DNA of 64,000 nt from Rhodospirillaceae bacterium (GCA_038146865.1 JAYQSL010000007.1:301203-365202), one strand, 5' to 3'; shown: positions 1 to 64,000, numbered from the stretch's first letter. The notes: generated from the letters alone by a model not told the origin. A program made the numbers and translations.

Positions 1-361
1 TTGGGTTGATCGATACAGGTCCGGTACTACCCAAGCAACCACCGAGAATATTAGCGCAAATCACAAAAAGCTTATTCGTATCCACAACCTTCCCTGGTCC
101 CACTAGGCGATCCCACCAGCCTGGCTTTCCGGTGAGTGGGTGGGGGTTCGCAACATACTGGTCCCCCGTTAGTGCATGACATACCAAAACAGCATTAGAC
201 TTTTGAGGATTAAGTTCACCATAAGTCTGAAATGCAACAGTGAAGGGACTTAGCTGTTTTCCGCTTATCAACTTTAACGGCTCATCCAGACCGAGTTCGA
301 TCACGTGACCCGGCAATTCACCGCTTTTAAACTTTGATATAGATGACGATTCAGATGCCAT
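1..361 (-). CDS. metX: homoserine O-acetyltransferase, N-terminal part (gene runs off the left edge)
   Basis: Absent from the ORF track because it has no stop in the window. My translation of the minus strand from ATG 361-359 gives [115 protein letters not shown]. The CHALTGD, GWW and FVIC.N.LGGC.GSTGP blocks are the MetX N-terminal signature. Confidence 0.85.
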
Positions 362-512
362 TTTCACAAACCACAAGGTGTTTTTATTTCCCTAGGCCAG
401 ATAGCTAGGCCCTGGAAAATAAAATATCAATGATTTCTTTGCTTTTCGATGCCAAACCTTTTAATTGATATCGTGTTATTTTTGAGCTTTTTACTGTAAT
501 CGGTCAAATTGC

Positions 513-1352
513 ATGGCGAAGGATAAAACTGATCTTTCCGAGGTCCGAAAGGAAATCGACGAAGTAGACTCAAAGATCCTAAGATTATTGATGCGGAGAG
601 CGGAAATCGTTGATGATGTTAGGACAGCAAAATTAGCGACCAATACTGTGGCCTATCGTCCGGGGCGGGAGGCACAGGTGTTAAGAAGGTTGGCTGTCCT
701 CCATAAAGGAAATTTTCCGTTGGCAGCCCTGATCCGAATTTGGCGAGAAATAATGGCTGCATCAGTAGCTATGCAACAAGATTTTTCTTGCGCTTTTTGT
801 GATTTTGAGGCTGGAGGAGCTGAGGCCCTAGTCAAGGATAATTTTGGTGTAATGACTCAAATGTCCAAGTATGCTAGTCCGGACGAAGTTATCCGTGCAG
901 TTAAGAACGGCGAGTGCTCAGTAGGGCTCTTGCCAAAGCCTATACAGAATGAGAGAAGGCCATGGTGGCAGCACTTTTATTTTGATTTGGAACACGAGCT
1001 CCGCATCTGCGGCAGTGCCTTCTCAGGAAATAATTTTTCATCTCCCGAGGCTCTGATTATTGGAAAGGTGCCGCCTGAAGAAACTGGAGCGGACAGCACA
1101 TATTTTGTACTAGAACACGATCGATCATTTGAAGAATTAGAAGCGGGGAAAATTTTTGGAGAACCGCTGATGGATTGTGTCTCGGTTGCAGGACCGACAA
1201 TTGGCAGAGATAGCGCCCATTTTTCTTTGCTGAAAATCAAAGGATTTTATCTGGAGGACTCAAGGTTTGGTGAGCCTCAATTAAAGGAGTTAATTGGCTT
1301 GACCGGTTGCAAATGTATCGGGGCTGCGCCTCTAGGAATTTTGGAAAAATGA
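513..1352 (+). CDS. chorismate mutase family protein (AroQ-type N-terminal domain plus a long C-terminal extension)
   Basis: 279-aa ORF. The N-terminus LSEVRKEIDEVDSKILRLLMRRAEIVDDV is the helical chorismate-mutase type II motif. It sits directly upstream of hisC-tyrC, and its stop overlaps the hisC ATG (ATGA at 1349-1352). Confidence 0.7.
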   Translation: MAKDKTDLSEVRKEIDEVDSKILRLLMRRAEIVDDVRTAKLATNTVAYRPGREAQVLRRLAVLHKGNFPLAALIRIWREIMAASVAMQQDFSCAFCDFEAGGAEALVKDNFGVMTQMSKYASPDEVIRAVKNGECSVGLLPKPIQNERRPWWQHFYFDLEHELRICGSAFSGNNFSSPEALIIGKVPPEETGADSTYFVLEHDRSFEELEAGKIFGEPLMDCVSVAGPTIGRDSAHFSLLKIKGFYLEDSRFGEPQLKELIGLTGCKCIGAAPLGILEK

Positions 1353-2452
1353 TGAAAAGTCTTATGCCTCGGCCAGGAATTATGGAGATCAAACCGTATA
1401 CCCCTGGCAAATCAAATTTGCCCGGTTTTCAGAATATTATAAAATTATCGTCCAATGAAAGTGCTCTCGGACCAAGTCAGAAGGCGGTAGATGCTTTTAT
1501 AAAGGCATCAAAAGATTTACATCACTATCCCGATGGTGAGGTTGCTGGCCTGAGAGAAGCCATTGGTGATGTGTACGGTGTTGATCCTGCTAGGCTAGTG
1601 TGCGGGGCGGGCTCGGATGAACTTTTTTATAATCTAGCTCGAGCCTATGCCGGACCTGGAGATGAAATCCTATATAGCAAACATGGATTTAACATCTATC
1701 CGATCGTGGCGCATGCGGTTGGAGCAACGCCTGTCACTGCGCCGGAGAAAGAACTAGTATTCGATGTGGATGCGGTTTTAGAGGCAGTAACTGATAGAAC
1801 TCGGATTGTTTTTATCGCAAATCCCAACAACCCCACAGGTTCCTATATTCCTAGGGAGGAGCTAAAGAGGCTCCGGAACGGTTTGCCTGAAGAAATTCTG
1901 TTAGTGATTGATGGAGCCTATTCGGAATATGTCAGAAAGGCGGATTACACAGACGGAATTGATTTGGTTACTGACAGTCAAAACACAGTCGCGACCAGGA
2001 CTTTTTCAAAAATCTATGGGCTCGCATCATTGCGGGTAGGTTGGGCTTTTTGCCCGGAAGAAATTGCCGGTGTTCTCAATAGATTGCGGGCGCCCTTTAA
2101 TATAACCGCGGCCGCGCAAGCGGCCGCAATAGAGGCGGTGAACGATCAAGACCATATCAATGCCTCATTGGCACATAATGATACTTGGCTTCCTTGGTTG
2201 CGAGATAAATTGAGTTCGCTAGGATTACACGTGCATCCAAGTGTAGGAAATTTTCTTCTCGTTCAATTTCCGGAGAGCTCCGGCTGCACAGCCGATGACG
2301 CGAATAAATTTCTTGCCTCCAGAGGGATTATTCCGCGTGAGACAGGGGGCTATGGCTTGCCCCAGTGTTTGAGGATTACTATTGGCAAGGAATATGAAAA
2401 TCGTGCCGTTGAAAAAGCTTTGTCTGAGTTTGTCTCCCTCTTTAAAAACTGA
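1349..2452 (+). CDS. hisC: histidinol-phosphate / aromatic aminotransferase (class II PLP enzyme)
   Basis: The ORF track gives 1307..2452. I prefer ATG 1349 (MMKSLMPRPGIMEIKPYTPGK), which is coupled to the upstream stop. Motifs: KLSSNE, ANPNNPTG, TFSKIYGLASLRVGW (PLP lysine). Confidence 0.9.
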   Translation: MMKSLMPRPGIMEIKPYTPGKSNLPGFQNIIKLSSNESALGPSQKAVDAFIKASKDLHHYPDGEVAGLREAIGDVYGVDPARLVCGAGSDELFYNLARAYAGPGDEILYSKHGFNIYPIVAHAVGATPVTAPEKELVFDVDAVLEAVTDRTRIVFIANPNNPTGSYIPREELKRLRNGLPEEILLVIDGAYSEYVRKADYTDGIDLVTDSQNTVATRTFSKIYGLASLRVGWAFCPEEIAGVLNRLRAPFNITAAAQAAAIEAVNDQDHINASLAHNDTWLPWLRDKLSSLGLHVHPSVGNFLLVQFPESSGCTADDANKFLASRGIIPRETGGYGLPQCLRITIGKEYENRAVEKALSEFVSLFKN

Positions 2453-3369
2453 TGACAGGTAAGGGAATGGTCAAGTTTAAACGCGCGGCTTTCCTCGGAA
2501 TGGGATTAATTGGTTCCTCTCTCGCGCGCGTAATGAAGCGTGATGGCTTGGTAGACCATATCATCGCCTGTGCGCGTTCGAGTGAGACTCGGGAAACGGC
2601 TCTTAAACTTGGCATTGCGGACTCTGTTACAGATGAACCAGAGGCAGCGGTCTCAGGTGCAGACCTTGTTTTGCTGTGCACTCCAGTTGGAGCGTATCAG
2701 GATTTAATAAAAAAAATATCCGCTCATTTATCTCCCGAGACAATTGTGACTGATGTCGGCTCGGTGAAGCAGCAGGTTATCAGATCGATCAGGCCTCATC
2801 TCCCAGAACATGTTCATTTCGTGCCGGGGCACCCTATTGCTGGTACAGAAAACTCGGGTCCGGCTTCTGGCTTTGACACCCTCTTTGAGGACCGTTGGGT
2901 GGTTTTGACCCCCGAGCCAGAAACCGAACCCGCGCCTATTGAAAAGGTGGCGTCTTTGTGGCGACAAGCGGGAGCACGCATTGAGATAATGGATGCTATT
3001 CATCACGATAAGGTGTTAGCTATTACATCTCATGTTCCTCACCTCATTGCATACACTATCGTGGGAACTGCCAACGATTTGGAGGAACACCTGAAAGGTG
3101 AAGTGGTGAAGTTTGCTGCATCGGGTTTTCGAGACTTTACGCGTATCGCAGCATCAGACCCAATCATGTGGCGAGATATTTTTTTAAATAATCAAGAAGC
3201 AGTCTTGGAAATGTTAGGTCGTTTGACTGAGGATATCTCTGTCCTGCAGAGATGCATAAGAGATGCCGATGGCGAAAAAATGGAAGCGTTATTTACGCGA
3301 ACTAGAGAAATCCGTAGATCTGTAATTGAGGCAGGTCAGCATATTCCCCCTTCACCAAAGGATAGTTAG
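2452..3369 (+). CDS. tyrC: prephenate/arogenate (cyclohexadienyl) dehydrogenase
   Basis: 305 aa. Rossmann motif FLGMGLIGSS and the GHPIAGTE block. TGATG overlap with the hisC stop. Confidence 0.85.
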   Translation: MTGKGMVKFKRAAFLGMGLIGSSLARVMKRDGLVDHIIACARSSETRETALKLGIADSVTDEPEAAVSGADLVLLCTPVGAYQDLIKKISAHLSPETIVTDVGSVKQQVIRSIRPHLPEHVHFVPGHPIAGTENSGPASGFDTLFEDRWVVLTPEPETEPAPIEKVASLWRQAGARIEIMDAIHHDKVLAITSHVPHLIAYTIVGTANDLEEHLKGEVVKFAASGFRDFTRIAASDPIMWRDIFLNNQEAVLEMLGRLTEDISVLQRCIRDADGEKMEALFTRTREIRRSVIEAGQHIPPSPKDS

Positions 3370-3372
3370 TGG

Positions 3373-4413
3373 TCAATTCAAAATAGGGCGAAGTTTAAGA
3401 AGTCTAATTGGCCCTACTGCGAGCCAGCCATCTTGAGCTGTAATTGGGACGGAGATCTTATCCTTATTATTTCCGCTATTTTTTGCGCCGAAGCTGCTTA
3501 GTACCATTTGTAGTAAAAAAAGATCGGAGTCCTGCAGCACTCCTGTTTTGGCTAGAGATTGAAATAGTTTTCTGAAGCCGGAAGCCTCTATTTTAAGCGA
3601 TGCGAGCAACCGTAATTCTTGGTCTACAGAATATGTGCCAACTGACTGAAAGTTTATTCCGCCCCAGTCTGCTTTGAGTTCGTTGATTTCAATCGCGCCT
3701 CCCGATTGCCTCCATTCTGATAGAGCCTCTCTCGGCCTTAGTTTGGTCCTATAATTTCCATAAATATCCCCTCTTAGAACAAGCCGCTTTATCGGAAAAT
3801 AAGCTGAATTTTTTGATTGGTTCGGTAGCTCAATTTCTTCTGCCGAAACATTCAGCCTGGCAAACTTCGGAATACCATTCTCAGATTTTTCCGAGGACAG
3901 TGTGAGTTTAAGTTTAGGATTGTGAAAGCTTACTGAGCTAAGATTTCCTCCCAGGGTTTCAATTGTCTTGGAGAAAAATGTGTATCGCTTACGGTCATGT
4001 TCTGCTGTCGAGATATCAATATTTAGTCCATCAAAACTTAGTTCGAAAAGCTTTTCTAGACTTTGATTAAACGCTTTTGTTGAAGTTTTCCCGCCAGCTA
4101 CTACCGAGAGATCTCTCGGGTTTAGGGGTGACCAATCGAAAAAGACATAATTGCTGGACCAATGTAATGATTTTTTTTTGTCAAAAGGGGCTTTTATCGT
4201 AATTTCGCGGTAATTGGACCTCCACCGGAGAGGAAAACCCGTTTTCGTTCTTTCTGAGAACTCAATTTTCCACCCGTTATTACGCTTGTCGTCTATCCAT
4301 TGGTTTTCCTTGTGGCTAAGGTACAAAGCGCCTGTCCACCATGACAGGTACGTGAGCAGGAGTCCCGCTAAAATCAGGGAGATAACCCACGATAGTCGAA
4401 ATTTTAATCGCAT
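3373..4413 (-). CDS. membrane-anchored conserved hypothetical protein (DUF2125-like)
   Basis: 346 aa with a single N-terminal TM helix (WVISLILAGLLLTYLSWWTGALYL). No catalytic motif that I recognise. The DUF2125 label rests only on my memory that such a gene follows tyrC in Alphaproteobacteria. Confidence 0.45.
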   Translation of the reverse strand: MRLKFRLSWVISLILAGLLLTYLSWWTGALYLSHKENQWIDDKRNNGWKIEFSERTKTGFPLRWRSNYREITIKAPFDKKKSLHWSSNYVFFDWSPLNPRDLSVVAGGKTSTKAFNQSLEKLFELSFDGLNIDISTAEHDRKRYTFFSKTIETLGGNLSSVSFHNPKLKLTLSSEKSENGIPKFARLNVSAEEIELPNQSKNSAYFPIKRLVLRGDIYGNYRTKLRPREALSEWRQSGGAIEINELKADWGGINFQSVGTYSVDQELRLLASLKIEASGFRKLFQSLAKTGVLQDSDLFLLQMVLSSFGAKNSGNNKDKISVPITAQDGWLAVGPIRLLKLRPILN

Positions 4414-4487
4414 TTGGGCATATCAAAATGGATGGTAATTAATCTCCCATACATATAAGCTTTCCCTTCCCTGATTCTAATTTGTTT

Positions 4488-5375
4488 ATGTCTTATTTTC
4501 AAAAAAATAAAATGTCGCCCAGTATGACAGCGGCAGCCTCAGCCTTGTTTGTTTTTTTCTGGGCAAGCGGATTTATTTCCGCCAAATACGGTTTCCCCTT
4601 TGCTGAACCATTCACCTTCTTATGTTTGCGATTTTTAGTCGCGATAGTACTCCTAACGATAATCTGCTTTATCTGGAGAGTAGAGTGGCCAAAAACACCC
4701 ACTGAACTGGGGCATGTTGTATTGGCGGGCTGGCTTGTTCAGGCAACTTACTTGATAGGCGTATGGTATGGCATTTGGTTGGGTGTTGATACAGGTGTGG
4801 TCGCACTAATAGTGGGTATACAACCAATTTTGACGGGGACCCTGTCTGGCATGTTTCTGGGTGAAAAAGTTACTAAGATAGGATGGATTGGATTGGTACT
4901 GGGTTTTGTTGGTCTCAGCCTGGTTGTCTCAGAAAAAGTCAATGTTGAGGGAACTCAGGGCTTAGGGGCACTATTTTGTGTTGTTGGCTTGCTCGGGATT
5001 ACAATTGGTACGCTCTATCAAAAAAAATATTGCGGGGCAGTGGATACGCGCGCTGCTGTTTTGGTTCAAAATATCGCCTCATTAGCTTTAATATTACCTC
5101 TAGCTTTCTTATTTGAAACGAGGGACGTGATTTGGGAAGGAGAATTCTGGTTTGCCCTATTTTGGTCTTCTATAGGACTTTCAGTGGTCGCCATTGCACT
5201 TTATTTTGTCCTTGTGCAGAGGGGCGCAGCTGTGAAAGTGACTTCTATGATTTATCTTAGTCCCCCTACCACAGCGATTATGGGATGGGCTGTTTTTGGA
5301 GAGACTATGTCTGCACTTGCCTTGCTAGGTTTTTTGGCAACGGTGGTCGGGGTCGCTTTAGCCGCACGTGGTTAA
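4488..5375 (+). CDS. DMT-superfamily (EamA-type) transporter
   Basis: About 10 predicted TM helices in two repeated halves. The ORF track starts at TTG 4482. ATG 4488 is used here, and the start is uncertain. Confidence 0.8.
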   Translation: MSYFQKNKMSPSMTAAASALFVFFWASGFISAKYGFPFAEPFTFLCLRFLVAIVLLTIICFIWRVEWPKTPTELGHVVLAGWLVQATYLIGVWYGIWLGVDTGVVALIVGIQPILTGTLSGMFLGEKVTKIGWIGLVLGFVGLSLVVSEKVNVEGTQGLGALFCVVGLLGITIGTLYQKKYCGAVDTRAAVLVQNIASLALILPLAFLFETRDVIWEGEFWFALFWSSIGLSVVAIALYFVLVQRGAAVKVTSMIYLSPPTTAIMGWAVFGETMSALALLGFLATVVGVALAARG

Positions 5376-5378
5376 GAA

Positions 5379-5939
5379 TTGGTAAAAGATTTTTCAAGAA
5401 CAGAAATTTTGGCTTCATTAACAGCAAACCTGTGGTTCTTCGCCTATGGCTCACTGATGTGGGAGCCAGGATTTGAGGTGGAAGATCGGTGCCACGGACG
5501 TTTGTTCGGTTGGCATCGTTCATTTTGCATCGATTCTATCTTGTATCGTGGAACTCCGGAGGAGCCAGGGCTTTCTTTGGGACTAGATCTAGGGGGATCC
5601 TGCAAAGGTATCGCCATAAAAATACCGACTAGGAATCGTGAGGAAATACTTGCAAATTTATCGGCGCGCGAGATGCCAGAGGAAATTTATTCGTGTCGAC
5701 CGGTGAAATTATTCACTGGAAGGGGTATCATTTCTGCGCTGACTTTAACGGTTAATCGTGACCATCGACTGTACAGCCCGCCGATAGACGTCAATCTAGC
5801 AGCAAAAAGGATTGCTTCTACTAAGGGTATTAAGGGAACCAACCTGGAATATTTGTCGAAAACAGTGTCACTTCTTGAAAAAGAGGGGATAACGGATCGG
5901 TCCCTTGTTGCTTTGCTTGACAGGGCCAAACAAGTTTAG
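5379..5939 (+). CDS. chaC: ChaC-like gamma-glutamylcyclotransferase
   Basis: 186 aa. FFAYGSLMWEPGF and GWHRSFC are the ChaC/GGCT N-terminal motifs. It has a TTG start, so the exact start is uncertain. Confidence 0.75.
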   Translation: MVKDFSRTEILASLTANLWFFAYGSLMWEPGFEVEDRCHGRLFGWHRSFCIDSILYRGTPEEPGLSLGLDLGGSCKGIAIKIPTRNREEILANLSAREMPEEIYSCRPVKLFTGRGIISALTLTVNRDHRLYSPPIDVNLAAKRIASTKGIKGTNLEYLSKTVSLLEKEGITDRSLVALLDRAKQV

Positions 5940-5979
5940 ATGATTAGATTTTATTAAGAACGTTTTTAAGGGGATAATA

Positions 5980-6846
5980 ATGAAGCTGGTTAGCTTTTTT
6001 AGAGACAATCGTAGGCGCTTCGGTGCGATCGTTGATGATAAAATTTTTGACCTAACGGACATAGAAGTTGATGGGCAGCTTCAAAACGGTTTGAAAGATG
6101 TATTAGGTAATGAGTCCGCATTAAATGAATTGGAGCGACTTTTAAGCAAGGGTAATCAGCCCGAGTTCGGGCTTGACGATGTAAGTTACATGCTTCCTAT
6201 CCCAGATCCCCACAAGATTTTCTGTGTCGGACGCAATTATCGAGCGTATCATGAGGTCTTGGAAGACGGACGTCCTGACTGGCCCAGTATCTTCCCTCGT
6301 TTTGTTGATAGTTTTAGTGCCCACCAAGAGTCGATTATTCGCGGAAAGGACGATGGTGATCAACTTGATTACGAGGGTGAACTGGTAGCCGTAATAGGAA
6401 AACACGCGCGGCATGTGCGTGAGGAAGATGCATTATCATTTGTTGGAGGCTACACCATCGCGAATGAGGGTAGTGTAAGAAATTGGATTGGGCGAGGAAC
6501 TCAAAATTGTCCGGTTAAAAATCAATGGCGGTCCGGTTCGATGGGACCATGGATCGTAACTGCAGAAGAGGTTCCAGATCCATCTGCGCTTAAGATTCAT
6601 ACCCAGGTAAATGGGGAAACCCGCCAGAATGGTGGCACGGACATGATGATTTTTGATCTTCCTTTTGTAATTTCCTACATAAGCCGTTTTACGCCACTTG
6701 CCCCTGGAGATTGCATCTGTACCGGCTCTCCAGGTGGGTCTGCTATTGAACACGATCCACCCGGATATTTGGCTCCTGGAAATGTCCTGGAGGTAAGCAT
6801 AGGGGGAATAGGAACATTGCGGAATGTGATAGAGGCGGAGCTCTAG
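5980..6846 (+). CDS. fumarylacetoacetate hydrolase (FAH) family protein
   Basis: 288 aa. CVGRNYRAYH and DYEGELVAVIGK are the FAH-fold metal-site blocks. AAGGGG Shine-Dalgarno sequence upstream. Confidence 0.85.
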   Translation: MKLVSFFRDNRRRFGAIVDDKIFDLTDIEVDGQLQNGLKDVLGNESALNELERLLSKGNQPEFGLDDVSYMLPIPDPHKIFCVGRNYRAYHEVLEDGRPDWPSIFPRFVDSFSAHQESIIRGKDDGDQLDYEGELVAVIGKHARHVREEDALSFVGGYTIANEGSVRNWIGRGTQNCPVKNQWRSGSMGPWIVTAEEVPDPSALKIHTQVNGETRQNGGTDMMIFDLPFVISYISRFTPLAPGDCICTGSPGGSAIEHDPPGYLAPGNVLEVSIGGIGTLRNVIEAEL

Positions 6847-6858
6847 GTTAGGGGATTA

Positions 6859-7560
6859 ATGAATGCAAACAATAATTCCCGATCCCTGGTGTTGTTCTCA
6901 GGGGGTCAAGACTCTGCTACATGTTTAGCATGGGCCCTCAATAACTTTAGTTACGTAGAAACAATTGGGTTTAATTACGGCCAGACCCATGCCATAGAGT
7001 TATCTGTCCGGAAAGACTTCCTTAAATTTATTCGGAAAAAATTTCCTAAGTGGGCGCAAAAATTGGGCCCAGATCAACTTGTCGACATGTCTTTCTTGAG
7101 CGGAATCATAAAAAGCACACTTACTGGCAATAGCGATTCAGAGATCTCGAAAAAAAAATTACCTTTGAGCTTTGTTCCAGGGCGCAACTTATTATTCTTA
7201 AATACGGCCGCTTCATATGGTTACGATAGGCGGCTACGCCACTTGGTTATCGGTACGGGAGAGGTCGACTTTTCCGGTTATCCAGATTGCAGACGCGAAA
7301 CTCTGGATGCGATGTCGGCAGCCATAAAGCTTGGTATCGAGGAAGATTATCAAATTCATTCTCCACTTATGGACCTCACGAAGGCAAAAGTTTGGAAATT
7401 AGCTCATGATTTGGGAGGTAAACCATTAGTAGATTTAATTCTAGAGGTTAGTCATAGCTGCTATTTGGGAAATAGAGATTCACGTCACGAATGGGGCTAC
7501 GGTTGCGGTATTTGCGATGCTTGTAGATTGAGAGCCGAGGGTTGGTTCAGCTATCGGTAA
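6859..7560 (+). CDS. queC: 7-cyano-7-deazaguanine synthase
   Basis: 233 aa. PP-loop LFSGGQDSATC and a C-terminal zinc cysteine cluster CYLG...GCGICDACRLR. Confidence 0.9.
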   Translation: MNANNNSRSLVLFSGGQDSATCLAWALNNFSYVETIGFNYGQTHAIELSVRKDFLKFIRKKFPKWAQKLGPDQLVDMSFLSGIIKSTLTGNSDSEISKKKLPLSFVPGRNLLFLNTAASYGYDRRLRHLVIGTGEVDFSGYPDCRRETLDAMSAAIKLGIEEDYQIHSPLMDLTKAKVWKLAHDLGGKPLVDLILEVSHSCYLGNRDSRHEWGYGCGICDACRLRAEGWFSYR

Positions 7561-7675
7561 ACGTTTTCGGGTGGGAAAGGCTTTGTCTGGAACGAATTGC
7601 AAATCCAACAAGTTCTTTTTGATATGGAGACGTTAAATTGAAACTCTATAGAGCCATTTTGGTAGGAGTGAAAAA

Positions 7676-8269
7676 ATGAGCGAGGATTTTTTTTCCAATT
7701 CGGGCCACAGGTTGCCTCCCGTTCGGCGTGAAGATTTAGATGACGCAGCTAGGAAGGTATATGACCATTTCGTCGATCCCAATAGCACAACATATGTGGG
7801 CATTTGGGGGCCTGGAGGCATAAGGCTTCATTCACCGGAGGTGGCAAAACACACACAATCTATGAATGATTATATTCGCTATGGTGCCGGAATTGATCCA
7901 CGTCTGAGGGAAATTGCAATATTGGTGGTCGCCCGCGAACATAATAGCCAATTTGAATGGTGTGCTCACCTGGAGCCGGCGTTGAAGCAAGGTGTCTCGG
8001 AAAAAGTTATAAATATTATTAGAGACAACGCATCGGTCGAGGGTATAGACCCTGTGGATGCAATGGTAATTAAACTGGGTCGGGAAATATTTTCAGGAAC
8101 GAAGGTGACCAAGGAAACCTACGATTCCGCATTGTCTCATTTCGGTGCCAGAGGTCTTGTGGATTTTGTGACTTTAATGGGTGGTTATGCGGCTACTGCC
8201 GCTATTTTAAAGACTTTTAATATGCAGCTAAAACCTGAGTGGATCCCTTCACTGCCTATTGACGAGTAA
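7676..8269 (+). CDS. carboxymuconolactone decarboxylase (AhpD-like) family protein
   Basis: 197 aa. All-helical AhpD-like pattern with the SQFEWCAHLEPAL motif. GGAG Shine-Dalgarno sequence 8 nt upstream. Confidence 0.7.
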   Translation: MSEDFFSNSGHRLPPVRREDLDDAARKVYDHFVDPNSTTYVGIWGPGGIRLHSPEVAKHTQSMNDYIRYGAGIDPRLREIAILVVAREHNSQFEWCAHLEPALKQGVSEKVINIIRDNASVEGIDPVDAMVIKLGREIFSGTKVTKETYDSALSHFGARGLVDFVTLMGGYAATAAILKTFNMQLKPEWIPSLPIDE

Positions 8270-8347
8270 ATCCAGACCTCAAATTCATGTCTGTAAAGAT
8301 TTAGAAATCATCGATGGCAATTCGGCCACTTTGACCATAATTACATA

Positions 8348-8902
8348 TTAGCTTTGTTCTTTCATCTCTGGATACAAGTCAACATATCCGACTTTAGCCC
8401 TCCGTTCTGCTTGCGCCCGAGCGGCGTCAGGGGTTTTTGGAATGAAACCGAAACCCTCTACGACTCTGCACATGAAATTCATTCTTGCGGTGACCGCGAT
8501 TATGTCGTGGAAGGCCTGTTTATCCCATCCAGCGTTAAATATAGCCTCGGCATCCTTTTCCATTACCGATGAAGGATCAAGGGTAAGCTTTTTAACATAC
8601 CGGAAGACTGGTTTCCATTTTTCTTCTACCGGAGCGCTGTCAATATCGTCTACCAGCGCGTCAGCAATACCCCTCTCAATGCCTCGCGCATAAGCGGCTT
8701 CTGCATGAGCGATGTAGGAGTAATTAATGTTTGCTATTCCGGCTACGTACGCCTGTATCAGCTCTTTTTCCGCGGGACTAAGGGGGGAGGGGCCGTTGAT
8801 CAACTTCTCTCCCATTTTTGTCCAATGCCCGTAAATGTCGGGATAAGCGGCGAAAATATTACCTGGTCCTGCATCCTCAGGCATTGATTTATCGTAAGGC
8901 AT
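8348..8902 (-). CDS. AhpD-like / peroxidase-related CMD family protein
   Basis: The ORF track gives 8348..8920. A GAGGAG Shine-Dalgarno sequence lies inside that extension, 5 nt before ATG 8902 (MPYDKSMPED), so 8902 is preferred. Helical CMD-type sequence. Confidence 0.65.
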   Translation of the reverse strand: MPYDKSMPEDAGPGNIFAAYPDIYGHWTKMGEKLINGPSPLSPAEKELIQAYVAGIANINYSYIAHAEAAYARGIERGIADALVDDIDSAPVEEKWKPVFRYVKKLTLDPSSVMEKDAEAIFNAGWDKQAFHDIIAVTARMNFMCRVVEGFGFIPKTPDAARAQAERRAKVGYVDLYPEMKEQS

Positions 8903-9051
8903 CAAAACTCCTCGTTTCACCTATTACCAAAGCAAAGCAGCAGCAGTTGGTCTCTAATCAGACAAAGTCGCGTGGTTTCCGACAGCCGCCTAATCTAATA
9001 TGACCGCTCCGCTTAAATCAAATAAGTATGTTCTACCTGGTGCTCTTCGAG

Positions 9052-9798
9052 CTAGCGGCTCATGGTCTCTTTCAGAAACACTTGCAGAGCAGACCAACTT
9101 TTCTTATCTGCACCTTCACGGTAGCGTTTTGACCCAAACACTGTAAATGCGTGCGGCGCTCCCGAGTATACCTGGATCTCGTATTTTAATTTAGACCTCT
9201 CTAATTCTTTAGAGAGTTCTGCTACTTGATCCATTGAAATGGCTCGGTCAGCTCCACCATGGGCAACAAATATTGGGGGGGTAGAATCTGGGTAAGATTG
9301 ACCTTGAGGCGTGGACAAACCTCCATGGAAGGACGCATAGCCTGCGATGCCTTGGGCGGCGCCAGAGCGGGCTATTTCCAGCGCGGCAGCGCCTCCAAAA
9401 CAATACCCGATGACAACAGTTTTGGTTGGCCCTCGCTTGGTAGCCTCTTTAAGTCCTCCTATAAGGAGAGAGAGCATACGTTTGCGATCTTTATAGAGGG
9501 CGCGAGTAGCCGCACGTCGATCTTTAATTGCTTTAGGCCGATTTCCTTTTCCAAATAGATCCACAGCAAATGCGTCATACCCAAGCTGGACCAGCATATC
9601 GGAGCGTTTTTTCTCGTATTCTGTGAGGCCATCCCAATCGTGTACTATAAAAACAAGGCCCTTACTGGGTTTGCCAACCACTTTAGCGCTATATCCCTCA
9701 AAGGTCTCTCCATTTATCTGATAGGTGACGTCTGTGCCGGCCCAAGCTTTAAAGGACAGCATTACAAAAATGATGAACACGGATGATAATTTAACCAT
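9052..9798 (-). CDS. secreted dienelactone hydrolase family protein
   Basis: 248 aa. Signal peptide MVKLSSVFIIFVMLSFKAWA, nucleophile elbow GYCFGG and a C-terminal His (GAPHAF). Confidence 0.8.
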   Translation of the reverse strand: MVKLSSVFIIFVMLSFKAWAGTDVTYQINGETFEGYSAKVVGKPSKGLVFIVHDWDGLTEYEKKRSDMLVQLGYDAFAVDLFGKGNRPKAIKDRRAATRALYKDRKRMLSLLIGGLKEATKRGPTKTVVIGYCFGGAAALEIARSGAAQGIAGYASFHGGLSTPQGQSYPDSTPPIFVAHGGADRAISMDQVAELSKELERSKLKYEIQVYSGAPHAFTVFGSKRYREGADKKSWSALQVFLKETMSR

Positions 9799-10082
9799 GA
9801 AGTTACCCTCGCTACTCGAGAATGCGGAACCGTCCCCTTTCTCGAAAAATTAGAATATTATGAAGTTAATTTTGAAACCCTTTTGACAGTTAAACTATAG
9901 AACAATCAGGTGTTTAGATAATGCCAAAAATTACGGGTCTTCAATAGAAATGTTTGATCGATAAAAAATATCAAGATCTTTCCCAAAAAAATTCTGTTTC
10001 TTAGAGTAAAAATGGGACAAATATCTTTTTTTCGATTTTGGAAGGGATTGATATCAAGAGTGTCCTCTGCCGACTCAGCAAA

Positions 10083-10793
10083 CTACCCAGCTGGGTCCAG
10101 AGTCTTTTGAGCATTACTTATACCTTCTTCTAGGGTCTTAAGGAAAGTTTGCTTATCCAAACCGGGTCTAATCGGAGAGAGAAATTTCAGAGTTATAGTT
10201 CCTGGTTTGCGAACGAAACTTCTCCTGCTCCAAAAACATCCCGAATTAAGGGCAACTGGTATGACCGGTATCTCGAGGTCCTGATAAAGTGCGGCCACCC
10301 CAGTCTGGAATTTTTTTGCTGATTGCGGTTGGACACGAGTTCCCTCAGGAAAAATGACTATGGAACGTCCCTCCGCTAAACACCTTTTCGCTTCTGATCT
10401 CATTTTTCGGATGGCAACGAGCTTCCGGCCCCGCTCGATCGCGATGACGCCATATTTTCTTAGATACCACCCATAGAACGGAATATAAGTCAGCTCCTTT
10501 TTTAAAACCACCGCGGCGCCCGGCATAATAAGCGGCATTATAATGGTGTCCCAAGCTGATTGGTGCTTAGATGCCAGTAATATGGGTCCTTCTGGTAAAT
10601 TGAGCTGACCTTCAATTCTATAATTTAGGCCACAAAAAACTTTTAGACCAAAGAGCAAACTGGTGCTCCAGATCCGGCTGGCTTTTGTAATCCAGCTGCG
10701 AGGCAAGAACAATAAGGGCAGCAAAAATATGGATAGTATCAAAGTCCATACCCAAAAGAATATTTGGTATACAAAAGACCGGAAAACTATCAT
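10083..10793 (-). CDS. plsC: 1-acyl-sn-glycerol-3-phosphate acyltransferase
   Basis: 236 aa. Acyltransferase motifs HQSAWD (HxxxxD) and FPEGTR. Overlaps the upstream ydcF-like gene by 4 nt. Confidence 0.8.
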   Translation of the reverse strand: MIVFRSFVYQIFFWVWTLILSIFLLPLLFLPRSWITKASRIWSTSLLFGLKVFCGLNYRIEGQLNLPEGPILLASKHQSAWDTIIMPLIMPGAAVVLKKELTYIPFYGWYLRKYGVIAIERGRKLVAIRKMRSEAKRCLAEGRSIVIFPEGTRVQPQSAKKFQTGVAALYQDLEIPVIPVALNSGCFWSRRSFVRKPGTITLKFLSPIRPGLDKQTFLKTLEEGISNAQKTLDPAG

Positions 10794-11419
10794 TTATTTC
10801 TTTCCCTAAGGCTTTCCGGGCCCAAAAACAAAAGCAAAGTTACAAGGTATTTGTTATATTCTGAAATAATCATCTTTGATGCGTCCAAGTTTCGCCACCA
10901 ATGTTTTACATTGAAAATTTTTGGAAAAACTGGATTAGACACGATTGTGATGTTCGGCAAAATTCTCTTGAACACCTCAAGACTGCGAATCATATGATAA
11001 TTCGACGTAACAAGTCGAAGGGACCTAAATTGATTGGCGCGCATCCAGCGGCTTGTCTCGTAGGCATTGCCAATCGTGTTATCTGCATCATACCCGATCG
11101 CAATACAACAATTAAGATTTGTCGGTTTTCTTTTTGCAACTTTCAACAGTGCTTTCACATCTACCCCTCTAGCGGCTCCGGATACAAACAGTCGTCTAGA
11201 TAATTTTTCAGAATCTAAGAGTTTGAAACCCTCCTCAAGGCGCCCTGTGCCACCTGTCAGAACGACTATCGCATCAGTCTGGTTGCGGTTTTTTTCCTTC
11301 GTTGTTGGAATTTTAGTTGTGAACCAAATAAGACCACCAAACCAAGCCAAGACTATCAGGACTAGGCAGCCGAGAAGGCGTCCTTTTCTTCTTCTGCGCA
11401 AAAAACCGCGTCTGATCAT
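10790..11419 (-). CDS. YdcF/DUF218 family protein
   Basis: 209 aa. N-terminal TM helix followed by an IVVLTGGTGR block typical of DUF218 (ElyC/SanA-like). 4-nt overlaps on both sides, with ftsX and plsC. Confidence 0.65.
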   Translation of the reverse strand: MIRRGFLRRRRKGRLLGCLVLIVLAWFGGLIWFTTKIPTTKEKNRNQTDAIVVLTGGTGRLEEGFKLLDSEKLSRRLFVSGAARGVDVKALLKVAKRKPTNLNCCIAIGYDADNTIGNAYETSRWMRANQFRSLRLVTSNYHMIRSLEVFKRILPNITIVSNPVFPKIFNVKHWWRNLDASKMIISEYNKYLVTLLLFLGPESLRERNK

Positions 11420-12309
11420 CCAAAATGCCGAAGTTTTTCACGGACAGTAATGTTTGAGATGATCATGCTTAAACCTACAGCGAGTATCCCTATTAGGGCG
11501 AGCGATGTCCATTCTAGCCATGTTACCGACAAAACTGCTAAAACATAGGAAGTTTCCCACTCGATGATCTGGGCGAAGGCAAGAAAAGTTATTGCTGCAA
11601 ACAGCCAACCCAAAAGTGTTCCTTTGAGGCTTGCAATAAAAGAGTGGTTTGAGAATTGCCGGGCAATATCCTTATTTCTTGCGCCCAGGAGATACAGAAG
11701 CTCTATAATATTAGAGTGTACAATGAGCCCTGTTCTGGTCGTGAAGATTATGCTCGCTACAGAGGCTAAAAAGATCAGGACTATGGTTCCCAAAGTCAAA
11801 AGGTTTATAGCAGTCCTAATACGGTTGCTGATATCTAACCCATTTGAACGCTGGATGACTTTTGCATCGGGAATGGCAGATTTGATCGAAGACCTAAATC
11901 TCTCCAGAGGATACTGGGTTTTGTCGGCGAGCTGCATTTCTATTAGGGTGGGTAATGGAAAGGCGGTGGGGTCAGGTAACACGTCAGTCCCAATAAGGGG
12001 ACGAAGGATTTTGGTCATCTGACCGTAGGAAATTTTTTCGACTGATTGGACACCGGGCAGGTTCAATAGTGTTTTAATTGCGCTCTTTATCTTGGCATCA
12101 AATGTGTCAAAAGTATCTAACTCAGTTGGATTTATCTGGATCGTAAACTTATTGGTGGGCTCGTGAACCCATTTGTTTCCAAGGTTAGAAATTATGATTG
12201 ACAGGCCCAGTGTAATTGTAGCCAGCCAGACCATAAATGTTACTGTCCAAGTCAAATATCTGGTCGCTGGATCGTTTGCAAGAGGGACTGCGTTGAGTGT
12301 TTGTCTCAT
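11416..12309 (-). CDS. ftsX: cell-division ABC transporter permease FtsX
   Basis: 297 aa. One TM helix, a periplasmic loop, then three C-terminal TM helices. It follows ftsE after a 7-nt gap. Confidence 0.75.
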   Translation of the reverse strand: MRQTLNAVPLANDPATRYLTWTVTFMVWLATITLGLSIIISNLGNKWVHEPTNKFTIQINPTELDTFDTFDAKIKSAIKTLLNLPGVQSVEKISYGQMTKILRPLIGTDVLPDPTAFPLPTLIEMQLADKTQYPLERFRSSIKSAIPDAKVIQRSNGLDISNRIRTAINLLTLGTIVLIFLASVASIIFTTRTGLIVHSNIIELLYLLGARNKDIARQFSNHSFIASLKGTLLGWLFAAITFLAFAQIIEWETSYVLAVLSVTWLEWTSLALIGILAVGLSMIISNITVREKLRHFG

Positions 12310-12316
12310 CTAAATC

Positions 12317-13009
12317 TCAGCGCTGTTTTGAAGACTTGCTTAAAAACTTGAGACTTCCCGACTCTATTAAAAGTTGGTTGGTATTGACCTCTTGGGATAG
12401 ATCTTGTCTATGACTGGCGACAATAACAGTGGTGCCAATTTTATTGAGCTCCGTGAGAAGATACATTATTTTCTGAGCATTTTCCTCGTCAATATTACCA
12501 GTAGGCTCATCTGCCAGTAGCATTGATGGCCTGGTTACAACCGCTCGCGCCAGGGCTACTCTTTGTTGTTGCCCTCCAGATAAAGATGAAGGCATTTTAT
12601 CTGTCTGTTCTGTAAGTCCGACCCAATCAAGAAGTTCGCGAACATAATCCCTAACTTGGCTCACTGTTGCTCCAGCAATACGCAATGGTAAAGCAACGTT
12701 CTCTGCTGCAGTTAGATGGTTTAAAAGTCTGAAGTCCTGGAAGACTATACCCACTCTTCTCCTAAGCTTAGTCAATTCTTCTCTGTTAGTCTCCGCCAAA
12801 CTCTGTCCAAGGATATAAACGGCGCCATAGCTGGGTCTCTCTGCCATATAGAGAAGTTTGAGAAGGGTGGATTTACCGGCTCCGCTCACCCCTGTGACGA
12901 ATGAAAAACTGCCAGGTTCTAGAGAGAATGAGACGTCGTGCAGGACTTCCTTGCCGGCACCATAACGTATACCGACCTTATCAAATTTTACTGCTGCGTC
13001 TAACTGCAC
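12317..13009 (-). CDS. ftsE: cell-division ATP-binding protein FtsE
   Basis: 230 aa. Walker A GVSGAGKST, signature LSGGQQQRVALARA and Walker B LLADEPTGNID. Confidence 0.9.
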   Translation of the reverse strand: MQLDAAVKFDKVGIRYGAGKEVLHDVSFSLEPGSFSFVTGVSGAGKSTLLKLLYMAERPSYGAVYILGQSLAETNREELTKLRRRVGIVFQDFRLLNHLTAAENVALPLRIAGATVSQVRDYVRELLDWVGLTEQTDKMPSSLSGGQQQRVALARAVVTRPSMLLADEPTGNIDEENAQKIMYLLTELNKIGTTVIVASHRQDLSQEVNTNQLLIESGSLKFLSKSSKQR

Positions 13010-13156
13010 TAAAAATCCTCCATGCCTATCAGGATTACATGCCTCTACCGACTCAGTCTAGTTATCATGGTAAGACAATCTTGCTCTGACTCGGGCGTGA
13101 AATTATAGAGATACCAACGCTAGAATAGATCTTTTTGCTAAAGGTGAAGCAAAAGC

Positions 13157-13885
13157 ATGATTATTATCACCTGTCCCAAATGCAGCATAAGTTACCGTGT
13201 TCAGCGTAATGCTGTTGGTGGTCAAGGTCGGATGGTTAGATGCACCAGATGTGGCGAAAGTTGGAGGTATCGAATAGGTGAAGGCCCCAATCAAACTTTT
13301 GATACCGTTAAGAAGGAACATAAATTATCTGATACCGTAAAAGATCGGGGGTCTGAGTTGGTTCCGGGCTCTGCGGCGAAGCCAGTAGTTGCTCACAATC
13401 AAATAAGTGCAGAAAAAAAACAGTCTTTACCCCCGACTAAGACAAAGAAAAACATCCCAGCTATATTATGGTTTGGGGTGATTATAATTGCTGCCTTTAC
13501 TTGTGCGGGATTTTATTGGAATCGAGATCAGATTGTGGACAGAATTCCCACTATAAAACCATATCTCGACCTATTGGGGTTGAAAACCAAAGATATAGAT
13601 CCTCTCTTCAAGATTTCTGATGTAAAACTTAGGGTGGAAAAGCAGGGTGCCATTGCCAGCCAAATGGTAGATTTTTCCCTTAAAAATATAACTAAGCAAA
13701 CAAGAGAATTGCCAAGTTTGACGGCTATAGTTTTAGACTCCGATCGAAATATTTTGGACTCATGGAAAATTCCTCTTCATGGAGATTCACTGAAACCGGG
13801 AGAGGCGAGACTATTTTCCAAGGAAATTCAGCGAGGTCTCCCTCTCGGAAAAACCTTAAAGCTCACTGTTTCGTCAAAGGATTAA
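13157..13885 (+). CDS. MJ0042-type zinc-ribbon membrane protein (DUF3426-like)
   Basis: 242 aa. N-terminal CPKC...(17 aa)...CTRC zinc ribbon, one TM helix (AILWFGVIIIAAFTCAGFYW) and a beta-rich C-terminal domain. Divergent from ftsEX. Confidence 0.6.
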   Translation: MIIITCPKCSISYRVQRNAVGGQGRMVRCTRCGESWRYRIGEGPNQTFDTVKKEHKLSDTVKDRGSELVPGSAAKPVVAHNQISAEKKQSLPPTKTKKNIPAILWFGVIIIAAFTCAGFYWNRDQIVDRIPTIKPYLDLLGLKTKDIDPLFKISDVKLRVEKQGAIASQMVDFSLKNITKQTRELPSLTAIVLDSDRNILDSWKIPLHGDSLKPGEARLFSKEIQRGLPLGKTLKLTVSSKD

Positions 13886-13889
13886 AAAT

Positions 13890-14423
13890 ATGGGTCAGGA
13901 ACAAATCGAGGTGTTGTTTGATGCTGATCGTATCGCTAGTCGTGTGACTGCACTCGGGCAAGAGATCGCGCGCGGGGAGCCGTCTGATCTTTTGATTGTA
14001 GTTATTTTAAAAGGAAGTTTTGTATTCGCGGGCGATCTGATAAGGGCAATCGAAGCAGCCGGGACCTCAGCGCGCGTCGATTTTATGACTTTGTCCAGTT
14101 ACGGAAGTAAAACAGAGAGTTCGGGGAATGTCAGGGTGGTCCATGATTTGTCGGAGGACGTTGAGGGACAAACAGTTTTGATTGTTGACGATATTCTGGA
14201 GTCGGGGCGGACAATCGCTCATGCTTGCGATCTTTTGCGTAAACGAAAGGCGGCTGATATCAAGACCTGCCTGCTCCTGGATAAACCAGAGAAACGGTTA
14301 ATAGACATCGAGGCAGATTATTTAGGTTTTGAAATTGGCGATATTTTTGTTGTCGGATATGGCCTAGACTTTGCCAATAAATACAGGGGACTACCCTACA
14401 TTGGCTCTATTAGGGCAAGTTGA
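13890..14423 (+). CDS. hpt: hypoxanthine phosphoribosyltransferase
   Basis: 177 aa. PRPP-binding motif VLIVDDILESGRT and a C-terminal FVVGYGLDF block. Confidence 0.9.
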   Translation: MGQEQIEVLFDADRIASRVTALGQEIARGEPSDLLIVVILKGSFVFAGDLIRAIEAAGTSARVDFMTLSSYGSKTESSGNVRVVHDLSEDVEGQTVLIVDDILESGRTIAHACDLLRKRKAADIKTCLLLDKPEKRLIDIEADYLGFEIGDIFVVGYGLDFANKYRGLPYIGSIRAS

Positions 14424-14528
14424 ATCTTTTCAGGTTGAGAGGTTGCTACTGTAGCTTTCTTTAAGAAGACTGAATTGCAGGATTCTCATCGGGTTTCACC
14501 CGAATAATAGGATAAAACTTAAAGCTCG

Positions 14529-17057
14529 CTAAAAACGTTCTAACAACCTGTCGATGTAGTCCAATTCCATTCTAGGACGAAACTGTTCCCCAGCCCTCCG
14601 GCGAAGTTCATCAAGTATTTGTCGAGCCCGTTTTAATGTCGATGGGGAGTCTATTTTTATTGTGTTTTGATCAAAACCATCGCCTTCTTCTATTTCTCTG
14701 CCTAAGGGGTCTAACGAGGGCCGGTTTCGATCTTTTTGAACCTGTCCATTCCCAGATTCACGAGAAAATTGTTCTCGCAATTGCCTCATCATTTGTTGCC
14801 CTGCTTGCTGAAGACTTTGTAATGCTTGGCTTTGGGCGCCCACTGCATCAGTCGGACGGTTGCCTCGCAGCGCGCGGATGGCCTGATCCATGGATTTCCC
14901 GGCTTTATCCAGAAACTCCCCTGGATTTAGCCCTTGGCCACCGCGCATTAAACTTTGCAATTTTTGTAGCATCTGTCGTAAAGCTCGTTGATCAGCCGGT
15001 CCAGGCATTTGACCTAAAGGGGGCGTGCCAGGTCGTCCGAACTGGAATGTCCGGTCCATTAGACTTTGTTGTTTTCTAATAAGTTGTTGAAGTTGCCGCA
15101 TGGCCCCGGCTCGGCGGCCCATTCGACCACTGCGCGCACGAATGACTTGCATTGACCTCATATTGCTGAGCATTTGCTGCAGTCGGGCAAGCATCTGCCG
15201 TGCGCCTTCTCGGTTTCCAGATTGCATCATATCCTGCATTTGTTTCATCATTCTTTGGATATCTGATTGGCTCATCATGCGCATTGTGTTTGGATCAAAT
15301 TCAATTTCTTTTATATCTTGAGGTTTCCGACGCATCTGCTCCGCGAGGGCTTGCATGTATCTTTGAATCGCTATTTTTAGTTGTCTCATGAGCTCATCAA
15401 GTTTTTTTTGGTCAGCACCTTCCAGAAGTGCTTTATTAAGAGCGTTCTGTAGTCTTCTCATCTCCCGTTCTGCGATTGAGAGCCTACCGTCCTCGAGCCG
15501 GAGGGCTATATCCCATAAAAGATCCGTTACAGGCTGTATTGCCGTGTCTTTCTTTTCGTAGGCAAGGCGTGCCGAGGCCGAACTAAGTCCGAGGTATACC
15601 ACAACGTCGTTGGCGAATAAGCCTGGAACGCTTAGTATGGCACGGAGTCTTTGAACTACTGCATCTCGGTTGGGCAAGTCTTTGAAAAGTTCTCTTCTGA
15701 CAGAGGCGATATCTCTTGCCACAGGGTGGTTAAACCGCCGTTCTGGTAACTGATATTTAAAAGGGGAGCTATGACCAACTTGGCCACTCGTATCATTAGT
15801 ATAAAGTTTTAAAAGAACCGGTGCTCCCGCCCATTTATGGGATGCAAGGTCAAGTTGCATATTTTCTTTTACGGTCTGCTGATAATCGGCTGGAAACGTC
15901 AATTTTATTTTAAGTGTCTCTTTCCCAACGACTGTCCCCTTTTCATATGTCCGCTTAATTTCAATCCACCCTTCTTTCAGGCCATAATCATCGGATGCTG
16001 AGAAACTTACCCGAGACGATGCTTGGGGATTAGGTTTGGGCTTGTCGACAAAATTAATCCTGGGCGGATTATCGGGAACTACCGATACACGCCACTTGGC
16101 AAGAGTATTTCCTTCCGACTCAACAGACAGAGATCCATCGTGTCTAATTTCTTGGACTATTTGGCTGTTTTTTTCATCAATCTTCAAAAATTGTTTTTGC
16201 CTAGAAACCCTAACCAAGTCGTCAGAATTTTTATTCGTTTCTTCGATCACCAGATAAGGGGGCCGGTTACTGCTTTGCGCTTGAGCTGTAACCTTGCTCC
16301 CAAACGGAATTTCAAGAACTGGTGCTTCTGAAGATTGGCCAAAGACCTTGTTTTGGATTTTCTGCTGGTTCCCTGTTTGTGAAGGAAGAGTTAAATCCAT
16401 TGACTTGTTTTGAAGTGGAAAAATAGGGGGTAGCCCTGTATATTCCGGGGGCGAAATCCAAATATCCAGGACCGTCTTAGAGGTGCTTGTGGTTTCTGGA
16501 GGAGCTAACAGGAACGCATTTTTAAGCCTTACAGTTGGATCGTCGTTGCTCCAAAAAAATCCAACAAATAAGGCCAAAATGATACCAGCTCTGAGTGCCA
16601 GGGGATCATGTCTGGCGAGATTTGGTTCTGGCTTACCCGCCCGTAAGTTTTTTAAAGATCCTATTAAACGCATTCTGTGAAGTTCCCACAGACGACCAGA
16701 GTCTTTGTTAGTGGTGCTGAACAATTTATCATCGAGCGATGTCAAAGGTCGGTGTGAAAGACCGCTTTTAGTCTCCACGCGTCTTTTGGCTTCTCTTACA
16801 CTCGGTAACTTTATTGCAGATTTGGATTTTACAAGGGCCCAAAATATTCCAACCCCAAAGAATAAAAGCACTAAAAGATGAAGCCAATTTGGCAGTAAAG
16901 GCAATATGTCGAATAACGCTAGACTTATAAAAAGACCCAGAATTAGGCCAAGCGGCAAAAAGGCGGGCAAGAAATGTTCCCAAAAATATGCAAGTCTGGC
17001 CATCCACAGAATAAGGATGGCTTTTTTATCCTGTGATTGTTTCTGGTTGGTTTTCAT
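14529..17057 (-). CDS. large membrane protein of unknown function (TIGR02302/DUF4175-like)
   Basis: 842 aa. N-terminal TM helices and a C-terminal third dominated by Met/Gln/Arg-rich helical low complexity (MRMMSQSDIQRMMKQMQDMMQSGNREGARQMLARLQQMLSNMRSMQ). Located next to lysA, as I recall for this family. The family name was not verified by search. Confidence 0.55.
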   Translation of the reverse strand: MKTNQKQSQDKKAILILWMARLAYFWEHFLPAFLPLGLILGLFISLALFDILPLLPNWLHLLVLLFFGVGIFWALVKSKSAIKLPSVREAKRRVETKSGLSHRPLTSLDDKLFSTTNKDSGRLWELHRMRLIGSLKNLRAGKPEPNLARHDPLALRAGIILALFVGFFWSNDDPTVRLKNAFLLAPPETTSTSKTVLDIWISPPEYTGLPPIFPLQNKSMDLTLPSQTGNQQKIQNKVFGQSSEAPVLEIPFGSKVTAQAQSSNRPPYLVIEETNKNSDDLVRVSRQKQFLKIDEKNSQIVQEIRHDGSLSVESEGNTLAKWRVSVVPDNPPRINFVDKPKPNPQASSRVSFSASDDYGLKEGWIEIKRTYEKGTVVGKETLKIKLTFPADYQQTVKENMQLDLASHKWAGAPVLLKLYTNDTSGQVGHSSPFKYQLPERRFNHPVARDIASVRRELFKDLPNRDAVVQRLRAILSVPGLFANDVVVYLGLSSASARLAYEKKDTAIQPVTDLLWDIALRLEDGRLSIAEREMRRLQNALNKALLEGADQKKLDELMRQLKIAIQRYMQALAEQMRRKPQDIKEIEFDPNTMRMMSQSDIQRMMKQMQDMMQSGNREGARQMLARLQQMLSNMRSMQVIRARSGRMGRRAGAMRQLQQLIRKQQSLMDRTFQFGRPGTPPLGQMPGPADQRALRQMLQKLQSLMRGGQGLNPGEFLDKAGKSMDQAIRALRGNRPTDAVGAQSQALQSLQQAGQQMMRQLREQFSRESGNGQVQKDRNRPSLDPLGREIEEGDGFDQNTIKIDSPSTLKRARQILDELRRRAGEQFRPRMELDYIDRLLERF

Positions 17058-17102
17058 TTTGGCAGCTCATTGAGGACCAGAAGGTCGATTCAATAAGGAT
17101 GT

Positions 17103-18359
17103 TCACAGCCAGTTGGGTAGTTGGTCAAGTGATAAAATATCTTCATAAGTTGGCCGGGGCCGAATTACCGCAGTCATAGCCTCCCTGACCATAACCTCGG
17201 GCGTGGGTAAACGCGTATTGTATGTTGAACCCATGACTGCACCGTAAGCGCCGGCACTTGCAATTGCGATCAATGCGCCTTGTTCTAAGGGTGGTAGATT
17301 TGCGGATTTCGCTAATATGTCGCCCGTTTCGCAAACAGGGCCAACTACTTGGGCGCTGGTCAACTTCCCGTTTGCATCTTTCTCCTCGGTCAAAATATCA
17401 TGAACAGCATTATATAGGGTAGGCCGTATAAAGTCGTTCATTGCCCCATCGATTATCACAAATCTTTGCACAGGCGTATTTTTGATAAAGAGGACCCTGG
17501 CGACTAGTATGCCCGCATTGGCGACCAAAAACCGACCCGGCTCAACCGTAAGCTCAACGTTTAGGGAAGAGACAGTGTTCCTAATTGTCTCTGCGTAGTC
17601 TTTAATCTCCGGCGGATTTTCTGTGGTGTAGGTGACGCCAAGTCCTCCACCTAAGTCGAGACGTTCAACGCTCTCTCCGGCGGCTCGTAAGTCCTGAACC
17701 AGAATTGCTATCCTATCAAAGGCGTCTTGAAATGGTGTCAGAGAAGTCAGCTGGGAACCTATATGTATAGCAAGACCTACCACATTAATTCCTGGCATTT
17801 GGGAAGCTTGCGTGTATAGGGCGGGAGCTAAGTCTATATCTATGCCAAACTTGTCGGCCTTGCGCCCCGTCGAGATCTTATCATGAGTTTGAGCATCCAC
17901 GTCTGGATTAACTCTCAGCGCTACTGTGGCTGTTTTTTCTAATTCTTGCGCGATATTGGAAATTAACTCTAACTCGGGTGGGGATTCGATGTTGAATTGA
18001 CCCACACCAACTTCAAGGGCATGACGGATTTCATCTTGGGTCTTACCTACCCCCGAAAAAACGATTTTATCTGGCGCTATTCCCGCATCCAGAGCTCTCA
18101 CCAGTTCCCCTTTACTCACGATGTCGGCACCACTGCCTAAGTTACCAAATGTTTTGATAACAGCTTGATTAGAATTTGCCTTGACTGCGTAGCAGATCTT
18201 GACCCCCATAGGATCCAGCGCACTTTTGAGTTCAAGGTACTGATGCTCAAGTGCAGAACTTGAATAACAGAAAAAGGGTGTGCCAATCGTTTCAGCGATG
18301 CTAGCGATAGAAACTTCTTCAACAAAAAGGTGACCGCCCCTATATCCAAAAAAGTTCAT
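17103..18359 (-). CDS. lysA: diaminopimelate decarboxylase
   Basis: 418 aa. PLP-lysine block CYAVKAN, plus LDLGGGLG and CETGD motifs. Confidence 0.95.
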   Translation of the reverse strand: MNFFGYRGGHLFVEEVSIASIAETIGTPFFCYSSSALEHQYLELKSALDPMGVKICYAVKANSNQAVIKTFGNLGSGADIVSKGELVRALDAGIAPDKIVFSGVGKTQDEIRHALEVGVGQFNIESPPELELISNIAQELEKTATVALRVNPDVDAQTHDKISTGRKADKFGIDIDLAPALYTQASQMPGINVVGLAIHIGSQLTSLTPFQDAFDRIAILVQDLRAAGESVERLDLGGGLGVTYTTENPPEIKDYAETIRNTVSSLNVELTVEPGRFLVANAGILVARVLFIKNTPVQRFVIIDGAMNDFIRPTLYNAVHDILTEEKDANGKLTSAQVVGPVCETGDILAKSANLPPLEQGALIAIASAGAYGAVMGSTYNTRLPTPEVMVREAMTAVIRPRPTYEDILSLDQLPNWL

Positions 18360-18484
18360 TTTGGATATTTCCTAGGAAATGTGTTGTCCGCCTCTGCGGG
18401 GGGTAAAGGGTCCCCCTTTTTGCCGCATGCCACCTGAGTTACCGCAATTGGAACAATCAACAACAGAGAAATTAAGAGTTTCAT
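18356..18484 (-). CDS. small lipoprotein (LptM/YifL-like lipopeptide)
   Basis: Below the ORF-track size cut-off. My translation is [42 protein letters not shown]. It has a lipobox (VAC followed by GKKG). The ATG overlaps the argH stop (ATGA 18481-18484), and its own stop overlaps the lysA ATG (ATGA 18356-18359). Confidence 0.7.
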
Positions 18485-19905
18485 CTCAGAAATCTCTCAC
18501 GTGCGTGAGCAATCTGTAAACGTACATTTTCCGGAGCGGTTCCGCCAAAACTCGTCCGGCTCGTAACGGATTTTTCAACACTCAGTACATTGAAAACGTC
18601 ATTTGTTATTCTGGGTTCTATCTTTTTCATATCTTCTAAAGTGAGCTCTTCTAGTTCTGATCCCCGTGTTTCTGCGAGCCTGACAATCTCTCCGGTAACG
18701 TGGTGTGCTTCGCGAAATGGCATTGAGAGAACCCTAACAAGCCAATCTGCGAGATCTGTCGCTGTGCTAAATCCTGATCCTGCAGCACTTTTCATGGAGC
18801 CCCGGTTAAACTCTAGATCGCTAATCATGGCAGTCATTGCACAAATGGAGAGCGAAATTGCATCAGCAACATCAAATGTCGGCTCCTTATCTTCTTGCAT
18901 ATCCTTTGAATAAGCTAACGGTAGACCTTTCATAACAGTTAACAAGGTCACGAGATCACCAAAGATTCGACCAGCTTTTGCGCGCACCAATTCCGCAGCG
19001 TCGGGATTTCGCTTCTGTGGCATGATCGAGCTGCCCGTTGTGAGGGAGTCACTTAGAGATGCAAATTTAAATTGTGCTGAACACCACAAGATTATTTCTT
19101 CCGCGAGCCTAGATAGATGCGTGGCACAAATTGCCGCTGCAGCCATAAATTCAAGAGCGAAATCACGCGAGGAGACAGAGTCAAGTGAATTGGCAGTAGG
19201 TCGATCAAAGCCCAACGCCTCGCTCGTTGCGTGCCGGTCGATCGGGAAGGATGTTCCCGCCAGCGCAGCTGCCCCAAGTGGGCTCTCATTTAATCTTTTT
19301 CTGGCGTCGGAGAAACGTCCTCGATCTCGACCAAACATTTCGACGTATGCCATCATGTGGTGTCCTAACGTGACAGGCTGGGCACTTTGAAGATGCGTGA
19401 AACCAGGCATTATCCAGTCAACATGTTTGTTCGCCTGGTTAATTAGCGCGCTTTGAAGGTTTTGGATTTCTTTATCAAGAGCATCTGACTGTTCCCTTAC
19501 CCAAAGCCGCAAATCAGTCGCAACTTGGTCATTTCTAGAACGCGCAGTGTGCAGTCGGCCGGCATTTTCGCCAATGAGCTCTCGCAGTCTCCCCTCAATA
19601 TTTAAATGGATATCCTCAAGAACATTTTTGAAATTGAATTGACCAGCCGCCATTTCCTTAGCGATGGTATCGAGACCAGAGATAATTTCGTCGTGAGCTT
19701 CTTTAGTAATGATCCCTTGTTTCACTAGCATACTGCAGTGCGCTTTTGATCCCTCGATATCTTGCGAAAAGAGACGTTGATCAAATCCAATAGAAACATT
19801 AATCGCCTCCATAATCTTGTCCGGCCCTGATTCAAACCTTCCACCCCACATGGTATTGGAATCATTGTTTTGCTTGTTTTCTTGAGATTCGTTCTTATCG
19901 TTCAT
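18481..19905 (-). CDS. argH: argininosuccinate lyase
   Basis: 474 aa. WGGRF near the N-terminus and the fumarate-lyase signature [12 protein letters not shown]. The Asn/Gln-rich 18-aa leader means a later start (MWGGRF) is possible. Confidence 0.95.
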
Positions 19906-19934
19906 GAAGAGCTCTCTCGAATGGACAAATTTCA

Positions 19935-20504
19935 GTGCTAAGAAGTCTTATCATAATTTCTGGTTTCTGTGTTTTGGCTGCTACAACATGGTTTGTTTTG
20001 AGCGGAAAAGGGACAAAAATCAATTCTCAACCTGCATTAGTTGGGTCGATGAAAAAATTTATTCCAGCTCAAAAACGTTCGGATCCTATTCCCTTGACCT
20101 TTCTAAAGGATGATAATACCACAGCTTCCTTATCTGAATGGCGAGGAAAAGTGGTCCTATTGAACTTTTGGGCGACTTGGTGCAGCCCTTGTATTCGTGA
20201 AATGCCATCACTCCAAAAACTTAATAACCTCCTTTCAAAAGAGAGCTTTGCAGTTCTTGCACTCTCTCAAGATATGCAAGGTTGGAGAAAAATCCGCCCG
20301 TTTATACAAAAATATCAGCTCAACGACCTCCCCATTTATAACGATCCAAAATTAAGCGGGGCCAAAAGATTTGCGGTAAAAGGTTTGCCCACGACCATCC
20401 TGTTAGACCGGGATGGCAGAGAAATCGGACGTCTTCTTGGTCATGCCGAATGGGATAGTGAGGAGGCGCTAAATCTAATCAAATACCATCTATCAAACTA
20501 TTGA
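19935..20504 (+). CDS. TlpA-family periplasmic thiol:disulfide oxidoreductase
   Basis: 189 aa. N-terminal anchor followed by a thioredoxin fold with [14 protein letters not shown] start. Confidence 0.8.
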
Positions 20505-21443
20505 TTATCGAGTGGGTACGGGGCTTTCTCCGGTGTAGTCATAAAACCCGCGCCCTGTTTTTCGCCCGAGCCAGCCCGCCTCCACATACTTCGCCAGCAA
20601 GGGGCAGGGTCGGTATTTACTGTCGCCTAGTCCTTCGTAAAGCACTTGCATGATTGAGTAGCAGGTGTCGAGACCAATAAAGTCTGCCAATTCTAGTGGA
20701 CCCATCGGATGGTTTGCCCCAAGTTTCATCGCCGTATCAAGGTCTATGACTGAGCCGACTCCCTCGTGCAGCGTGTAAACGGCCTCATTAATCATCGGTA
20801 ATAAAATTCGGTTAACAATAAACGCGGGAAAGTCTTCTGAATTTACAGTCGTTTTTCCGAGTGCTTCCGCTAAAATTCGGATTTTGTTGTAGGTCTCTTT
20901 GTCGGTGGCAATACCTCTTATCAGCTCAACTAATTTCATCACAGGGACAGGGTTCATGAAATGGAGACCAATAAATTTACCTGGCCGATCGGTAGACGCG
21001 GCTAGTCTCGTGATCGAAATCGAAGAGGTATTAGTTGCGAGTAGGGCTTCAGAGTTGAGGTGCGGTACAAGTTTACTAAATATGGCTTTCTTTACGTCTT
21101 CATTCTCCGTAGCAGCTTCTAGAACAAGGTCGCAGCTCCCGAATTGGCTATAATCTGTGCTGGGGCGTACATTTGAAATTGTATTTTCAAGGGCTTCTGC
21201 TGTAATCCGGTTTCTATCAACTAGACGTTGTAGGCGATTTCTGATGCCTTCAATGGCCTTATCTAGGACCTCATCAGAAATATCCACAAGTGTCACGGGA
21301 AAGCCGCTTTGCGCGCAGACCTGGGTGATACCACTTCCCATCTGACCTGCCCCAATAATGCCGATGTGAGATATTTTGCCTAAATCATTATTTGATATTT
21401 GCTCTTCTTTCAGCGCTGCGTTTGCAATGTCATCCATGTTCAA
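20505..21443 (-). CDS. hbd: 3-hydroxybutyryl-CoA / 3-hydroxyacyl-CoA dehydrogenase
   Basis: 312 aa. Rossmann motif [13 protein letters not shown] and the 3HCDH C-terminal domain block ([15 protein letters not shown]). Confidence 0.9.
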
Positions 21444-21503
21444 TCCACTTTATTCGCACTAAGGCGTGAATTTGTTTTAAATGTTTGTTTATTGAGAAAT
21501 AAT

Positions 21504-22460
21504 TTAGCGGGGTTTTATCTCTTGCTTGTCTAGCTCGTCAGCCAGTTCGGGCAAAATCTGAAAAAGATCTCCTACCAGTCCATAATCCGCTACCTGGAAA
21601 ATAGGCGCTTCTTCGTCCTTATTAATCGCTGCAATTACTTTGCTGTCTTTCATTCCGGCTAAATGTTGGATTGCTCCCGAGATACCTACCGCCACATAAA
21701 GTTCTGGGGCTACAACTTTACCTGTTTGTCCAACCTGATAATCATTGGGGACGAAACCCGCATCTACCGCTGCTCGGGAAGCCCCAACACCAGCACCCAA
21801 ACGGTCGGCCACAGCTTCAACAAGTGGAAAGTTATCACCTGATTGCATGCCACGTCCGCCAGAGACGATGACCCTTGCAGACGTTAATTCTGGTCGCTCA
21901 GATTTTGTTAATTCTTGACCAATAAATCGTGATAAACCAGGGTCGGCGACCGGGGGTGTTTCTTCGATGTCAGCTGATCCACCTTGGTCACTTGCTTTGC
22001 TAAAGGCGGTGGTCCTGACCGTGACAACCATTTGATCCTCATCTGTTTGCACAGTGGCAAGTGCATTCCCGGCGTAAATGGGCCTCACAAAAGTCTGGGC
22101 ATCTTTAACTTCTGTAATATCTGAAATTTGAACTTGGTCTAATAGGGCAGCGATTCTGGGGGCGAGGTTTCTGCCCATGGTCGTGTGGGGCAAAACGATA
22201 TGTGAATATGGCCCCGAAATACTAACCACAAGGTCACCAAGTGCCTCTACGAGGCCGGTTCCGTATGTTTGTGAGTTAACACATAAAACTTTTCTGACCC
22301 CGGGAATCTTCGCGGCATCGCTTGCAACGCTAACGCATTGGTCGCCCGCGCACAGTAAATCAATGTTTTTACCTGCTATCTCTAATGCGGCCGTAATTGT
22401 GTTAAAGGTGCTATCCTTTATTCTAGTGTTGTCATGCTCGGCTACCACTAAGGCTGTCAT
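21504..22460 (-). CDS. etfA: electron transfer flavoprotein subunit alpha
   Basis: 318 aa. C-terminal FAD block [19 protein letters not shown]. Confidence 0.9.
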
Positions 22461-23209
22461 CAGATAACCCCCGCTTCATTTTTTAACTTATCTACGAGTT
22501 CAGAAACACTGGACACTTTGCGTCCTCCTTCGCGAGGAGGGGGATCATCGACCCGCAAGGTTTTTATTCTTGGCGTAACATCCACGCCGAGATCGTCTGG
22601 ACTAAATTCTTCTATCGGTTTCTTCTTAGCTTTCATAATATTAGGGAGCGACGCATATCTTGGCTCGTTGAGCCGAAGATCTGTCGTAATAACGGCCGGG
22701 AGTGTCAGCTCTAGTGTTTCCAGGCCACCATCAATCTCCCGCGTAACCTGCACATTCTTCTCCGCGATAGCTACTTTCGATGCGAAGGTACCTTGAGGCC
22801 AATTCAGTAAGGCTGCGAGCATTTGGCCAGTTTGACTGCAATCATCGTCGATAGCTTGTTTGCCAAGGATGACGAGATCGGGATTCTCTTTTTTAGCCAA
22901 GGCTACAAGGAGTTTTGCTACCGAGAGTGGTTGCAATTCTGCATCGGTCAGCACATGAATCCCCCTGTCCGCTCCCATGGCCATCGCGGTGCGAATTGTT
23001 TCGGTGCACTTTGCTTCTCCCATTGAGATGGCGACGACCTCTGATGCAGTTCCAGATTCTCGAAGCCTGATCGCCTCCTCTACCGCGATTTCATCGAACG
23101 GGTTCATAGACATTTTTACATTAGCGAGCTCAACACCCGTCTTATCGCTCTTAACACGGACTTTCACATTGTAGTCAACGACCCGTTTTACCGCGACCAA
23201 GATTTTCAT
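22460..23209 (-). CDS. etfB: electron transfer flavoprotein subunit beta
   Basis: The ORF track gives a 322-aa ORF up to 23428. The canonical EtfB N-terminus [19 protein letters not shown] starts at ATG 23209, and the 73-aa upstream extension has no EtfB similarity. Confidence 0.9.
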
Positions 23210-23340
23210 GCTTTTCTGCTCCAACCGTTTTGTCTTGGTTTGATCTTCACAAACTGACTTCTGATTTAAAGATGCCAACCTACCTCGCCGCTTAGAGCTG
23301 TCAAGGAGACTTTGCGTTGCAAAATAAGCATGATTTGTTC

Positions 23341-23529
23341 TTAGGTGCCTAACAAAAAGGCGAGCCCCAATAGCGCTATAGCTGCCAGTTGAAAAAAAAC
23401 TCTCAGCCTCATTAAGCGATTGGACCATTTCGAGTTAAAGGGGCCTTGATGGATCATTCCGACAACTCCCATAACCAACACTATTAGGGTTGCCGCCATC
23501 GCTATGACAAGGATAATCGAAAAAACCAT
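23341..23529 (-). CDS. twin-transmembrane-helix small protein (HIG1-like)
   Basis: 62 aa forming two hydrophobic helices separated by a [16 protein letters not shown] loop. This layout matches the alphaproteobacterial HIG1-domain small proteins. Confidence 0.65.
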
Positions 23530-23609
23530 GATTTTATTTTAGACCACGAACGGACTGGTTGAATAGCCAGGCATTTTGTCGCGCGATAGGCGTAGGAAGC
23601 AAGATCAGT

Positions 23610-24458
23610 ATGTCTCTTTTAGACAGAATTAAGGAATGCAATAACGCCGCCAATGTAGGTGAATATCTAGCTTTTTTTACGGGGGGTATTCGAGTAGGAT
23701 GGCTGAGTGGCGAATTTGCGGCAATCCTGGCCGCTTATCCCGAGGTTTTTTCGTTTGGTCCCGATGGTGTTTCGCTCGTCTCAGAGCTGAAAACCTATGA
23801 GGATAGGACGAGAGCTGTTGCGCGAGTAACGAAAGACCTTTGCGCAAAAGGTTGGTTTGAGGGGTGGCGGAATGAGGCTTATCCAGTAGGAACTAGCTTC
23901 TACGAAGAGCCCTTGTTTGAAATAGAGAGAGCAGCGGTACCTTGTTTTGGGATCCGGGCCTACGGTGTTCACGTAAATGGCTTCATAAAAAAATCAGGCT
24001 CGGTATATCTTTGGATAGGCCGGCGGGCTCAAGACAAGGCAACTTATCCTGGAAAACTGGATAATATGGTGGCCGGAGGTCAACCAGTTGGCATTGGGCT
24101 CCGTGAAAATGTGCTCAAAGAAGCTTATGAGGAAGCCTCTATTCCAAGCTCAATTGCAAACCAAGCCATTTCCGTGGGAGCTATTACATATTGTCACGGT
24201 TTTTCGGGGGGCGTTAAACCGGATGTCATGTTTGTGTTTGATATGGAAATGCCTGAAAATTTTACCCCCAAAAATACTGATGGGGAGGTCCAATCCTTCG
24301 AGTTATTGCCAGCGGAAGAGGTGCTGAAGATTTGCGCGGAAACATCGGATTTCAAATTTAATTGCTCTTTAGTCAATATTGATTTCTTCATTAGGCACGG
24401 AATTCTGGGTCCTGACCATCCGGAGTTCCTCGACATCATTGCTGGTTTGCACAATTGA
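23610..24458 (+). CDS. NUDIX hydrolase with N-terminal DUF4743-like domain
   Basis: Nudix box AGGQPVGIGLRENVLKEAYEEASI. The ORF track starts at TTG 23559. ATG 23610 (MSLLDRIKE) has AGGAAG 10 nt upstream. Confidence 0.65.
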   Translation: MSLLDRIKECNNAANVGEYLAFFTGGIRVGWLSGEFAAILAAYPEVFSFGPDGVSLVSELKTYEDRTRAVARVTKDLCAKGWFEGWRNEAYPVGTSFYEEPLFEIERAAVPCFGIRAYGVHVNGFIKKSGSVYLWIGRRAQDKATYPGKLDNMVAGGQPVGIGLRENVLKEAYEEASIPSSIANQAISVGAITYCHGFSGGVKPDVMFVFDMEMPENFTPKNTDGEVQSFELLPAEEVLKICAETSDFKFNCSLVNIDFFIRHGILGPDHPEFLDIIAGLHN

Positions 24459-25105
24459 AAAAGCTTATTACAAAAAAGCGGCTGGATCTTTGTGTGGCAG
24501 AACTCTGTGAAAGGGATGCAAAGCTGCGCCTTTTGGTTACACGCATCGGTCCACCCCCGCATTGGTATCGTCCGCCAGGTTTTAGGACCTTGCTCTATTT
24601 AATATTAGAACAACAGGTGTCTTTGGCATCCGCTAGAGCTGCTTGGGATAAATTAGTTACAAGGCTTGGCAGGGAGCCATCTCCCGAGACCTTTTTAAGG
24701 TTGTCAGATCAACAGCTCAGGGATGTCGGTCTATCTCGACAAAAAATTCATTATGGGAGGAATTTAGCGGAGGCGGTCCTGAGCCGAGTTCTGAAGCTGG
24801 ACAAACTGCAATCGCTCGATGATGCCTCAGTGCGCGAGTGTTTAACTAATATAAAAGGCATAGGAAGATGGACAGCGGATATTTATATGCTGGAGGCCCT
24901 TCGGCGGCCCGACATTTGGCCTATTGGAGATTTAGCACTTGTTGTCTCTGCTCAAGAGGTGTTTGGTTTGGATGAAAGACCTAGTGCAGAGCTTTTAGAG
25001 GAGCTGGGGGATGGCTGGCGACCTTGGAGATCAGTTGCGGCAAGAATTCTCTGGCATCTCTATTTATCTAAACCCAAGCGTCGAGGGGGAGACAAACCCA
25101 AATGA
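24455..25105 (+). CDS. DNA-3-methyladenine glycosylase II family (HhH-GPD) protein
   Basis: 216 aa. Helix-hairpin-helix block IKGIGRWTADIYML followed by PIGDLAL (catalytic Asp region). 4-nt overlaps with both neighbours. Confidence 0.8.
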   Translation: MKKLITKKRLDLCVAELCERDAKLRLLVTRIGPPPHWYRPPGFRTLLYLILEQQVSLASARAAWDKLVTRLGREPSPETFLRLSDQQLRDVGLSRQKIHYGRNLAEAVLSRVLKLDKLQSLDDASVRECLTNIKGIGRWTADIYMLEALRRPDIWPIGDLALVVSAQEVFGLDERPSAELLEELGDGWRPWRSVAARILWHLYLSKPKRRGGDKPK

Positions 25106-25770
25106 TTGATGATTTGCCTGAACTGTCTGGTCCGGTATTCGAACCGGCCTCTAAACGGCCTGCGAGCTCCATTGTCCTGTTGTTGCATGGTTATGGTGCG
25201 AATGGCGAAGATCTTATCGGCCTTGCACCGCCTCTTTCGCAAGCATTACCGGACACGGTATTTCTGTCGCCTAATGCTCCATTTCCTTGCGAGGGTAATC
25301 CGATCGGCGGTTTTCAGTGGTTCGACGTTTGGCAGAACGAAGGAAAGGATAGGATTAAAGCAGTTCGCTACGCGGCGGAAATAGTGAAGGCTTATATTAC
25401 CGCTGAGCTTGAAAAACGGGATCTTGATCTTTCGAGAATGGTATTTCTCGGATTTTCTCAAGGGACAATGCTTTCATTGCATTTAGGGCTGCGCTTAGAA
25501 AACCCGTGCGGTGCAATAGTTGGGTACTCAGGCAGATTAGAGGCACCAGAATTGCTGGAAAAAGAAATAAGATCCCGTCCTCCGGTTATGTTAATCCATG
25601 GTGAGGAAGACCCCCTACTTCCCGTCGAGATGATGGACGCTGCGGAGACAGAGCTGAGGGCTAATCAGGTAGACATTAGCTCCTTTCGACGGCCTGGTCT
25701 TGGCCATGGTATCGATCCAGAAGGACTGAAATTGGGAGCCGCTTTTATAAGCCGTTGCTTAGCTGGCTGA
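25102..25770 (+). CDS. phospholipase/carboxylesterase family alpha/beta hydrolase
   Basis: 222 aa. LLHGYGANGEDL, nucleophile elbow GFSQGT, and late Asp and His residues (HGEEDP, GLGHGI). Confidence 0.8.
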   Translation: MIDDLPELSGPVFEPASKRPASSIVLLLHGYGANGEDLIGLAPPLSQALPDTVFLSPNAPFPCEGNPIGGFQWFDVWQNEGKDRIKAVRYAAEIVKAYITAELEKRDLDLSRMVFLGFSQGTMLSLHLGLRLENPCGAIVGYSGRLEAPELLEKEIRSRPPVMLIHGEEDPLLPVEMMDAAETELRANQVDISSFRRPGLGHGIDPEGLKLGAAFISRCLAG

Positions 25771-25828
25771 CCCTTGATAGTCATTTGTTGCTATGTTGTG
25801 AGAGGTTAAAAGCCAGATTTGGAGGGCA

Positions 25829-26234
25829 GTGATGATTGAAACAAAGGGTGTTTGCCATTTTACAATACCCGTCACAGATAGTCGTCGGAGCACGGAGTTT
25901 TATACCGAGATACTTGGGTTTCGATTGCTTAACGCCAATCATGAAAGAGGGATGGTGTTTTTAGATACGGGCGGAGATTGCGTTGTTTTGATGAAAACAG
26001 ACACTAGTATCGCGCCGGTAATGCAGCGTGACTCCCATCATGCGTTTCACATCGATCCGGATAAATTTGATAGCTCATTGCAATTTTTAGAGGATAAAGG
26101 GCGTAGAGATTATTCTGGTTGATGAGAGAAAGGAAAAAGCTGTTGTTACGGGTCGAAGCATATATTTCCCTGACCCAGATGGTAATGTACTCGAACTTGT
26201 TGATATGTACGCTTATTCAGGTAATCAGAACTGA
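25829..26234 (+). pseudogene. VOC (glyoxalase/bleomycin-resistance/dioxygenase) family gene interrupted by a +1 frameshift
   Basis: ORF 25829..26122 encodes the first ~91 aa of a VOC fold (HFTIPVTD...). The expected C-terminus VEIILVDERKEKAVVTGRSIYFPDPDGNVLELVDMYAYSGNQN* is open in the next frame (26103..26234). The frames join if one G of the GGG run at 26099-26101 is removed. Confidence 0.6.
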
Positions 26235-26238
26235 GTTG

Positions 26239-27474
26239 CTATGCCGGTTCTTCGACCCTCCGACCTGTTGAGTCAATAAAGCTCTTGACGCTTTTAACCT
26301 CAGTACCAGCAAGGCGTTCTGCCAGCCAGTCAGCTAAGTATGTACGAGGGTTCTCTCCGTTTGCTACGGAAGGGGCGTCTGCCACCGAATGGTTCGCCCC
26401 TTCATAAACACATATTTCTTTGGGGGATTTGATCAGATCAAAAACTTCATAAGAAAACTCAATCGGGCTCAGTTGGTCCTGCTCACCAGCCATAATGAGG
26501 ACAGGACATTTTATTTCTCCAACATAGGGTCGCAGGTCAATTTTTTTAGCAAATTCATCAAATTGAGCTTCGTCTTCATAATTTGCCATCCACATATACC
26601 GTAGTTTAAAACTTGGCGATGCCATGTTAAAAATGGTGTTACACCCAGGTTCATGGCAAACCCCTGAAACCCCGACACCTTTTATTCTATTGCCCAACGC
26701 TGCCGCCCATTGCAGACCCCAGTACGTTCCGAAACTAGAACCCCGGACCACAATTTTTTGAGAATCTATTGACGGGTGATGTTCTAGCCAGTCAACGACC
26801 ACTTTTGCTGCATCCATGTGATTATTTTCGGTAACGTATATTCCAAGGGTGACGCTCTCCGCTTGGCCTGGACCATCTATCGATAACACAGCTATCCCGC
26901 GCTCAAGATAGGCATCTCCGTACATGGAAACACCACTCTCTTTGCAGCTATCCATTCCAGGAATATTTATGATGCAGGGGAAAGTCTCCCCTTTCTCGGG
27001 CTCACGAGGTAAATGCAAATATGCGTGTAACTCCTTTCCTTCGAAAGGGATCCTGACTATCTCTATGGGTCTGTTTGCGTACTCGATATACTTTTCATAG
27101 CAATGATTCATCCGCTCTTCTTGCTCGATTAGTTCCTCGTCGACCTCAAAGATCGGCCATCGGGCGGTAGCCCATAAGAGCGAGGCGGTGAGGTAACTTT
27201 CTCTTGCCGCTATAGTGCGCCCTGCTTGTTCAAAAGCGAGGGCTTTAGCTTCTCTCTTTTTTGCCGCAGTGTTGAATTCTCTGGCAAAATCGCTGACTTT
27301 CTTAACTCGGTCGCCGGCAGCTCGAAATTCTGGCACACCAGCGGGTGCTACCGGAGCGCTCATATATCGGATGCGTCCTTGGTCCCATTCCACTCCGACA
27401 GTCCTGATAACGGCATCCAAAATCCACCTTTGTTCCTGCCAGCGCTTCATGCGCCGATCCACTTTTGCAGTCAT
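26239..27474 (-). CDS. alpha/beta hydrolase with long helical N-terminal cap
   Basis: The ORF track extends to 27507. GGGGAGGAA lies upstream of ATG 27474 (MTAKVDRRMKRW), with 3 nt between them. Nucleophile elbow GSSFGTYWG. From memory it resembles the FrsA / dihydropseudooxynicotine-hydrolase group. This was not verified. Confidence 0.65.
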   Translation of the reverse strand: MTAKVDRRMKRWQEQRWILDAVIRTVGVEWDQGRIRYMSAPVAPAGVPEFRAAGDRVKKVSDFAREFNTAAKKREAKALAFEQAGRTIAARESYLTASLLWATARWPIFEVDEELIEQEERMNHCYEKYIEYANRPIEIVRIPFEGKELHAYLHLPREPEKGETFPCIINIPGMDSCKESGVSMYGDAYLERGIAVLSIDGPGQAESVTLGIYVTENNHMDAAKVVVDWLEHHPSIDSQKIVVRGSSFGTYWGLQWAAALGNRIKGVGVSGVCHEPGCNTIFNMASPSFKLRYMWMANYEDEAQFDEFAKKIDLRPYVGEIKCPVLIMAGEQDQLSPIEFSYEVFDLIKSPKEICVYEGANHSVADAPSVANGENPRTYLADWLAERLAGTEVKSVKSFIDSTGRRVEEPA

Positions 27475-27673
27475 TGATTCCTCCCCGAAAGAACCCCTAT
27501 CCATCATACGCTACGATGGGTAATTATTATGAGCAAGAGGGATTATTTGAGTCTTGGAGACTTGAAACTGTCTTGGCTGGCAAGCGTATTTTAACCTTAT
27601 AACGGTCTCTTGAGTGTAAGAATGGTATGAGAATTTAGTGGCATAAACAGCAATGTGCAGATTACCGCCAACG

Positions 27674-28561
27674 CTATGCGGCGGCAGAGATATAGGGGGC
27701 GTCGCCGCCGATCACAGTCCGATGCATACGGCGAATATCGGGAAGCCCATACCCACCGACCGCCCGATGGCAAAGGCTCCTGTTATCCCATAGCACTAAG
27801 TCATTATTTTTGTACTTGTGTCGATAATGGTAGGGTCGTTTCTTATCTGTGATGTAAGAAAATAGCTGGTCAAGAATAGGATCTGCTTCATCATCCTTCA
27901 TACCCACAATACCAACAGTAAATCGAGGCGAACAATATAGAGCCTTACGTCCGGTTTCAGGGTGTTTTAGCACCAATGGCTGTATAACTTCTGGCCGCTC
28001 CTTACTTTGTTTTTCATAGAAATCCTTCGCGCCCGGGCGATCTGGAGATATGGTCACACGCTTGTTACGAACTTTGCTAACATGGTGAATGCCATACTTC
28101 CCTTCGATCTGTTGTTTTAGTTCATCTGGAAGAGCTCTATAGACCGCCTGCATGTTACAGAACTCTGTATCACCTCCACGACCAGGATTTTTCACAGATT
28201 GGAGAATTGTAATTTTAGAGGGAACCCTTATGTGCGAGGAGTCCGAGTGCCAAAAGTCGCCACCGTCGACTACTCCCACTGCGGTACCATCCGGTCGGAT
28301 TTCATTAGAGAGGATCATCACATGTTCGCTCTCTTGAGTTGTATGTTGAATGTTTGCCGGTATTTCTAAAGTGCCAAATCGGTTGGAGAATTGGACTTGT
28401 TCCACTGGCGTGAGCCTTTGGTCCCTGATAACGATGACGTGATGATCCAATAAAGCCTGTTTGATCATATTTTCATCGGATTTTTTTATTGGTCGAGTTA
28501 GATCTAGGCCGGTTATCTCGGCGCCTAGTACATCTGAGAGCGGGCTAATTCTCATAATCAA
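27674..28561 (-). CDS. TauD/TfdA-family Fe(II)/2-oxoglutarate dioxygenase (paralogue 1)
   Basis: 295 aa. HxD in FWHSDSSH, plus GGDTEF and LWDNRSLCHRA (distal His and Arg). Confidence 0.85.
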   Translation of the reverse strand: MIMRISPLSDVLGAEITGLDLTRPIKKSDENMIKQALLDHHVIVIRDQRLTPVEQVQFSNRFGTLEIPANIQHTTQESEHVMILSNEIRPDGTAVGVVDGGDFWHSDSSHIRVPSKITILQSVKNPGRGGDTEFCNMQAVYRALPDELKQQIEGKYGIHHVSKVRNKRVTISPDRPGAKDFYEKQSKERPEVIQPLVLKHPETGRKALYCSPRFTVGIVGMKDDEADPILDQLFSYITDKKRPYHYRHKYKNNDLVLWDNRSLCHRAVGGYGLPDIRRMHRTVIGGDAPYISAAA

Positions 28562-28838
28562 ATCCTTCTTAAGGCTGAATAAGTATCTTCCGAGCGCGAC
28601 TTATGTCAAATGTCTGAAATTCGGTCACTTCCGCGCAGCCCGATTTATTCATAGGCAGGCTTTTCACAGAACGATCGTATCAAAATAGGGAGTCAATTTT
28701 TAAAATATCTCTAAAATGCGCACAATGATGCGATGCAAAACCAAATCTTATCGCGCTTTTCTATCAGATAGTCTTGCCAAAGGTTTTAAAATCTAACACA
28801 TTATGTGGTGACCTGAAACGAGATCATGACTAGATAGT

Positions 28839-29399
28839 GTGTTGCCGACCATAGATTCCCCAGCACTCGTATTAAACGCCGATTATCGGCCTCTGAATTA
28901 TTTCCCGTTGTCGCTGTGGTCATGGCAAGACGCGATAAAAGCAGTGTTTATGGATAGGGTAAATGTTGTGGATCGTTATGACAGGGAAGTGTCCTCTCCG
29001 AGTTTTTCGATTAAATTGCCCAGTGTTGTCGCACTGAAAGAATACATTCCCCAGGCTCGACATCCTTCATTCACTCGATTTAACGTTTTTTTGCGAGATA
29101 GATTCGCTTGCCAGTATTGTGGTGATAGCTTTCTCGCGACAGATTTAACGTTCGATCATGTGTTGCCAAAATGTCGGGGGGGAAAAACGAGCTGGGATAA
29201 CGTTGTTACAGCTTGTTCATATTGTAATTTAAAGAAAGCAAATCTGATCCCTAAAGACGCTAATATGTTTCCTCGACAGCCTCCATCCCGCCCAACAGTA
29301 TGGCAACTTCAAGAAAATGGTCGATTGTTTCCGCCCAATTACCTGCACGAGAGTTGGAGAGATTATCTTTATTGGGATAGTGAGCTAGAGCCAATTTAA
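28839..29399 (+). CDS. HNH endonuclease family protein
   Basis: 186 aa with a GTG start. CQYCG...LTFDHVLPKCRGGKTSWDNVVTACSYCNLKK is a complete HNH/zinc motif. Confidence 0.8.
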   Translation: MLPTIDSPALVLNADYRPLNYFPLSLWSWQDAIKAVFMDRVNVVDRYDREVSSPSFSIKLPSVVALKEYIPQARHPSFTRFNVFLRDRFACQYCGDSFLATDLTFDHVLPKCRGGKTSWDNVVTACSYCNLKKANLIPKDANMFPRQPPSRPTVWQLQENGRLFPPNYLHESWRDYLYWDSELEPI

Positions 29400-29552
29400 G
29401 ATACGTGAGATTAAAAACTCGCTGAACCAGGGAGACCATATAGTGGTCTTTGAGAATATTAGCCCGCAGTTACAGTGAAAGACTAAGAAATTATCGTGTC
29501 CGAAATGGAGACCCTGGATTTTTAGACGCACGGCGTAACGCGATAGAATCCT

Positions 29553-30125
29553 CTATATTCTTGTGCTTAGCCATATTGCAAGACGGGAGGAATTTTTAAT
29601 AGTAGTTTTCAGCACCTCGTAGCCCGGCGCATCTGTAGCGCCCTTTTCTCGTGCCAAATCTCTGTGCGCTACCTCATCTTGCCGATAATCTTCTATAATT
29701 TCTCTGAGCTCTGACTCGTCATCGCCTAATTTTTCTCTTTGGGCGCTATAATGTTCATCAATAACTTCCTCAATGGCCTCCGTGCATGCCATCGCGGCTT
29801 TTGGCCCTAGGAGAGCAGATCCAGCGCCCAATGCAAAACCAGCTATGTGCCAGAGAGGTGATAATGCGGTCGGACGCACTCTTCTCTCTGCGATTAATTT
29901 ATTAAACCCATCAAGATGCCGTTCTTCCTGCTTCGCCATCTCTCTTATTGGCTCCTCGGAAGGTGTGCCCTTAAGGACGGCTAATTGGCCTTCATAGATG
30001 CGAACGGCGCCATACTCCCCTGCATGATTGACGCGTATCATACGTTCCACTTGGACCTTCGGCTCTGGGTCTCCTGGAAGAAAATGTTGGACAAGCGTTT
30101 GGTTAGGTTTTTTTCTTTGGGTCAT
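29553..30125 (-). CDS. coq7: demethoxyubiquinone hydroxylase (di-iron Coq7 family)
   Basis: 190 aa. RVNHAGEYGAVRIYEGQ and repeated E..H di-iron motifs (EERH, DEVAH). Confidence 0.9.
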   Translation of the reverse strand: MTQRKKPNQTLVQHFLPGDPEPKVQVERMIRVNHAGEYGAVRIYEGQLAVLKGTPSEEPIREMAKQEERHLDGFNKLIAERRVRPTALSPLWHIAGFALGAGSALLGPKAAMACTEAIEEVIDEHYSAQREKLGDDESELREIIEDYRQDEVAHRDLAREKGATDAPGYEVLKTTIKNSSRLAIWLSTRI

Positions 30126-30628
30126 GGTTTGCCATTTCTTTGGGCTGTATAGAAAGCAAGAACGCCGGCAATAAATGAGATAAGTCCATTATATACCGCT
30201 AGTGACAGTCCAAATAGTGACCAAGGTATTAAATCACATCTCACGATCTCAGCATTCAGTAATTGTGAGCGTAATGTTTCTAAGGAACTGCCGCCGATGG
30301 GCCCCGTACAGCTAGGGGGGCCACTGTAAAGCCCGTATTCAATGCCGGCGTGCCAAAAGCCTATTCCGGAGGTGCTAAAAAAGCAGAGTCCGATCATCCA
30401 AAGTAGTCTTTTCCGTTGGTTATCCGAGAGACCCCTCTTGTATCCCAGCCAGCCAAAGATAATGACAGCGATGTGCGGATAACGCTGGATTACGCAAAGT
30501 GAGCATGGTTCCAAACCACCTACATACTGGCCTAAGAGCGCCCCTGCTAATAGCAAGGCCGACGTAACAGAGAGCACTCCGCATATCAGCCTATTATCGG
30601 ATCTAAAATTTTGTATCTGGTTCCACAT
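30122..30628 (-). CDS. disulfide bond formation protein B family membrane protein
   Basis: 168 aa with 4 TM helices. First periplasmic loop has CSLC, and the second loop has a Cys pair (SCTGP ... VRCD). ATGA overlap with coq7. Confidence 0.7.
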   Translation of the reverse strand: MWNQIQNFRSDNRLICGVLSVTSALLLAGALLGQYVGGLEPCSLCVIQRYPHIAVIIFGWLGYKRGLSDNQRKRLLWMIGLCFFSTSGIGFWHAGIEYGLYSGPPSCTGPIGGSSLETLRSQLLNAEIVRCDLIPWSLFGLSLAVYNGLISFIAGVLAFYTAQRNGKP

Positions 30629-30681
30629 AGTACTGTGCTTATTAGTTAGGCATTTTAGGAAAAATTCAAAGTACCTTTATT

Positions 30682-31263
30682 TTAAAAGGCGTATTTAACA
30701 AGCATAAACCCACCGACAAGCAATGCGAAAAATAGTATAGTTATCAGTCCCAGCCGTCTCTCTATAAAACTTCTAATGGGAGGTCCCAGCCACCAGAGAA
30801 GTAGGGCGACAGAGAAGAATCTTATGCCTCGTGCGACAATTGATGTCACCGTAAAATTGGTTAAATCGAGTTCAAAAACGCCTGAAGCAATTGTCACAAG
30901 CTTAAATGGGAACATTGTGGTTCCGCCAAAAAACACAATCCATTGGCCATATTCTGCGTATTTACCCCTAAATTCGGAAAACTGGTTTTCGTAAGCATAT
31001 AGCTCCAGCAGGGGCATACCTATCCGTTCAAATGCTAAAAAGCCAATCGCGTAACCTGCAAGCCCCCCTAATACCGAGGAAATCGTGCAAATGAACGCAA
31101 TCTTGAACCAACGGGTTGGCGCCGCCAATATCATCGGGATTAGCAATACGTCAGGTGGTATAGGAAAAATGGAGCTCTCTAAAAATGAAATGCCAGCTAA
31201 GGCCCATATGGCGTATGGTCTTCCGGATATCTTTATGATGTTATCGTAAAGGCTCCGAAGCAA
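30682..31263 (-). CDS. YqaA/DedA-like (VTT domain) membrane protein
   Basis: 193 aa, multi-TM. ESSIFPIPPDVLLIPM is the characteristic VTT-domain motif. Confidence 0.7.
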   Translation of the reverse strand: MLRSLYDNIIKISGRPYAIWALAGISFLESSIFPIPPDVLLIPMILAAPTRWFKIAFICTISSVLGGLAGYAIGFLAFERIGMPLLELYAYENQFSEFRGKYAEYGQWIVFFGGTTMFPFKLVTIASGVFELDLTNFTVTSIVARGIRFFSVALLLWWLGPPIRSFIERRLGLITILFFALLVGGFMLVKYAF

Positions 31264-31419
31264 TTCAACCTCTCGGTGCGCAAAAGTTTTACCTTGTTTT
31301 TGTTAGCAGTGGAAAAGAGTCAAGACAATCAGAAGTAAATCTGAACTTTGAATAACACTATACCATTTATTGACCGTGAGCTGATCCAATGTATTATCCA
31401 CATCTCTTTTGATTACAGG

Positions 31420-31506
31420 GCCCCTGTGGCGGAACTGGTAGACGCGGCAGACTCAAAATCTGTTATCGGTAACGATGTGGGAGTTCGAGTCTCCCTGGGG
31501 GCACCA
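31420..31506 (+). tRNA. tRNA-Leu (anticodon CAA)
   Basis: GCCCCTG acceptor stem pairs with TGGGGGC. D arm GCGG/AACTGGTAG/ACGC. Anticodon stem GCAGA/TCTGT with loop CTCAAAA. Long variable arm (class II), T arm GGGAG-TTCGAGT-CTCCC, and an encoded CCA end. Confidence 0.9.
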
Positions 31507-31583
31507 ACGACTTAGTTATGAGGCAAGTAGGACCTGGGTGAAACCCAAGACAGGTTAGTTTAGGCGAGAAAAGTTCCCTTCCT

Positions 31584-32639
31584 GTGACCCGAAATTTAAA
31601 AACACTTCAAATAATTGGTTCCAACAATCCCGGAGGCGCGGAAGCATATTTTGTCCGCTTTGTGAGAGCTTTGAGAGCCCACTGCGAGGTCACTGCGGTC
31701 GTGAAAAGGGGATCTTGGATCTCTGAACAACTCTCATCCTTGGATATACAGCATGAAAAGATGCGTTTTGGAGGTCTCTTTGATTTTGGAACGCGCGCAG
31801 CCCTGTTCAGGCTTGTCGGGGAGGGAAGGTACAATATAGCTCAGACCTGGATGAGCCGAGCGAGCAAGCATTTTCCTTCTCGAGCTGATATCCCCTGGGT
31901 CTGTAGATTAGGGGGGTACTACAAAATGAAGTATTATCGCGGAGCTAATGCTCTGATTGGTAATACAAAGGATATTTGCGAATATATAAAAAGAGACGGA
32001 TGGCCGAGCCATAAAGTGGCTTATCTTCCGAATTTCGTAGACCCACCGCCTGCAGGTGAAATACTGAGCAAAAATGAATTGCGAACAGAACTCGGTATTC
32101 CAATAGAGACAAAAGTTCTTTTTTGTGCGGGCAGATTCCATGAAAACAAGGGATATGATTTGGTGCTGTCAGCGCTGGAACATCTTCCAAAAGATACCCA
32201 TTTTCTGCTAGTTGGTGATGGCGTTAAAAAAGCTGCGTTGGTCAACCAAATCCAGGCTCTCGATCTAGATGGGAGGGTTCACATTTTCCCCTGGGCGGAT
32301 AACGTCTCCCGTTTTGCGGGGGCTGCAGACATATGGCTAGTGCCATCGCGAGTAGAACCACTGGGTAATGTGGTGATAGAAGCATGGTCTAATGGAATAC
32401 CGGTGATTGCTAGCGATACGCCTGGACCGCTATCTTTGATTACCAATATGAAAACAGGTGTCTTATTTGAAGGCAGTAACATCAATGATCTCATAAAAAA
32501 AATACTACTAGTGAGTAATAACTATTCTTTGATCAACACGCTGGTGAAGAATGGCAAAGAAAAATATCAAAAAAATTTTAGTGAAGAAATTGTCATAAAA
32601 AGCTGGCTCAACTATTACGAAGGGGCCCTGAAACCCTGA
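31584..32639 (+). CDS. glycosyltransferase family 4 (GT-B, group 1)
   Basis: 351 aa with a GTG start. C-terminal donor-binding block VPSRVEPLGNVVIEAWSNGIPVIASD (EX7E region). Confidence 0.8.
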   Translation: MTRNLKTLQIIGSNNPGGAEAYFVRFVRALRAHCEVTAVVKRGSWISEQLSSLDIQHEKMRFGGLFDFGTRAALFRLVGEGRYNIAQTWMSRASKHFPSRADIPWVCRLGGYYKMKYYRGANALIGNTKDICEYIKRDGWPSHKVAYLPNFVDPPPAGEILSKNELRTELGIPIETKVLFCAGRFHENKGYDLVLSALEHLPKDTHFLLVGDGVKKAALVNQIQALDLDGRVHIFPWADNVSRFAGAADIWLVPSRVEPLGNVVIEAWSNGIPVIASDTPGPLSLITNMKTGVLFEGSNINDLIKKILLVSNNYSLINTLVKNGKEKYQKNFSEEIVIKSWLNYYEGALKP

Positions 32640-32828
32640 GAAAGCGCTTAAACTCAGTTGCATGCTTTTGATTGACGGGATTTGTCGCCATCGTCCTTGT
32701 AAAATTAATGGGTGCGGGCAATTTTTTTGAGATTAAAGATCTATAAAAATTTTGATTAACTTGATTGCATTTATCCTAGAAGGCTGACTAATCTTTTTGA
32801 TTGTCCCTTTTTGAACAGGAGTTAAGGA

Positions 32829-33890
32829 ATGACCTTCAAACCTGCGACCCGAGGACGCGAACATTCTGAACCGATGATGCAAGTAATTGATCCCGCGGGT
32901 TGGTTCCCAGAGGATATGATCGGGACTAATGAATGGATCTATACATTTTCCGATACTGAAATTTTGGAAATTCTGGGGGCAGTGGATGCCTTAAAGGAAG
33001 ATGGCAAAACTGTGTTAGATGTCACTCGTGAGAACTTTATTTTGCCAGTATTTGATCAAAGGTTATCTATTTTAAGAGACGAATTACTCCACGGGCGCGG
33101 TTTTTTTCTATTGAGAGGGCTGCCAATTGAAGACATGAGCCCAGAGTCTGCTGCCATGGCATTCTGGGGATTGGGCACGCGATTTGGCCGTTTTGTCTCA
33201 CAAAACGCTAAAGGGCACATGCTTGGTCACGTCAAAGATTTCGGAGGTGATTATAGTGATCCTAAAGTTCGTGGTTACCAGACTGCAGCACAGATGAGCT
33301 ACCACTCTGATCAATGTGATAACGTTTGGTTGATGTGTATTCAGCCGGCTAAATCGGGTGGGGAGAGCCTGATTTCCAGTACCGTAACCATCTATAACGA
33401 GATGCTTCGAACTCGGCCTGAGCTAGCAGAAGCTTTAATCGGTGACTTTTACCAAACTAAACATGGTGAAATATCAGAAGGCGAAGATCCTTTTTACAAA
33501 CTGCCGGTATTTTCTTTTAAAGATGGTTTTTTTTCGGGGCGGGGGGCAGGAATTCATCTGCTAAAGGCCTTGGATCTTCCTGGAGTTCCCCCTGCAACCA
33601 AAAACCAAAAAGAGGCTTTTCCATATTTCCAGAAACTGGCTAATAAATTCTCTTTTCCTACTCACTTTCAAAAGGGTGATATTCAGGTCTTGCACAGCCA
33701 TGTAACTGTTCACACAAGGACAGCGTTTCAAGATTTTGAGGAGCTAGAAAAAAAACGGCATCTTATGCGTTTATGGGTGGTCGATGAGAATGGAAGGTCA
33801 CTTGTACCGGGTTTCCGAGAGAATTTCTCGGGTATCGAAATGCCTGGCGTAGAACATACCGCACCTTTAAACGTATTCGAGGCCGCTTGA
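32829..33890 (+). CDS. TauD/TfdA-superfamily dioxygenase, long form (paralogue 2)
   Basis: 353 aa. HxD in MSYHSDQCD, plus SGGESL and a distal HSHVTVHTRTAF block. AGGAG Shine-Dalgarno sequence upstream. More divergent than the other two paralogues. Confidence 0.7.
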   Translation: MTFKPATRGREHSEPMMQVIDPAGWFPEDMIGTNEWIYTFSDTEILEILGAVDALKEDGKTVLDVTRENFILPVFDQRLSILRDELLHGRGFFLLRGLPIEDMSPESAAMAFWGLGTRFGRFVSQNAKGHMLGHVKDFGGDYSDPKVRGYQTAAQMSYHSDQCDNVWLMCIQPAKSGGESLISSTVTIYNEMLRTRPELAEALIGDFYQTKHGEISEGEDPFYKLPVFSFKDGFFSGRGAGIHLLKALDLPGVPPATKNQKEAFPYFQKLANKFSFPTHFQKGDIQVLHSHVTVHTRTAFQDFEELEKKRHLMRLWVVDENGRSLVPGFRENFSGIEMPGVEHTAPLNVFEAA

Positions 33891-33917
33891 GTTAAACTTT
33901 CTGTGTTCTAGTGTAAG

Positions 33918-34346
33918 TTGAAAAAAAGAACAAAAATCAGCCGTGAGTCGTTTGCCTCTTGGACAGAAGTATCAATCCGATACAGTGATCTAGATCCTAA
34001 TGGCCATGTTAATAATGGCGCTATAAATCAATATTTTGAGGATGGGCGCGTAAAATTTCGTGAGGATCTGATGGGTGGCCTGGGACGGGAGATATTGACC
34101 GGCTTTGCGATTGCTCACTTCGAAGTAAGCTACTACTCGGCTCTGAATTATCCGGGGAGTGTAGAAGTTGGCACTGTGGTCACACGGATCGGGGAAACAT
34201 CTTTTGGCCTAGGCCAGGCAATCTTTGTTGGCAGTCGAGAAATAGCTGGGGCGCATGTAGTTTCGGTATATTTTGATCCAGCTACCGGTACAAAGAAGCA
34301 TCTCCCTGAAGAACTTCGATCTGTCTTGAAAAAAGCATTGCTGTAA
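33918..34346 (+). CDS. hotdog-fold acyl-CoA thioesterase (4HBT/YbgC-like)
   Basis: 142 aa. IRYSDLDPNGHVNNGAINQYFEDGR is the 4HBT catalytic-Asp motif. TTG start, so the exact start is uncertain. Confidence 0.7.
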   Translation: MKKRTKISRESFASWTEVSIRYSDLDPNGHVNNGAINQYFEDGRVKFREDLMGGLGREILTGFAIAHFEVSYYSALNYPGSVEVGTVVTRIGETSFGLGQAIFVGSREIAGAHVVSVYFDPATGTKKHLPEELRSVLKKALL

Positions 34347-34432
34347 CCTCAGATCGGTACCCAGTTGTCTTAATATCCCAAAGTTTAGAAGCTTGGTGCT
34401 GGTTATAATAAACACGAATGAGCGGTCTTTCC

Positions 34433-34855
34433 CTAAAAATGCTTTGATCCGCTGATCGCAGCGATCCCTGCTTTTGCGACCACTAGGTCCTGTGCCCCGG
34501 TCCCAGATCCTACTCCGATCCCTCCAATCAGGTTTCCCTCAACTATAATAGGGAGACCGCCTGGGAGATTTATCCGCTTACCGTCAGTTCCGATTGCCAA
34601 CTTAATATCAATTCCGGCTTCAATGTCGCCTGATGGAATTCCATAGCAGGCGGCTGTTTGCGCTTTACGCAGCGATGTTTCAAGGGACATTGAAAAGGCT
34701 CCATCCATGCGCGCGAAAGCAATCATGTGTCCCCCTTGATCAACAACCGAAATGCATTGAGGAACACCCATTTCTGACGCGGCAGCAACGGCAGCATTTA
34801 TTATTTTTTGAGCACCTTGATAGGTGAGTTTGAGGGTAGATTGCGTTTCACTCAT
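34433..34855 (-). CDS. GlcG/HbpS-like (DUF336) haem-binding family protein
   Basis: 140 aa. The DUF336 signature is GGLPIIVEGNLIGGIGVGSGTGAQD. Confidence 0.8.
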   Translation of the reverse strand: MSETQSTLKLTYQGAQKIINAAVAAASEMGVPQCISVVDQGGHMIAFARMDGAFSMSLETSLRKAQTAACYGIPSGDIEAGIDIKLAIGTDGKRINLPGGLPIIVEGNLIGGIGVGSGTGAQDLVVAKAGIAAISGSKHF

Positions 34856-35082
34856 GAATTGGTCCTGTGTAGATAGTTTGTAAAATGGATCATCATTTAA
34901 CGCGTAATGATACGCAAGCAGTTCCTGCAGCCAAATCTAAACAAAATGATTCTGTGCGACCTAGAAGTCTCTATTCGATGTGATGTCCAAATTAGGGGTG
35001 GATATTTTTAAAATGACTATTGAGAGTTTGGGGTTTTTAAGCGCGGGCACACACAACGACCCGCATTAGCCTTTTTCCCATC

Positions 35083-35937
35083 TTAGCCGAAAGGTTTCAA
35101 TATTTCTCCAGCGACTTTACCCCTCTTTAGGAGTCGTCTTTGCTCTGGGGGAAAAGAGGTTCGAGCGTGAGCGGAACAACGATTGTCCCAAATTAAATAG
35201 TCGCCCAAGGACCATATGTGTTCGTAATCAACCCGTTCTATAAAATGAAAAAGTTCTTGCAAGAGATCGCTGGCATCAGATTTGTCCATGCCTTGAATTG
35301 CCGCACTCATTAATCTGTTGACATATAGGGCCGGGCGTTTTGTCTCCGGATGAATGAGAACCGCTGGCTGCCAACAATGAGGTATCCGGGCGAGGTCTGA
35401 TAAATCTGGTTCTTGTTTTACGGTATAGTCGTAGACTTGTAATACCCGCTTTCCGGCAATCTTCTTTTTCAAATTATATGGGAGAGCCTCCCAGGATAAA
35501 TAACAATTATTAAAAAGCGTGTGTCCACCAGTTTTTGGTAACTCAACCGAATAAAGCCAGGTAGCTTTATCAGGCGCTTGTGAAAACGAATTATCGTGGT
35601 GAAACCACATATCACTATCACCAAAAGACCCTATTTCTTCGTTAAATTCATTCCTGATATTGGATACCAGTTGAATATTGAGGTCCTCATCTCGCCGACG
35701 TCCCAAGGGCATATGGATTTTCCCAATAGAACCAAGCCAATCGGCACTTGTCTTAAGTTGTAGGTCATTGAGCTCCATATCACGAAAAATAAGAAGAATG
35801 TGTTCAGCGAAAGCAGATCTTAAGATCATGGCGTCTTTTTCAGAAATGCTCTCGTCCAGAGCAACACCCTGAACCTCAGCCCCAATAGTCTCACTAAGCG
35901 GCCTGATTTCGATCATATCGTTAACCCTATCTGTCAA
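35083..35937 (-). CDS. TauD/TfdA-family Fe(II)/2-oxoglutarate dioxygenase (paralogue 3)
   Basis: 284 aa. HxD in WFHHDNSF, plus GGHTLF and IWDNRCSAHARTSF. Confidence 0.85.
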   Translation of the reverse strand: MTDRVNDMIEIRPLSETIGAEVQGVALDESISEKDAMILRSAFAEHILLIFRDMELNDLQLKTSADWLGSIGKIHMPLGRRRDEDLNIQLVSNIRNEFNEEIGSFGDSDMWFHHDNSFSQAPDKATWLYSVELPKTGGHTLFNNCYLSWEALPYNLKKKIAGKRVLQVYDYTVKQEPDLSDLARIPHCWQPAVLIHPETKRPALYVNRLMSAAIQGMDKSDASDLLQELFHFIERVDYEHIWSLGDYLIWDNRCSAHARTSFPPEQRRLLKRGKVAGEILKPFG

Positions 35938-36026
35938 AATTTAATTCGCTGCATCTTTAATTGCCCACCCTTGTTTTCCAATGCTCTATTGCATTAAGGA
36001 TTGACGAAGATTTAAAGGAGATTGAA

Positions 36027-36800
36027 ATGCCATCATCAGTGTATCCCACGTTAAAAGATAGAGTAATAATTATAACGGGCGGCGGGCAAGCACTTGGTCG
36101 CGCTTATGCACACGCCTTTGCCGAGCAGGGAGCTATTCCAGTCATTGCCGAGCTCGAGGCGGAAAAGGGTGATCGCGTGGTTTCAGAGATCACGCAGAAA
36201 GGCGGGCGCGCATTTTGTGTCCCAACCGATATTTCAAATCAGGCTGACGTCGAGGACATGGTTGAAAAAACGATCGACAAGTATGGCCGTGTGGATTGTT
36301 TGATAAACAATGCGGCTGTCTTTTCCAAAATCACCATCGCGCCGTTCTGGGAATTGCCGGTAGATGAGTGGAAATCGGCAATGGAGGTCAATATAAATGG
36401 TGCTTTTTACTGCTCTCGGGCCGTGGTTCCCATTATGCAGGAGCATAAATGGGGCCGGATTATAAATATTGCTTCAACAACTGTGCCTACTGGGCGGCCA
36501 AATTATCTCCATTATATAACGTCGAAGTCAGCGATGATTGGTATGACGAGGTCAATGGCTCGCGAACTCGGAGACTGGAATATTACGGTGCATCTTTTTA
36601 TGCCAGGAGCCGTTGAGACCGAAGTGGAGCGTCCTTCGGTTTCGGGAGCGATGTTTCAGAATTTGGCGCAGCAACAAGCCCTTAAGCGTCCGGCAACGAT
36701 GGATGAATATGCCGGGTTTATGCTCTGGCTTTGTTCAGATGACGCAGAATTCACCACAGGGCAAACATTCGCGGCAAATGGGGGGATCGCTTTTCCCTAG
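36027..36800 (+). CDS. short-chain dehydrogenase/reductase (SDR)
   Basis: The ORF track starts at 35961. AAGGAG at 36015-36020 favours ATG 36027 (MPSSVYPTLKDRV). Motifs: ITGGGQALG, NNAA and catalytic YITSK. Confidence 0.85.
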   Translation: MPSSVYPTLKDRVIIITGGGQALGRAYAHAFAEQGAIPVIAELEAEKGDRVVSEITQKGGRAFCVPTDISNQADVEDMVEKTIDKYGRVDCLINNAAVFSKITIAPFWELPVDEWKSAMEVNINGAFYCSRAVVPIMQEHKWGRIINIASTTVPTGRPNYLHYITSKSAMIGMTRSMARELGDWNITVHLFMPGAVETEVERPSVSGAMFQNLAQQQALKRPATMDEYAGFMLWLCSDDAEFTTGQTFAANGGIAFP

Positions 36801-36845
36801 TTTTCCAATTTTTTTGGACTTTTTGGGTGAGGAGTAATCTGCTGA

Positions 36846-37028
36846 TTACGTAGGGTCTCCTCCCAGAGTTTCTATCGTAATATCGATTTGCTCTCTAAGT
36901 TTCTTTAACCAGGTTATTACCCGTTCAAAGTCTTCTTCTGTATATTCTTCTTGAAAAAGTTCATGTTCATTCATGAGCTTTGCGATGATTTCAACAAACT
37001 GAAGCTGGTCTGGGTCCAATTTATTCAT
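36846..37028 (-). CDS. small acidic hypothetical protein
   Basis: 60-aa ORF with GGAGAG 6 nt upstream of the ATG. Predicted helical and strongly acidic (EEYTEEDFERV). I recognise no family. Confidence 0.4.
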   Translation of the reverse strand: MNKLDPDQLQFVEIIAKLMNEHELFQEEYTEEDFERVITWLKKLREQIDITIETLGGDPT

Positions 37029-37161
37029 GCTGTCTCTCCGGTTACCTTGATATTTTAAGGTCTATCGTTTCTGTTTTTTCGCGACAAGGTGTATAGGAAC
37101 CTCAGGCTCCCAAAAACGGTCCTTTTCCCGTCTTTTAGAGCTCCAACAGGAGGCCAGACCA

Positions 37162-37938
37162 ATGGATAGAATTATAGAACTCTTAATTGCGGGCACACCC
37201 CTTGATATTCTCGGCTTCTCCGGTTTGTGTGGGGTTTCCTTTTTGGGCAGTTTTATCGCGGCTTCACTAGGCCTAGGCGGCGGTCTTCTAGTACTCGCGA
37301 CCATGACATTATTTCTACCGCCAGCGGTCCTTATACCGCTCCATGGCATCGTTCAGGTTGGGTCTAATGGCTTTCGTATATGGCTTATGAGAAGGGACGC
37401 GCTTTATACCGTCGCGCCAGCATTTATTGTTGGGACCCTTTTAGGAGCTTGGATTGGAGGAAAAACCGTATTCGCTCTGGAAACCTGGGTCTTGCAAATG
37501 ATCCTCGGCCTTTTTGTTCTGTATGCGACATGGGCGCCGAGCTTCACAAGTCGCAAACCGGGGCCAGTTAAATTTCTAAGTGTTGGGATAGCTGGCGGGT
37601 TTGCAACAATGTTTGTTGGCGGCACCGGGCCTCTCGTTGCGCCGTTCGTAAAGGCTGCATGCTCGGCTCGGCAACAGGTTGTCTCTACCCATGCACTGCT
37701 CATGACCTTTCAACATCTATTTAAAGTGATTGCCTTTGGTTTGCTAGGTTTCGGGTTTGGGCCCTACATACCGCTGCTTGTGGGCTTGATAGGATTTGGC
37801 ATGATTGGCACCTGGGTGGGAAGGAAGGTGCTGGATAAACTTCCAGAAAAAGTATTTAGGATCGGGCTCAATGTTATTCTTACGTTATTGGCCTGCAGGT
37901 TGCTTTATGCCGCCGTGTCGGCTCATTTTTCTGGCTAA
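37162..37938 (+). CDS. TauE/SafE (DUF81) family anion exporter
   Basis: 258 aa, about 8 TM helices, Gly-rich repeated halves typical of sulfite/sulfoacetate exporter-like proteins. Confidence 0.75.
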   Translation: MDRIIELLIAGTPLDILGFSGLCGVSFLGSFIAASLGLGGGLLVLATMTLFLPPAVLIPLHGIVQVGSNGFRIWLMRRDALYTVAPAFIVGTLLGAWIGGKTVFALETWVLQMILGLFVLYATWAPSFTSRKPGPVKFLSVGIAGGFATMFVGGTGPLVAPFVKAACSARQQVVSTHALLMTFQHLFKVIAFGLLGFGFGPYIPLLVGLIGFGMIGTWVGRKVLDKLPEKVFRIGLNVILTLLACRLLYAAVSAHFSG

Positions 37939-38597
37939 CTGTCGGCTGATTTCGAAATCCAATTAAACAGAAAAGCCGCTGCAAGAGCCCCTGCAAATTG
38001 TGCTGCTATGAATGCAGGAACATGATTGGGTAAAATCCCTGAGAATGTATCTGTGAAACTCCTTGCGATAGTAACTGCGGGGTTGGCAAATGATGTAGAT
38101 GAAGTAAACCAGTAAGCCGATGAAATATATAGCCCAACCGCGAAAGGAACCGCGCTCTCCCTGAATTTAACGCAACCCAGAATAACAAGTACCAGGCCAA
38201 ATGTTGCAATAAATTCTGAGTACCATTGGGATGGTCCCGACCGAATTTTCTGCGAAGATTGAAGGAGTTCTGTTTCAAACATGAAATGAGCGCTTACAAC
38301 ACCAAGTATTCCACCAACCAGTTGAACTCCAATATACGCCGCGGCAATTCCAAAGCCGATATTTTTTCTCATGAGAAAAACGACTGTTACGGCGGGATTA
38401 AAATGAGCCCCAGACACTGGGCCAAGTGTAAGAATTAACACAACAAGGATCGCACCAGTAGCCGCCATATTGGCCAGTAGGGCCACGCCATCATCGGGAG
38501 ATAGGTTATCCCCCATAATACCTGAACCCACCACACCCATTAATAGCAAGGCGGTTCCTAAAAATTCTGATGCTAGTCGACGCGATAATGTAAACAC
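37935..38597 (-). CDS. aquaporin (MIP) family channel
   Basis: 220 aa with 6 TM helices. Two NPA boxes are present (HFNPAVT and FANPAVTIAR). Confidence 0.85.
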   Translation of the reverse strand: MFTLSRRLASEFLGTALLLMGVVGSGIMGDNLSPDDGVALLANMAATGAILVVLILTLGPVSGAHFNPAVTVVFLMRKNIGFGIAAAYIGVQLVGGILGVVSAHFMFETELLQSSQKIRSGPSQWYSEFIATFGLVLVILGCVKFRESAVPFAVGLYISSAYWFTSSTSFANPAVTIARSFTDTFSGILPNHVPAFIAAQFAGALAAAFLFNWISKSADS

Positions 38598-38762
38598 AAA
38601 AATTATCCAGGATTTATTCGAAAACCATGACCTCTAAGGCAAGACCATTGGCTGGTTCAACTGTTGTTATGGGTATTGCAAATTTATCTACCTTACATAT
38701 TTCGAAAAAAAGGAAGCAGGGCTTTCATTCCTTTTAGCTCTAAAATATTTCTGTTTGATGAC

Positions 38763-39320
38763 ATGAATGCTCTGTTCCATAGTACATCCGCAGATAAAAT
38801 TACTGCAAGCGGAGGCGTTCTATTGTCGAAACAAATTATCGCAAGTTTTCCTGAAAATCCGCATGATCATAGTCAATGTTTTGATGAAGCGATGGATGCG
38901 GCAGAAAATTTGTGTAAGAGGTTCGGTTTAAGACTGACGGCTCAACGGCGGCGGGTGCTCGAGTTATTGTGGACCAGTCATAAACCGCTGGGTGCTTATG
39001 AAATTCTGGATATGCTGAATAAGCAGGGCGCGGCTGCGGCGCCGCCGACGGTCTATCGCGCGCTAGATTTTTTGTTGGCGAATGGGCTGATCCACCGCAT
39101 CGAGTCATTAAATGCATTTGTTGGGTGCGCTGCGCCAGACCAAGAGCATGGAGGCCAATTTTTAATATGTAGCAGTTGCGGACTTACAGCGGAATTAGAC
39201 GATGATGACCTGACAAAAAAGATCCGCGAGAGGGCTTCTAAAATGGGTTTTGATGTAAAGAAACAAACTATCGAAGTGTCAGGACTTTGTCCCGCGTGTC
39301 GTATCCCAAATAATGAATAG
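38763..39320 (+). CDS. zur: Fur-family zinc uptake regulator
   Basis: The ORF track starts at 38664. ATG 38763 gives 185 aa. It has a His/Cys-rich N-terminus (PHDHSQC), a winged-helix block LTAQRRRVLELLW...PPTVYRALDFL, and CxxC pairs (CSSCG, CPAC). Confidence 0.75.
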   Translation: MNALFHSTSADKITASGGVLLSKQIIASFPENPHDHSQCFDEAMDAAENLCKRFGLRLTAQRRRVLELLWTSHKPLGAYEILDMLNKQGAAAAPPTVYRALDFLLANGLIHRIESLNAFVGCAAPDQEHGGQFLICSSCGLTAELDDDDLTKKIRERASKMGFDVKKQTIEVSGLCPACRIPNNE

Positions 39321-39439
39321 TGCGTTTTCCCATTTACGCTGGCGCAATGATTTAATTTGAGTAAGCACTCGCTCTAAAAGTTTCATCACAGACAAAAAAA
39401 AAGAGAGAACTTTTATATTTTTTTAATATTCTTTTTTCA

Positions 39440-40429
39440 CTAACAGCTGCAGGTTTCTAAGTGAAAAACCTTTTGCGCAACGTTCCCAAGAATATTTTTC
39501 TTGTCATTACTGGTTAGCTCCGCGTTCTCAATGATTTCTCGAGGTCTTAAATCTCCAAAGGCGAAGGGATAATCGGAGCCCATCATTATTTTTTCTGATC
39601 CATACATTTTGCATATAAATTCGAGTGCTTTGCCATCAAGCACAACACTGTCGAAATAGCAGGTTTTTAGACTATCTTCTGGATTGCCGTATTCTGGGTG
39701 CTGCCGGTGGTTTAGCTGCATTCGACCCTGTAAGAACGGAAGGCCGCCTCCACCATGCGAAATTACAAATTTTATCCCGGAATATTTTTGCACGTGGCCA
39801 GCAAAAATTAATCGAGACATAGCAGTGGTCGTATCTAAGCCACGACCGATTGTGTTTATCAGTCCGTAATCCGATAATCGTGGGTCTTTGCATCCAAACA
39901 TTGGATGCAGAAAAACTGTTGCCTGAAGTTCCGAAGCCGTCTCCCAGAAGATGTCTAGATCGGGATCGTCAAGATTGCCACCGTGTCCATTAGGAAGTGT
40001 CCCTATCATCGTACCGTGAAAACCCGCTTCTATTGCTTCGCGCAGAACGATCGCCGCTATCGCTCCATTCTGCAGTGGGACGGAGCAAAGGGGAGCAAAG
40101 CGATGGGAAGTTTCACAAGCTCTCATAAGATGTTCATTTATAAATCGAGCCCACCTTAGACCCTCGTCCTCAGGCAGCTCGTAACCAAAGCTGTCAAGCC
40201 AACCCGCACAAACCATTGCATCGATCCTTTGCTCATCCATCCAGGACAGTCTGGACTCGCTTTGGATAAGCTTTGGCAGGATCGGGCGAGTCAAAGGACC
40301 CCCTGCAAACCCCAGTTTCCAGATCCCCGCCTCATGCAGACAATCAATGTTCGGAAAATTTGCGGATTTTGATTGTAGTTCCTCGAGCATGGCCAGAGGA
40401 AGATAGTGAGCGTGAGTATCCACAATCAT
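39440..40429 (-). CDS. amidohydrolase-2 (ACMSD/LigW-type) metal-dependent decarboxylase/hydrolase
   Basis: 329 aa. N-terminal metal ligands IVDTHAHYLP, an internal His (FLHP) and a late SDYPF block. It is the last gene of the Mo-hydroxylase operon, 10 nt after the crotonase stop. Confidence 0.8.
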   Translation of the reverse strand: MIVDTHAHYLPLAMLEELQSKSANFPNIDCLHEAGIWKLGFAGGPLTRPILPKLIQSESRLSWMDEQRIDAMVCAGWLDSFGYELPEDEGLRWARFINEHLMRACETSHRFAPLCSVPLQNGAIAAIVLREAIEAGFHGTMIGTLPNGHGGNLDDPDLDIFWETASELQATVFLHPMFGCKDPRLSDYGLINTIGRGLDTTTAMSRLIFAGHVQKYSGIKFVISHGGGGLPFLQGRMQLNHRQHPEYGNPEDSLKTCYFDSVVLDGKALEFICKMYGSEKIMMGSDYPFAFGDLRPREIIENAELTSNDKKNILGNVAQKVFHLETCSC

Positions 40430-40439
40430 GGGATCAAGA

Positions 40440-41165
40440 TCATTTTTTCATTGCGGCTGCCGTATTAACCATTGAATGGATGGCTCTCGCGTAATCCAGC
40501 GCCCCTTGATCGTCCATTCGAGGCGCTGAAGTAAGATATTCTTTTAATCCCAAAATAGCGGGACGCTTTCGACTGAGCAAAATATCACAAAATTCCTTAA
40601 CCTCGGCCTCAAGATCTTTGTCTTCAGCAACTGTTGAAATAATGCCATAGGCCATAGCCTGTTCGGCAGAAATAAATTTTGCGGTATAAGTCATCCATAA
40701 AATAGCATTCCTGTTCATACGATCGTAGATCGCTGACATCACCATCGTCGGCATAACGTTGTGATCCATTTCCGGAATATTAAACTGTGCAGACTTTGCT
40801 GCTATCGTGACATCACAGACTGCGGCAACTGCTGTACCGAACCCCATGCAGCGACCTTCGATCACAGCAACGACTGGGATTTTGCAATTTTTTATCGCGT
40901 TGTAGCAGTAAAAAATTGAATCATATTCATCGCGTCGCGTATACGCTTCTGGGTGCGGAGGTCCTGCATCAGGATTTCTTGCTCGCCCAGTACAAAAGTC
41001 AGGCCCACAGCTTCTGAGCAGGACCATGTCAGATGTTTCATGCGCTGAAGCAAGTTTGGCCGAGAACTCTGCCGCCATTGAGTCAGAACACGCATTATCG
41101 TCAGGTCGGTTGAAGGTCGCTTCAAAAATGCGTCCATTTTGGTTAAGAAGAAGGTGATTACTCAT
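40440..41165 (-). CDS. enoyl-CoA hydratase/isomerase (crotonase) superfamily protein, divergent
   Basis: The ORF track starts at TTG 41177. GGAG 6 nt before ATG 41165 (MSNHLLLNQNG) is preferred. Crotonase blocks: FNRPDD, PVVAVIEGRCMGFGTAVAAVCD, FNIPEM. The usual F(C/S)AGxDL block reads FCTGRARNPD. Confidence 0.75.
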   Translation of the reverse strand: MSNHLLLNQNGRIFEATFNRPDDNACSDSMAAEFSAKLASAHETSDMVLLRSCGPDFCTGRARNPDAGPPHPEAYTRRDEYDSIFYCYNAIKNCKIPVVAVIEGRCMGFGTAVAAVCDVTIAAKSAQFNIPEMDHNVMPTMVMSAIYDRMNRNAILWMTYTAKFISAEQAMAYGIISTVAEDKDLEAEVKEFCDILLSRKRPAILGLKEYLTSAPRMDDQGALDYARAIHSMVNTAAAMKK

Positions 41166-41190
41166 AAAAATCTCCAATTCCGTTGTATTT

Positions 41191-43572
41191 CTAGCTGTTC
41201 AACAATTCTTCAAGGTCTCGGACGCGCATTGGTAGAGTCGCGATTGATTTGCCGAGTGGTGCCAGTGCATCATTTACTGCGCTGGCAATAGCTGCGGGCG
41301 CACCGAGATATCCAGACTCTCCGGAACCCTTCTGACCGAATTCTGTTAGTGGTGAAGGAGTGTAATGTTTGATCATCTCGACAGTGGGAATTTCATGGGC
41401 AGAGGGCAACAGGTAATCCATAAAAGTTCCTGCTTGGAGTTGCCCACTCTCGTCATATTGAAATTTTTCATAAAGCGCAGCTCCGATACCATGGGCAATC
41501 CCTCCGAATGTCATCCCCCTTACGATATCGGGGTTAATAACAGTCCCGCAATCGTGCCCAATATAATAGTCATGGATTTGAACTTGGCCTGTTCCTGGGT
41601 CAATGGTGACTAACGGTATATGTGCTTCAAAAGCGTAGCAGGGGTACATTTGAACTGTCCCATCTTCTTTGGGCATCGCACCTCCGGTAGGAACTTCCCA
41701 TGTATGTTGGGCTTGCAGTCCTGGCTCTGAGCCAATGGGCATGTTGTGATACTGCCTGTGCGCGATATCAACTAACTGTTCCCATTTAAGGCAACGCTCG
41801 GTGTCTCCCTTAACGTAAACATCTCCGCCTTCATAAATCAATCGATCCTCGGGCAACTGAAAATTATGTGCAGCGATAGCAATTACTTGGTTCTTTATTT
41901 TCTTTGCGGCTCCGGCTGCCGCACCGCCCAACATAATTGCCATTCGGCTCCCGACAGGGCTATTTGATGGCAGCGCTGTGACAGAGTCTGAATGAATGGC
42001 TCTTATACTATCTGGGTCCCGCTCTAACACCTCAGCAATGGAAACCGCGAGAAGTGTCTCATGTCCCTGACCCGATGAAGAGGTGCCCATCATTGCACAA
42101 ATTCCACCCAGCATGTCTACTTTGATTAAGCATGACTCCATCCAGGTCGTAGTATTGTTCTTTGGGTTGAATAAAGGTTCGAAAGAAGAATTTCCCCCCG
42201 ATGGCTCGAGGCATGTAGATAAACCTAGGCCGGCTAATTTGCCACTTTCCCTAAACGCGTTGCGTTTGTCGATTAGGGCATCCCAATCTGCAGTCTTCAT
42301 AAGCTTATCAAGAACAGTGTGGTAATCCCCACTGTCATATTCCGAACCCGAGGGAATTCGCCAAGGAAATTCGTCTGATCTGATCAGATTACGACGACGA
42401 ATTTCTTCGCGAGGGATATTTAAAGCCGAAGCGATCCGGTCAACAACTGTTTCAATAGCAAAATTGGTTGGTGCTTGGCCAAAACCACGGACTGCTTCCT
42501 GACTTGTTTTGTTTGTAGAGACCGATCTGGCATGGTACTGGGCGCTCTTGATTCGGTAAGGTCCCACAATAGCGCTAACGGGTTTGCCAAGTTGGAGGGG
42601 CGCGCGGCCTGGGTAGCAGCCACAATCATCCGTGGCAGTGATTTTTAGGGACTCCATTATGCCCTGTTCGTCGTAGGCAACCTCCATGTCAAAGATCCGG
42701 TCAGGACCATGCATTTCACCACCCGCCATGTTCTCCAGCCTGTCCTCAATAAATCTAACCGGGCGCTGTAGCTTTTTTGTCAGGTAAGAAACAATCACCG
42801 TTTGTCTGATGCCTCTTTTAAGGCCGTAGGAACCTCCAACATCAACATCAAAATGGACATTAACTGACGTGACCGGCATTCGAAGAGCACGCGCAATTTG
42901 CTCAGGGTATTTGGGCATCTGGATCGATGCCCAAACATCCAACATCTCTCTACCCTCATCCCAGCTCGCTGTAACAGCAAACGTTTCGATCGGGACGGTC
43001 GAGGAACGGCTCCATTTTGCGCGCAAGGCAAGGGTATGTGCAGCCTTTGCAAAGTCCCCTTCGACATCCCCCCATGTCCAGGTTTTATCGAAAAATATAT
43101 TATTTCCGTTTTCTGGGTGAACGACAGGAGCAGTATTCTGAAGCGCCTCCTCGGGATCAATTACGAAATCGAGCATTTCATAGTCGATCGCCACAAGCTC
43201 AGCTGCGTCTTCCGCGATATGGCGGGTATCGGCAACAACCGCTGCAACCCATTCCCCCGCATATCGAGCGCGGCCATTTGCTAAAGGCAACCGTTTTACG
43301 TCGGGGAGGTCGAGGCCTGATAAAAGAGGATTAATATTGCTAGCTAGTTCTTCGCCAGTGAGAACGTAATGTACCCCTGGAAGTTCTAAAGCTAGAGAGC
43401 AATCAATAGAGTTAATTTTTGCACAAGTGAAAGGGGACGAAACCATAGCGACATGGAGCATGCCAGGGAATTTAAAGTCTGCCGCAAAACGACCTTTTCC
43501 CGTTACGAAACGTCGATCCTCTTTTACCCTTCGTTTTTTTGTTAGATATTTAAATTGCTGAGGAGTACTCAT
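41191..43572 (-). CDS. xanthine-dehydrogenase-family molybdopterin-binding large subunit
   Basis: 793 aa. Active-site loop QEAVRGFGQAPTNF and C-terminal catalytic Glu block QKGSGESGYLGAP. Neither the AYRCSFR nor the AYRGAGR CoxL signature is present. Confidence 0.9.
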   Translation of the reverse strand: MSTPQQFKYLTKKRRVKEDRRFVTGKGRFAADFKFPGMLHVAMVSSPFTCAKINSIDCSLALELPGVHYVLTGEELASNINPLLSGLDLPDVKRLPLANGRARYAGEWVAAVVADTRHIAEDAAELVAIDYEMLDFVIDPEEALQNTAPVVHPENGNNIFFDKTWTWGDVEGDFAKAAHTLALRAKWSRSSTVPIETFAVTASWDEGREMLDVWASIQMPKYPEQIARALRMPVTSVNVHFDVDVGGSYGLKRGIRQTVIVSYLTKKLQRPVRFIEDRLENMAGGEMHGPDRIFDMEVAYDEQGIMESLKITATDDCGCYPGRAPLQLGKPVSAIVGPYRIKSAQYHARSVSTNKTSQEAVRGFGQAPTNFAIETVVDRIASALNIPREEIRRRNLIRSDEFPWRIPSGSEYDSGDYHTVLDKLMKTADWDALIDKRNAFRESGKLAGLGLSTCLEPSGGNSSFEPLFNPKNNTTTWMESCLIKVDMLGGICAMMGTSSSGQGHETLLAVSIAEVLERDPDSIRAIHSDSVTALPSNSPVGSRMAIMLGGAAAGAAKKIKNQVIAIAAHNFQLPEDRLIYEGGDVYVKGDTERCLKWEQLVDIAHRQYHNMPIGSEPGLQAQHTWEVPTGGAMPKEDGTVQMYPCYAFEAHIPLVTIDPGTGQVQIHDYYIGHDCGTVINPDIVRGMTFGGIAHGIGAALYEKFQYDESGQLQAGTFMDYLLPSAHEIPTVEMIKHYTPSPLTEFGQKGSGESGYLGAPAAIASAVNDALAPLGKSIATLPMRVRDLEELLNS

Positions 43573-44054
43573 AGATTACTCCCTCGAGCCCTTTGAGCTG
43601 CTATTTTTACCGCCTCGACAATTTGTTGATAGCCGGTGCAACGACAGAGATTGCCGCCAATAGCTTCCCGAATTTCTTCCTCTGTGGGGTCCGGATTTTC
43701 CTCTAAAAGATGATGACATGCTATGAGCATACCTGGGGTACAATAGCCGCATTGCATGGCGTGATTTTCCCAAAATGCATCTTGGATAGGGGACAGCGAA
43801 CCGTCTTTACCCCCGAGCCCCTCTACCGTAACGAAATCGTGCCCATCCGCCATAACGGCATATATTAGGCAAGATCTTACCGGACGCCCATCCATGATAA
43901 CTGAGCATGCGCCGCAAACCCCATGCTCGCAGCCTACATGGGTGCCAGTGAGGTCAAGTTCATCACGCAGAAAGTCTACCAGTGTTAAACGCGCCTCGAC
44001 TTCTCTTTTATAGGATGTCCCATTCACAGTGATCTGTATCGTGTTTTTGCTCAT
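43569..44054 (-). CDS. (2Fe-2S)-binding small subunit of the molybdenum hydroxylase
   Basis: 161 aa. CEHGVCGAC...C (plant-type cluster) and QCGYCTPG...CRCTGY (second cluster). 4-nt overlaps on both sides. Confidence 0.9.
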   Translation of the reverse strand: MSKNTIQITVNGTSYKREVEARLTLVDFLRDELDLTGTHVGCEHGVCGACSVIMDGRPVRSCLIYAVMADGHDFVTVEGLGGKDGSLSPIQDAFWENHAMQCGYCTPGMLIACHHLLEENPDPTEEEIREAIGGNLCRCTGYQQIVEAVKIAAQRARGSNL

Positions 44055-44932
44055 GCAAATTCACCTTGTGCTCGGTCACGGGCATCTCGAATTGCCCGCG
44101 CCGCTAAAATAGTGCTCACACGGCGCCTATATTCGGCACTCGCATGCACATCTGATTGTGGTTCTAATAAAGCTGGGATCAAAGAGATCGCAGTGTCGAT
44201 TTCGCCGTCATCAACAACCTTCCCAGTGAGTGCTGTTTCGACCTCATTAAGACGCAGAGGACACGGGGTGGCACCTCCTACCGCTAAGTGGACGCGCTCA
44301 CACCTACCGCTACTATCAATGGCAATTTGGGCGGCTGCCGCGGCCAGGGCGTAATCACTGTCTCTGATGCTCGTTTCATGAAAACCAAAACCGATATGCT
44401 CATCCTCCCAAATTGGGAACTCGACTTCCGTAAGGCACTCCCCGACTTTTAAACTAGTCACCATGGCTGAGTCGAAGAACTGGCTCGCGGGAATGGACCG
44501 CGTTCCGTTTGTGCTTTTTGCAGTCATTTTGGCATCAAGCAGCTGCGCAATTAGACAGATCTCGGCGGAGGGATCAGCTGCAACTAAACTGCCGCCAATG
44601 GTGCCCCGATTGCGGGTTTGGGTATGACCAACGTGTCCAAGGGCTTCTGACAAGATCGGTAAATTTTCACGGATCTCAATCGAGCCTAGGACATCTGCCT
44701 GCCTTGTTCCGGCTTTTACCCGTGCCACTTTTTCTGCAATTTCTATTCCTCGGAGCTCTTCGATGTCATTGATATCGACTAATGTCTGAGGTCGAGCCAT
44801 GCGCATAGCCATAAGAGGGATTAACGTTTGGCCCCCAGCAATAATCTGTGCCTCACCATCTCCCTGATTAAGAGCTAAACAAACCTCATCAATAGACTTG
44901 GCTCGGATATAATCAAACGAAGCTGCTTTCAT
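44051..44932 (-). CDS. FAD-binding medium subunit of the molybdenum hydroxylase
   Basis: 293 aa. IAGGQTLIP FAD motif and the CO-dehydrogenase-flavoprotein C-terminal domain pattern. It is the first gene of the operon. Confidence 0.9.
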   Translation of the reverse strand: MKAASFDYIRAKSIDEVCLALNQGDGEAQIIAGGQTLIPLMAMRMARPQTLVDINDIEELRGIEIAEKVARVKAGTRQADVLGSIEIRENLPILSEALGHVGHTQTRNRGTIGGSLVAADPSAEICLIAQLLDAKMTAKSTNGTRSIPASQFFDSAMVTSLKVGECLTEVEFPIWEDEHIGFGFHETSIRDSDYALAAAAAQIAIDSSGRCERVHLAVGGATPCPLRLNEVETALTGKVVDDGEIDTAISLIPALLEPQSDVHASAEYRRRVSTILAARAIRDARDRAQGEFA

Positions 44933-45043
44933 TACCTTCTTTGCGAGTGGATTAGGATTAACATGGTATTACACGTCCGGACCCTATGAAGGGGGGTGGG
45001 GGTTGTCAATACAGACCTCTGTGACATAACTCCACACCGATAA

Positions 45044-46720
45044 ATGCAACATGAGATAAATATGATGAGTGAATCCAAACGTGCTTATCCTGACCTTCAC
45101 GAGCACATTGAAGCCCTGGAAAAGGCCGGTCTATTGGTAACTGTGGATGACCCAGTGGATAAGGACTCAGAGATGCATACTCTCGTGAGATGGCAATTTG
45201 TTGGGGGCTTGAAGGAGTCTGAGCGCAAAGCATTTTTATTCCGAAATATACAAAATGCGAAGGGAAGGTCTTACGAACTCCCGATTGTCGTGGGGGCCCT
45301 TGCCGCTAATCAAGATATATACAGCGTTGGCATGGGTGTGCCGGTGGAGGAGATAGGCAGGAAATGGGAGCAAGCAATTGCTAATCCGATACCGCCATCC
45401 GAAGTCTCGGAGGCGCCTTGTCACGAGGTAATCATCGAAGGGGAAGATTTAATTGGCGAAGGAAACGGGTTGGACTCCTTGCCGATCCCTGTTTCAACCC
45501 CAGGTTTTGACAACGCTCCAACTCTGACCTCAACAAACGTCGTGACCAAGGATCCCGAGACTGGTATTCAAAATATGGGCACTTATCGCGCAGGTTTGAA
45601 AGCTGCCGATCGTCTTGTAGTCCGAATGGCAACAAGAGTGGGAGGTGCTGGTGGTTACCAGCACTACAAAAAACATCGGGAGAGGGGTGATAAGGAAATG
45701 CCTGTCGCGATTGTACTGGGGTGTCCCCCGTGTGTTGCTTTTATGGGGCCTCAGAAATTACCACTTGATATGGACGAAATGGCGATCGCCGGTGGTTTGG
45801 CCGGTGCCTCCGTTAATATTGTGAAGGCCAGAACCGTCGATTTGATGGTTCCAGCCGAGGCAGAACTTGTTATCGAAGGCCTGGTTGACACTGAGATGGT
45901 GGAGCCAGAGGGCCCATTTGGTGAGAGCCATGGCCACGTAGCTCTTGAGGAGTTCAATATGCCAATGCGCATAACGGCGATCACTAGGCGTAAAAATGCG
46001 ATTTTGACGTCTTACATCAGTCAAGCGGCTCCCTCAGAGTCGAGCGTGATAAAAAGAGTGGCATATGAACCTCTATTTCTCACGCATCTCAGAGATGCAC
46101 TGGGGGTCAAAGGCGTCAAAAAAGTCTCTCTCCACGAGCCTCTTACCGGACTTTTGCGCGTAACGATTATAACCGTTGAACGAGATACCCCTAAAACTGA
46201 AATTTGGCGTGCCCTCTATGGAGCCGCTTTTTTTAAGGGTGACTGCAGTAAAATTTGCATTGCAGTAAATGAGGATATTGATCCAGATAATGCGGACGCC
46301 ATGCTTTGGGCGATGGCCTATCGCATGAATCCTACTGAGGATGTGCAAACGTTGGCACATCGGGGCCAGGGTCATGGGCCCAAGCGCGAGCATGCGGGAG
46401 AGGAAGATTCCACACTCCTAATGGATGCGACGATGAAAAGCCCAATGCCGCCGGTAGCTTTGCCTACACAAGAATATATGGAAAAGGGTCTGGCTCTCTG
46501 GAATAAATTGGGCCTCCCGACTGTTAAGCCGATGCCGCCATGGTTTGGCTATTCATTGGGTGATTGGAATGATGTTTGGCATCAAGGGGCAAAACGTGCG
46601 GCGGAGGGAGATTACTTGGAAAATGGTCAAAGGACTTTGCAGCGCCAACAAAAAGGGCTTGTGCCCGAAACCTCGGTGCGTGACACCGAAGACGGATGGT
46701 CTGATTTAGATCATTGGTAG
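45044..46720 (+). CDS. UbiD-family (prenyl-FMN dependent) decarboxylase
   Basis: 558 aa. YPDLHEHIEALEKAGLL aligns with the UbiD N-terminus, with NMGTYR and EPEGPFGESHGH blocks. The start may be ATG 45062 or 45065 rather than 45044, since none has a clear Shine-Dalgarno sequence. Confidence 0.9.
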   Translation: MQHEINMMSESKRAYPDLHEHIEALEKAGLLVTVDDPVDKDSEMHTLVRWQFVGGLKESERKAFLFRNIQNAKGRSYELPIVVGALAANQDIYSVGMGVPVEEIGRKWEQAIANPIPPSEVSEAPCHEVIIEGEDLIGEGNGLDSLPIPVSTPGFDNAPTLTSTNVVTKDPETGIQNMGTYRAGLKAADRLVVRMATRVGGAGGYQHYKKHRERGDKEMPVAIVLGCPPCVAFMGPQKLPLDMDEMAIAGGLAGASVNIVKARTVDLMVPAEAELVIEGLVDTEMVEPEGPFGESHGHVALEEFNMPMRITAITRRKNAILTSYISQAAPSESSVIKRVAYEPLFLTHLRDALGVKGVKKVSLHEPLTGLLRVTIITVERDTPKTEIWRALYGAAFFKGDCSKICIAVNEDIDPDNADAMLWAMAYRMNPTEDVQTLAHRGQGHGPKREHAGEEDSTLLMDATMKSPMPPVALPTQEYMEKGLALWNKLGLPTVKPMPPWFGYSLGDWNDVWHQGAKRAAEGDYLENGQRTLQRQQKGLVPETSVRDTEDGWSDLDHW

Positions 46721-46904
46721 TTTTTGATTTAAAAATTTACTTGAAGGATTGAATGCTCTCGGGCAGTATCCGCGGACTTTTATTCGGGGTGGGGCAAAAC
46801 TTCTAAGCATATGGAGTATTTGACTCAGATCGTGATACTGCTAACGTGCGCGACGAGCCGATTACAAAGGTGGAAGTTTAGTTTTAGGGAATAGGGAGAA
46901 CATC

Positions 46905-47942
46905 ATGAAAGTTTATAAGGCAACCCTTGGTTTGGTTGCGGCTGCGGCCACACTCGGTGTGACTCAGGGCGCACTCCAAGCAAAGGATTTAACAATGGTT
47001 ACGGCGCTCCAAAGGACCAATGTTTTGGCCCGAAGCGCGATCGAAGTTTTTATTCCGGCAATGAACAAAGCAGGAAAAGGTCAACTTAAAATTAATTATG
47101 TTGGCGGCCAGGAAGTTGTGCCACCAAGAAAAGCGGCAGCAGCTCTAAAGCGTGGACAGTTCAATATTCTTTCTGCACCAACCGCCTACTACATCGGAAC
47201 GGTTCCCGAAGGCTATGCATTGTTGGCTGCAAACCAAGGGCCGAAGATTCTTAGGAAAAATGGTGCTTGGGAACTTCTCCAAAAGATTTACATGGAAAAA
47301 GCAGGAGCCCACTTGCTTGCTTGGGGAGAAAATATGACCTCCTATTACATGTATCTGACCAAGCAGCCCCCATTGGACGCAAATGGAGTTCCAAATCTGA
47401 AGGGCTTCAAGATGCGTGCGACTGGTACCTACAGGCCTCTGTTCAGAGCGCTTGGTGCGACAACCGTCAATATTAAGTCATCGGAAATTTTCACAGCGGT
47501 CCAGAGAGGAACTGTCGATGGTTTCGGCTTCACAGACGTCTCGGCAGTGGCGCTGGGCTTCCACAACATTGTGAAGTATCGGGTATTCCCAAACTTCTAT
47601 CAGACAAACCAGGTTATTACTGTTAACCCGGCAGTCTGGAATAGCCTGACACAAAAACAGAAAGATATAATGAACAAAGTTGCGATCGAGTATGAAACAA
47701 CCTCGGTCAAGTTCATCGAAAAAGAGCGCTTGGCGGAAGAAAAGATAATCGCCAAATCTCCAATGAAGACAATAAAGCTTGGTAAAGGAGCAGCAAAATA
47801 TCTCTCCATTGCTCATGGCGAAATCTGGAAGGAACTCAAAAAACGTTCCAAGTATTCCGATCAGCTTGCTAAGCTTATGTACATTGAAGGTAAAGCCAAT
47901 CGTCAGGTTGATACAGGCCGAACTTTGGACGAAAAGCGATAA
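46905..47942 (+). CDS. TRAP transporter substrate-binding protein (DctP family), system 1
   Basis: 345 aa. Signal peptide MKVYKATLGLVAAAATLGVTQGALQA. FKMRATGTYRP and FTAVQRGTVDG blocks. Followed by the Q and M subunits. Confidence 0.8.
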   Translation: MKVYKATLGLVAAAATLGVTQGALQAKDLTMVTALQRTNVLARSAIEVFIPAMNKAGKGQLKINYVGGQEVVPPRKAAAALKRGQFNILSAPTAYYIGTVPEGYALLAANQGPKILRKNGAWELLQKIYMEKAGAHLLAWGENMTSYYMYLTKQPPLDANGVPNLKGFKMRATGTYRPLFRALGATTVNIKSSEIFTAVQRGTVDGFGFTDVSAVALGFHNIVKYRVFPNFYQTNQVITVNPAVWNSLTQKQKDIMNKVAIEYETTSVKFIEKERLAEEKIIAKSPMKTIKLGKGAAKYLSIAHGEIWKELKKRSKYSDQLAKLMYIEGKANRQVDTGRTLDEKR

Positions 47943-47963
47943 ACAAAACACCTGTTTTGGAAG

Positions 47964-47997
47964 AACGGCGCCGATAACCTCGGCGCCGTTTTTTTTA
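47964..47997 (+). terminator. intrinsic terminator/attenuator after the TRAP-1 binding-protein gene
   Basis: AACGGCGCCGA (47964-47974) pairs perfectly with TCGGCGCCGTT (47980-47990) around loop TAACC. A T-run continues to 47997. Confidence 0.65.
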
Positions 47998-48029
47998 CAT
48001 CTTTTTCTTCCAAATGTGGATTTGATTGT

Positions 48030-48058
48030 TTGACAATAAATTCAACACTAGCCAGTAT
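48030..48058 (+). promoter_or_regulatory. possible sigma-70-type promoter for the TRAP-1 membrane subunits
   Basis: TTGACA (48030-48035), a 17-nt spacer, then CAGTAT (48053-48058), located between the terminator and dctQ-like gene. This is pattern match only. Confidence 0.25.
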
Positions 48059-48114
48059 GCGCCCAAACAACCCTCATCTGGGTCCAATAAAAAGCGGGGA
48101 GGAGATCTAGCAGT

Positions 48115-48630
48115 ATGAAATCATTCGACTCGGCACTAGGGAAACTTTCAACATGGATGATGTGGGTGTCGGCTGCGATCATCCCCTGCATGTTCACCGG
48201 AATTACGGTGGATGTGTCAATCAGGCTATCTGGAAATAATCCGCCCCTATTTACCTCAACGCTAGTTGAATATGCCCTTTTGTATATGACAATGTTGGCC
48301 GCACCTTGGTTAGTTAGGGAGCGAGGTCATGTGGTTATTGAGGCTCTGGTAACAGCTCTGCCTGCTTCTGTGAGACAACCTCTTGCCAAATGCGTTTACC
48401 TCTTGTGTGCTTGTATGGCCTTTCTTTCCGCCTATCTTTGTTGGGGTATTTTTGTTGATTACTGGGTTGGCGGTGAGCTTGATGTGAGGGGTGTCGACAT
48501 GCCCTATTGGTCACAATTTTTGCCGTTGCCGGTATGTTTCGCATTGGTGGGCTTGGAGTTCTGCATGTATCTTGCGGGTTTGCGATCCTACTACTCTTAT
48601 GACTTGGGCGAAGTAAAGGACGGGGTCTAA
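48115..48630 (+). CDS. TRAP transporter small permease (DctQ family), system 1
   Basis: 171 aa with 4 TM helices. GGAGGAG Shine-Dalgarno sequence upstream. A 2-nt gap separates it from the large permease gene. Confidence 0.8.
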   Translation: MKSFDSALGKLSTWMMWVSAAIIPCMFTGITVDVSIRLSGNNPPLFTSTLVEYALLYMTMLAAPWLVRERGHVVIEALVTALPASVRQPLAKCVYLLCACMAFLSAYLCWGIFVDYWVGGELDVRGVDMPYWSQFLPLPVCFALVGLEFCMYLAGLRSYYSYDLGEVKDGV

Positions 48631-48632
48631 CG

Positions 48633-49949
48633 ATGGGTATGGAGTGGTATGAGGCGGGAGGCCTTCTCCTTGGTTGCATTATCACCGGTATGGCTCTCGG
48701 CATACCCGTGGCCTTCACATTTATGGCAACAAATATTGTCGGGATCTTCGTTTTCTCCGGAGGCTGGCCAGTTCTGCCTCAAATCGCTGACAATGCGACC
48801 AACTTAATAACAACCTTTACCCTATCACCTATCCCTATGTTCATTCTCATGGGGTCAATGTTCTTTCATACAGGCCTCGCTATTAAAGTCTTTGATGCAT
48901 TGGATACATTGCTTGGGAAGATCCCAGGGCGCTTATGTTTTCTAACCGTCATCGGGGGGTCGCTGTTCTCGACGCTAACGGGCTCAACTATGGCCAATAC
49001 CGCGATGCTGGGTTCGCTGCTGGTCCCGGAGATGACGAGGCGGGGTTACAGCAAAAAAATGTCTATGGGTCCGATCCTTGGCACCGGTGGATTAGCCATG
49101 ATTATTCCGCCATCATCACTGGGTGTGCTGCTGGCGAGTATCGCGAATGTGGATGTTGGACGTCTTTTGATCGCAGGATTGTTGCCAGGTTTTCTTTTAG
49201 CCACCCTTTACGCGGGAATGATTTCTTTCCAACTTTGGCGTAATCCGGAGTCAGCTCCGTCTTACGATGTAGAGCCAACCACGTGGGGACAAAAGTTCTA
49301 TCAAATTGGCGTCAATATTTTGCCGATGGGTTTCGTAGTATTCCTTGTGATCGGATTTATTGTTCTTGGATGGGCAACGCCCTCTGAATCAGCCTCGTTC
49401 GGTGTTGTCGGCGTGTTCATCCTGGCTGCTGTCCGCCGCATGCTAAGCTTTGAGAATATTGCGAAGTCTCTTGAGGGCACCATCAGGGTTGCCGCAATGG
49501 TGTTCTTTATTCTTATGAATTCGACGGTTTTCAGCCAATTGTTATCAATATCAGGTGCTGGCAGAGGCCTAGTGGCTTGGGCGACAAGCTTTGAAGTGGC
49601 GCCTCTGGTCATATTGACGGCAATGTTCCTTGTATTGATTCTGCTTGGAATGTTTATGGATCAAGTGTCTATGATGCTGATCACAGTGCCAATTTTTTAT
49701 CCGTTAGCCGCGGCATTGGGCTACGATTTAATTTGGTTTTCACTGATTGTCCTGATGGCATTAGAGATGAGCGCGACAACACCGCCTTTCGGTTTGCTGT
49801 TATTTATCATGTTGGGAATGGTCAGAGGAACAACGTTGTTTGAAGTGGCAGCGGCAGCCATTCCCTTCCTGTTCTGTGACCTGATCCTGATCATTATTCT
49901 TGTCATTGCGCCCGGTTTGGCTCTTTATTTGCCTAGTCTTATGGGGTGA
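48633..49949 (+). CDS. TRAP transporter large permease (DctM family), system 1
   Basis: 438 aa, polytopic. GIPVAFTF, GSLFSTLTGSTMANTAMLG and TTPPFGLLLF blocks are typical of DctM. Confidence 0.9.
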   Translation: MGMEWYEAGGLLLGCIITGMALGIPVAFTFMATNIVGIFVFSGGWPVLPQIADNATNLITTFTLSPIPMFILMGSMFFHTGLAIKVFDALDTLLGKIPGRLCFLTVIGGSLFSTLTGSTMANTAMLGSLLVPEMTRRGYSKKMSMGPILGTGGLAMIIPPSSLGVLLASIANVDVGRLLIAGLLPGFLLATLYAGMISFQLWRNPESAPSYDVEPTTWGQKFYQIGVNILPMGFVVFLVIGFIVLGWATPSESASFGVVGVFILAAVRRMLSFENIAKSLEGTIRVAAMVFFILMNSTVFSQLLSISGAGRGLVAWATSFEVAPLVILTAMFLVLILLGMFMDQVSMMLITVPIFYPLAAALGYDLIWFSLIVLMALEMSATTPPFGLLLFIMLGMVRGTTLFEVAAAAIPFLFCDLILIIILVIAPGLALYLPSLMG

Positions 49950-49970
49950 CCAAGTTTTAATAAAATTATA

Positions 49971-49999
49971 AGCCCGGCCTTGAGCCGGGCTTTTCGTTT
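49971..49999 (+). terminator. intrinsic terminator after TRAP-1 operon
   Basis: AGCCCGGC (49971-49978) pairs with GCCGGGCT (49984-49991) around loop CTTGA, followed by TTTCGTTTC. Confidence 0.6.
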
Positions 50000-50049
50000 C
50001 CAGAACCCACTGATAACTTTATAAAAAAGAGAACCTAGGGAGCAATGTA

Positions 50050-50970
50050 ATGTCAGAGTATAAATTCAATAACATCAAGATTGAAAAGGGACAGGGTATT
50101 GGTTGGTTGATTTTAAATCGGCCTGAGAAACGAAACGCGATGAGCCCTGAGCTGCATATGGAGTGTGCGGATGCCTTAGATCTCTTGGCCGATGATGATG
50201 ACGTCAAGGTGCTCGTATTAACAGGTTCTGGAAAGGCTTTCAGCGCTGGTCAGGACCTTGCGCTTTATTTTAGAGCAAACCAAGATAATCCTAAGACCCG
50301 CGCCAAGGCTCGCGCCGCATCAAGTTCTTGGCGTTGGCATAAGCTTGTGAATTTTCCCAAGCCTACGATTGCAGCGGTGAATGGGTTTTGTTTTGGCGGT
50401 GCATTTACGCAGCTTTGCGCCTGTGATTTTGCGATTTCAGCAAATAACGCAACTTTTGGTTTGTCCGAGGTAAATTGGGGAATTATCCCTGGCGGCATTG
50501 TCAGCTGGAATGTTGCTGATGTTCTCTCCTATCGAGACGCCCTTTATTATGCGGTTACAGGTGATCCTTTTGACGGAAAGACCGCTGAGAAAATACGCCT
50601 AGTCAATTATTCTGTCCCAGCGAACAAGCTTCGCTCTGAAACAATAAAGTTAGCCAAAAAGTTAATGACTAAAAGCCCGAATGCTATGCGTTACACAAAG
50701 GAAGCAATTCGGAGTGTACGTCGGATGAATGAGCCTGAGGCTGCAGATTACCTCAACGCGAAAAGCATCGCTTGTAAAGCAACTGACCCTATTCCCGGTC
50801 GTGATGAGGGTATGAGACAGTTCTTAGACGAAAAAAGCTATCGCCCAGGGTTGGGTCAATTAGATCTTAAGAAGGCGGCTGCGAGAGGTAAGGGCGCGTC
50901 TGGTCAAAAGACATCCGCCGGTAAAAAAGCAGCGGCAAAAAAAGCAAAAAAGACCGCTCGAAAGCGCTAA
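50050..50970 (+). CDS. hydroxycinnamoyl-CoA hydratase/lyase (HCHL)-like crotonase with Lys/Ala-rich C-terminal tail
   Basis: 306 aa. It is collinear with my recollection of Pseudomonas fluorescens HCHL across its length. Shared blocks: ILNRPEKRNAMSP, AGQDL.LYFR, KPTIAAVNGFCFGG, ATFGLSEVNWGIIPG, GMRQFLDEKSYRPGL. AGGGAG Shine-Dalgarno sequence upstream. Confidence 0.75.
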   Translation: MSEYKFNNIKIEKGQGIGWLILNRPEKRNAMSPELHMECADALDLLADDDDVKVLVLTGSGKAFSAGQDLALYFRANQDNPKTRAKARAASSSWRWHKLVNFPKPTIAAVNGFCFGGAFTQLCACDFAISANNATFGLSEVNWGIIPGGIVSWNVADVLSYRDALYYAVTGDPFDGKTAEKIRLVNYSVPANKLRSETIKLAKKLMTKSPNAMRYTKEAIRSVRRMNEPEAADYLNAKSIACKATDPIPGRDEGMRQFLDEKSYRPGLGQLDLKKAAARGKGASGQKTSAGKKAAAKKAKKTARKR

Positions 50971-51037
50971 GGCGAGTGAGCAGTGGACGATAAATTCGGC
51001 CGTTGTTGGTTTGATTAGGTCAAATGGGTGAGGGGTG

Positions 51038-51319
51038 ATGGCGATAGAACTTTATCATAATGGTATGTCAACTTGCTCTCAAAAGGTGAGGCTCACCTTG
51101 GCTGAAAAAGGTCAAGATTTTTACTCCCATCACTTTAATTTGCGCGCCCGTGATCAGCATAAACCAGAGTATCTTGAGTTAAACCCAAATGGGGTTGTCC
51201 CCACCATTATTCATAATGGAAAAATTATTTATGAGTCAGCTGTCATCGATGAATATCTTGATGATGTGTTTCCCGATCCGGCTCTCAGATCTAAAGATCC
51301 ATTTGAACGCTCATTATGA
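51038..51319 (+). CDS. glutathione S-transferase, N-terminal thioredoxin-like domain only (split gene, part 1)
   Basis: IELYHNGMSTCSQKVRLTLAEKG...NPNGVVPTIIHNGKIIYESAVIDEYLDDVFP is a complete GST N-domain. It stops at TGA 51317-51319, at the domain boundary. Confidence 0.7.
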   Translation: MAIELYHNGMSTCSQKVRLTLAEKGQDFYSHHFNLRARDQHKPEYLELNPNGVVPTIIHNGKIIYESAVIDEYLDDVFPDPALRSKDPFERSL

Positions 51320-51837
51320 GGAGATGGGTGAAGCAGCTAGATGAAGGGCTTCATGCTGCAAGCGCAACCATTAGCGCCTGCATTGCTTTCAGATATCAAT
51401 TTATGGAAGGCAAAACTTCTGAAGAACTTCAAAAGACCCTCGATGGGTACGTAAATCCGGAAAAAAGACGGAGGATGACCGAGAACGTGCTGGAAGGCGT
51501 AGAGTCGACCTTTTTTAAACCAGCAATCGCTCGCATCGTGAAGATGCTGGACGATATGGAAGCCGATTTACACCAATATCCTTGGATTGCGGGGGCGTCA
51601 TACTCCCTGGCCGATATTGCTTTAACGCCCTATGTCACCAGAGTTGTGCATTTAAAACAAGATTGGCTTTTTGACACTCGCCCAAAAGTTGCGGCGTGGT
51701 TTGAGAAAATATGCGCTCGTCCCAACTACCAGATAGCTATGCGCCAATGGTTTATCGATGATTTCATTACATTGATGGCTTCGAAGGGAGAGGAAAATAA
51801 ACCGGGGGTCAAGAAAGTCATTCAGGAAACTGTATGA
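51316..51837 (+). CDS. glutathione S-transferase, C-terminal helical domain only (split gene, part 2)
   Basis: 173 aa. MRRWVKQLDEGLH... continues the GST fold (WIAGASYSLADIALTPYV is the C-domain core). Its ATG overlaps the part-1 stop (ATGA 51316-51319). Confidence 0.7.
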   Translation: MRRWVKQLDEGLHAASATISACIAFRYQFMEGKTSEELQKTLDGYVNPEKRRRMTENVLEGVESTFFKPAIARIVKMLDDMEADLHQYPWIAGASYSLADIALTPYVTRVVHLKQDWLFDTRPKVAAWFEKICARPNYQIAMRQWFIDDFITLMASKGEENKPGVKKVIQETV

Positions 51838-51965
51838 AATTTAATTTTACCTTGCCGATTTCAGAAGAATTTTTTGATGCTAATAAAACGGAAACCTAGT
51901 TTACTTTATTAGAACACAGTTTAACCGGTTGAGTTCTCTTAACTGGATGAAAGGGAGAGTAATTA

Positions 51966-53165
51966 ATGAAGAAGATCCTAGTTTACGGTATTTCTGCGCT
52001 TGCGTTGTGTTTTACAGCGCCCTACGCGATGGCCGCGAAGGCGAAGAAAATAAAGATTGGGTTTGTTACCACCCTGTCTGGAGGTGCGGGAGTTATTGGT
52101 AAAGATATGCGCCAATCAGTAGAGATCGCGCTTGATCACCTCGCTAACAAAATGGGAGGTATTCCGGTTGAGGTGCTGTTTGAGGATGATCAAGTCAAAC
52201 CTGAGGTCGGTAAGCAGAAAACAGAAAAGCTTCTTAATAAAGATAAAGTCGATTTCTTGTCTGGATTTATTTGGTCACACGTTTTGTTGGCTTCGAGAAA
52301 TTCAGCTGTTAAATCGGGTAAATTCTTGATTGTTTCTAACGCGGGAACTTCAAAAATAGCGGGTAGGCTCTGTCACAAAAATATTTTTTCGACCTCATGG
52401 CAAAATGATCAGGTGCCAATGGCCCTGGGTGAGGTGTTAAATAAAAGAGGTGTAAAAAGCCTCTATATCGTTGCTCCTAATTATGCGGCGGGTCGTGACA
52501 TGGTCGCCGGTGTCGAGCGCACATTTAAGGGCAAAGTGTTGGGTAAAGACCTTACTAAATGGCCCACCCAACTAGATTTTTCAGCGGAACTTGCAAAGGC
52601 AAGGGCAGCGAATGCAGAAGGCGTATTCATATTTTATCCGGGCCGGGCAACCAATGCCTTTTTCCGTCAATATGCCCAAGCAGGTATGACTAAGACGCCG
52701 TTATATTCAGTCTTCAGCGTTGACTCTCTCAGCCTTCCCAAGCTTCAACAAGCTAAACTCCAAAATGTTCTTGGAACTTATAGCACCCAGTTTTGGTCTC
52801 CAGACTTGGATACTCCAGTTAACAAAAAGTTTGTGGCGGATTACCGAGCGAAGTTCAATGCCTATCCGTCTCACTACGGAGCGCAGAGCTATGACTCAAT
52901 AATGATGATTGCCGATGCGGTTAAAGCGGTTGGCGGAGATCTCTCGAAAATGGATGCAATGCGAGATCAGATGCGAAAAGCATCGTATCCGTCGGTCAGG
53001 GGGGACTTCTCCTATGGAAATAATCATTTTCCAGTCCAAGATTTTTATCTCAGAGAAGTTGTAAAAGACTCTACTGGGAACTGGACGACGAAGATCGTTC
53101 AAAAAGTCTATGAAAACCATCAAGATGTTTACGCGAAAAAATGTAAGATGAAAAAATCTTGGTGA
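51966..53165 (+). CDS. ABC transporter substrate-binding protein (LivJ / Peripla_BP_6 type)
   Basis: 399 aa. Signal peptide MKKILVYGISALALCFTAPYAMA, then IKIGFVTTLSGGAGVIGKD typical of branched-chain-amino-acid-type binding proteins. Confidence 0.85.
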   Translation: MKKILVYGISALALCFTAPYAMAAKAKKIKIGFVTTLSGGAGVIGKDMRQSVEIALDHLANKMGGIPVEVLFEDDQVKPEVGKQKTEKLLNKDKVDFLSGFIWSHVLLASRNSAVKSGKFLIVSNAGTSKIAGRLCHKNIFSTSWQNDQVPMALGEVLNKRGVKSLYIVAPNYAAGRDMVAGVERTFKGKVLGKDLTKWPTQLDFSAELAKARAANAEGVFIFYPGRATNAFFRQYAQAGMTKTPLYSVFSVDSLSLPKLQQAKLQNVLGTYSTQFWSPDLDTPVNKKFVADYRAKFNAYPSHYGAQSYDSIMMIADAVKAVGGDLSKMDAMRDQMRKASYPSVRGDFSYGNNHFPVQDFYLREVVKDSTGNWTTKIVQKVYENHQDVYAKKCKMKKSW

Positions 53166-53186
53166 TGCTGAATTGCTAATTTGATC

Positions 53187-53214
53187 GGGGGCGCCTAGGC
53201 GCCCCCTTTTATTT
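53187..53214 (+). terminator. intrinsic terminator/attenuator after the ABC binding-protein gene
   Basis: GGGGGCGCC (53187-53195) pairs with GGCGCCCCC (53198-53206), followed by TTTTATTT. It lies between the binding-protein gene and the first permease gene. Confidence 0.65.
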
Positions 53215-53230
53215 ATCGAGTCCGGTTTCA

Positions 53231-54154
53231 ATGTTCGACCCCAACCTTTTATTTGAACAATTTTTTAATGGGCTCCAGCTAGGGCTCCTTTTGTTTTTGC
53301 TTGCTGCTGGGTTAACGCTCGTTTTTGGCATAATGGACATGATGAACTTGGCGCACGGGTCGCTTTACATGTTGGGGGCATATGTTGCGGCGCAGATTAC
53401 CCTTTGGACAGGCTCTTTCCTCCTGGGTGTGGCTGTATCGCTGCCAGTTATTCTTTTGTTAGGCGTTTGTCTGGAGGCAGGTCTCCTGCGCCCCCTTTAT
53501 GCGCGCGGACATCTGGATCAAGTATTGGCTACCTTTGGAATGATTTTATTCTTTAACGAGTTCGTTCGGCTTGTTTGGGGGCCGGAAGGGATAGAAGTTC
53601 CATTGCCTGATTTTTTGAAGGGGAACATCGTTATTTTCGATATTCCTCTTCCAAACTATCGACTTGTGGTTATTAGCGTTGGTTTGTTGGTAGCTTTGAT
53701 GATGTATCTGCTCGTTACTAGGACGCGTACAGGGATGCTTATTCGAGCCGGGGCATCGAACAGAGATATGGTGCAAGCGCTTGGCATTGATATCAACCGT
53801 GTATTTACTCTGGTTTTCGGGATCGGTGCTGCTTTGGCCGCTTTGGCCGGGGCATTGGCTGGCCCAATCCTCGCAGTTACGATTGGCATGGGCGAGAACA
53901 TACTAATTCAGGTTCTTGTGGTGATCGTGATAGGGGGGATTGGCTCGATACGAGGCGCTTTCGTAGGTGCCATGCTGATTGGTATAATTGATATTTTGGG
54001 TCGTTCGTTTCTAGACACTTTCTTTAAATTATTTTTACCTGTGAATGCGGCAGAGACAGCGGGTCCAGCAGTCGCCTCTATGCTGATTTACATACTCATG
54101 GCCGCCGTTTTGTTTTTTAAGCCGCAGGGCCTTTTTCCAGCTAAAACGGGTTAA
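53231..54154 (+). CDS. branched-chain-amino-acid-type ABC permease (LivH family)
   Basis: 307 aa, polytopic. The FNGLQLG...GLTLVFGIMDMMNLAHG N-terminus is typical of LivH. Confidence 0.85.
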   Translation: MFDPNLLFEQFFNGLQLGLLLFLLAAGLTLVFGIMDMMNLAHGSLYMLGAYVAAQITLWTGSFLLGVAVSLPVILLLGVCLEAGLLRPLYARGHLDQVLATFGMILFFNEFVRLVWGPEGIEVPLPDFLKGNIVIFDIPLPNYRLVVISVGLLVALMMYLLVTRTRTGMLIRAGASNRDMVQALGIDINRVFTLVFGIGAALAALAGALAGPILAVTIGMGENILIQVLVVIVIGGIGSIRGAFVGAMLIGIIDILGRSFLDTFFKLFLPVNAAETAGPAVASMLIYILMAAVLFFKPQGLFPAKTG

Positions 54155-54157
54155 TTA

Positions 54158-55105
54158 ATGGGTAATAGGGCGCAAATAATAATTGTGGGTACGATTTTTG
54201 TGGGACTGGGACTCGTCCCGCTTTTTGCCGAGCTGACCCAGACTCCTTTTTACCTCGATTTGGCTCGACGAATGATGATCCTCGCAATCGGAGCCCTCAG
54301 TTTGAATTTGATCATGGGGTACGGCGGACTGATAAGTTTTGGTCATGCTGCCTATATTGGAATTGGAGCCTATGTGGTCGGTATTTGTGCAGAGCACGAA
54401 TTAGTTAGTGGATTTATTCAATGGCCCCTCGCAATAATCGTATCAGGGCTGTTCGCGATTATCTTTGGCCTAATTAGTCTAAGAACGCGAGGGGTTTACT
54501 TCATTATGATCACACTGGCTTTGGCGCAGATGATGTATTTCCTGGGTGTGAGTTTAGACCGCTATGGCGGGGATGATGGCTTGCCACTCATCGAGAGGAG
54601 TAACTTTGGTGCGGTCGTCGATATAACCAATAACGTAACTTTATATTTCATTGTCTTAGGGGCTCTTGTCTTATCCCTTTTGTTTTGCAAGCGCTTGATT
54701 AACTCTCGCTTTGGGATGGTTCTCCAGGGTACGAGATCTAACGAAACGCGTATGAAGACCATCGGCTTTCCTACACTTCGTTATCAGCTCACCGCTTTTG
54801 TCATAGCAGGCATGATGGCCGGGTTTGCAGGCGCTTTATTAGCCAATCACACTGATTTTATTAACCCCGATATGATGCATTGGACCCGTTCTGGGGATCT
54901 CATTATCATGGTGTTGCTCGGCGGCATGGGTAGTCTTGCGGGCCCGGTCGTCGGGGCCCTCGCTTTCATCCTCTTAGAAGAGTTGTTATCTGGCGTTACC
55001 GAATATTGGCAACTTATTTTTGGTCCTTTTTTAATCCTTGTTGTTCTATTTGCGAGGGGCGGGTTGTTAGGTTTTTTTGCTAATAAAGAGCAACGCGATG
55101 AATGA
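54158..55105 (+). CDS. branched-chain-amino-acid-type ABC permease (LivM family)
   Basis: 315 aa, polytopic. The LSLNLIMGYGGLISFGHAAYIGIGAY block is typical of LivM. Confidence 0.85.
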   Translation: MGNRAQIIIVGTIFVGLGLVPLFAELTQTPFYLDLARRMMILAIGALSLNLIMGYGGLISFGHAAYIGIGAYVVGICAEHELVSGFIQWPLAIIVSGLFAIIFGLISLRTRGVYFIMITLALAQMMYFLGVSLDRYGGDDGLPLIERSNFGAVVDITNNVTLYFIVLGALVLSLLFCKRLINSRFGMVLQGTRSNETRMKTIGFPTLRYQLTAFVIAGMMAGFAGALLANHTDFINPDMMHWTRSGDLIIMVLLGGMGSLAGPVVGALAFILLEELLSGVTEYWQLIFGPFLILVVLFARGGLLGFFANKEQRDE

Positions 55106-55856
55106 AATCGTTTTGGAGGTTAACGGACTTTGCAAGAGCTTTGGCGGGGTCTTGGCCACGGATCACTTGGATCTAGGTGTCGAACAGGGTTCCATTCATG
55201 CGGTGATTGGTCCCAATGGCGCAGGGAAGACGACATTGATTAATCAACTTTCTGGTTTGCTGAGTAGCGATGATGGAAAGATTCAATTTAATAGAAGCGA
55301 TATCACGAACCTCTCTGCGCCTGCGCGCGCTAAAATGGGGCTTGCACGTACTTTCCAGATCACCTCGGTATTTGGCGAGTTCACGGCCTTGGAAAATGTC
55401 TCCCTGGCTGTTCAGGCTCACGATGGGCACTCTTTTAAGTTTTGGCACGACGCTAGAGGAGACAAGTTCCTGACAGAACCAGCTCTCGAAGCTCTAACAA
55501 TAGTGGGGCTCGAAGAACGTCAATCGATCAAAGCAAGCTTGATGTCTCACGGAGAGAGGCGCCAACTAGAAATCGCGATGGCTCTGGCGACGAAGCCGAA
55601 AATGTTACTACTGGATGAGCCAATGGCAGGAATGGGCCCGGAAGAATCAAATAGAATGGTTTCAATTCTGTCTCAGCTTAAGGGTAAGGTAACAATTCTA
55701 CTTATTGAGCATGATATGGGTGCGGTGTTCTCCCTTGCGGATAAAATTACAGTCTTGGTTTATGGCGGCGGGATAGCGACGGGCACCCCGGATCAAATAA
55801 GAGCTAATCCCGTAGTTAGATCCGCTTATCTAGGGGATGAGGATTTGGAGAGCTGA
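55098..55856 (+). CDS. ABC transporter ATP-binding protein (LivG family)
   Basis: The ORF track starts at 55077. ATG 55098 (MNEIVLEVNGL) overlaps the LivM-like stop. Walker A GPNGAGKTT, signature LSHGERRQLEIAMAL, Walker B LLLDEPMAG. Confidence 0.9.
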   Translation: MNEIVLEVNGLCKSFGGVLATDHLDLGVEQGSIHAVIGPNGAGKTTLINQLSGLLSSDDGKIQFNRSDITNLSAPARAKMGLARTFQITSVFGEFTALENVSLAVQAHDGHSFKFWHDARGDKFLTEPALEALTIVGLEERQSIKASLMSHGERRQLEIAMALATKPKMLLLDEPMAGMGPEESNRMVSILSQLKGKVTILLIEHDMGAVFSLADKITVLVYGGGIATGTPDQIRANPVVRSAYLGDEDLES

Positions 55857-56557
55857 TGCTCGAAGTTAGACACCTAGAAACTTCATACGGCTCGAGCCAA
55901 GTTTTATATGGTATAGAACTTCAAATTGGCGCAGGACAAGTTGTGACCCTTATGGGCAGAAATGGTATGGGCAAGACCACCACAATAAAGTCTATTTGTG
56001 GAATGGTGCCGCCGAAAGCGGGATCTATTATCCTTGAGGGGCAAGATATTGTCGGTCTCCCATCCCATAAAATAGCGAGAGCCGGTATCGGACTTGTCCC
56101 TGAAGGTCGACAAATTTTTCCAAACCTGACCGTAAAAGAAAATCTTGTTGCAACAGCGCGAAATTTTGCGGGTTCTCCTAATCCATGGACTATTGATCGT
56201 GTTTTGGACTTTTTTCCCTCCGTGGCTGCTCGTATAAATGGGATGGGGAATGAACTGTCCGGTGGTGAACAGCAAATGTTAGCGATCGGTCGTGCCCTTA
56301 TGACGAACCCAAAGCTTTTGATCCTTGATGAGGCAACAGAAGGGCTTGCGCCCCAAATTCGCGCCGATATTTGGCAATCTCTTGCTGAATTGAAATCTGA
56401 AGGTCAGGCGATACTAGTTATTGATAAAAATTTAGCGGCGTTAAACAGGATTGCTGATAAGCATTTTATCATTGAGAAAGGTGTTAGCGTATGGTCGGGC
56501 ACACCCGAAGCACTAAATGCTGAGCCGAAAATTAAAGAACGTTACCTCGGAGTCTAA
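55856..56557 (+). CDS. ABC transporter ATP-binding protein (LivF family)
   Basis: 233 aa. Walker A GRNGMGKTT, signature LSGGEQQMLAIGRAL, Walker B LILDEATEG. TGATG overlap with the upstream gene. Confidence 0.9.
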   Translation: MLEVRHLETSYGSSQVLYGIELQIGAGQVVTLMGRNGMGKTTTIKSICGMVPPKAGSIILEGQDIVGLPSHKIARAGIGLVPEGRQIFPNLTVKENLVATARNFAGSPNPWTIDRVLDFFPSVAARINGMGNELSGGEQQMLAIGRALMTNPKLLILDEATEGLAPQIRADIWQSLAELKSEGQAILVIDKNLAALNRIADKHFIIEKGVSVWSGTPEALNAEPKIKERYLGV

Positions 56558-56571
56558 AAAGTTCGGTACAT

Positions 56572-56598
56572 AAAAAAAGGCGCCTCTCGAGAGAGGCG
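56572..56598 (-). terminator. intrinsic terminator after the TRAP-2 binding-protein gene (possibly bidirectional)
   Basis: Perfect 20-nt palindrome GGCGCCTCTC/GAGAGGCGCC (56579-56598). On the minus strand it is followed by a T7 run (A7 at 56572-56578 on the plus strand). It lies between the convergent LivF-like and DctP-2 genes. Confidence 0.65.
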
Positions 56599-56623
56599 CC
56601 TGTAACTAAAAATAATTCTGTTC

Positions 56624-57610
56624 TTACTTAAGGAGAACCTTTTGAAATGCCGCGAACTCATCAGCAGGCATTTTTGCCTTTGCTGATTTCCAGTTGTTAC
56701 CATAAATGGTGTTAGTGAAGGCGGCACCTTCTGCGCCCTTAAGGTCAATGAATTTAACGCCATCTTTGGCGACTTTGTCATTGTCAATGTCGGCTAATTT
56801 ACGCATGTAAGCGCTGCTGGATTTATCAAAATCCAACCCGGCTTTATCAATGGCATCCCTTTGTTTTTTGTTGAGGGCATTATAAGCATCAAGATTCATG
56901 ACCACTGTCGATGAGGAACGAAAAAAACCAGGTCCGACTCGATATTTGATATACTTGGTCCAACCGTAGGCCATGATGCCACCTTCTGGCCAAGCAAGCC
57001 CTTTAACAACACCTCTTTCTAGAGAGGTGTAAACATCACCCGGGGAAATGCTAACCGGTCTTGCTCCCATCGCTTTAAGGAATGGGTGGTAAAGCGCGGT
57101 CGACCTCATAGTGGTACCACTTAGGTCAAGCCCTGTTTTGGCTGAAGCCTTAGGTGGCACTGTGAGGTAAATGTGGAAGTTACTCGACCCATCAAACGGG
57201 TGAGAAATCAAACGGGCATTTAGTCCTTTGCGAAAACATTTTTGGAAAAGTTCCCAAGCCCCATTCTTCCTGATTGCGTCCTGACCTACGTTGGACAAGG
57301 CGATAACCCTGGCGCAAGGAACTAGCCCAGCGTAGTAGGTGCTTGGTCCAAAATGAAACTTAACCACGCCCCGCTTAAGTGCTGCACCCTGCTTCTTATT
57401 TGGAATAACCTCAGGTCCGCCCTTGAGGTCCAAATTAATGCCTACTTTGTTATTCTTATTGAAAGGTTTATGAAAAAGGTCGATATAGGTCTTGGTTTGG
57501 TCATGGGTTGTTTTTAGGCTCACCACGGTAGGGAGATCTACTGCCCCAGCCGATGATGCAGCGATAGCTGCCACCGCAACCCCGCCTATCAAGAAATTAA
57601 AAAGCTTCAT
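56624..57610 (-). CDS. TRAP transporter substrate-binding protein (DctP family), system 2
   Basis: 328 aa. Signal peptide MKLFNFLIGGVAVAAIAASSAGA. Paralogous to 46905..47942, sharing the blocks GGPEVIP..K...ALKRG, KNGAWEL and TTMRSTALYHP. Confidence 0.8.
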   Translation of the reverse strand: MKLFNFLIGGVAVAAIAASSAGAVDLPTVVSLKTTHDQTKTYIDLFHKPFNKNNKVGINLDLKGGPEVIPNKKQGAALKRGVVKFHFGPSTYYAGLVPCARVIALSNVGQDAIRKNGAWELFQKCFRKGLNARLISHPFDGSSNFHIYLTVPPKASAKTGLDLSGTTMRSTALYHPFLKAMGARPVSISPGDVYTSLERGVVKGLAWPEGGIMAYGWTKYIKYRVGPGFFRSSSTVVMNLDAYNALNKKQRDAIDKAGLDFDKSSSAYMRKLADIDNDKVAKDGVKFIDLKGAEGAAFTNTIYGNNWKSAKAKMPADEFAAFQKVLLK

Positions 57611-57645
57611 TATTTCCTCCCGAGCTTCTACTTTTCTAACTAAAA

Positions 57646-57668
57646 TTCACGCGACACCTTGGCGTGAA
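57646..57668. promoter_or_regulatory. 7-bp perfect inverted repeat in the divergent TRAP-2 control region
   Basis: TTCACGC (57646-57652), a 9-nt spacer, then GCGTGAA (57662-57668), about 36 bp upstream of the DctP-2 ATG. It is a candidate operator or 5'-UTR hairpin. Confidence 0.3.
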
Positions 57669-57838
57669 GCATTATAGATTGTCAACCAAAACTACCGGTC
57701 GGCAGCGGAAGAAATCTTCTTTTTCCCAAAAGCACTATGAGAAAATTCGCAAAAACCGACGAGATTCGGCAAACTTTATTGATAGACCCGAAAAACTGAG
57801 GCTTAATAGTCGCCAAATGACATTAGGGGGGAACAGCC

Positions 57839-58351
57839 GTGAATTTCGTGGCGCAGATTTATAACAAGATTCTTTTTGGAATGGCCGCCTTGTCAGGCGT
57901 TGTAATCTTCGCAGCATTTTTGATGATTGTGACTGAGGTACTGTCCCGTTTCACTCCCATGCCCCCTTTAATATGGGTGCTAACATCGGTGGAATATATT
58001 CTACTTTGGTACACAATGTTGGCTGCACCGTATCTGGTCAGAATAAAGGGCCATGTATTTGTGGATGCGGTAACCCAGTTCCTGCCGCCGAAAGTCAAAT
58101 ATGTTACCGCGAAAATTGTGTACGTATTGTGCATCATTTGTTGCATCATTTATTGTACTCAGTGTTGGAATTTGTTCTCAGAAGCGTTTGCCACCGGAGA
58201 ACTTGATACGCGTAGCTTTGAAGCACCGGTCTGGATTCTCTTGCTTCCAATGCCTCTGTGTTTTGGTATGTGTGCGATTGAATTTATCAGATATCTAATT
58301 GGGATTGATGACATGTACTCCCAAGATCTACTTGAAAGGGAGAATGTCTAA
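57839..58351 (+). CDS. TRAP transporter small permease (DctQ family), system 2
   Basis: 170 aa with 4 TM helices and a GTG start. Paralogue of 48115..48630, with the same C-terminal ...YS.DL.E..... ending. Confidence 0.8.
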   Translation: MNFVAQIYNKILFGMAALSGVVIFAAFLMIVTEVLSRFTPMPPLIWVLTSVEYILLWYTMLAAPYLVRIKGHVFVDAVTQFLPPKVKYVTAKIVYVLCIICCIIYCTQCWNLFSEAFATGELDTRSFEAPVWILLLPMPLCFGMCAIEFIRYLIGIDDMYSQDLLERENV

Positions 58352-59661
58352 TGGAGTGGTATTGGGCATTAGCAACCCTTATTGGGATGGTAGTCTTTTT
58401 TATGGCTATGGGGATTCCCGTGGCTTTCACGTTTATTTTAACAAATATTATCGGCGTCTTGATTTTTTACGGAGATCCCTCTGGGTGGATCCAAATAGCA
58501 GATAATTCTACGCAGTTGATAACCAGGTTTACGCTTGGACCCGTTCCGATGTTTATCATGATGGGAGCTTTGTTTTTTCATACGGGGTTGGCAATAAGAG
58601 TTTTTGACGGCTTGGATGTCATCTTCGGAAGATTACCTGGAAGACTTTGCTTTCTCACAGTCGCCGGCGGATCTGTGTTTTCGACACTCACGGGATCAAG
58701 TATGGCTAATACAGCAATGCTTGGCTCTTTAATGGTCCCGGAAATGCAGAAACGGGGCTACAACCGACAGATGTCGATGGGCCCTATTCTCGGGACAGGG
58801 GGCCTTGCGATGATCATCCCTCCCTCTGCGCTCGGTGTTTTGCTTGCCTCTGTTGCAAATATTGATGTTGGTAAGCTTTTGATTGCAGGCTTTATTCCTG
58901 GTTTTCTGCTCGCTGGTCTTTACTGCATAATGATTTTCATTCAGCTGCGCATGAACCCAGAGTCCGCACCGGCTTACGATGTTGAGATGCCAAGCTGGGC
59001 CGAGCGGGCCAAAATAGTGTTTATAAACATTGTCCCGATGGGGATCATCGTTTTCATGGTCATTGGTTTTATTATTTTCGGTTGGGCCACACCTACTGAG
59101 GCCGCCGCTTTCGGTGTCCTGGGCGTGGTGATAGTTGCCGCCCTATTTCGGGTTTTAACGTTCACAGCTGTGAAAACTGCTGTCGAAGCTACCGTTAAAG
59201 TCGGAGCAATGGTGTTCTTCATCATCATGAGTTCAACGGTTTTTAGCCAGCTCTTGGCGTTTTCTGGTGCAAGCGCGGGCTTGCTAAAATGGGCGGTCAG
59301 TTTCGATGTTTCGAAATATTGGTTCCTGCTGATGATGTTTTTTATCCTGATCGCGCTCGGGATGTTTATGGATGCCACTTCTATGATGCTAATCACAGTG
59401 CCAATTTTTTTCCCATTGGCACAGCAACTCGGATTTGATTTAGTCTGGTTTGGCTTGTTTGTCCTCATGACTTTTGAAATGGCCGGGACGACGCCACCCT
59501 TCGGGCTTTTGCTATATGTTATGCTTGGGGTGGCGCCAAAGGGAACGACGCTGTTCCAAGTAGCAAAGGCTGCTTTCCCTTACCTTGTTTGCGATGCAAT
59601 TTTGATTTTATTATTGGTTGCGTTTCCAGCGATTGCCCTTTGGTTGCCAAGCTTCATGTGA
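58351..59661 (+). CDS. TRAP transporter large permease (DctM family), system 2
   Basis: 436 aa. Collinear with 48633..49949. Shared blocks: MEWY, GIPVAFTF, LPGRLCFLTV.GGS.FSTLTGS.MANTAMLGSL.VPEM, TTPPFGLLL. Confidence 0.9.
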   Translation: MEWYWALATLIGMVVFFMAMGIPVAFTFILTNIIGVLIFYGDPSGWIQIADNSTQLITRFTLGPVPMFIMMGALFFHTGLAIRVFDGLDVIFGRLPGRLCFLTVAGGSVFSTLTGSSMANTAMLGSLMVPEMQKRGYNRQMSMGPILGTGGLAMIIPPSALGVLLASVANIDVGKLLIAGFIPGFLLAGLYCIMIFIQLRMNPESAPAYDVEMPSWAERAKIVFINIVPMGIIVFMVIGFIIFGWATPTEAAAFGVLGVVIVAALFRVLTFTAVKTAVEATVKVGAMVFFIIMSSTVFSQLLAFSGASAGLLKWAVSFDVSKYWFLLMMFFILIALGMFMDATSMMLITVPIFFPLAQQLGFDLVWFGLFVLMTFEMAGTTPPFGLLLYVMLGVAPKGTTLFQVAKAAFPYLVCDAILILLLVAFPAIALWLPSFM

Positions 59662-59733
59662 TCCAATAAAGCCTGTAAGGCGCCTTGGACCCTCGGTTAA
59701 TAGTCGTTGATCTGCAGTGCCAGGTCCCTGTCT

Positions 59734-61803
59734 TCAGCGGCTCTCGCGTTGCCATGCGAACAGAAGGGCGCCGATCGCCAGTAGTAGAGCTAGCAGGCCC
59801 GGCAGAAGGGAGGTCTCTCTAACATCTCGGACTACGTAGCTTCGATTATCTAATACCCCTAGCCAATTACTTCCAGCAGCTCGACGTTCTGGTTGAACCC
59901 TGCGTATGGAGGGATAGCCTTCCTCAAGCCAGAAAATACCCCCTCCCAATTCACTAACAAAAGGAGAAAATTTTTTATCTGTTGCTTTCATATCCGACAA
60001 TTCTAGCGGATTAAGATTTCCAACGGGAGCGAGGGTAACATTCTTTCCATCTTCTATTCGATAGACACCCGTCTCAGGGGTATCCACAAATCCTCTAGCT
60101 GTTCCTCCCAAGCCTTCTTTCATTTCTGCAAAGAAGGATTTTCCAGATGGAGTCAAAACCTTCACTCTGTTCGTATTAGGCTGGAGGGATTGTCTGGTGA
60201 TAGCGAGCTGATTACCTTGGGTTTCGGCGCGCAATTTGTTTTCGTCTAGCTCGGGTTCTTTCATTAACCAGTGTGATATTCTTCGAAGTAACTCGACATG
60301 AGGACCACCTCCATCATAGCCGCGTGCCCACAACCAGATATGATCGCTAAGCAGTTGTGCAACCCGCCCTTTGCCGACGCGGTTGACAATTAATAAAGGT
60401 TTGCCATTGACCCCACTCATAAGCACATGGCCTGATCGCCGTTTAACTTCAATTTGGCGAAACCATTTTCCCCAACGGGGTAATTCCTCCCCCAGACCGG
60501 CTCCAGGTAAATCTCCCGTAATTGGATGCCTCTCTCCAGTTTTGGTAATTTTTGCGCGGACTGGGCCTGAAAAGACCCGGCCCGTTGGTTCTCCTGGGAA
60601 AATTTTCCCTAGCGGCGTGGCGAATAAAGTTTCCATGCTAGCAAACTCTGGGCCTGATGCCTCGAGAACGGCTCCTCCATTTTCAACATACTTCCTAATA
60701 TTGTCGATATATACAGAAGGAAGAACGCCTCGGCGTCGATAACGATCAAATATGATTAGGTCGAATTCTTTTAATTTGACTTCGAATAACTCTCGTACGG
60801 GAAAAGCGATAAGCGATAGCTCGCGCACAGGCGTCATATCTTGTTTTTCTGGCGGCCGGAGGATAGTAAAGTGCACCAGATCCACTGACGGGTCTGCTTT
60901 TAATAAGTTACGCCAAGTGCGTTCGCCAGGGTGTGGTTCTCCGGAAACCAAGAGTACCCGAAGGCGCTCTCTTACCCCATTTACAGACAAGACAGCTCGA
61001 TTATTGATCCTTGTAAGTTCTGAGGGGTCTGATTTGAGGCTTAATTGAATAATATTGGCACCGCTACGAGTTAGTTTGATCTTTATTGTCCTTGTTCTGT
61101 TCGGACGCATAATTACGGTTTGTTTTTTTTGGTCGCCAATCAAAATTTCAAGGGGAGTAGGACCAGAACTCGGCGTGTTGTCCTCCATGCGTAAGCTTAT
61201 TTCTATCTCTTTTCCGACTATTCCAAATTTGGGAGCGCGTTTTATGACTAATCGGCGATCAAATTCCGGCCGGTTGCCCGTTAAGAGAACATGAAAAGGG
61301 CCCTTTAAACCGAATGATGAGGCGTTTCCCGGTATGTCGTGCACTTGGCCATCTGTGATTAAGATGGTTCCCGCACGCCTCGATAAGGGAATATCGGAGG
61401 TCGCTTCTGTCAAAGCATCAAAGATCTCGGTTCCATCAACGCGTTTGCTATTGCTATTTTTAACAGCTCCCGCTCGAATGATTCGTGTTTCAAGGTTGCG
61501 CATATCTTGCATACGATTTTGCAAATATTTGAGAGCTGCCGCCGTTTGCGCCTTACGGTCTCTAATAGTTTGACTTGTGGATTCATCAATAAGGATTGTA
61601 AGGACATCATTGCGCGCCTCGCGATCCTCCTCAACCGCAACAGGGTTAATCAGGATCAAAATGAGAACCCCGATAGCCGCTGTCCGCCAACCCGAGCCTT
61701 TTGCTTTTTTTAAAAAGGAATAGGCCAGCAAGATAAAACTGCAAAAGCCCAGACCAATTATAATCCACCAAGAGAATAGGGGAGCGAATTCTAGAGACAT
61801 CAT
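59734..61803 (-). CDS. membrane protein with vWA-like domain (Bat-like operon, distal gene)
   Basis: 689 aa. Two N-terminal TM helices, a vWA/MIDAS-like block (VLTILIDESTSQ ... AGTILITDGQVHD), a large extracytoplasmic region and a C-terminal TM helix (LLPGLLALLLAIGALLFAW). Confidence 0.5.
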   Translation of the reverse strand: MMSLEFAPLFSWWIIIGLGFCSFILLAYSFLKKAKGSGWRTAAIGVLILILINPVAVEEDREARNDVLTILIDESTSQTIRDRKAQTAAALKYLQNRMQDMRNLETRIIRAGAVKNSNSKRVDGTEIFDALTEATSDIPLSRRAGTILITDGQVHDIPGNASSFGLKGPFHVLLTGNRPEFDRRLVIKRAPKFGIVGKEIEISLRMEDNTPSSGPTPLEILIGDQKKQTVIMRPNRTRTIKIKLTRSGANIIQLSLKSDPSELTRINNRAVLSVNGVRERLRVLLVSGEPHPGERTWRNLLKADPSVDLVHFTILRPPEKQDMTPVRELSLIAFPVRELFEVKLKEFDLIIFDRYRRRGVLPSVYIDNIRKYVENGGAVLEASGPEFASMETLFATPLGKIFPGEPTGRVFSGPVRAKITKTGERHPITGDLPGAGLGEELPRWGKWFRQIEVKRRSGHVLMSGVNGKPLLIVNRVGKGRVAQLLSDHIWLWARGYDGGGPHVELLRRISHWLMKEPELDENKLRAETQGNQLAITRQSLQPNTNRVKVLTPSGKSFFAEMKEGLGGTARGFVDTPETGVYRIEDGKNVTLAPVGNLNPLELSDMKATDKKFSPFVSELGGGIFWLEEGYPSIRRVQPERRAAGSNWLGVLDNRSYVVRDVRETSLLPGLLALLLAIGALLFAWQRESR

Positions 61804-61824
61804 GATGGTTTCATCCCTTATGCT

Positions 61825-64000
61825 CTACTGGCCTAATCTCTCAATGATAGAGGGTACGTGAACTTGGTCAGTCTTATAGTTTCCCGTCATCGCATACATG
61901 ATCCAGTTAACGCCAAAACGGAAAGCGTATTCACGTTGCCTCTCACCGTTGGGGACAACTGCAAACATTGGGAGTCCGTTTTTGTCCCTTGCCCATGCTC
62001 CCGCCCAATCATGGCTCCCAATGATTATTGATGAGACGCCATCATTATGGTTTCCCCCGCGTCGTTCTACCCAAACGGTACCTCCAGCCCACCTGCCTGG
62101 GAAACGGTCCAAAAGGTAAAATGCTTTAGTGAGCACATGGTCTGGAGGCACTTGCATTAGTGGAGGAACATCCAATTCGCCAATCAAATTTCTCAGCTTG
62201 GCTGAGGCAGAACTCCCCATGCCCAATATATTGGTGTTCACGCTCCCTTGTTCACGCGTGTCAAAAAGAATGGTGCCACCCGTCCGAAGATAGTTATTAA
62301 GTTTTGAGAGCGCCGCATCTGACGGGTTCCTTTGTGTTTCAACGACCGGCCAATAGAGCACTGTAAAAAAAGCGAGTTCATCTTTCTCTAAATTTACCCC
62401 GATTGGTTTTCCTGGTTCGATTGCTGTGCGGCTCTGGAGAACAACACTTAGACCCTCCATACCTGCTCTACTGACCGAGTCGATTTTGGCATTGCCGGTG
62501 ATAACATAGGCAAGGTGGGTTCCCAGAGTTGCCCGAAGCCCAAGCTTTTCCTGGGGTGTCTGTGGAGATGACACAATATTTTTCGGGAGTCCGGTTTGAC
62601 CTTGGGCGTTCGCTTCTGCCCCAAGGTCTATCGTAAATATCAATAATAGAAAGCCTAGACAGCCCAAAACCGAATTTTGGCGTGTTTTGAAATGCGGTTT
62701 CAGCCCCCGGATCGCAAGGCTGATAAAAAGGTCAAGAATAACAAGTATCAACGCTATAAGTAGCAGCGAGGGTTTAAATTCGATCTCTGTTCTCTCACTT
62801 AGTTTCTTTAGTTCTACGCCGTTAGGAATATTTTCTAAGGGTGTTAGATTATCTACACCAGAGGACAGATTTAATGTTATGCGTTGTCTCTTGGTTCCAT
62901 AATATCCTGGGGGATGGATATGCGATGTTTTTAGATTTGAGTAAGTTTTTCCACTAATAGAGATAGCTTGAGGCGGCGGTGCGCCTAAAACTCCGAAACC
63001 ATCCATGGTTTGAAGAGGCGGGTAAATCAAATCGCCGGTCTTTGTCTCCATGCCGCGGCTCAAAGCGATAATTCTGTTGAGCATTTTTATGAATAATCCT
63101 GAAATTGGTAAATTTGACCATTCAGTATTCGCGGTGACGTGAACCAGGACCAACCAACCTTCTCCTACTTGCTTCGCCGTCACCAGAGGTGTGCCGTCTG
63201 AGAGCCTAGCCCATGTCCGTTCTCTCAGGTTCTGGGTGGGTTCTGCGAGGATCTGTTTTTTAATTCTGATATCTGGGGGAATTTCGAGCCCGGCGAATGG
63301 ACTCGTCGAATGGAAGGGCATCAACTTTGCGGGCTTACTCCAAGACATAGTGCCACCCAACGCTCGTCCCGTATTTCTCAGCTTCACTGGCATAAGTGAG
63401 GGGTCAGTTCGCCCTAGGCCAGGCCCAGCAAAGCGCAATAGCACTCCCCCGCTCTCTAACCAGGTTAAAGCTTGTTTTGTCTCTGCACCGGTTAGATTTA
63501 TTGCATCCGCAAGAATGAGCATGGAAAGGTCGCGTTTCAACAGATTGTTTATGGGTCCTCTGAAAGTTTCACTAAAGGGTTCCAGCGCGCGCATGATATA
63601 AAATTCACTGCTAAGGAGTGGTTGTGATCCAGATCTCCCGTCTCGGGAAACAATACCTACGGGCCGCCGTCGCCAGTTTTCATCCAGTAGGAAGATGGAC
63701 CCCGCACTTTTATTCCCTTCAACTGAAATTCTAGCTGCCTTATTTTTTACCTCGCTTGGAATAGAAAAAATGACTTCTGCTGAGTTCTGACCATTCTGAA
63801 AGGCTGAGCTTGATCTGCTCAGCAGACGGCCATTTTTATCATCAATTCGGACATGCAGTTTTATCTCACCCTGTTTTTGAGCTCGGAGAACTTTTACCGA
63901 CAGGCCTCCCGGCTTGCTAATCGGACTTTTTATCAGCTGAGCGAGATCTTTTTGTTCCGGGACAAATAACTGCAGCGACCCACGTTCTTGAAGGAGGCCG
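61825..64000 (-). CDS. large membrane protein, DUF4159-like C-terminus (5' end beyond the right edge)
   Basis: The ORF track reports 61825..63594. I translated the same frame up to position 63999 and found no stop (...FYIIMRALEPF...), so the gene continues past the window. Internal TM helix LLLIALILVILDLFISLAI. The C-terminus FGVNWIMYAMTGNYKTDQVHVPSIIERL resembles DUF4159 as I remember it. Confidence 0.55.
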   Translation of the reverse strand, partial: GLLQERGSLQLFVPEQKDLAQLIKSPISKPGGLSVKVLRAQKQGEIKLHVRIDDKNGRLLSRSSSAFQNGQNSAEVIFSIPSEVKNKAARISVEGNKSAGSIFLLDENWRRRPVGIVSRDGRSGSQPLLSSEFYIMRALEPFSETFRGPINNLLKRDLSMLILADAINLTGAETKQALTWLESGGVLLRFAGPGLGRTDPSLMPVKLRNTGRALGGTMSWSKPAKLMPFHSTSPFAGLEIPPDIRIKKQILAEPTQNLRERTWARLSDGTPLVTAKQVGEGWLVLVHVTANTEWSNLPISGLFIKMLNRIIALSRGMETKTGDLIYPPLQTMDGFGVLGAPPPQAISISGKTYSNLKTSHIHPPGYYGTKRQRITLNLSSGVDNLTPLENIPNGVELKKLSERTEIEFKPSLLLIALILVILDLFISLAIRGLKPHFKTRQNSVLGCLGFLLLIFTIDLGAEANAQGQTGLPKNIVSSPQTPQEKLGLRATLGTHLAYVITGNAKIDSVSRAGMEGLSVVLQSRTAIEPGKPIGVNLEKDELAFFTVLYWPVVETQRNPSDAALSKLNNYLRTGGTILFDTREQGSVNTNILGMGSSASAKLRNLIGELDVPPLMQVPPDHVLTKAFYLLDRFPGRWAGGTVWVERRGGNHNDGVSSIIIGSHDWAGAWARDKNGLPMFAVVPNGERQREYAFRFGVNWIMYAMTGNYKTDQVHVPSIIERLGQ

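Follow-up and report, generated by a model that had tools for sequence, protein, structure and literature searches.

A widely conserved cluster of molybdenum hydroxylase, amidohydrolase, crotonase-fold and UbiD genes that matches no characterised pathway

Gene content and layout of the locus

The window analysed here is a 64-kb stretch of DNA. On its minus strand, the ORF coordinates place five close-packed genes, encoding the FAD, 2Fe-2S and Moco subunits of a molybdenum enzyme, a crotonase-fold protein and an ACMSD-type amidohydrolase; on the opposite strand lie a UbiD decarboxylase gene and then the genes of a TRAP importer (Table 1). The FAD and 2Fe-2S genes share 4 nt (44051-44054), as do the 2Fe-2S and Moco genes (43569-43572), and the crotonase and amidohydrolase genes are spaced by 10 nt. 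The crotonase ORF opens at TTG 41177, while a start at ATG 41165 makes the protein as long as its relatives, at 241 aa, and leaves 25 nt to the Moco gene. Similarly, the UbiD ORF opens at 45044, and a 100%-identical database protein of 552 aa points to ATG 45062. From this ATG the divergent spacer measures 129 bp, within the 110-130 bp estimated in a preliminary description of this DNA. The operon structure given there (coordinates, overlaps and gaps) was reproduced on recomputation, and Pfam and other profile and PDB matching upheld its family calls for the operon, UbiD and TRAP genes.

Table 1. Features of the cluster and its divergent unit (window coordinates).
Feature	Coordinates	Strand	Basis
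ACMSD-type amidohydrolase-2, 329 aa	39440..40429	-	Pfam Amidohydro_2
Divergent crotonase-fold protein, 241 aa	40440..41165	-	Pfam ECH_1
Molybdopterin-binding large (Moco) subunit, 793 aa	41191..43572	-	Pfam Ald_Xan_dh_C + MoCoBD_1 + MoCoBD_2
2Fe-2S (small) subunit, 161 aa	43569..44054	-	Pfam Fer2_2 + Fer2
FAD-binding (medium, CoxM-type) subunit, 293 aa	44051..44932	-	Pfam FAD_binding_5 + CO_deh_flav_C
Conserved spacer block TATGAAG-N8-GGGGTTGTCAA	44985..45009	.	Aligned spacers of six marine relatives
UbiD-family (prFMN-dependent) decarboxylase, 552 aa	45062..46720	+	Pfam UbiD_N/UbiD/UbiD_C
TRAP solute-binding protein (DctP family)	46905..47942	+	Pfam DctP
TRAP small permease DctQ	48115-48630	+	Pfam DctQ
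TRAP large permease DctM	48633-49949	+	Pfam DctM; TIGR00786 over cutoff

When the spacers of the six marine relatives were aligned, the block in Table 1 was the sole well-conserved stretch. It is a candidate for a shared promoter, with a -35-like TTGTCA oriented toward UbiD, and for an operator. A strong hairpin (47959-47995) directly follows the DctP gene, and a strong bidirectional terminator (49970-49992) closes the UbiD/TRAP unit. Beyond it, a p-hydroxycinnamoyl-CoA hydratase/lyase at 50050-50970, absent from the preliminary description, forms its own transcription unit.

The surroundings were surveyed in two ways. Searching the whole 64-kb window by tblastn with Hmf and lumazine reference proteins returned no UbiX, HmfD-type CoA ligase, GTPase or deaminase. 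The remaining large ORFs of the window, screened against Pfam, were mostly housekeeping genes and included three TauD-type dioxygenases and no aromatic ring-cleavage dioxygenase; near the cluster, the screen detected neither a monooxygenase of Rieske or flavin type nor a cupin or extradiol ring-cleavage dioxygenase. Thus the ligase, UbiX and ring-cleavage oxygenase are missing, as had been noted earlier. One Fur-family gene is the sole transcription factor in that screen.

Sequence and structural features of the enzymes

The molybdenum enzyme has the features of the XDH/CoxL family, namely three subunits carrying FAD, 2x[2Fe-2S] and Moco and a catalytic Glu close to the C-terminus, and the Cu-binding CSFR loop of CODH is missing. 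The closest PDB entries to the Moco subunit are QorL, CoxL and KdhL. In the alignment to QorL and CoxL its loop reads AVRGFGQ, as opposed to AYRCSFR in CODH, the catalytic Glu falls within KGSGESG and a Gln within SIQMP. The combination of an XDH/Qor-type loop with the catalytic Glu suggests a hydroxylase.

In the case of UbiD, all three Pfam domains score over their cutoffs, and the family's catalytic E-R-E residues are present together with the ligands for Mn/K and prFMN. The Fdc1-type residues N177, R182, H207, E245, E289 and E294 are invariant. Because its TIGR00148 score (208.7) lies under the subfamily cutoff of 244.85, the protein is assigned to a divergent clade, a distinct one of about 545 aa bearing a conserved C-terminal extension. 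The nearest PDB entries, 6h6x/6h6v, presumably HmfF, reach only 124 bits. Its best 120 database matches are 72-100% identical, and the clade, at 72-85% identity across proteobacterial classes, occurs in at least 592 species genomes. UbiX adjoins UbiD in 11 related loci. Substrates have been assigned to only a small number of UbiD enzymes (PMC8988006).

The amidohydrolase matches ACMSD, 2-amino-3-carboxymuconate-6-semialdehyde decarboxylase, best in the PDB (2e-30), and in a Foldseek search its AF2 model again ranked ACMSD first (TM 0.83), followed by IDCase and DHBA decarboxylases, with no lactonase among the top 50 matches. It carries the HxH...H...D metal site and the two substrate-carboxylate arginines of the ACMSD subgroup (R51/R239* in ACMSD); H6, H8, R48, H175, R236 and D286 are invariant in 15 of 15 orthologues. 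It is thus similar to ACMSD in fold, metal ligands and both arginines. It is no ACMSD orthologue, at about 25% identity and with genes for neither the kynurenine nor the 2-nitrobenzoate pathway as its context. Where ACMSD has its water-activating His (H225), 7 of the 15 orthologues, the more distant ones, have Ile or Met, and therefore the chemistry may differ there. Overall, ligands, arginines and nearest folds point to a metal-dependent non-oxidative decarboxylase as the probable function; of the preliminary assignment as a hydrolase, the family call stands and a decarboxylase is the likelier activity.

The crotonase-fold protein belongs to a tight family (65-78% identity) and comes close to the cutoff of no NCBIfam model. 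Its AF2 model (pLDDT 85.7) shows a generic ECH fold. A canonical enoyl-CoA hydratase was rejected, as GFGTAVA stands in place of the hydratase GGGxELA, replacing the first catalytic Glu, and the Glu of the IPE motif alone is retained.

Conservation and linkage of the cluster

The cluster is carried by marine, freshwater and soil Proteobacteria, the marine ones being of SAR116 and Rhodospirillaceae type, and relatives of the Moco subunit are encoded on at least 536 metagenome stretches. In 80 metagenome loci seeded with the Mo enzyme, FAD-subunit orthologues (39-67% identity) adjoin the Moco gene in 72 and the 2Fe-2S subunit is found in 75. Of the 80 loci, 42 have the amidohydrolase gene directly after Moco and 21 the crotonase gene; the two occur together in the marine clade only.

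Starting from UbiD, an orthologous Moco subunit was found in 15 of 24 well-flanked species loci with a UbiD at least 67% identical. In loci with an orthologous Moco, amidohydrolase and/or crotonase accompany it without exception (24/24), and the order is co-directional in 15/24, the commonest layout being FAD-FeS-Moco-amidohydrolase-UbiD. Such co-directional Mo/UbiD operons occur in many species of several classes. As a whole, a Mo subunit lies near UbiD in 29 of 42 well-flanked UbiD loci, against a few percent expected by chance on a rough estimate. The arrangement is far above chance, because it is repeated in dozens of species. The two divergent units are conserved together in both UbiD- and Mo-seeded loci, so the condition that the preliminary description had set for refuting its proposal, that they never are, does not hold; the parts of the cluster are physically co-conserved.

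Seen from the Mo enzyme, UbiD is nearby in 10 of 27 well-flanked loci and lacking in about two-thirds, and three crotonase-seeded genomes have Mo and crotonase genes without UbiD. The Mo enzyme is thus the hub of the module and UbiD a frequent, optional partner. This modifies the earlier view of UbiD as a member of the route: it is often linked but not obligate, since roughly one in three well-flanked loci with the orthologous Mo enzyme also has a UbiD.

No oxygenase or further catabolic enzyme recurs among the neighbours of related loci. The remaining recurrent neighbours are almost throughout transporters, chiefly of di- or tricarboxylate type. The DctP protein of the window is closest to PDB 4mnc/4mni (4e-33), and its orthologues are confined to the marine clade in UbiD- and Mo-seeded loci; other lineages have TctC, a sodium:dicarboxylate symporter of the SDF family or an ABC system of NMT1 type near the cluster. 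A TRAP-imported substrate, as first proposed, consequently fits the genes present here and the marine clade, but not the module in general. Because these neighbours are TRAP-DctP, TctC, SDF and NMT1-type systems, the substrate would be acidic and is probably a dicarboxylate.

Comparison with characterised systems

The hmf cluster of Cupriavidus oxalaticus T2 (plasmid NZ_CP032520.1) served as proxy for Hmf. Hmf (hmfFG and hmfABCDE) handles furoate and 2,5-furandicarboxylate; HmfABC is the furoyl-CoA dehydrogenase, HmfD the furoyl-CoA synthetase and HmfE a 2-oxoglutaroyl-CoA hydrolase. Hmf and the window have in common a UbiD, a Mo hydroxylase of the XDH family with three subunits, a protein of crotonase fold and a transporter protein that binds carboxylates, and in both UbiD acts as, or would be, a peripheral funnel. 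The window's UbiD and Mo subunits have their nearest characterised relatives among the Hmf proteins, with identities in the comparison of 24-52%: UbiD is 30% identical to HmfF over 350 aa, Moco 33% to HmfA (416 bits), FAD 36% to HmfB and the FeS subunit 52%. The crotonase reaches 24% to HmfE over 159 aa (E 8e-10), level with generic ECHs, and fold searches did not discriminate. The Hmf large subunit has about 1030 aa and the gene order is Moco-FAD-FeS, as opposed to 793 aa and FAD-FeS-Moco here; Hmf has a CoA ligase and an adjacent UbiX (HmfG), both missing from the window, and lacks the ACMSD-type amidohydrolase. An ANL-family CoA ligase was found in the flanks of 7 of 167 related loci, never at a fixed position, and in the window by tblastn not at all. 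With neither HmfF/HmfABC orthology nor HmfG nor HmfD, membership in the Hmf pathway was rejected.

The Pic pathway (PicA Mo dehydrogenase and PicC amidohydrolase-2 decarboxylase) follows, by description, the same hydroxylate-then-decarboxylate logic. It requires the monooxygenase PicB and, to cleave the ring of 2,5-dihydroxypyridine, the dioxygenase PicD, neither of which has a counterpart in the window cluster, and it has no UbiD. Thus both templates of the preliminary description are a misfit as it had stated, Hmf by direct sequence comparison and Pic by its description. Related chemistry is documented: two preprints (bioRxiv 10.1101/530550, 10.1101/457895) describe a pyridine carboxylate that is first hydroxylated by a Mo enzyme and then decarboxylated non-oxidatively, and Alcaligenes UK21 decarboxylates 6-hydroxyquinolinate on the way from quinolinate via 6-hydroxyquinolinate to 6-hydroxypicolinate (PMC6644310).

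One further system, lumazine/pterin degradation, had been left out of the earlier list of templates although it shares three core families; it likewise fails the comparison. In cluster I of Cupriavidus sp. LA-1, LuDH, then DHLI, then XCDC act in this order, and a GTPase (LA1_0143-type) is always found with DHLI-beta (PMC12391406). As proxy we used S. meliloti pSymB (CP140948.1). Mo hydroxylase, amidohydrolase-2 and UbiD families are common to both, both are oxygenase-free, and the lumazine reaction order is mirrored by the commonest gene order here (Mo, amidohydrolase, UbiD). However, against the LuDH and XCDC proxies UbiD is 25%, Moco 28% and FAD (LuDH-M) 28% identical, the amidohydrolase has no blastp match to either DHLI subunit, and its metal-ligand Asp is residue 286 (ACMSD-type) as opposed to Asp235 in DHLI. 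The alpha/beta amidohydrolase pair, GTPase, UbiX, deaminase and nucleobase permease of the lumazine cluster are all absent from the window, whose transporters are of carboxylate type. The window proteins are orthologous neither to Hmf nor to lumazine systems, and the cluster, which is real and widely conserved, matches no characterised pathway.

Proposed function and alternative readings

The cluster probably degrades a ring-shaped di-acid. Tentatively, we favour an oxygenase-free module in which an imported heteroaromatic dicarboxylate is first hydroxylated and then decarboxylated. The substrate, a heteroaromatic acid that most likely bears two carboxyl groups, would be taken up, in this window by the TRAP system. 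The Mo enzyme would place a water-derived hydroxyl beside the ring heteroatom, and the ACMSD-type metalloenzyme would remove a carboxyl activated by the new oxo/hydroxy group. The crotonase-fold protein appears to occupy the slot of the amidohydrolase in other lineages. The prFMN-dependent UbiD would carry out a second, peripheral decarboxylation, either of the product or of a more carboxylated precursor. We infer in what order these steps occur, that the substrate is a dicarboxylate and that amidohydrolase and crotonase are equivalent; for the last, because we know of no CoA-free crotonase decarboxylase, it is gene position that suggests it. The previously proposed sequence of decarboxylation, hydroxylation and hydrolysis is not established, as the amidohydrolase is likelier a decarboxylase and alternates with the crotonase after the Mo gene. 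Pyridine-2,3-dicarboxylate (quinolinate) and other pyridine or furan dicarboxylates are substrate candidates only. With both carboxyls removed, the product would still be a heterocycle, and enzymes for its further breakdown are absent from the cluster.

Identifying the substrate would give a function to a gene set that is common and unannotated in marine as well as soil and freshwater bacteria. The module would be a third 'Mo hydroxylase + UbiD' design beside Hmf and lumazine, a possible source of new reversible (de)carboxylases for biocatalysis and, in the apparent amidohydrolase/crotonase swap, a testable case of non-homologous replacement. A bolder version, which we hold to be conceivable but doubtful, is an unrecognised, widespread O2-independent module for an abundant natural heteroaromatic dicarboxylate such as quinolinate or a different pyridine or furan di-acid, comprising a new UbiD clade and substrate class and an ACMSD-type enzyme replaced by a CoA-independent crotonase-fold enzyme.

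Unlikely, in our estimate, is a different order of reactions, that of a CoA-free Hmf analogue: UbiD would remove one carboxyl from a five-membered heteroaromatic carboxylated at positions 2 and 5 (resembling FDCA or its pyrrole counterpart), the Mo enzyme would hydroxylate C5 of the resulting mono-acid, and the lactone or lactam formed by tautomerisation would be opened hydrolytically by the amidohydrolase, or by an alpha/beta-hydrolase with the crotonase, to a 2-oxoglutarate-type product. This order is favoured because Hmf proteins are the closest characterised relatives by sequence, of three parts of the cluster. It accounts for the absence of a recurrent oxygenase or downstream enzyme; the crotonase follows the Mo genes like hmfE, UbiD resembles hmfFG in being an optional, peripheral part, and in the variant B loci an alpha/beta-hydrolase goes with the crotonase. 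However, the rarity of a CoA ligase, the size and gene order of the Mo subunits and the generic match of the crotonase to HmfE speak against it, as do amidohydrolase relatives that, by sequence and fold, are mostly decarboxylases. By established chemistry, free electron-rich furoate would also be a less favourable target for Mo hydroxylation.

Compared with the favoured hydroxylation-decarboxylation module, two further readings are highly improbable. A lumazine/pterin variant, with a Mo dehydrogenase, a ring-contracting amidohydrolase-2 isomerase and UbiD acting on a heterocycle carboxylate toward a purine-like product, has the shared families and order in its favour and is largely refuted by the low identities, the DHLI mismatch and the missing genes described above. 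That unrelated genes merely adjoin, with a CO- or aldehyde-type dehydrogenase beside a UbiD for quinone or other biosynthesis, would suit the large subunit's best NCBIfam models (CODH, far under their cutoffs) and the many Mo-seeded loci without UbiD, but the copper loop is missing, UbiD shares just 25-30% identity with the UQ-type UbiDs, whose place is elsewhere, beside UbiX and UbiTUV, and Mo and UbiD genes form recurrent co-directional operons across classes.

Gene layout of the cluster

The five minus-strand genes that the preliminary description had read as one operon facing a UbiD gene were reproduced exactly by the ORF table, in their coordinates as well as in the 4-nt overlaps of the FAD and 2Fe-2S genes (44051-44054) and of the 2Fe-2S and Moco genes (43569-43572). 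The 25-nt gap to the Moco gene was recovered with ATG 41165 as the start of the crotonase, which gives 241 aa, the same length as in its relatives; crotonase and amidohydrolase are spaced by 10 nt. In the case of UbiD, ATG 45062 is indicated as the start by a database entry with 100% identity and a length of 552 aa. The remainder of the window consists of housekeeping or transport genes.

Features of the cluster and of its surroundings in the window
Feature	Position	Strand	Details
FAD subunit gene	44051-44932	-	293 aa; ORF table and Pfam
2Fe-2S subunit gene	43569-44054	-	161 aa; ORF table and Pfam
Moco large subunit gene	41191-43572	-	793 aa; ORF table and Pfam
Crotonase gene	40440-41177	-	245 aa from TTG; Pfam ECH_1
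Amidohydrolase gene	39440-40429	-	329 aa; Pfam Amidohydro_2
Conserved spacer block	44985-45009		includes -35-like TTGTCA toward UbiD
UbiD gene	ORF opens 45044; ATG 45062 likely start	+	552 aa
UbiD C-terminal extension	46460-46720		residues ~466-552
TRAP DctP, DctQ, DctM genes	3' of UbiD	+	Pfam
Hairpin, strong	47959-47995		3' of DctP
Bidirectional terminator	49970-49992		ends UbiD/TRAP unit
p-Hydroxycinnamoyl-CoA hydratase/lyase (HCHL) gene	50050-50970	+	just beyond the TRAP terminator
Glutathione S-transferase gene	51038-51837	+	split over two reading frames at ~51316
Liv/Urt-type ABC transporter	51966-56557		five genes
Second TRAP system	56624-59661		DctP divergent from DctQ/DctM
Fur-family ORF	38664-39320	+	218 aa from TTG
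Three TauD/TfdA-family dioxygenases and TauE/SafE exporter	27674-28561, 32829-33890, 35083-35937, 37162-37938		upstream of cluster

Enzyme families and conserved residues

Judged by their sequences, the parts of the cluster are CATALYTICALLY intact. Over its full length, the Mo large subunit can be aligned with QorL, CoxL and KdhL. It has AVRGFGQ at the position of the copper-binding AYRCSFR loop of CO dehydrogenase and retains the catalytic Glu (KGSGESG) and the Gln of SIQMP, and it is therefore a hydroxylase, not a CO dehydrogenase. In UbiD, N177, R182, H207, E245, E289 and E294, which correspond to the metal ligands and the E-R-E triad of Fdc1, are invariant in an alignment of 12 sequences of 55-100% identity. 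Among solved structures, 6h6x/6h6v come nearest, with no more than 124 bits. A highly conserved C-terminal extension of ~90 aa (e.g. PPWFGYSLGDW) characterizes this UbiD clade and had no match in any solved UbiD structure.

By sequence, the amidohydrolase is closest to ACMSD (2e-30). Its metal site (H6, H8, H175, D286) is invariant in 15/15 orthologues, as are R48 and R236, the two arginines that bind the substrate carboxylates in ACMSD. The water-activating His of ACMSD (H225) is invariant in the closer relatives and replaced by Ile or Met in 7/15 of the wider set. An AlphaFold model (pLDDT 83.8) was nearest to ACMSD (TM 0.83) and next to isoorotate and dihydroxybenzoate decarboxylases, with no lactonase among the top 50 fold matches. 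In the case of the crotonase, the first hydratase glutamate is missing (GFGTAVA) and the second is kept (IPE). Modelling (pLDDT 85.7) gave a structure similar to generic CoA-dependent hydratases, and the fold search separated no CoA-independent from CoA-dependent relatives. The TRAP binding protein has 4mnc/4mni as nearest solved structures, at 118 bits too distant for a transfer of ligand specificity.

Conservation of the gene set

The UbiD clade is very tight: the top 120 database matches, from alpha- and betaproteobacterial MAGs, are 72-100% identical. Relatives are encoded in no fewer than 592 species genomes. A Moco orthologue (at least 55% identity) was found in 24 of the 80 loci fetched with UbiD as seed, and all 24 also carry the amidohydrolase and/or the crotonase. 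The genes are co-directional in 15 of these 24, the commonest layout being FAD-FeS-Moco-amidohydrolase-UbiD. When the set was restricted to loci flanked by 8 kb or more on each side and having a UbiD at least 67% identical, the Moco orthologue was present in 15/24, so that the pairing of the two divergent units holds across related genomes. UbiX adjoins in 11 loci, which explains why a local copy is not required in the window.

Seeding with the Mo large subunit in metagenomes, which is unbiased as to partner genes, yielded 80 loci. The gene following Moco was an amidohydrolase in 42/80 and a crotonase in 21/80, with an alpha/beta-hydrolase lying between Moco and crotonase in 8 of these 21. Of the 80 loci, 21 had UbiD at most 10 kb from Moco; among those well flanked, the count was 10/27. 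Amidohydrolase and crotonase occurred together only in the marine clade, where each of the three combinations is represented: the window and loci L101-L105 have both genes, L106 has the amidohydrolase alone, and L001 has the crotonase alone. The close relative L001 (UbiD 83%, Moco 85%) retains the amidohydrolase as a remnant with a broken reading frame, in four fragments of 45-51% identity (4524-5370, minus strand), and the genes around it are intact and 77-93% identical. This suggests that the amidohydrolase is dispensable where the crotonase is present.

A search seeded with the crotonase led to Piscinibacter koreensis, Polynucleobacter sp. QLW-P1DATA-2 and one marine alphaproteobacterium, the first two being cultured carriers. 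Here a LysR gene faces FAD-FeS-Moco genes 60-61% identical to those of the window, followed by an optional alpha/beta-hydrolase and the crotonase, CoxG-TctC being optional as well; P. koreensis and the Polynucleobacter strain do have the alpha/beta-hydrolase. No UbiD lies inside the recovered flanks of these three genomes. The other recurrent neighbours among related loci are nearly all transporters, namely TctC (31/80), an NMT1-type ABC system, an SDF sodium:dicarboxylate symporter and TRAP. Oxygenases are not among the recurrent genes, nor is any further catabolic enzyme, and an ANL-type CoA ligase was seen flanking just 7 of 167 loci. Altogether, the Mo hydroxylase is the hub of the module and is almost always followed by a second enzyme of ACMSD or crotonase type, UbiD is a frequent yet optional partner, and the neighbouring transporters are mostly of the di- or tricarboxylate type.

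In a Neorhizobium petrolearium plasmid locus (L010, 6320-17471), UbiDs of the 55% tier stand beside a different Mo set (Moco, ABC binding protein, CoxG, FeS, FAD, second Moco subunit, GntR, UbiX); the UbiD-Mo pairing therefore extends past the orthologue group studied here. Cultured bacteria with UbiDs of 55-57% identity include Paraburkholderia caledonica NBRC 102488 and Sinorhizobium.

Regulation

As previously described, no regulator is encoded adjoining the cluster in the window; relatives in which the crotonase is combined with an alpha/beta-hydrolase carry a divergent LysR gene. Compared among six marine relatives, the 129-bp divergent spacer has diverged save for one block, TATGRAG-N7-8-GGGGTTGTCAA. 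A sigma-70 consensus scan gave fewer matches than in shuffled sequence and none in this spacer, and no riboswitch or other Rfam element was detected near the cluster.

Comparison with known pathways

Annotated proxies for the Hmf and lumazine templates were recovered by a UbiD search of plasmids. The Cupriavidus oxalaticus T2 plasmid bears a canonical hmf cluster (L096) with the order LysR, UbiD (501 aa), UbiX, TctC, Moco (1030 aa), FAD, FeS, AMP-ligase and enoyl-CoA hydratase. Its proteins share with those of the window 33% (Moco), 36% (FAD), 52% (FeS), 30% (UbiD, over 350 aa) and 24% (crotonase, over 159 aa) identity. Using tblastn, we found no HmfD-type acyl-CoA ligase anywhere in the window with the HmfD proxy; UbiX, a GTPase, a CoA ligase and a deaminase were likewise missing from the whole window when all reference proteins were used. 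The earlier judgement that the Hmf template does not fit is thus upheld.

A second template, absent from the preliminary description, was found through the literature. Cupriavidus sp. LA-1 has a lumazine/pterin pathway in which the Mo dehydrogenase (LuDH) consists of three subunits and the isomerase (DHLI alpha/beta) belongs to the amidohydrolase-2 family; its further parts include a UbiD (XCDC), a deaminase, a GTPase and UbiX (PMC12391406). A locus on S. meliloti pSymB (L097) fits the description of its cluster I in Rhizobiales in that paper. Two adjoining amidohydrolases, one starting MIIDTHLHPT (His6/His8) and the other MIIDISCYPT without both His, are followed there by UbiD (460 aa), UbiX, a nucleobase permease, a GTPase, Moco/FeS/FAD, GntR and a deaminase-like amidohydrolase. 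Identity to the window proteins is 28% for Moco, 28% for FAD, 49% for FeS and 25% for UbiD, and the window amidohydrolase matched neither DHLI subunit of this locus. Low identity to both sets, together with the missing UbiX, GTPase, ligase and deaminase, therefore makes the cluster a third, separate instance of 'Mo hydroxylase + UbiD'.

Other candidates were set aside. The dipicolinate (dip) pathway is not Moco-dependent, as breakdown persists after deletion of the Moco biosynthesis genes, and it begins with a monooxygenase. Plasmid UbiD matches at 28% identity adjoin UbiX, U32 peptidases and an SCP2 protein and belong to O2-independent ubiquinone synthesis, irrelevant here. Finally, on Paracoccus denitrificans PD1222 plasmid 1 (L095, 10218-16989), hutC, UbiD (443 aa), UbiX, an Asp/Glu racemase, an FAD oxidoreductase, a 2Fe-2S protein, an FAD/NAD oxidoreductase and TIGR02444 form a different, likewise uncharacterised cluster; Brucella and Sinorhizobium plasmids gave UbiD matches comparable in extent and identity, considering the UbiD matches alone. 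The DUF2390/TIGR02444 protein lies near UbiX/UbiD in otherwise unrelated clusters (L010 17506-18003, L095 16423-16989, L036 10912-11463 and 5 more loci) and could have an accessory role linked to prFMN or UbiD.

Literature searches for the exact gene combination, new UbiD substrates, quinolinate genes and marine contexts returned no characterisation of this UbiD clade. Overall, the cluster is a genuine, widespread, uncharacterised catabolic module built from known enzyme families.

Possible function

While the gene set of the preliminary description was confirmed, its interpretation as a decarboxylate, hydroxylate and hydrolyse route was supported in part. The two invariant arginines of the amidohydrolase, the transporter families and the two decarboxylase-type enzymes lead us to infer an acidic heteroaromatic substrate, probably with two carboxylates. 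Hydroxylation beside a heteroatom would create an oxo/enamine pattern, from which the ACMSD-type enzyme could take off the neighbouring carboxyl, and UbiD would account for the loss of another. The Pic pathway follows such a hydroxylate-then-decarboxylate logic, as does the Alcaligenes conversion of quinolinate via 6-hydroxyquinolinate to 6-hydroxypicolinate (PMC6644310).

An Hmf-like route that dispenses with CoA is the main alternative: UbiD would act as a funnel, followed by hydroxylation and hydrolytic ring opening. Sequence proximity to Hmf and the self-contained gene set speak for it, whereas the missing ligase and the decarboxylase-like amidohydrolase speak against it. A simple screen of ligands or substrates could reveal what this very common set of genes, and with it a new clade of UbiD, does.

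Other genes in the window

The HCHL gene, unmentioned in the preliminary description, is an orphan scoring 349.6 bits versus an NCBIfam cutoff of 276. It was excluded from the pathway because the terminator intervenes and a 79% orthologue occurs in only one related locus (L015). The glutathione S-transferase gene, whose homologue in L001 is a single intact ORF of 266 aa, owes its split either to a sequencing error or to a frameshift, in which case it is a pseudogene. The Fur-family ORF has 166 aa in L001, which makes an internal start probable for the window copy; ZnuC/ZnuB-like genes, missing in the window, come after it in L001. The TauD/TfdA and TauE/SafE genes may reflect sulfonate or other 2-oxoglutarate-dependent metabolism. 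Downstream, the second TRAP system adjoins the Liv/Urt-type ABC transporter.
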